Source of the DNA: Prorocentrum cordatum
Lineage: Eukaryota
Assembly (NCBI GenBank): GCA_963575745.1
Contig: CAUYUJ010000002.1
Span: 2,353,937 to 2,373,936 of the forward strand
DNA length: 20,000 nt
Reading direction: 5' to 3'
Both the position numbers and the translations under genes were made by a program. Shown here piece after piece: positions 1 through 20,000 of the stretch. Numbering within the stretch: the stretch's first letter is position 1; each line of letters starts with the position of its first letter. The notes under the pieces were generated by a model. The model was not told the origin of the DNA, did not search any database, and saw only the letters and a list, made by a program, of their open reading frames with translations.

Positions 1-1118
1 GTCGACTTAAACATCTCCGACGAGCAGCTGAATTGGTGGATTATAAATGCCAGCGAGGCAGCGGCGCTGATGGAGACTGGGGCAGGCCTCTGATGAGCCC
101 ACCGCCCATCGCAGCCAGCGATAGGTTGGCCAATGCGTGTTGCGGCCAGTCGTTCGCGCTCGCGGCCAGCGTCAGGTTGGCCAATGCGAGCGGCTGCTGA
201 TGCAATGCCATCGCACTTTGCGGTAGTGATGTAATAGGTCGGCCGAGGCGCGTGGGAACGCGCGCGCGACCCACCCATGCACGCAAGGTGTGCGGCCCAT
301 TGGACGAACAGTTGCGGGCCCAGTTGGCGCGAGAGCAACTGCTCCAGATGCAGCCCCAGTTGCGGGCCCCAGTTGCGGGCCCACGCCCGAGCGACCCTGG
401 CAAACACGCATCAACAAAACCATAATGGCACCACTGGCCCCTTGCACTAGTCAAGCACATATTGTTTTTTCTGCTATGTGGGGTAAGTGCACCATCACGC
501 AGCTCTCGAGCCAGCCGTGCATGCTATATGTTTTGTTTGCGGCTGATGGCCCACAGGATGAGCATCGCAGGGGGGGGGGGGGGGGTCACACAGGGGTAGC
601 AGCAGTGCAAATGTTCATCCAATGGGCAGCCCCGCAGCGCGCAGTGACATAGGGACTGTAAAATACGTTCTTTTCCTAGCTCGCTCGTGTCGCGGCGGCA
701 TCGGCGACGACCCGCAGCGCGGCTGTGGATGCGACGGCTCGCAGCGCGGTTGCCGTGCCACCATCTAGGGCGCGCCAGCATCATAATGCCGCGCGCGTTC
801 GCAGCTGGGAGCGAAAAAACGTCCTCATCCTCTCCACCTCGCCCCATGCTATCCTGACGTCTCCAGCCCGCCTCCGATCGTCTAGATCACGTACCCTGTC
901 GTACTATCTATGTCTGCATAGACTCCTTAGTATAGTTCGCTCCGTCTTGTATTGAGCCGAGCTGCCTCGTGAACATGTGTCAGTAAAGACGTTTCGGATG
1001 TTCCTGAATGAACCTTGAGATTGTTTCGGAAGGTACGTGGTACTTCGGCTGAGCACCAACATTGTAGATTTCATAGTGATGCCAGTTCGGATCAGCCATA
1101 CCCGACGCAATCTCAGTT

Positions 1119-1152
1119 TGCACTCGATTTTGGAATTCTAAAATCGAGTGCA
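1119..1152. repeat. Near-perfect 34-bp palindrome (TGCACTCGATTTT-G-GAATTC-T-AAAATCGAGTGCA)
   Basis: 13-bp perfect inverted arms, one G/T mismatch and a central GAATTC; read directly. Confidence 0.85.
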
Positions 1153-1430
1153 GGATGATTGACGCAGCACCATTTGCGAAGTTCAGCGTGTAAGATCCGC
1201 AGGATATGATGTGCAGTCGGGGCGCCGAGGTCTGCCTTGGGTCTGGAAATCATGTCGTCTTGGGGCGCATTGGGGACAGCGTCTCGGCCGATTTGGGTTG
1301 CATTGTAGCATATATCTGGCCTATGATAGCAACGACTCGGTGAGCGCGAGCCCCGCGAACGTGAGTTCCAGCAAGAGCGTGAGCTCGACGAGGCGGCCCT
1401 CGATGCTATAGGCGTTGCGGTTCAAGGGCC

Positions 1431-2118
1431 ATGTCGGCAGAGCCACCGCCCCCTGGGCACCCGCCTCCCGAGCGCGGGCCTCCAGCCTGCCCGCGTCCGA
1501 TGAGCTCGACCTCGGATGGGATTCCTGTCAAGAGCCCGCCTCCGAAGGCGAAGCCGCCGCCGCCGAGTGCGCCCAACGGATGCCCGCAGCATCCGCCTGA
1601 GCCTCATAGCCAGGAGGCAGAGAACCGCGTTCACATGGTAGCCCTCCACAACAATGTGAAGACGTTGCACACGACGGTGTGCGGTCTGTGCGAGCATGCG
1701 AACTACTTGCAGAAGAAGGTCGAGACTCTGGAACAGGAGCTTCGCGCTCGAGACCAAGAGCGGGATCAAGAGATCACATCCGCCATCAAGAAGTTCGACG
1801 AGGAAGCGACGGCGAGGGCAAAAAAAAGCGATGCAGGAAGCTAAAGTTCCGGAGATTTCGGCGAAGAAGCAGCCGCAGATGTTCAGCATCGGCCTCACAA
1901 CGGCAGACACATCAACAGTCAAGAAGGGCGAGCCGACGCCAGAGAGCGACCTCAGCGAGAGTTGGGCGGTACCAAACGGAATCACGAATGAGCACGTCGG
2001 GGGCAGCTGCAGCTCTCGCGGGGGGCAAGTCGGCGTCAAGGACAAGTCGAATACAACGCGCGTCGGGGATTGCACCGTCGGCTCCAAGGAGAAGTCGAAG
2101 AAGAAAGGCGGCAAGTGA
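1431..2118 (+). pseudogene. Probable small coiled-coil, Lys-rich hypothetical protein, frameshifted at an A8 run (1820-1827)
   Basis: ORF 1431-1844 has a Pro-rich N-terminus and a heptad-like stretch (YLQKKVETLEQELRARDQERDQEITSAIKKFDEE). Removing one A from the A8 run joins it to the AMQEAKVPEIS...KSKKKGGK* frame ending at 2118. Third codon positions are GC-rich. No family recognised. Confidence 0.4.
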
Positions 2119-2579
2119 GGGCGTGGCTGCTGGCCTTCGCTGCATCGTGCGTTACAGAGCACCACGGCTGATGCAGCGCATAAGCGAATCCGCCTGCCTG
2201 CAGGCGCAGAAAAATCCAGCCCTCTACTCCTCATCCTCGAGCGAACCGCTCTACGTGTCGATGGCACTCTTCCGGTTTCTCGTAACGCGGTGTTCAGCTT
2301 TGCAGTGCCGCATGTTACCCTCGCATGTTAAGTGCTACATGCACAGTCGTGCCACGCGCACTGGCGTCGTATACTTCATCCAGTGCTACGTGCACATATT
2401 ACGTTACGTAAGCAAGCAAGAGGAGCGACATTGTGGACCATGTGGTCAATGATACATGCCTGTATCTCCGCATCTTTTTTCTGCTCAAGCGCGCGGGCTG
2501 GGGTTGCCCCGCGCGCTGAGGCCATCCCGCGCGCGCCCTCCCCGCGCGCTGAGCCCCCGCCCCTCGGCGGGGATTCGCC

Positions 2580-2750
2580 ATGGCGTCCATCGCGGGAATT
2601 GTTCAGGAGATCCAGGACGTATCGCGTCTGATAGAAGTTCGAGGCCGCGGCGAAAAGGCACTCAACGTCTGCGCGAACATGTGCAACAGCATCTGCTTGA
2701 AGATCGCTGGCCTGCAGTGGCAGGCAGGATTTGCGCTTCACCTCACCGAG
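2580..2750 (+). CDS. Exon 1 of a predicted 3-exon hypothetical protein (MASIAGIVQEIQDVSRLIE...FALHLTE)
   Basis: ATG at 2580, 57 codons, then a GAG|GTGA donor; phase-0 join to 2884. Confidence 0.5.
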
Positions 2751-2883
2751 GTGACAAGGTGTCAAAACATGTTGAGGCTCTCTGCATGAGGCTTTGCACG
2801 GAGCCTCGTGCAGTGTCGATTGGAAGGGAAAAAGGGGGGATGCAACAGCCGATACGATCGCATATAAGATCACAATACCATAG

Positions 2884-3255
2884 GTGATCCAGAACAGCGT
2901 TCTGACGGACGCCATGAAGGATGCCCTTCAGGACGCCTGTGACCAACGGTCTACATCCCTCGCGGCGGCGGCTGCGGCGGGGGCCCTCATGCAAGTGCGC
3001 GGCGCTGGTGCGCCCACGCGCGATCAGCTCCTGCGGTGCCCCAACAACTACCTCACGAACAAGGGCTGCATTGCGCTCGAGATTCCTCGAGCCACCTGCG
3101 AGGAGCGCGACGAGATCGTCGTGATCAGGCTCGGCTCGGTTGGCCTTCGCCACGCGAACGAGGACGGGCTGATCAAGTGGGTCATGTGCCTCCTCATTGA
3201 CATCGAGCAGCGGCTCCACGGACACTGGCAGTCGTCCAGCGACATCTACAAGAGG
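2884..3255 (+). CDS. Exon 2 of the predicted hypothetical protein (VIQNSVLTDAMK...SSSDIYKR)
   Basis: Preceded by a TAG acceptor (2881-2883) and followed by a GTAACC donor at 3256. Strong GC3 codon bias stops at 3255, and low-complexity sequence follows. Confidence 0.55.
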
Positions 3256-3885
3256 GTAACCTGTGGGGAAATTCGACGTCCCCCCCCCCCCTCCCTCGGA
3301 CGCCCAGGCCGCAAGAGCTACCAAGAGGCTACCAAGAGGCTACCAAGAAACACAGGATGACAGCCAAGAAGCCACAACCAAGAGCCCCGAGAGAGGATAT
3401 AGATAGACCCAACCATGTCTTACAATGCCCCAGAACTGCCATCAAGATGCATCGCATGACGTGGTTTATGGGGTACCTGGTGGGTACTGTTTGAAGCAAC
3501 GGAGGGACGATACACGATATCCCAGAAGACATCCCATAGCTTTGGGACCCATTGATATATATATATATGTGTGTGTGTGTGAATCTGCCACAGTACGCGT
3601 GCGATGTGTGCCGACATGCGCGTGGCGGGCGCATGAGGTGGTCTTCGGTGGAGTTCAGATGAAACGTGTTCGTTGCGAACGATATGAGCGAAGGATTTGG
3701 GACGACATACCTTGCACCCCCAACGGAACACGTGGCGATGACGACCATGACGACGGAAGGGGTGACGAGGTGGATGAGGAAACGGCTACCGAACGCCACG
3801 ACCCAACAGTCCTGGATGGTTTGCACAGCTTTCTGCTAAATTCGCATTGGGTCGACCTTTATGATCTCTTACCTCGCCCAACGAG

Positions 3886-4926
3886 GTGAAGCGCGTGAAG
3901 TCGTTGTTCACCAACCAGCAGCCCTGGGTGGGCACGTGCACCGATAGGTTCCCCGACGACCCCGTCGGCACGCACTTGATGAGTTTCTACTCGGCGGCAG
4001 ATCCTCCGATCGCGCGGGCCAACCACTCGTGCGCGTACATCAGCCAGCACGTGCCGTTGCGTAGCACCAGCAAGCTGCTCAAGACAGATGACCGCATGCA
4101 TAATGCAGATCGGTCCGACCCAATGCAGCAAGCGCTTGCCACCTGCGTGCAGGCGGTCAGAGCGGCCTCCGCTGCAGCTGCAGCTCCTGGCAATGACCTG
4201 GACCTCACGTACGTGGGCAAGTACGCGCACTTGTCGCCCTCGGGGTCATCGCAGTGGTCGCGCCGTGGAGACTGGGACTCCCAGCAGTCATGGGATTCGT
4301 GGGCGAGCGAGCCCTGGTCGGAGAGCAGCAAGGCTCACTTCAAGCCAAGGCTGGCGATCGACAACGGGCCAGCCTCATCGGCAGCAGCAGCCCCCGCTGC
4401 AGCAGCACCGCCACCAGCAGCAGCAGCAGCAGTCGCACCTGCAGCAGCAGAAGACGAAGATACATCAGCAGATGAGGAAGCTGGCTGGGAGGAGGCCGAG
4501 GGCACTGGCGATCAGACCTCAGAGCAGTACGAGGAAGAGGCATTCACTCGCCTCAAGATGAGGAAGTCAGCAGCTGCTGCCACCAAGACAGGTGCTGCAC
4601 CAGCCGCGAAGAAAAGGCCCGCTGCAGCGGCCCTGCAGGGCGAGGCGAAGACGATCAAATACACGATCAAGTGGGAGAAGGCCGGCAAGAAGAGCACCAA
4701 GAACGCCTTCGCGTCGAGGCACTACGGCAGGGCCACGAAAAAGGCGAAGGAGCAGTTCCCTGGCATCAGCGAGCTCGACCTGAAGGCGACCATTCAGAAG
4801 GTTTACAGGGACGCGGCGGCGCTCTGGTCCAAGCACATGGGCCTTTCGGGCCCGCGCTCGCGCGGGCTCAGAGTTTTTGCGGTGGCCGCAGAGGGCATCT
4901 CGACCTCGTGGCCACCGAAAATTTAG
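3886..4926 (+). CDS. Exon 3 of the predicted hypothetical protein: Ala/Pro and acidic linker, basic helical C-terminal domain; stop codon lies in the first telomeric repeat
   Basis: 346-codon open frame with GC3 bias. An AG acceptor at 3884-3885 gives the in-frame join IYKR|VKRVKSLF. Ends AAA ATT TAG at 4918-4926. Confidence 0.6.
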   Translation: MKRVKSLFTNQQPWVGTCTDRFPDDPVGTHLMSFYSAADPPIARANHSCAYISQHVPLRSTSKLLKTDDRMHNADRSDPMQQALATCVQAVRAASAAAAAPGNDLDLTYVGKYAHLSPSGSSQWSRRGDWDSQQSWDSWASEPWSESSKAHFKPRLAIDNGPASSAAAAPAAAAPPPAAAAAVAPAAAEDEDTSADEEAGWEEAEGTGDQTSEQYEEEAFTRLKMRKSAAAATKTGAAPAAKKRPAAAALQGEAKTIKYTIKWEKAGKKSTKNAFASRHYGRATKKAKEQFPGISELDLKATIQKVYRDAAALWSKHMGLSGPRSRGLRVFAVAAEGISTSWPPKI

Positions 4927-4977
4927 GGTTTAGGGTTTAGGGTTTAGGGTTTAGGGTTTAGGGTTTAGGGTTTAGGG
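4922..4977 (+). repeat. Telomeric repeat tract (TTTAGGG)8
   Basis: Eight perfect units counted. Confidence 0.98.
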
Positions 4978-5730
4978 CCTGCATGGGCGCATGCGCGCGC
5001 TGGCTGCGATCCCCCCCACATCAAGGTTGTTGGGGGGGATCGCTGCCCAAGCCGCGCGCGCTATGAACTTGCACTCCCGCCCCAGACCACCCACAGTAAA
5101 GCCCTTTAGGGTTTAGGGTTTCTCCCCCCAACCCCCCTATCAAGGGGGGCTTTCGTGTTGTGTGCGAATGCGCATATTCCGCGGGGAGCACGACGACGCG
5201 GTCTTGGCATTGCGTTCTTGGTACGCGCGCAAAGCGCTTTGCGCAGGCGCAAGAGCCAGCGTCGTCGCATGGCCAACAATCTTTGCCGTGGGTTTAGCTG
5301 CATTCGGCTGGCTCCCAGTTGGCGCATGGCTTTGCCGAAGGACGGATTCTCCTCCTGCGGGTGTTCATTGCAATCAGAAGGCACAGGAGAGGCCTCAAGG
5401 CCAGGCGTCGCCGCATCAGGTTTTGAGTTGCGGCGTTGGCCTGTCGCAGACGCAGCATTGCCCCTGATTCCAGTGAGCCTCCTGCATTGGCTTTTGCCGT
5501 TGGCCTGGTTGCCCTTGCAGCCGCCGTCGTAGACGGCTGCCGCTGGCGCAGCACATCCACAGGGGTCCGCATTTGCCTTCGGCGTTGGAAAGCAGCACTG
5601 CGAGGGCGCTGGCGCGGCAATCCCATGGGCTCCCGATGGCCTCGAGCGAGTAGCCGCGCCGTCGGGCTCCTCGCTGACAGCGACGCGCACGGCAGTTGCA
5701 TTCGCCCGCGGCTTTGGGTTTTGCTTTGAG

Positions 5731-6795
5731 GTCGCCCCCGCTGAAGCGATTGCAATCATCGACGCAGACGCTGTCGACGCGAGCTTCGGAAGGCGGGAGG
5801 AGGAGCGCGAGGGGGTGGGTCTGGCACCCCCTCGCTACGATGCGCGCGCATGGCTGCGGCAGCACGTCCATGGCAGACCCCCTGGAATGCCTTGGGGGAG
5901 CTCTCTGGGAGCGCTGGGGGAGCGCCTCGACCTTTCCCCAGGATGGAAGCACGTGGGAGCGTCTGGGAGCGCGACAGGACACGCAGAGTGCACCGCGAGC
6001 GCGAGCCGTGAATTGCCCGTTGGGCTTGACCGTTGGCGTCGCCCCCGCTGAAGCGATTGCATTGTCGACGCAGCCGCCTTCGGCGCGAATTTCGCATGGC
6101 TGGAAGGGGGAGCGCGAGGGGGTGGGTCTGGCACCCCCTCGCTACGATGCGCGTGCATGGCTGCTGCAGCACCTCCATGGCAGACTTCTTGGAATACCTT
6201 GGGAGAGCTCTCTGGGAGCGCTGAGAGAGCGCCTCGAGGTTTCCCCAGGATGGAAGCACGTGGGAGCGTCTGGGAGCGTGACAGGACACGCAGAGTGCAC
6301 CGCGAGTGCGGGCCGTGGATTGTCCATTGGGCAGGACCGTTGGCGTCGCCCCCGCTGAAGCGATTGCATTGTCGACGCAGCCGCCTTCGGCGCGAATGTC
6401 GCATGGCTGGAAGGGGGAGCGCGAGGGGGTGGGTCTGGCACCCCCTCGCTACGATGCGCGTGCATGGCTGCTGCAGCACCTCCATGGCAGACTTCTTGGA
6501 ATACCTTGGGAGAGCTCTCTGGGAGCGCTGAGAGAGCGCCTCGAGGTTTCCCCAGGATGGAAGCACGTGGGAGCGTCTGGGAGCGTGACAGGACACGCAG
6601 AGTGCACCGCGAGTGCGGGCCGTGGATTGTCCATTGGGCAGGACCGTTGGCGTCGCCCCCGCTGAAGCGATTGCATTGTCGACGCAGCCGCCTTCGGCGC
6701 GAATGTCGCATGGCTGGAGAGGGAGCGCGAGGGGGTGGGTCTGGCACCCCCTCGCCACGATGCGCGCGCATGGCTGCGGCGGCACCTGCATGGCG
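5731..6795 (+). repeat. 307-bp tandem repeat, 3 full units plus a partial unit
   Basis: The anchor GTCGCCCCCGCTGAAGCGATTGC recurs at 5731, 6038, 6345 and 6652. Confidence 0.93.
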
Positions 6796-6849
6796 GGGGA
6801 GCGCCGGGAAGCGCCGCCAGGGAGCGCTGCCGAGTGCTCGCGAATGCAT

Positions 6850-7925
6850 GGAAACGCTTGGGAGCGCCATGGGACCGCTTGGACTGCTTAAACGCGCTTG
6901 GGTGCGCCGGGGAGCGCTTGGGAGCACCTGTGGGAGCTTGGGAGCGCCTGGAAGCGCATGGGAACGCTTGGGAGCGCTTGGGAGCGTGCTGGGAGCGTGC
7001 TGGGAGCGTGCCGGGAGCGCGCCGGAGCGCTTGGGAGTGCTTCGGAGCGCCCCGGAGCGCTCGGAGGCGCCAGGGAGCGCGTGGGAGCGCGCAGGGAGCG
7101 CCTGAGCAGGCTGGGAGCGCCTGGGAGCGTGCAGGGAGCGCTGGGAGTACCTGGGAGCGCTTGGGAGCGCCAGGGAGCGCCTGGGAGCGCCTGGGGGCGT
7201 GCCGGGAGCGCCTGAGAGCGCCTGGGAGCACCCTCTTCGCTACGTTGCGCGCGCATGGCTGCGGCAGCACGGGAAGCGCCGGGAAGCGCCGCCAGGGAGC
7301 GCTGCCGAGTGCTTGCGAATGCATGAAAACGCTTGGGAGCGCCATGGGACCGCTTGGACTTCTTAAACGCGCTTGGGAACGCCGGGGAGCGCTTGGGACC
7401 ACCTGTGGGAGCTTGGGAGCGCTTGGGAGCGCATGGGAGCGCTTGGGAGCGTGCTGGGAGCGTGCTGGGAGCGTGCCGGGAGCGCCTGGGAGCGCGCCGG
7501 AGCGCCTGGGAGTGCTTCGGAGCGCCCCGGAGCGCTCGGAGGCGCCAGGGAGCGCGTGGGAGCGCGCAGGGAGCGCCTGAGCAGGCTGGGAGCGCCTGGG
7601 AGCGTGCAGGGAGCGCTGGGGAGTACCTGGGAGCGCTTGGGAGCGCCAGGGAGCGCCTGGGAGCGCCTGGGAGCGTGCCGGGAGCGCCTGAGAGCGTCTG
7701 GGAGCGCCATGCGCCTGGGAGCGCTTGGGAGCGTGCCGAAAGCGCCGGGGAGCGCTTGGGAGCGCCTGGGAACGCCTGGGAGCGCTGGGGAGCGCTTGGG
7801 AACGCTTGGGGGCGCCTGGGAGCGCCTGGGAGCGCTTCGGGCGCTTGGGAGCGCCTGGGAACGCTTGGGAACGCTTGGGAGCGCCTGGGAGCGCCTGGGA
7901 GCGCTTGGGAGCACTTGGAGCGTGC
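6850..7925 (+). repeat. Degenerate 10-bp minisatellite GGGAGCGC(C/T)T with a ~475-bp higher-order duplication
   Basis: Dozens of TGGGAGCGCY units; the block GAATGCATG.AAACGCTTGGGAGCGCCATGGGACC occurs at ~6842 and ~7317. Confidence 0.92.
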
Positions 7926-8239
7926 GCCAGCCGAAAGGACGCCGCATGCTGTATTTTGATATGGTTTTCGGCCCCACGGACAGCCGAAAGGGCGCCGCAT
8001 GCTGTATTTTCATAGGTTTCGAGCCCCAGGGGATGGGACCAATCGTAGCGAAGCCTTTGGCTGCGCCTAGGGTTAAGGGTTCTATTCATCTCTCAGAACT
8101 CACGAGGCATCCCCGCGGGGGAGCGCATCCTCCTCAGCGCTACGCGCTTCGTCGGTGCGGCGTGCGCGCATGGGCGGACTCGCTGATCGCTCGGCCAGGC
8201 GCCACGGGCTTCTGACGATGCACCGCCCGTGGCTTGCAG

Positions 8240-8316
8240 TTTAGGGTTTAGGGTTTAGGGTTTAGGGTTTAGGGTTTAGGGTTTAGGGTTTAGGGTTTAG
8301 GGTTTAGGGTTTAGGG
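8240..8316 (+). repeat. Telomeric repeat tract (TTTAGGG)11
   Basis: Eleven perfect units counted. Confidence 0.98.
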
Positions 8317-9806
8317 CCTGCATTGGCGCAAGCGCGCGCTGGCTGCGATCCCCCCCACATCAAGGTTGTTGGGGGGGATCGCTGCCCAAGCCGCGCGCGC
8401 CACGGTTAGTCGCACTCCCGCCCCAGACCACCCAGAGTGAAGCCTTTTAGGGTTTAGGGTTTCTCCCCCCAACCCCCCTATCACGGGGGGCTGTCGAAGT
8501 GGCGCGCGCAGGCGATCGCCGACGCGGCCGTGGCACTGCGCATCCACTTGAGCATGCGCGCAGGGCGCGTGACGTAGGCGCGTCGGCTCGTCTCCTCGTC
8601 GAAGAGGCAGCCTTTAGCGATTTCGGCGTTGAGCTTCGCCGTTGGGCTGCCGCTGGCGCAGCATGTCCATGCGTTGCTGCATGTGCCTTCTGCACTGGGT
8701 TGCGACACTGGGCTGTGAATGTTGGGATGCGCGCGTGCGGCCGCGGCCGTAGCAATGCGCGCCGATGCGAGCACGCGCGCAGGGTGCATGGCGCTGGCGC
8801 GTCAGGTCGCCTCGTCGATGAGGCAGCCGGTTGTACCTTCGGCGTGGAGCTTCGCCGGTGGGCTGCCGCTGGCGCAGCAGTTCCACAGGGGTCCGGCATT
8901 TGCCTTCGGCATTGGGCAGCAGCACTGCGAAGGCGCTGGCGCGGGAATCCCATGGTTCCCCGTGGGCCTGGAGCGAGTGGTTGCGCCGTCGGGCTCCTCG
9001 CTGACGGCGACGCGTACGGCAGTTGCATTCGCCCGCGGCTTTGGGTTTCGCCTTTGGGGTCGCTCCCCCGCTGAAGCGATTGCAATCATCGACGCAGCCG
9101 CCTTCGGCGCGAGCTTCGGACGGCTGGAGGGGGAGCGCGAGGGGGTGGGTCTGGCACCCCCTCGCTACGATGCGCGCGCATGGCTGCGGCAGCACCGCCA
9201 TGGCAGAGCCCGTAGAATTCCTCGGGGGGGCTCTCTGGCAGCGCTGGGAGAGCTGGAGCTTCCCCCTGGGGCCGCCTGGAACCGCCTGGGCAAGCTTGGG
9301 AGCGCGCGGGAGCGCGCGGGAGCGCATGGGAGCGCCGCGTGGCGCCTTGGAGCGCTTGTGGGTGCTTCAGAGCGCGTGGGACTGCTTGTGCGCCTGGGAG
9401 CACCTGGGAGCGCCAGGGAGCGCTTAGGAGCGCTTCGGAGTCGTGGCAGCGCTGGGAACGCTGGAGAGCGCTTGCGAGCGCCTGGGACCGCGCCAGGAGC
9501 GTGCCGGGAGCGCTTGGGAGCGCCTGCGAGCGCCTGGGAAGCGCTTGGGGGCGTGCCGGGAGCGCCTGGGAGCGCTTGGGAGCGCCTGGGAGCGCAGCCA
9601 GCGCGCGCCTGGGAACCCGCCTGGGTGCGTGCCGGGAGCGCCCAGGAGCGCTTGGGAGCGCCTGGGAGCGCTTGGGAGCGCGTGGGAGCGTGCCGAGAGC
9701 GCCTGGGAGCGTGCCGGGAGCGCCTGAGGCGCCGTGGAGCGCTTGGGAGCGTGCCGGGAGCGCCTGGGAAAGCTTGGAAAGCTTGGGAGCGCCTGGGAGC
9801 GCTTGG

Positions 9807-9848
<42 letters not shown>

Positions 9849-10204
9849 ACGCCTGGGAGCGCCTGGGAGCGTGCCGAGAGCGCCTGGAGCGTCTGGAAGC
9901 GCTTGGAGCGCCGCATGCGGTAATTTCATAGGTTTGGAGCACCCAGAGAGCACCGCATGCTGTATTTTCATAGGTTTGGAGCCCCAGGGAAAGCATCGTC
10001 GCAACGGGCACCCACTGGCTAGGGCTGAGGGTTAGGGGTTCCTTTTCTTAGGAGAACACCCCGGGGATGCACCGCGCGGCGTGCGAATTCCTCCTCAGCG
10101 GCTATCGCCGCTTCGTCGGTGCGGCGAACGCCGTATGGGCAGGCTCGCTGAGCGCTCGGCCAGACGCCACGGGCTTCTGACGATGCACCGCCCGTGGCTT
10201 GCAG
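8317..10204 (-). mobile_element. Non-coding module B, diverged relative of module A with the same termini
   Basis: Left cap near-identical to A (hairpin 8345-8382); (TTTAGGG)2 at 8446-8459; right end GCCACGGGCTTCTGACGATGCACCGCCCGTGGCTTGCAG identical to A; partly homologous interior. Confidence 0.7.
9290..9910 (+). repeat. 10-bp minisatellite GGGAGCGC(C/T)T
   Basis: Read directly. Confidence 0.9.
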
Positions 10205-10248
10205 GGTTTAGGGTTTAGGGTTTAGGGTTTAGGGTTTAGGGTTTAGGG
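10203..10248 (+). repeat. Telomeric repeat tract AGGG(TTTAGGG)6
   Basis: Six perfect units at 10207-10248, preceded by a partial unit. Confidence 0.98.
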
Positions 10249-10485
10249 CCTCGCTGGGCGGAAGCAGCTCGACCCCCCCTCCTTCAAGAGGTTGGGGGGG
10301 TCGGCTGCTATTCGTTCCCGTTCCCACCCCCCACCCAAAAGTACCCCTTTAGGGTTTAGGGTTCTTCTACCCCCCTCTCTCCCCCCTTCTCATGGGGGGA
10401 AGGTCTTCGTGGCGGATCATCTTCGGGCGTCAACCAGCTGTCAATCTACCCCCCTTCGCCCCCCTTCGCATGGGGGGGCTAACTG

Positions 10486-10553
<68 letters not shown>
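10486..10553 (+). repeat. (CT)n microsatellite with two interruptions
   Basis: Read directly. Confidence 0.97.
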
Positions 10554-10699
10554 GGAGCGCATCTTGGCTGGAGCTCACACATGGCACCCTCGAAGATTTG
10601 GCGGGTGGGGGAGCGCGAGGGGGCGGGTCTGGCGCCCCCTCGCATTCCATTGTGCGCTACGGACTTCTCTGGTGCCCTTCGCCGGGCTGAGTGGGCAGC

Positions 10700-10908
10700 A
10701 GCGCCTGGAAGCGCCTGGGAGCTCCTTGGAGCGCTTGGGAGCGCCTGGGAGCGCCTGGGAGCGCTTGGGAGCGTTTGGAAACGCTTGGGAGCGCCTGGGA
10801 GCGCCTGGGAGCGCTTGGGAGCGCTTGGGAGCGCCTGGGAGCGCTTGGGAACGCTTGGGAACGCTTGGAGCGCTTGGGAGCGCTTGGCAGCGCTTGGCAG
10901 CGCTTGGC

Positions 10909-10943
<35 letters not shown>

Positions 10944-11842
10944 TTCTTGGGAGCGCTTGGGGGCGCTTGGGAGCGCCTGGGAGCGCTTGGGCGCGCTTGG
11001 GAGCGGGGAGCGCCTGGCACCGCCTGGGAGCGCTTGGGGGCGCTTGGGAGCGCTTGGCAGCGCTTGGGAGCGCTTGAAAGCGCTTGGCAACGCCTGGGAA
11101 CGCTTGGGAGCGCTTGGGAGCGTCTGGGACCGCGTGGGAGCGCTTGGGAGCGCTTGGGAGCGCTTGGAAGCGCTTGGGAGCGCTTGGGAACGCTTGGAGC
11201 TTGGGAGCGCCGGGGAACGCCCCCGGGCGCCAGGGAGCGCCCCGGAGCGCTTGGGAGCGCCTGGGAGCGCTTGGGGCGCCGGCGCGGAGGGGGAGCGCGA
11301 GGGGGCGAGCTTGGCGCCCCTTCGCAAGCGTGGGAGCGCTTGGGAGCGCTTGGGAGCGCCTGGGGGCGCTTGGACGCGGTTGGGAGCGCTTGAGAACGCT
11401 AGGGTGCGCTTGGGATCGCGTGGGAGCGCCTGGGGGCGCGTGGGAGCGCCTGGGAGCGCCTGGGAGCGCTTGGGAGCGCTTGACAATGCCTGGGGGCGCC
11501 TGGGAGCGCTTGCGAGCGCTTTGCAGCGCCGAGGAGCGCCTGGGAACGCTTGGGAGCGCTTGGGGCGCCTGGCAGCGCCTGACAGCGCTTGGGAACGCCC
11601 AGGAGCGCTTGGGAGCGCTTGGAACCGCCTGGGAGCCATTGGGGATCCTGGGAGCGCTCGGGAGCGCTTGGGAACGCTTGGGAGCGCTGGGCAACGCTTG
11701 GGAGCGCATGGGAACGCTTGGGATCGCTTGGCAGCGCTTGGGAGCACCCGGGAGCGCCTGGGAGCGCTTGGCAGCGTTCGGGAGCGCTTGGGAGCGCTTG
11801 GGAGCGCCTGGGAGCGCCTGGGAGCGCCTGCGGGCGCGTGGG

Positions 11843-11876
<34 letters not shown>

Positions 11877-12679
11877 TTGGGGAGCGCCTGGGAGCGCCTA
11901 GGAGCGCTTGGGAGCGCCTGGGGGCGCTTGGGAGCGCTTGTTTCGCTTTCGAAGTTCGGCGCGGAAGACGAGCGCGAGGGGGCGGGCTTGGCGCCCCCTC
12001 GCAACTGCCAAGTGCTCCCAGGCGCTCGCAAGCTTGGGAGCGCTTCGGAGCGCTTGGCAGCGCTTGCGAGCGCTTGGGAGCGCCCGGACGCGCTCCCGGG
12101 CGCCGGGGGGCGCCTGGGAGCGCCTGGGAGCGCTTGGGAGCGCCTGGGAGCGCTTGGGAGCGCTTAGGAGCGCTTGGGAGCGCTTGGGAGCGCTTGGCAG
12201 CGCTTGGGGGCGCTTCGGAGCGCTTGGGAGCTCCCGGGGAGCGCTTGTGAGCGCCTGGGGCCGCCTGGGCCGCCTGGGACTGCATGGGAGCGCCGGGGAG
12301 CGCGCCCGGGCGCCGGGGAGAGCTCCGGGGCGCTTGGGAGCGCTTGGGAGCGCCTGGGAGCGCTTGGGAGCGCTTGGGAACGCTTGGGAGCGCCGGGGGG
12401 CGCCCCGGGCGCCGGGGAGCGCCCCGGAGCGCTCGGGAGCGCCTGGGAGCGCCTGGGAGCGCTTGGGAGCGCCTGGGAGCGCGTGGGAACGCTTGGGAGC
12501 GCCTGGGAGCGCCGGGGAGCGCCTGGGAGCGCTTGGCAGCGCCTGGGAGCGCCTGGGAGCGCTTGGGAGCGCCTGGGAGCGCCTGGGAGCGCTTGGGAGC
12601 GCTTGGGAGCGCTTGGGAGCGCCTGGGAGCGCCTGGGAGCGCGTGGGAGCGCTTGGGAGCGCCTGGGAGCGCTCCCAGG
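10700..12679 (+). repeat. ~2-kb 10-bp minisatellite GGGAGCGC(C/T)T
   Basis: Read directly; ends in the perfect palindrome CCTGGGAGCGCTCCCAGG (12662-12679). Confidence 0.95.
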
Positions 12680-12870
12680 TGAGGTTTATCCTTCCAGGGG
12701 CCAACACGGGAGCCGCCAGAGCACAGGAGTCCAGGGTTCAGGGTTATCTAAGAGCCGAAGCTCAGCGCGTGCGCCGGCCCGATAACGATCTGGGCGCTCG
12801 ACTATCGCTCGCTTTCAGAGCGGACAAGGTTCGACATCGGTGCGCGACCCGTCGAGGGGTCGCGCATCAG

Positions 12871-12912
12871 TTTAGGGTTTAGGGTTTAGGGTTTAGGGTT
12901 TAGGGTTTAGGG
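12871..12912 (+). repeat. Telomeric repeat tract (TTTAGGG)6
   Basis: Six perfect units counted. Confidence 0.98.
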
Positions 12913-13665
12913 CCTGCATTGGCGCATGCGCGCGCTGGCTGCGATCCCCCCCACATCAAGGTTGTTGGGGGGGATCGCTGCCCAAGCCGCGCGCGCTATG
13001 AACTTGCACTCCCGCCCCAGACCACCCACAGTAAAGCCCTTTAGGGTTTAGGGTTTCTCCCCCCAACCCCCCTATCAAGGGGGGCTTTCGTGTTGTGTGC
13101 GAATGCGAATATTCCGCGGGGAGCACGACGACGCGGTTTTGGCATTGCGTTCTTGGTACGCGCGCAAGGCGCTTTGCGCAGGCGCAAGAGCCAGCGTCGT
13201 CGCATGGCCAACAATCTTTGCCGTGGGTTTAGCTGCATTCGGCTGGCTCCCAGTTGGCGCATGGCTTTGCCGAAGAACGGATTCTTCCCCTGCTGGTGTT
13301 CATTGCAATCAGAAGGCACAGGAGAGGCCTCAAGGCCAGGCGTCGCCGCATGAGGTTTTGAATTACGGCGTTGGCCTGTCGCAGACGCAGCGCTGCCCCT
13401 GGTTCCAGTAGGCCTCCTGCATTGGCTTTTGCCGTTGGCCTGGCTGCCCTTGCAGCCGCCGTCGTAGACGGCTGCCGCTGGCGCAGCGCATCCACAGGGG
13501 TCCGCATTTGCCTTCGGCGTTGGAAAGCAGCACTGCGAGGGCGCTGGCGCGGCAATCCCATGGGCCCCCGTGGGCCTCGAGCGAGTAGCCGCGCCGTCGG
13601 GCTCCTCGCTGACGCCGACGCGCACGGCAGTTGCATTCGCCCGCGGCTTTGGGTTTTGCTTTGAG

Positions 13666-14420
13666 GTCGCCCCCGCTGAAGCGATTGCAAGCATCGACGC
13701 AGACGATGTCGACGCGAGCTTCGGAAGGCGGGAGGAGGAGCGCGAGGGGGTGGGTCTGGCACCCCCTCGCTACGATGCGCGTGCATGGTTGCTGCAGCAC
13801 CTCCATGGCAGACCTCTTGAAATGCCTTGGGCGAGCTCTCTGGGAGCGCTGGGGGAGCGCCTCGACCTTTCCCAAGGATGGAAGCACGTGGGAGCGTCTG
13901 GGAGCGCGAGAGGACACGCAGAGTGCACCGCGAGCGCGAGCCGTGAATTGCCCGTTGGGCTTGACCGTTGGCGTCGCCCCCGCTGAAGCGATTGCATTGT
14001 CGACGCAGCCGCCTTCGGCGCGAATGTCGCATGGCTGGAAGGGAAGCGCGAGGGGGTGGGTCTGGCACCCCCTCGCTACGATGCGCGTGCATGGTTGCTG
14101 CAGCACCTCCATGGCAGACCTCTTGGAATGCCTTGGGAGAGCTCTCTGGGAGCGCTGAGAGAGCGCCTCGAGGTTTCCCCAGGATGGAAGCACGTGGGAG
14201 CGTCTGGGAGCGTGACAGGACACGCAGAGTGCACCGCGAGTGCGGGCCGTGGGTTGTCCATTGGGCAGGACCGTTGGCGTCGCCCCCGCTGAAGCGATTG
14301 CATTGTCGACGCAGCCGCCTTCGGCGCGAATGTCGCATGGCTGGAGAGGGAGCGCGAGGGGGTGGGTCTGGCACCCCCTCGCTACGATGCGCGCGCATGG
14401 CTGCGGCAGCACCTGCATGG
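13666..14420 (+). repeat. 306/307-bp tandem repeat, 2 full units plus a partial unit
   Basis: The anchor recurs at 13666, 13973 and 14279. Confidence 0.93.
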
Positions 14421-14479
14421 CGGGGGAGCGCCGGGAAGCGCCTTCAGGGAGCGCTGCCGACTGCTTGCGAATGCATGGA

Positions 14480-15497
14480 AACGCTTGGGAGCGCCATGGG
14501 ACCGCTTGGACTGCTTAAACGCGCTTGGGAGCGCCGGGGAGCGCTTGGGAGCACCTGTGGGAGCTTGGGGGCGCCTGGGAGCGCATGGGAACGCCTGGGA
14601 GCGCTTGGGAGCGTGCTGGGAGCGTGCCGGGAGCGCCTGGGAGCGCGCCGGAGCGCTTGGGAGTGCTTCGGAGCGCTCCGGAGCGCTCGGAGGCGCCAGG
14701 GAGCGCTTGGGAGCGCGCAGGGAGCGCCTGAGCAGGCTGGGAGCGCCTGGGAGCGTGCAGGGAGCGCTTGGGAGTACCTGGGAGCGCTTGGGAGCGCCAG
14801 GGAGCGCCTGGGAGCGCCTGGGACGTGCCGGGAGCGCCTGAGAGCGCCTGGGAGCACCCTCTTCGCTACGTTGCGCGCGCATGGCTGCGGCAGCACCTGC
14901 ATTGCGGGGAAGCGCCGGGAAGCGCCGCCAGGGAGCGCTGCAGAGTGCTTGCGAATGCATGAAAACGCTTGGGAGCGCCATGGGGCCGCTTGGACTTCTT
15001 AAACGCGCTTGGGGAGCGCTTGGGACCACCTGCGGGAGCTTGGGAGCGCATGGGAACGCTTGGGAGCGCTTGGGTGCGTGCTGGAGCGTGCCGGGAGCGC
15101 CTGGGAGCGCGCCGGAGCGCTTGGGAGTGCTTCGGAGCGTCCCGGAGCGCTCGGAAGCGCCAGGGAGCGCGTGGGAGCGCGCAGGGAGCGCCTGAGCAAG
15201 CTGGGAGCGCCTGGGAGCGTGCAGGGAGCGCTTGGGAGTACCTGGGAGCGCTTGGGAGCGCCAGGGAGCGCGTGGGAGCGCCTGGGAGCGTGCCGGGAGC
15301 GCCTGAGAGCGCCTGAGAGCGCCATGCGCCTGGGAGCGCTTGGGAGCGCTTGGGAGCGTGCCGAAAGCGCCGGGGAGCGCTTGGGAGCGCCTGGGAACGC
15401 TTGGGAGCGCCTGGGGAGCGCTTGGGAACGCTTGGGAGCGCCTGGGAGCGCCTGGGAGCGCTTGGGGCGCTTGGGAGCGCCTGGGAGCGCTTGGGAA

Positions 15498-15530
<33 letters not shown>

Positions 15531-15550
15531 TTGGGAGCACCTGGAGCGTG
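14480..15550 (+). repeat. 10-bp minisatellite GGGAGCGC(C/T)T with a ~480-bp higher-order duplication
   Basis: Read directly; mirrors 6850-7925. Confidence 0.92.
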
Positions 15551-15865
15551 CGCCAGCCGAAAGGACGCCGCATGCTGTATTTTCATATGGTTTGCGGCCC
15601 CACGGACGGCCGAAAGGGCGCCGCATGCTGTATTTTCATATGTTTCGAGCCCCAGGGGATGGAACCAATCGCGGGGGAGCCACTGGCTGGGCCTAGGGTT
15701 AAGGGTTCTATTCATCTCTCAGAACTCACGAGGCATCCCCGCGGGGGAGCGCATCCTCCTCAGCGCTACGCGCTTCGTCGGTGCGGCGTGCGCGCATGGG
15801 CGGACTCGCTGATCGCTCGGCCAGGCGCCACGGGCTTCTGACGATGCACCGCCCGTGGCTTGCAG

Positions 15866-15921
15866 TTTAGGGTTTAGGGTTTAGGGTTTAGGGTTTAGGG
15901 TTTAGGGTTTAGGGTTTAGGG
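15866..15921 (+). repeat. Telomeric repeat tract (TTTAGGG)8
   Basis: Eight perfect units counted. Confidence 0.98.
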
Positions 15922-16729
15922 TGTCCTCTGTCAGCGCTTGCTGATCTTCAATCGTGTAAGACCACCCCCACCCATCAAATGGAGTGGGGGTGGGGTAATC
16001 GTGTTGAAGTGATATCATGTTGAGCGGAATCATGTTTCGGCTACGGGGCCAGCTCCCCTTTTCACATTCCCACCCCGCGCCCGTTAGGGCGGCGAGCCAC
16101 CCACGGCTTTCTCTATTAGGGTTTAGGGTTCACTTGTAATCGAGATTCTCTTTCTCTTAGGGGTCCAGGACCCCAATCAGTTTGTCAATCCTTCCTTCTC
16201 ATGTGTACGACATACAGTGCTATGTGTATCACACGGTGGGGTTCGTAGTCGCGCGAGCTCCGTCCTTCGCGAAACGCAGCGACGCGACCCGACGCGTCGG
16301 GTCGAGCTCGCGTCGCTACGCTTCCCCGGGGGCCGCCGCGTGGAGGCGGACGGATATGGCCCCCTGGGTTTCCGCGCAGCTCTGGCCGACCCCTCGCGCG
16401 CGCGGCTGAAAGGTTCCCAGCGACAGCTCGACGGGTCGGCCAAAGCCGCGCGGAAGCCCCCCCCATCGCCGAGCTTCCAGACCAGATGACAAGCATGCAG
16501 AAACTATTCGGTCCTACGACATGTGCAAGTCTATGAGATGCCACTGGGTCCTGCGAGTCTTACGGGTTCCCTCATTCGGCCTCAGAGATCTCTATCGGGT
16601 CTGTGCGTTTCCTCCTCGATTCCCCTGCTTCCTCCTAGACAGATTTTCGGTGGCGCCTGTGCGCGCCGCCACTGCGTTCGGGCCGAGCCCCGCGCGCGCG
16701 CCCGCTAGCGCGCCTGCCGAGCACGCTGC

Positions 16730-18760
16730 TCAGAGGTTGGCCGGGATGAAGTGCTTCTGCTGCAGGTAGCCGACGAACGTCCAGTCCTTGTCATGCTGAA
16801 CGCGGGACAATGCCACGTATCCCGCTGCCTCCACGCCCGGCGTGTCCATCCACAGCGTCATATGCTTCAGGGTATCGCCCTGCACCTTCATGAGGGTGGT
16901 GGCGTACGCAAGTCGCAGCGGGTAGTAAACGTTGCGCCACTCGGGGTTGGTGTAGGGCGGCACCTTGACCATGTGGCCCGTGGTGGTCTTGACCAAGACG
17001 CCCGTGTGGTCCATCATGATCACGCGGCCCTCGATGCCGTTAACGAAGTCGATCTCGGGGCGAATGTTGGCGGTGAAGCCCACGCGCATGCCCTGGTAGA
17101 TCGGGAGGCGCATGTTGTGCCAGCTGACCTGCTTGGTGCCGTAGAAGTTGTCGGGGTTGAACTCAGGGTCGGCGTCGACGGTGCCCAGCGGCTCCTGCTC
17201 CCAGTAGAAGTGCCGCAAGGCTGCCTGGTTGACCCACGCCGCCTTGGCCCTGGAGATCGTGACGAACGTCGTGGTGGGGTGCTCCTCGAAGACCTGGCCG
17301 ATCTCGTACTCCGTGGGCTCCTCGCGCTCCCACCAGCCCACATCCCGATGGCCGGGCGAAGGCGCGCGATGGTCCCTGATGATCTCCACAAGCTGCGGCC
17401 TGCTCGGCGTGGCAGTGCGGAGGAGCTCAAGCCTCTTCTTGAGAATGGGGCACTTGCAGCGGCGCATGATCTTGAGCTCCCTCACGTCGACGTCGGCCCA
17501 GCGCCAGTGCTCGAGGACGCGCGGGCTGTCCATCCAGCGGAGCTGTCGGAAGTCGCCGACGAAGACGAGCGCAGGGCGCCGCGCGGCCGCGTCCCAGAGG
17601 CGCAGGAGGCGCTCAAAGATCCACATCTCGACCATGCTGATCTCCTCGATGACAACGAGGTCGAAGTCCTGCATGCGCTGGAGCGTCTGCTGCTCCGGGA
17701 GGTAGACGTTGAAGGCCCTGTGGATGCTGTCGACGTCGAGGTCGGGCATGTCCTCGCGGTAGCGCGCCACCTGTCGGCGCGTGGGGCAGGCGAGGAGGAC
17801 GCGGGCGCCCTGGGCGATGGCGTCCTGCATGACGACCTTGATGAGGAAGGACTTGCCGCTCCCCGCGGGCCCCAGGACGGCGATGGGGCGCGGGTCCTCG
17901 TCGACGGGCGGGCCGTGGTTGTGCTCCTCGTAGTCGTCGGGCCAGGCGAGCTCCACCGCCCTGTGCCAGCGCCTCGTGATGAGATCGGCGACGGGTATCT
18001 GCTCGGGCTCGAGGGTGGTAATGCGGCCATCGAAGGCGTAGTGGTGTCGCGGCGGCTCGGGGTCTTCCCCGACCACGAGGCGGCCCTCCAGGTAGTCGTC
18101 GACGAGGGTGATGTGCGCCTTGATCATCGCCACGTTGGAATCGATGGTCGGGTCGCGGTGAGCCTCCAGCTGCATGTCGGCGCGCAGCCATGCCTCGCTC
18201 CGCCAAAGGTCAGGGCGGTGGAGAAGGCAGTGGGCGAACAGCCTGTACCCCGTCGGTACGAGCTCCGCGGCATCCTGCCAGAGCTCATCCACGCTGCGGA
18301 AGGGGACGTGGAGGAGCATCCACTGGCCGTAGTACTCGTCGCTGAAGCGAGAGTTGGAGCGCGCCGCCACCAGGACCTCGCCGCGCATGGGCACGCGCGC
18401 GGCCCAGGTCTCCAGGTCGACGTTGGCCACGGAGGGGTCGTTCGCCTTCTGGAGATTGGCGTAGCGCAGGCGGAGCGCTCGGTGTACGCCGCCCCTGCTG
18501 TTGGAGCGCCGCACGTAATCCAGGAGGCTCATGTGGTCGGGTCGCCAGGCGCTGTGCGTGTAGCGCTCGACGACCGCGGGCATCTCCTTGCCCTTCCACG
18601 GCACGGGCACGGGGATATTCTTGACCGTGCCGTGCGTGAGGACCTGGGAGTACTCCGATGCGGCAAGCTGGAGCCACATCTCGGGCTCGAGCGGGTGGAA
18701 CTCCGTGAGGATGCGGCGGCTGATGGCGTAGTCGGAGGCCTCGTCATTGAGCCACTCGGG
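16730..18760 (-). CDS. Helitron RepHel C-terminal part: SF1 PIF1-like DNA helicase
   Basis: Walker A GPAGSGKS (~17849-17872), LACPT, VVIEEISMV (Walker B-like), VFVGDFRQL, IMRRCK, FVNG, YPLRLAYATTLMKVQGDTL and GYVALSRV. The frame extends upstream of the listed Met as PEWLNDEASDYAISRRILTEFHPLEPEM. Confidence 0.93.
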   Translation of the reverse strand, partial: PEWLNDEASDYAISRRILTEFHPLEPEMWLQLAASEYSQVLTHGTVKNIPVPVPWKGKEMPAVVERYTHSAWRPDHMSLLDYVRRSNSRGGVHRALRLRYANLQKANDPSVANVDLETWAARVPMRGEVLVAARSNSRFSDEYYGQWMLLHVPFRSVDELWQDAAELVPTGYRLFAHCLLHRPDLWRSEAWLRADMQLEAHRDPTIDSNVAMIKAHITLVDDYLEGRLVVGEDPEPPRHHYAFDGRITTLEPEQIPVADLITRRWHRAVELAWPDDYEEHNHGPPVDEDPRPIAVLGPAGSGKSFLIKVVMQDAIAQGARVLLACPTRRQVARYREDMPDLDVDSIHRAFNVYLPEQQTLQRMQDFDLVVIEEISMVEMWIFERLLRLWDAAARRPALVFVGDFRQLRWMDSPRVLEHWRWADVDVRELKIMRRCKCPILKKRLELLRTATPSRPQLVEIIRDHRAPSPGHRDVGWWEREEPTEYEIGQVFEEHPTTTFVTISRAKAAWVNQAALRHFYWEQEPLGTVDADPEFNPDNFYGTKQVSWHNMRLPIYQGMRVGFTANIRPEIDFVNGIEGRVIMMDHTGVLVKTTTGHMVKVPPYTNPEWRNVYYPLRLAYATTLMKVQGDTLKHMTLWMDTPGVEAAGYVALSRVQHDKDWTFVGYLQQKHFIPANL

Positions 18761-20000
18761 TGCAGGTCCCTGGCGGTGTGGTGGAGCCTCAGCGTCTTCC
18801 CCCGCTCGTCCCAGATCGAGTCCTCTTTGCGCTCAGGCCACGGATGGGAGCCGTGCGTGGAGGTCTGGGAGCCCATGACGATGTGGTAGAGCTGCTCCTG
18901 CTCCCCGTCGTCTGGGATGGTGGCGGAGACCTTGCTCGGGAGATCGATCGTGGCGACCTTCTCCAGCCAGACGAGGCAGTGGACGTGGGGGCGGCCGCTG
19001 CCGTGGTAGGCGTGCCGCGCGTTGGGCCCGCCGCGCTTGCGCTTGCCGTCTTGGAACTCGATGCGCGCGAACTGCGTGATCACGCGCTGCGTCGGCTTGC
19101 CCTCGGCGTCCTTGCCAGCCAGAACGTGGTGCGTCCACGCTGCGCTCGCCTCGCTCCGCGCCTTCCCCTGGGTGCCAGTCAGCAGCCCAACGATGGCCTG
19201 GGTGAGCACGTGCGAGAGGTGGTAGGTCTCCGCGGCCGGAAGCCACGTGCGCGACCGCAGCGTCCGCCGCATCTCGTCCTCGACCCAGACGTGGAACGGC
19301 GTGGACCACTCCAGCGGCGACAGGGTCACGAACAGGGTCGGGAAGCCCAGCTGGCGCTGCAAATCGATGAGGGCGAAGTGGTAGGTCCGCCAGTACTCGG
19401 GGCTGAAGGACATGCCAGCCAGCGCCAGGCGCATTGGCACCTTGGCAGCGTGCTTCTTGCCCCCCAGTGCCGTCCAGAGCCAGAGGTCGTAGACGAACTG
19501 GGCGAGCTCGGTGTCGGCGCCGTAGCCGATCACGGGCGAGAAGACCTTGGCCGTGTAGCTGCGCTTGAGCGACTGGCGTTTCTTGCCGTCGGCCTCTGCG
19601 TCGTCGCTGTCGGCAGAGTCGTCGCTATTCTCGTCGTCCTGGCCGAAGTGCGCAGCCCGTCGCGCGGCCCGCGTGCGCACCATCCGCCGCTCGTCCAGCA
19701 GGCGGACGTAGGTCTCGCACATGGACACCCTCGGGTACAGGTGGGGCCAGATGGCCGTCTCGATGCCGAGCTGCTCCACGAGGCGCATCGCGAGGCGGCG
19801 CTTCTTCTGTGAGAGGTCGTTGCGGTTCCTGCGGAGGAACCTGTTGTGCAAGCGCATGATGGCGAAGTACGCGCTCTTCTGAGGGTGGGCCAGGTAGTAG
19901 TCCGTGAGCGTGGCCCAGCTGGAGAAGTCCTCCTCGGCGGGGTCGTCGTGCGCCACGAGGTACTCGAGGGCGTCCATGGCCCTGCGCTGGTGGCGCTCGG
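18760..20000 (-). pseudogene. Helitron RepHel N-terminal part: HUH replication initiator domain, frameshifted relative to the helicase, 5' end outside the window
   Basis: GFPTLFVTLSPLEW (motif 1) and RIEFQ...YHGSGRPHVHCLVW (HUH motif 2, HVH at ~18979-18987). The frame is open to the window edge. Coding signal switches frame at ~18760, and no YxxKY/YxxxY motif 3 is visible. Confidence 0.85.

Follow-up and report, generated by a model that had tools for sequence, protein, structure and literature searches.

Helitron-like elements in one orientation between telomeric repeats of the dinoflagellate Prorocentrum cordatum

Introduction

How do perfect telomeric repeats come to separate a series of mobile-element-like modules downstream of a host-type gene? 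The question is raised by a window of 20,000 nucleotides of P. cordatum (the whole stretch analysed; contig CAUYUJ010000002.1), in which an initial annotation had proposed that a RepHel element (Helitron-type Rep fused to a helicase) and non-autonomous modules are inserted into telomeric arrays. The dinoflagellate telomere repeat is given as TTTAGGG in PMC11453091. The anatomy of the window, its protein family and related loci from other assemblies are described below, and the possible origins of the array are weighed.

Results

Telomeric tracts and proximal edge: The proximal edge is formed by a host-type gene (+ strand; three coding blocks, 2679–2753, 2863–3258 and 3886–4923; 82–97% identity per block), a paralogue of the P. 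cordatum proteins P0217 and P0218; residues 149–448 of P0217 match positions 3886–4923. The first telomere unit supplies its stop codon (terminus …WPPKI and stop; paralogue, …WPPKMSE), the tract being joined straight to non-repetitive gene sequence (…CCACCGAAAA followed by TTTAGGG). As initially annotated, five perfect, co-oriented (TTTAGGG)n tracts of 8, 11, 6, 6 and 8 units were found, all on the + strand, at 4922–4977, 8240–8316, 10207–10248, 12871–12912 and 15866–15921. TRF (100%-perfect period-7 arrays): 4922–4977 (8.0 copies), 8239–8316 (11.1), 10203–10248 (6.6), 12870–12912 (6.1) and 15865–15922 (8.3). The 3-unit pattern gave 29 matches, all on the + strand (0 expected; 200 shuffles); the window contains 48 TTTAGGG units on the + strand and no CCCTAAA, and the 287 bp of tract sequence are free of any substitution. 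Four ORF-less modules (A, B, C and A') and one RepHel-coding unit are separated by these tracts.

ORF-less modules: Sequence comparison reproduced the co-oriented modules (all +) of three subfamilies in the order A, B, C, A. Module A (4978–8239, 3262 bp, non-autonomous) begins with a left terminal domain (4978–5165) composed of a hairpin, the CCCGCCCCAGACCACCC box, an internal (TTTAGGG)2 at 5105–5118 and a second hairpin; the interior is filled by 307-bp repeats (3.5 copies, 5731–6794) and a 10-bp GCGCYTGGGA minisatellite (6894–7922), and the right end carries a subterminal CCTAGGGTTAAGGGTT at 8066–8081 and the hairpin CCACGGGC…GCCCGTGG, followed by CTTGCAG. No Pfam match was obtained for the two ORFs tested in module A. 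Module B (8317–10206, element end at 10204/6; ca. 1.89 kb, non-autonomous) has a left end 92% identical to that of A over 178–180 nt and the same right end as A; its right junction contains two extra G at 10205–10206 (CAG/GG TTTAGGG) and is out of register. Module C (10249–12870, 2622 bp, non-autonomous) has left and right end sequences of its own, with the end architecture of A and B: left end, hairpin, CCCACCCCCCACCC box and (TTTAGGG)2 at 10348–10361; interior, (TC)34 at 10486–10553 and the 10-bp minisatellite, repeated ca. 198 times; right end (…CATCAG), subterminal CCAGGGTTCAGGGTT at 12731–12745 and, 3 nt short of the terminus, a stem of 11 bp. What C has in common with A/B is limited to the minisatellite and the end architecture. 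Module A' (12913–15865, 2953 bp) repeats A with one 307-bp unit fewer; the identity is 96.9% in the first 1.5 kb and 94% beyond it, and in unique sequence the difference is ca. 3%.

An internal hairpin, GCGAGGGGG-N11-CCCCCTCGC, was found in ten copies, all on the + strand, between 5807 and 14382 (starts: 5807, 6114, 6421, 6727, 9137, 10615, 11974, 13742, 14048 and 14354), i.e., four in A, one in B, two in C and three in A' (0 expected by shuffling); in the copies of C the stem is lengthened by a T·A to C·G change. The 9-bp stem of this hairpin was also seen upstream of the RepHel ORF at a related locus (L015).

RepHel unit: The next unit spans 15922 to the window end, so that only its left end lies inside the window. 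The left terminal domain (15922–16175, + strand) starts with TGTCC… and contains a hairpin (CCACCCCCACCC/GGGTGGGGGTGG, z −5.9), the CCACCC box and an internal ATTAGGGTTTAGGGTT at 16115–16130. The annotated placement of a unit coding for HUH Rep and a Pif1-family helicase after the modules held, as did the common architecture of its left end; in sequence this end is unlike those of A, B and C (no blastn-detectable similarity). The coding region lies on the − strand. Its C-terminal part (16730–18763; stop codon 16730–16732) comprises the post-Rep region and a Pif1-family SF1B helicase, 96% identical to residues 1433–2106 of P0003; the helicase was assigned to SF1 (AAA_30, 3e-17; AAA_19, 3e-16; PIF1, 7e-4). 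The N-terminal part (18760–19998), in a different frame, matches P0003 residues 980–1388 and is cut off by the window end; it contains motif I (LFVTLSPLEW) and the HUH motif (HVH; GRPHVHCLVWL). The identity of the window RepHel to P. cordatum proteins is 95–96%; its Rep is below Pfam significance (E 0.058). At the breakpoint (ca. 18760–18763) the frame changes and ca. 44 residues are lost (P0003 ca. 1389–1432), including the two-tyrosine motif RYVSSYTAKF. The copy is, to judge from its coding sequence, defective and cannot act; since the tyrosine motif is lost and the frame shifted, any mobilisation would have to come in trans from intact copies. The initial interpretation was supported in part: Helitron-like elements with non-autonomous derivatives do lie between co-oriented tracts, whereas action of the window's own RepHel copy was not supported.

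Protein family: In the predicted protein, an HUH/two-tyrosine Rep of Helitron type, strongly diverged, is fused to a Pif1-family helicase. The family is large, and every relative with a named source is from a dinoflagellate; its alignments contain the motifs LFITxAPYEW, GRVHxHxLVWL and LLRYVxxYVxKF together with Walker A/B. A profile search of the PDB returned PIF1 (1e-20) and the helicase part of Helraiser (5.5e-16); the Rep-only profile matched no solved structure in the PDB. Two relatives exceeded the Pfam Helitron_like_N cut-off (41.0 and 29.9 bits vs 28.9), and both are homologous to the Rep region (E 1e-36 and 7e-72); weak Helitron_like_N matches were given by 19 of 30 family members, and by language-model features the nearest clusters were Helitron_like_N (score 0.95). 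No reverse transcriptase was found with Pfam.

Related loci: Sixty related loci from other assemblies were compared; in 16 of them element ends abut TTTAGGG units, 13 with tracts of at least 3 units and three more (L045, L031 and L044) with a single unit between two element ends. At ca. 10 loci whose flank exceeds 1.5 kb no telomere unit stands beside a recognisable end. The telomeric flanks and the end architecture (terminal hairpin, CCACCC box, subterminal (TTTAGGG)2) recur in independent assemblies, the flanks at a frequency short of the near-universal one for which the initial annotation had looked. On a 330-kb long contig 35 pattern matches were forward and none reverse, all inside the 10 kb around a RepHel element; the whole element (6.58 kb) lies between (TTTAGGG)7 and (TTTAGGG)5, after which come an ORF-less element of 3.2 kb and (TTTAGGG)29. 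The element–tract–element layout was found in independent short- and long-read contigs of other organisms (L012, L025, L027, L031, L045, L017, L038, L026, L006, L044 and L059), the tracts between elements being short (1–29 units).

In the alignment of 11 left ends (window and 6 loci) the CCACCC box was invariant and a subterminal TTTAGGGTTTAGGG was present. The nhmmer profile of this alignment gave 15 hits, 4 of them outside the training set: L031, L045 and a pair of weak repeat copies in L061 (E 0.0076). Within 300 nt upstream of every one of the 15 hits stand one or more TTTAGGG units in the same orientation. In 8 of 12 box-type left ends the terminal hairpin was better than each of 200 shuffles; a stem is set 3–8 nt back from the right terminus in A, B, C, L027, L031 and element 2 of L059, and telomere-like dimers lie 130–220 nt inside right ends. 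An A/B/C-type terminus adjoins another RepHel lineage (L005), and RepHel proteins of lineages with the common end architecture are only ca. 30% identical. At tract-to-left-end junctions the tract ends in full …GGG in 15/15 cases, and if an element begins with T, 1–2 further T can be counted with the tract or with the element; at right-end-to-tract junctions it begins with full TTTAGGG in 11/12, and the last bases of right ends vary (…CAG, …GAA, …GAC, …GAG). In L020 repeats are joined directly inside a truncated helicase ORF in another phase (GC/TTAGGG).

Discussion

Origin of the array: The preferred reading, to which a probability of about 70% is given, is that Helitron-like elements integrate orientation-specifically into telomeric repeats, the window being subtelomere formed by serial integration. 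A chromosome end would have received TTTAGGG repeats by healing, exactly where the host gene has its 3' end, and then been lengthened as Helitron-like rolling-circle elements entered the telomeric tract in one orientation; four of the putative insertions would be ORF-less satellite-filled derivatives (A, B, C and A') and the fifth a RepHel-coding copy, now defective. Intact RepHel, predicted to consist of an N-terminal Cys-rich region, the HUH/two-tyrosine Rep and the Pif1-type helicase, may recognise the hairpin-bearing ends in trans, nick and unwind one strand, and the freed strand would be joined into a telomeric single strand cut at the GGG^TTT boundary or beside it. The two strands of the telomere repeat differ, and an HUH nuclease works on a single strand; one insertion polarity throughout, with tracts of one polarity on both sides, would follow. 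What was observed is the anatomy of the window, the family of the protein, the conservation of the end architecture and the occurrence of telomeric flanks in independent assemblies; we infer the cutting of the target by Rep, the strand used and the order of insertion. The same flanks and end architecture in independent assemblies point to telomere-repeat specificity and argue against local duplication. The two-G offset of module B, the ca. 10 flanked loci without a telomere unit, the sub-threshold Rep match and the Rep-only profile that matched no solved structure count against this reading, as does the fact that neither excision sites nor empty sites nor circular junctions were observed. The tracts are short relative to the reportedly long dinoflagellate telomeres, which would call for insertion preferentially at tract edges or for tracts that shrank afterwards.

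It is unlikely, though worth the most weight among the alternatives, that the role of RepHel ends with excision or replication of the element as a circle with a few telomere units at its joined ends, and that entry into telomeres, of the circle or of an entire chromosome end, proceeds through TTTAGGG tracts by homologous recombination or break-induced replication. Subtelomeres are prone to recombination, telomere-like repeats lie inside both element ends, and a single crossover between circle tract and telomere would leave what was observed, direct tracts of one polarity that vary in length and have in-register junctions. The 7-bp single-unit spacers are, however, too short for homologous recombination, and the hairpin and CCACCC box are kept across the ca. 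30%-identical RepHel lineages, which argues for protein recognition of the ends rather than mere homology.

End attachment and telomerase healing in the manner of HeT-A, by which elements are added to or exposed at a chromosome end and the tracts are healing products instead of split targets, was considered improbable. The other-phase repeats within the helicase ORF of L020 are what erosion and healing would give, the proximal junction of the window looks like a healed break at the gene end, and CAG/GG TTTAGGG of module B resembles primer-aligned telomerase addition; yet a full TTTAGGG follows 11 of 12 right ends regardless of their last bases, complete …GGG always precedes left ends, and attachment of an HUH element to a free end has no known mechanism. 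Slightly less probable still is an assembly artefact (separate chromosome ends joined via common repeats) or a segmental duplication (A…A' in tandem), for although the region is highly repetitive (10-bp and 307-bp arrays, telomere tracts), the layout recurs in independent contigs of other organisms, and A' is followed by the RepHel unit and not by B and C, A and A' being 3–6% apart next to perfect tracts. Separate insertion of diverged copies thus fits better than an old in-place duplication, in line with the preference of the initial annotation for independent insertions over simple tandem duplication.

Relation to known systems: In SART1/TRAS1 of Bombyx, Penelope-like Athena and HeT-A/TART of Drosophila, repeat- or end-specific insertion, one-polarity head-to-tail arrays and interstitial telomere tracts are likewise found; these move by reverse transcription, whereas the enzyme here is a predicted HUH nuclease-helicase. 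Single-strand HUH chemistry, subterminal hairpins and strand- and sequence-specific insertion without duplication are shared with IS200/IS605 and IS91-type transposons, which are prokaryotic and, unlike the present elements, have no fused Pif1 helicase; by analogy, an IS608 guide-sequence mechanism is only a lead.

An HUH/two-tyrosine Rep fused to a Pif1-like helicase, the absence of target duplication and hairpins near the ends are common to the present elements, Helitron2/Helentron (HLE2) and canonical Helitrons (HLE1). In contrast to HLE1/HLE2, the termini lack the form 5'-TC…CTRR-3', insertion is into a telomere repeat instead of AT or TT, consistent asymmetric terminal inverted repeats were not seen in these elements, and the divergence of the Rep is great enough to place most members under the Pfam Helitron_like_N cut-off. 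Hairpins at both ends agree with the summary of Helitron2/Helentron given in PMC13085455; the RepHel of Symbiodinium microadriaticum was placed basal to Helitron2 and Helentron (PMC8788227).

The initial statement that no telomere-specific Helitron had been described is out of date. Helitrons of Paramecium aurelia were reported in 2025–26 to insert in C4A2 telomeric repeats (Arnaiz et al., BMC Biol 2026, PMC13085455); as described there, and as here, RepHel elements have same-polarity telomeric repeats on both sides, termini are absolutely oriented relative to the chromosome end, ORF orientation varies between lineages, internal satellites are many, and ORF-less derivatives stack at chromosome ends and leave internal telomere blocks. 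The Paramecium elements differ in host, repeat and ORF size (ciliate, C4A2/C3A3, ORF of 9–10 kb; here dinoflagellate, TTTAGGG, ORF of ca. 2100 aa), and the conserved CCACCC box and subterminal telomere dimers are not among the features described in the parts of PMC13085455 consulted. For the nematode Oscheius tipulae, telomere-associated helitron-like elements were reported in 2020 (PMC8022731): divergent Pif1-helicase genes, poorly detected, as here, by standard Helitron tools and likewise confined to subtelomeric extensions between internal and external telomere repeats; unlike here, the repeat is TTAGGC, the protein has 3985 aa, and precise ends and repeat-specific insertion are not described in the consulted parts of that report.

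Conclusion

Telomere-inserting Helitrons are no longer unprecedented; for dinoflagellates no report of them was found in the literature searched. Orientation-specific integration of Helitron-like elements into telomeric repeats would, on the preferred reading, build the subtelomere.

Results and Discussion

Array in the window

Positions 1–4921 are ordinary sequence of ~58–62% GC; from 4922 to the window end stands an array of units (62–75% GC) split by repeats of TTTAGGG, the dinoflagellate telomere repeat (PMC11453091, accessible portion); the P. cordatum genome has 59.7% GC (PMC10666404, accessible portion). Five 100%-perfect TTTAGGG arrays of 8, 11, 6.6, 6.1 and 8.3 units were detected (TRF), the window containing 48 TTTAGGG units vs 0 CCCTAAA; a three-unit pattern gave 29 matches, all on the plus strand (0 expected). 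The five co-oriented tracts and the module layout described in the initial annotation are thus real. Telomeric flanks of one polarity were found on 5/5 units and, with the G-rich strand reading 5'→3' from left to right, the chromosome end is to be expected on the right of the array.

Between the tracts lie four ORF-less modules, A (4978–8239, 3262 bp), B (8317–10206, about 1.89 kb), C (10249–12870, 2622 bp) and A' (12913–15865, 2953 bp). The fifth unit, R (15922 to the window end), carries on its minus strand (16730–18763 and 18760–19998) a RepHel gene, i.e., an HUH/two-tyrosine Rep fused to a Pif1-family helicase; these ORFs are 95–96% identical to P. cordatum 'unnamed protein product' entries. 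Sequence comparison gave 94–97% identity of A and A', which are one 307-bp repeat apart; B has its left 178 nt in common with A (92%) and its right end as in A; C has end sequences of its own. A 10-bp GCGCYTGGGA minisatellite (up to about 198 copies) fills all four modules. No Pfam match was obtained for 8 ORFs tested from the modules and the non-coding arm of R, and no Rfam match at the gathering score for the window. Derivation of A, B and C from the adjoining RepHel copy by deletion was dropped, blastn detecting no similarity between R and A, B or C.

Internal hairpin: GCGAGGGGG-N11-CCCCCTCGC occurs in 10 copies across A, B, C and A', all on the plus strand (5807, 6114, 6421, 6727, 9137, 10615, 11974, 13742, 14048 and 14354); the module C copies show a compensatory T·A to C·G change. 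The 9-bp stem, with a different loop, was also seen 2.7 kb upstream of a distant RepHel ORF (related locus L015, 145–173).

A and A' have diverged by ~3%, the 287 bp of tracts being perfect; this favours copies that had already diverged and were inserted separately over an old duplication in place, and on the same ground the independent insertions proposed earlier instead of simple tandem duplication. Homogenisation of the tracts could likewise account for perfect repeats beside diverged modules.

Left edge of the array: the adjoining gene was resolved by paralogue comparison into three coding blocks (2679–2753, 2863–3258 and 3886–4923), each 82–97% identical to two further P. cordatum proteins. 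Together with the RepHel matches, these protein matches led to rejection of a green-algal or plant origin, to which TTTAGGG and the high GC had pointed. Its frame enters the first telomere unit, which is the source of the stop codon (…WPPKI*; paralogue end …WPPKMSE), and the gene (2679–4926) is cut 2–3 codons short of the paralogue's stop; we infer a break near the 3' end of the gene, healed by telomerase. The gene is one of a small P. cordatum family that includes P0217 and P0218, the latter being AP2/ERF domain-containing according to one source. Ahead of tract 1, positions 4905–4921 read …GTGGCCACCGAAAA|TTTAGGG and resemble right ends of another element type at three metagenome loci (L045, ~9991–10030, minus strand, …GCCACCTAAAA|; L012, ~6720–6744, …GCCACCAAAAA|; L038, ~1020–1034, …GGCTCCTAAAA|); the likeness may be due to chance, or the 'host gene' may lie inside another telomere-associated unit.

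Ends and junctions

Left ends (read on the G-strand): 11 left ends, 5 from the window and 6 from other assemblies, align in a common order; …GGG is followed by ~12–40 nt of terminal sequence, a GC-rich hairpin, a C-rich box with invariant CCACCC, a spacer of ~10 nt, TTTAGGGTTTAGGGTT and often a second hairpin. The same end architecture had been ascribed to R and to the modules; it stands insofar as all five window left ends align, and it is not accompanied by blastn similarity of R to A, B or C. The hairpins of 8/12 folded left ends were better than all 200 shuffles (z −3.9 to −6.2); the remaining 4/12 were weaker, 2–13 shuffles folding equally well. A left-end profile (nhmmer) gave 15 matches, 4 of them outside the training set (L031, L045 and two weak repeat copies in L061); TTTAGGG was present within 300 nt upstream, in the same orientation, for 15/15.

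Right ends: in A, B, C, L027, L031 and the second element of L059 a stem lies 3–8 nt short of the terminus, some of these stems being without significance by z-score; a telomere-like dimer lies 130–220 nt inside. Left termini read CCTGCA… or TGTG…; right termini read …TTGCAG, …CATCAG, …GGGAA or …CTGAC.

Junctions: the tract ends with …GGG ahead of 15/15 listed left ends, 1–2 T being ambiguous where the element starts with T. Full TTTAGGG follows directly after 11/12 right ends, the exception being module B with two extra G. At the latter junction (10205–10206) CTTGCAG|GG|TTTAGGG is found vs CTTGCAG|TTTAGGG at the same end in A and A'; the extra GG brings the element's terminal AG into repeat register. 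At L020 (13861–13988) a truncated helicase ORF passes straight into the repeats, in another phase (…GACGCGGC|TTAGGG…); the appearance is that of a terminal element that eroded or broke and was then healed by telomerase.

Related loci in other assemblies

Scans with a 22-protein alignment yielded 55 metagenome loci and 5 loci in genomes labelled bacterial; no relative was found in the viral contigs scanned. Perfect tracts of at least 2 units are present at 11/55 and 2/5 of these, respectively; a tolerant scan (at least 3 units) gave 13/60. At a further three loci (L045, L031, L044) a single TTTAGGG stands between the right end of one element and the left end of the next, so that loci with TTTAGGG flanks total at least 16/60, the shortness of many contigs making this a minimum. 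No TTTAGGG was seen at about 10 loci whose flanks exceed 1.5 kb. In these assemblies TTTAGGG flanks fall short of the near-universal occurrence named in the initial annotation as support for targeting.

The clearest independent case is a 330-kb contig (L059 and L061 are parts of it), in which 35/35 pattern matches are forward and within 304.2–314.3 kb. After unique DNA and (TTTAGGG)7 comes a RepHel element of 6.58 kb, both of its ends present; (TTTAGGG)5 separates it from an ORF-less element of 3.2 kb, and (TTTAGGG)29 follows. From there to the contig end run tandem units of 6967 bp (at least 2.3 copies; L059 18595–24347, L061 1–10435), at whose borders stand degenerate telomere-like repeats with the polarity of the tracts. 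Each unit also has, on the opposite strand, a 563-aa ORF for which neither Pfam nor the protein collection searched gave a match; the 6 ORFs around the L059 array gave no Pfam match.

Telomere-like satellites adjoin RepHel genes at L053 (5250–5430), L038 (900–1000), L023 (14600–15250) and L013 (3800–4450); one type consists of roughly 14–16-bp units of the form TTTAGGGTTAAAGGA, the other of repeats of about 85–130 bp, each with TTTAGGGCGGCAC. Loci L056–L060 are eukaryotic RepHel genes in contigs filed as bacterial MAGs (an actinobacterium, an alphaproteobacterium and a Cyclobacteriaceae bin), one of them the 330-kb contig with telomere repeats; the contigs are probably misbinned eukaryotic, dinoflagellate DNA.

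RepHel protein and its family

Helicase: the helicase of R matched AAA_30 (3e-17) and AAA_19 (3e-16) in Pfam; the family profile matched PIF1 structures (1e-20) and the helicase part of Helraiser (7LCC, 5.5e-16) in the PDB. A Pif1-family SF1B helicase is thus fused C-terminally to the Rep.

Rep: the family consensus contains three Rep motifs (LFITxAPYEW, GRVHxHxLVWL and LLRYVxxYVxKF), the latter two being the HUH and two-tyrosine motifs of Helitron-like elements. The window Rep scored 14 bits (E 0.058) against Helitron_like_N (PF14214), below the cut-off of 28.9, and the Rep-only profile gave chance-level matches in the PDB, none of them to a Rep. Two relatives, P0282 (41.0 bits) and P0273 (29.9 bits), pass this cut-off and a third, P0258, reaches 27.8; they match the Rep region of P0003, the full-length P. 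cordatum reference, with E of 1e-36, 7e-72 and 1e-99, respectively. Weak Helitron_like_N matches occur in 19/30 family members, and the language-model neighbours of the family are Helitron_like_N clusters. The family Rep is accordingly connected with Helitron_like_N through intermediate members; on the motifs, weak matches, relatives over the cut-off and neighbours, the protein is filed as a Helitron-type RepHel with a very divergent Rep, by transitive homology and not by direct match.

State of the window copy: compared with the full-length P. cordatum protein, residues about 1389–1432 are missing and a frameshift is present at ~18760–18763; the missing stretch includes RYVSSYTAKF, the two-tyrosine motif, and HUH (HVH) is kept. 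As read, this copy is dead. At least five named P. cordatum proteins share a 90% cluster with its P. cordatum match, and intact copies may therefore exist in this species.

Breadth: among representatives of a library of 1.84 billion proteins, the Rep-region profile matched 3085 clusters with E of 0.001 or less, 916 of them with E of 1e-30 or less; the best 150 matches are all family members. The organism-named relatives are all dinoflagellate (Prorocentrum, several Symbiodinium, Breviolum, Fugacium, Effrenium, Polarella and Durusdinium). Family members are publicly named Pif1, ATP-dependent DNA helicase or 'unnamed protein product'. The published Symbiodinium RepHel (CAE7237458.1) is absent among the cluster members listed; Symbiodinium RepHel is placed basal to Helitron2 and Helentron (PMC8788227, accessible portion). 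Extra N-terminal domains were seen in relatives P0088, P0076, P0271 and P0263, namely Josephin (4e-10), ASCH (5e-5; P0271 is also named so in one source) and ubiquitin (precomputed PF00240).

Comparison with known systems

Canonical Helitrons (HLE1) have 5'-TC…CTRR-3' termini and insert between A and T; neither was found here, the flanks being …GGG and TTTAGGG…. Of the marks of Helitron2/Helentron (HLE2), hairpins occur near both ends of the units; of the short asymmetric terminal inverted repeats of that group only a 5-nt CTGCA/TGCAG inverted match is visible by eye in A and B, and none in C and L059, and the site is the telomere repeat instead of TT or TC. The Josephin, ASCH and ubiquitin domains of these relatives recall the protease domains of Helentrons. 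Pfam scans of the window ORFs and full-length relatives showed neither the AP endonuclease of Helentrons nor the reverse transcriptase of SART/TRAS, Penelope-like and HeT-A/TART elements.

The closest likeness is to Helitrons of Paramecium aurelia, which insert in C4A2 repeats and cap germline chromosomes, and in which the termini, not the gene, are fixed to telomere polarity (PMC13085455, accessible portion); both flanks telomeric, a single polarity and termini fixed to the repeat are likewise found here, the whole element being available in L059. The phenomenon thus has a close published precedent, and the view that no telomere-repeat-specific Helitron had been described gives way to it. Telomere-associated helitron-like elements are also reported in Oscheius tipulae (PMC8022731, accessible portion), degenerate and randomly oriented Helitron fragments in Drosophila biarmipes telomeres (PMC6581046), and Helitron-derived subtelomeric repeats in Hydractinia (PMC11934779). 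No report of telomere-associated Helitrons in dinoflagellates was found in the open-access literature searched; the main text of the P. cordatum genome paper, in its accessible portion, mentions neither Helitrons nor telomeres (PMC10666404). What the dinoflagellate case adds is an end architecture that is well defined and conserved, and a family that is very large and unannotated.

Orientation and mechanism

The ORF lies on the C-strand relative to the repeat in the window, L005, L022, L045 and L058, and on the G-strand at nine other loci, the two states being interspersed on a 38-locus tree; between L045 and L059 the ORFs are collinear and 72–80% identical and the left end is inverted. It follows that the fixed polarity to the telomere is a property of the termini, not of the gene. 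The ORF strand was rejected as a pointer to the transposed strand, its orientation relative to the termini flipping between these close relatives.

The single polarity, fixed phase, conserved ends and 7-bp spacers are most likely explained by an HUH Rep that would integrate the element, strand- and site-specifically, into telomeric single-stranded DNA at or beside GGG^TTT. Recombination of tract-bearing circles is possible for some events, as is end attachment followed by healing. As regards the strand used by such a Rep, the right ends on the G-strand, with their stem set a few nt inward, come closest to a Helitron 3' end; by analogy this would suggest use of the G-strand; the C-strand is favoured by the Paramecium authors (PMC13085455, accessible portion). 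The core of the initial proposal, movement of the modules into TTTAGGG arrays by RepHel, stands under integration at GGG^TTT, save that the copy in the window, with its two-tyrosine motif deleted, could not be the agent.

Conclusion

Before the Paramecium report, DNA transposons aimed at telomeric repeats were unknown; a second, independently found case in dinoflagellates suggests that the niche is broader than one ciliate genus. A warning follows for dinoflagellate assemblies, in which interstitial TTTAGGG tracts and expansions of 'Pif1' genes may be transposon footprints. It is a long shot that dinoflagellate chromosome ends are built and partly maintained by an old, very large HUH-Pif1 lineage that has specialised in telomeric single-stranded DNA and would be the equivalent, among DNA transposons, of HeT-A/TART, beside telomerase; the CCACCC box and telomere dimers would then serve as guide or decoy, pairing with the telomeric strand or recruiting its proteins to direct the HUH cut, and the ciliate case would reflect common alveolate ancestry or a striking convergence. 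The family supplies a candidate enzyme for sequence-specific single-strand cleavage of telomeric DNA, together with defined cis elements (hairpins, CCACCC box, subterminal telomere dimers and internal hairpin), and offers a model for the building of the poorly understood dinoflagellate subtelomeres.
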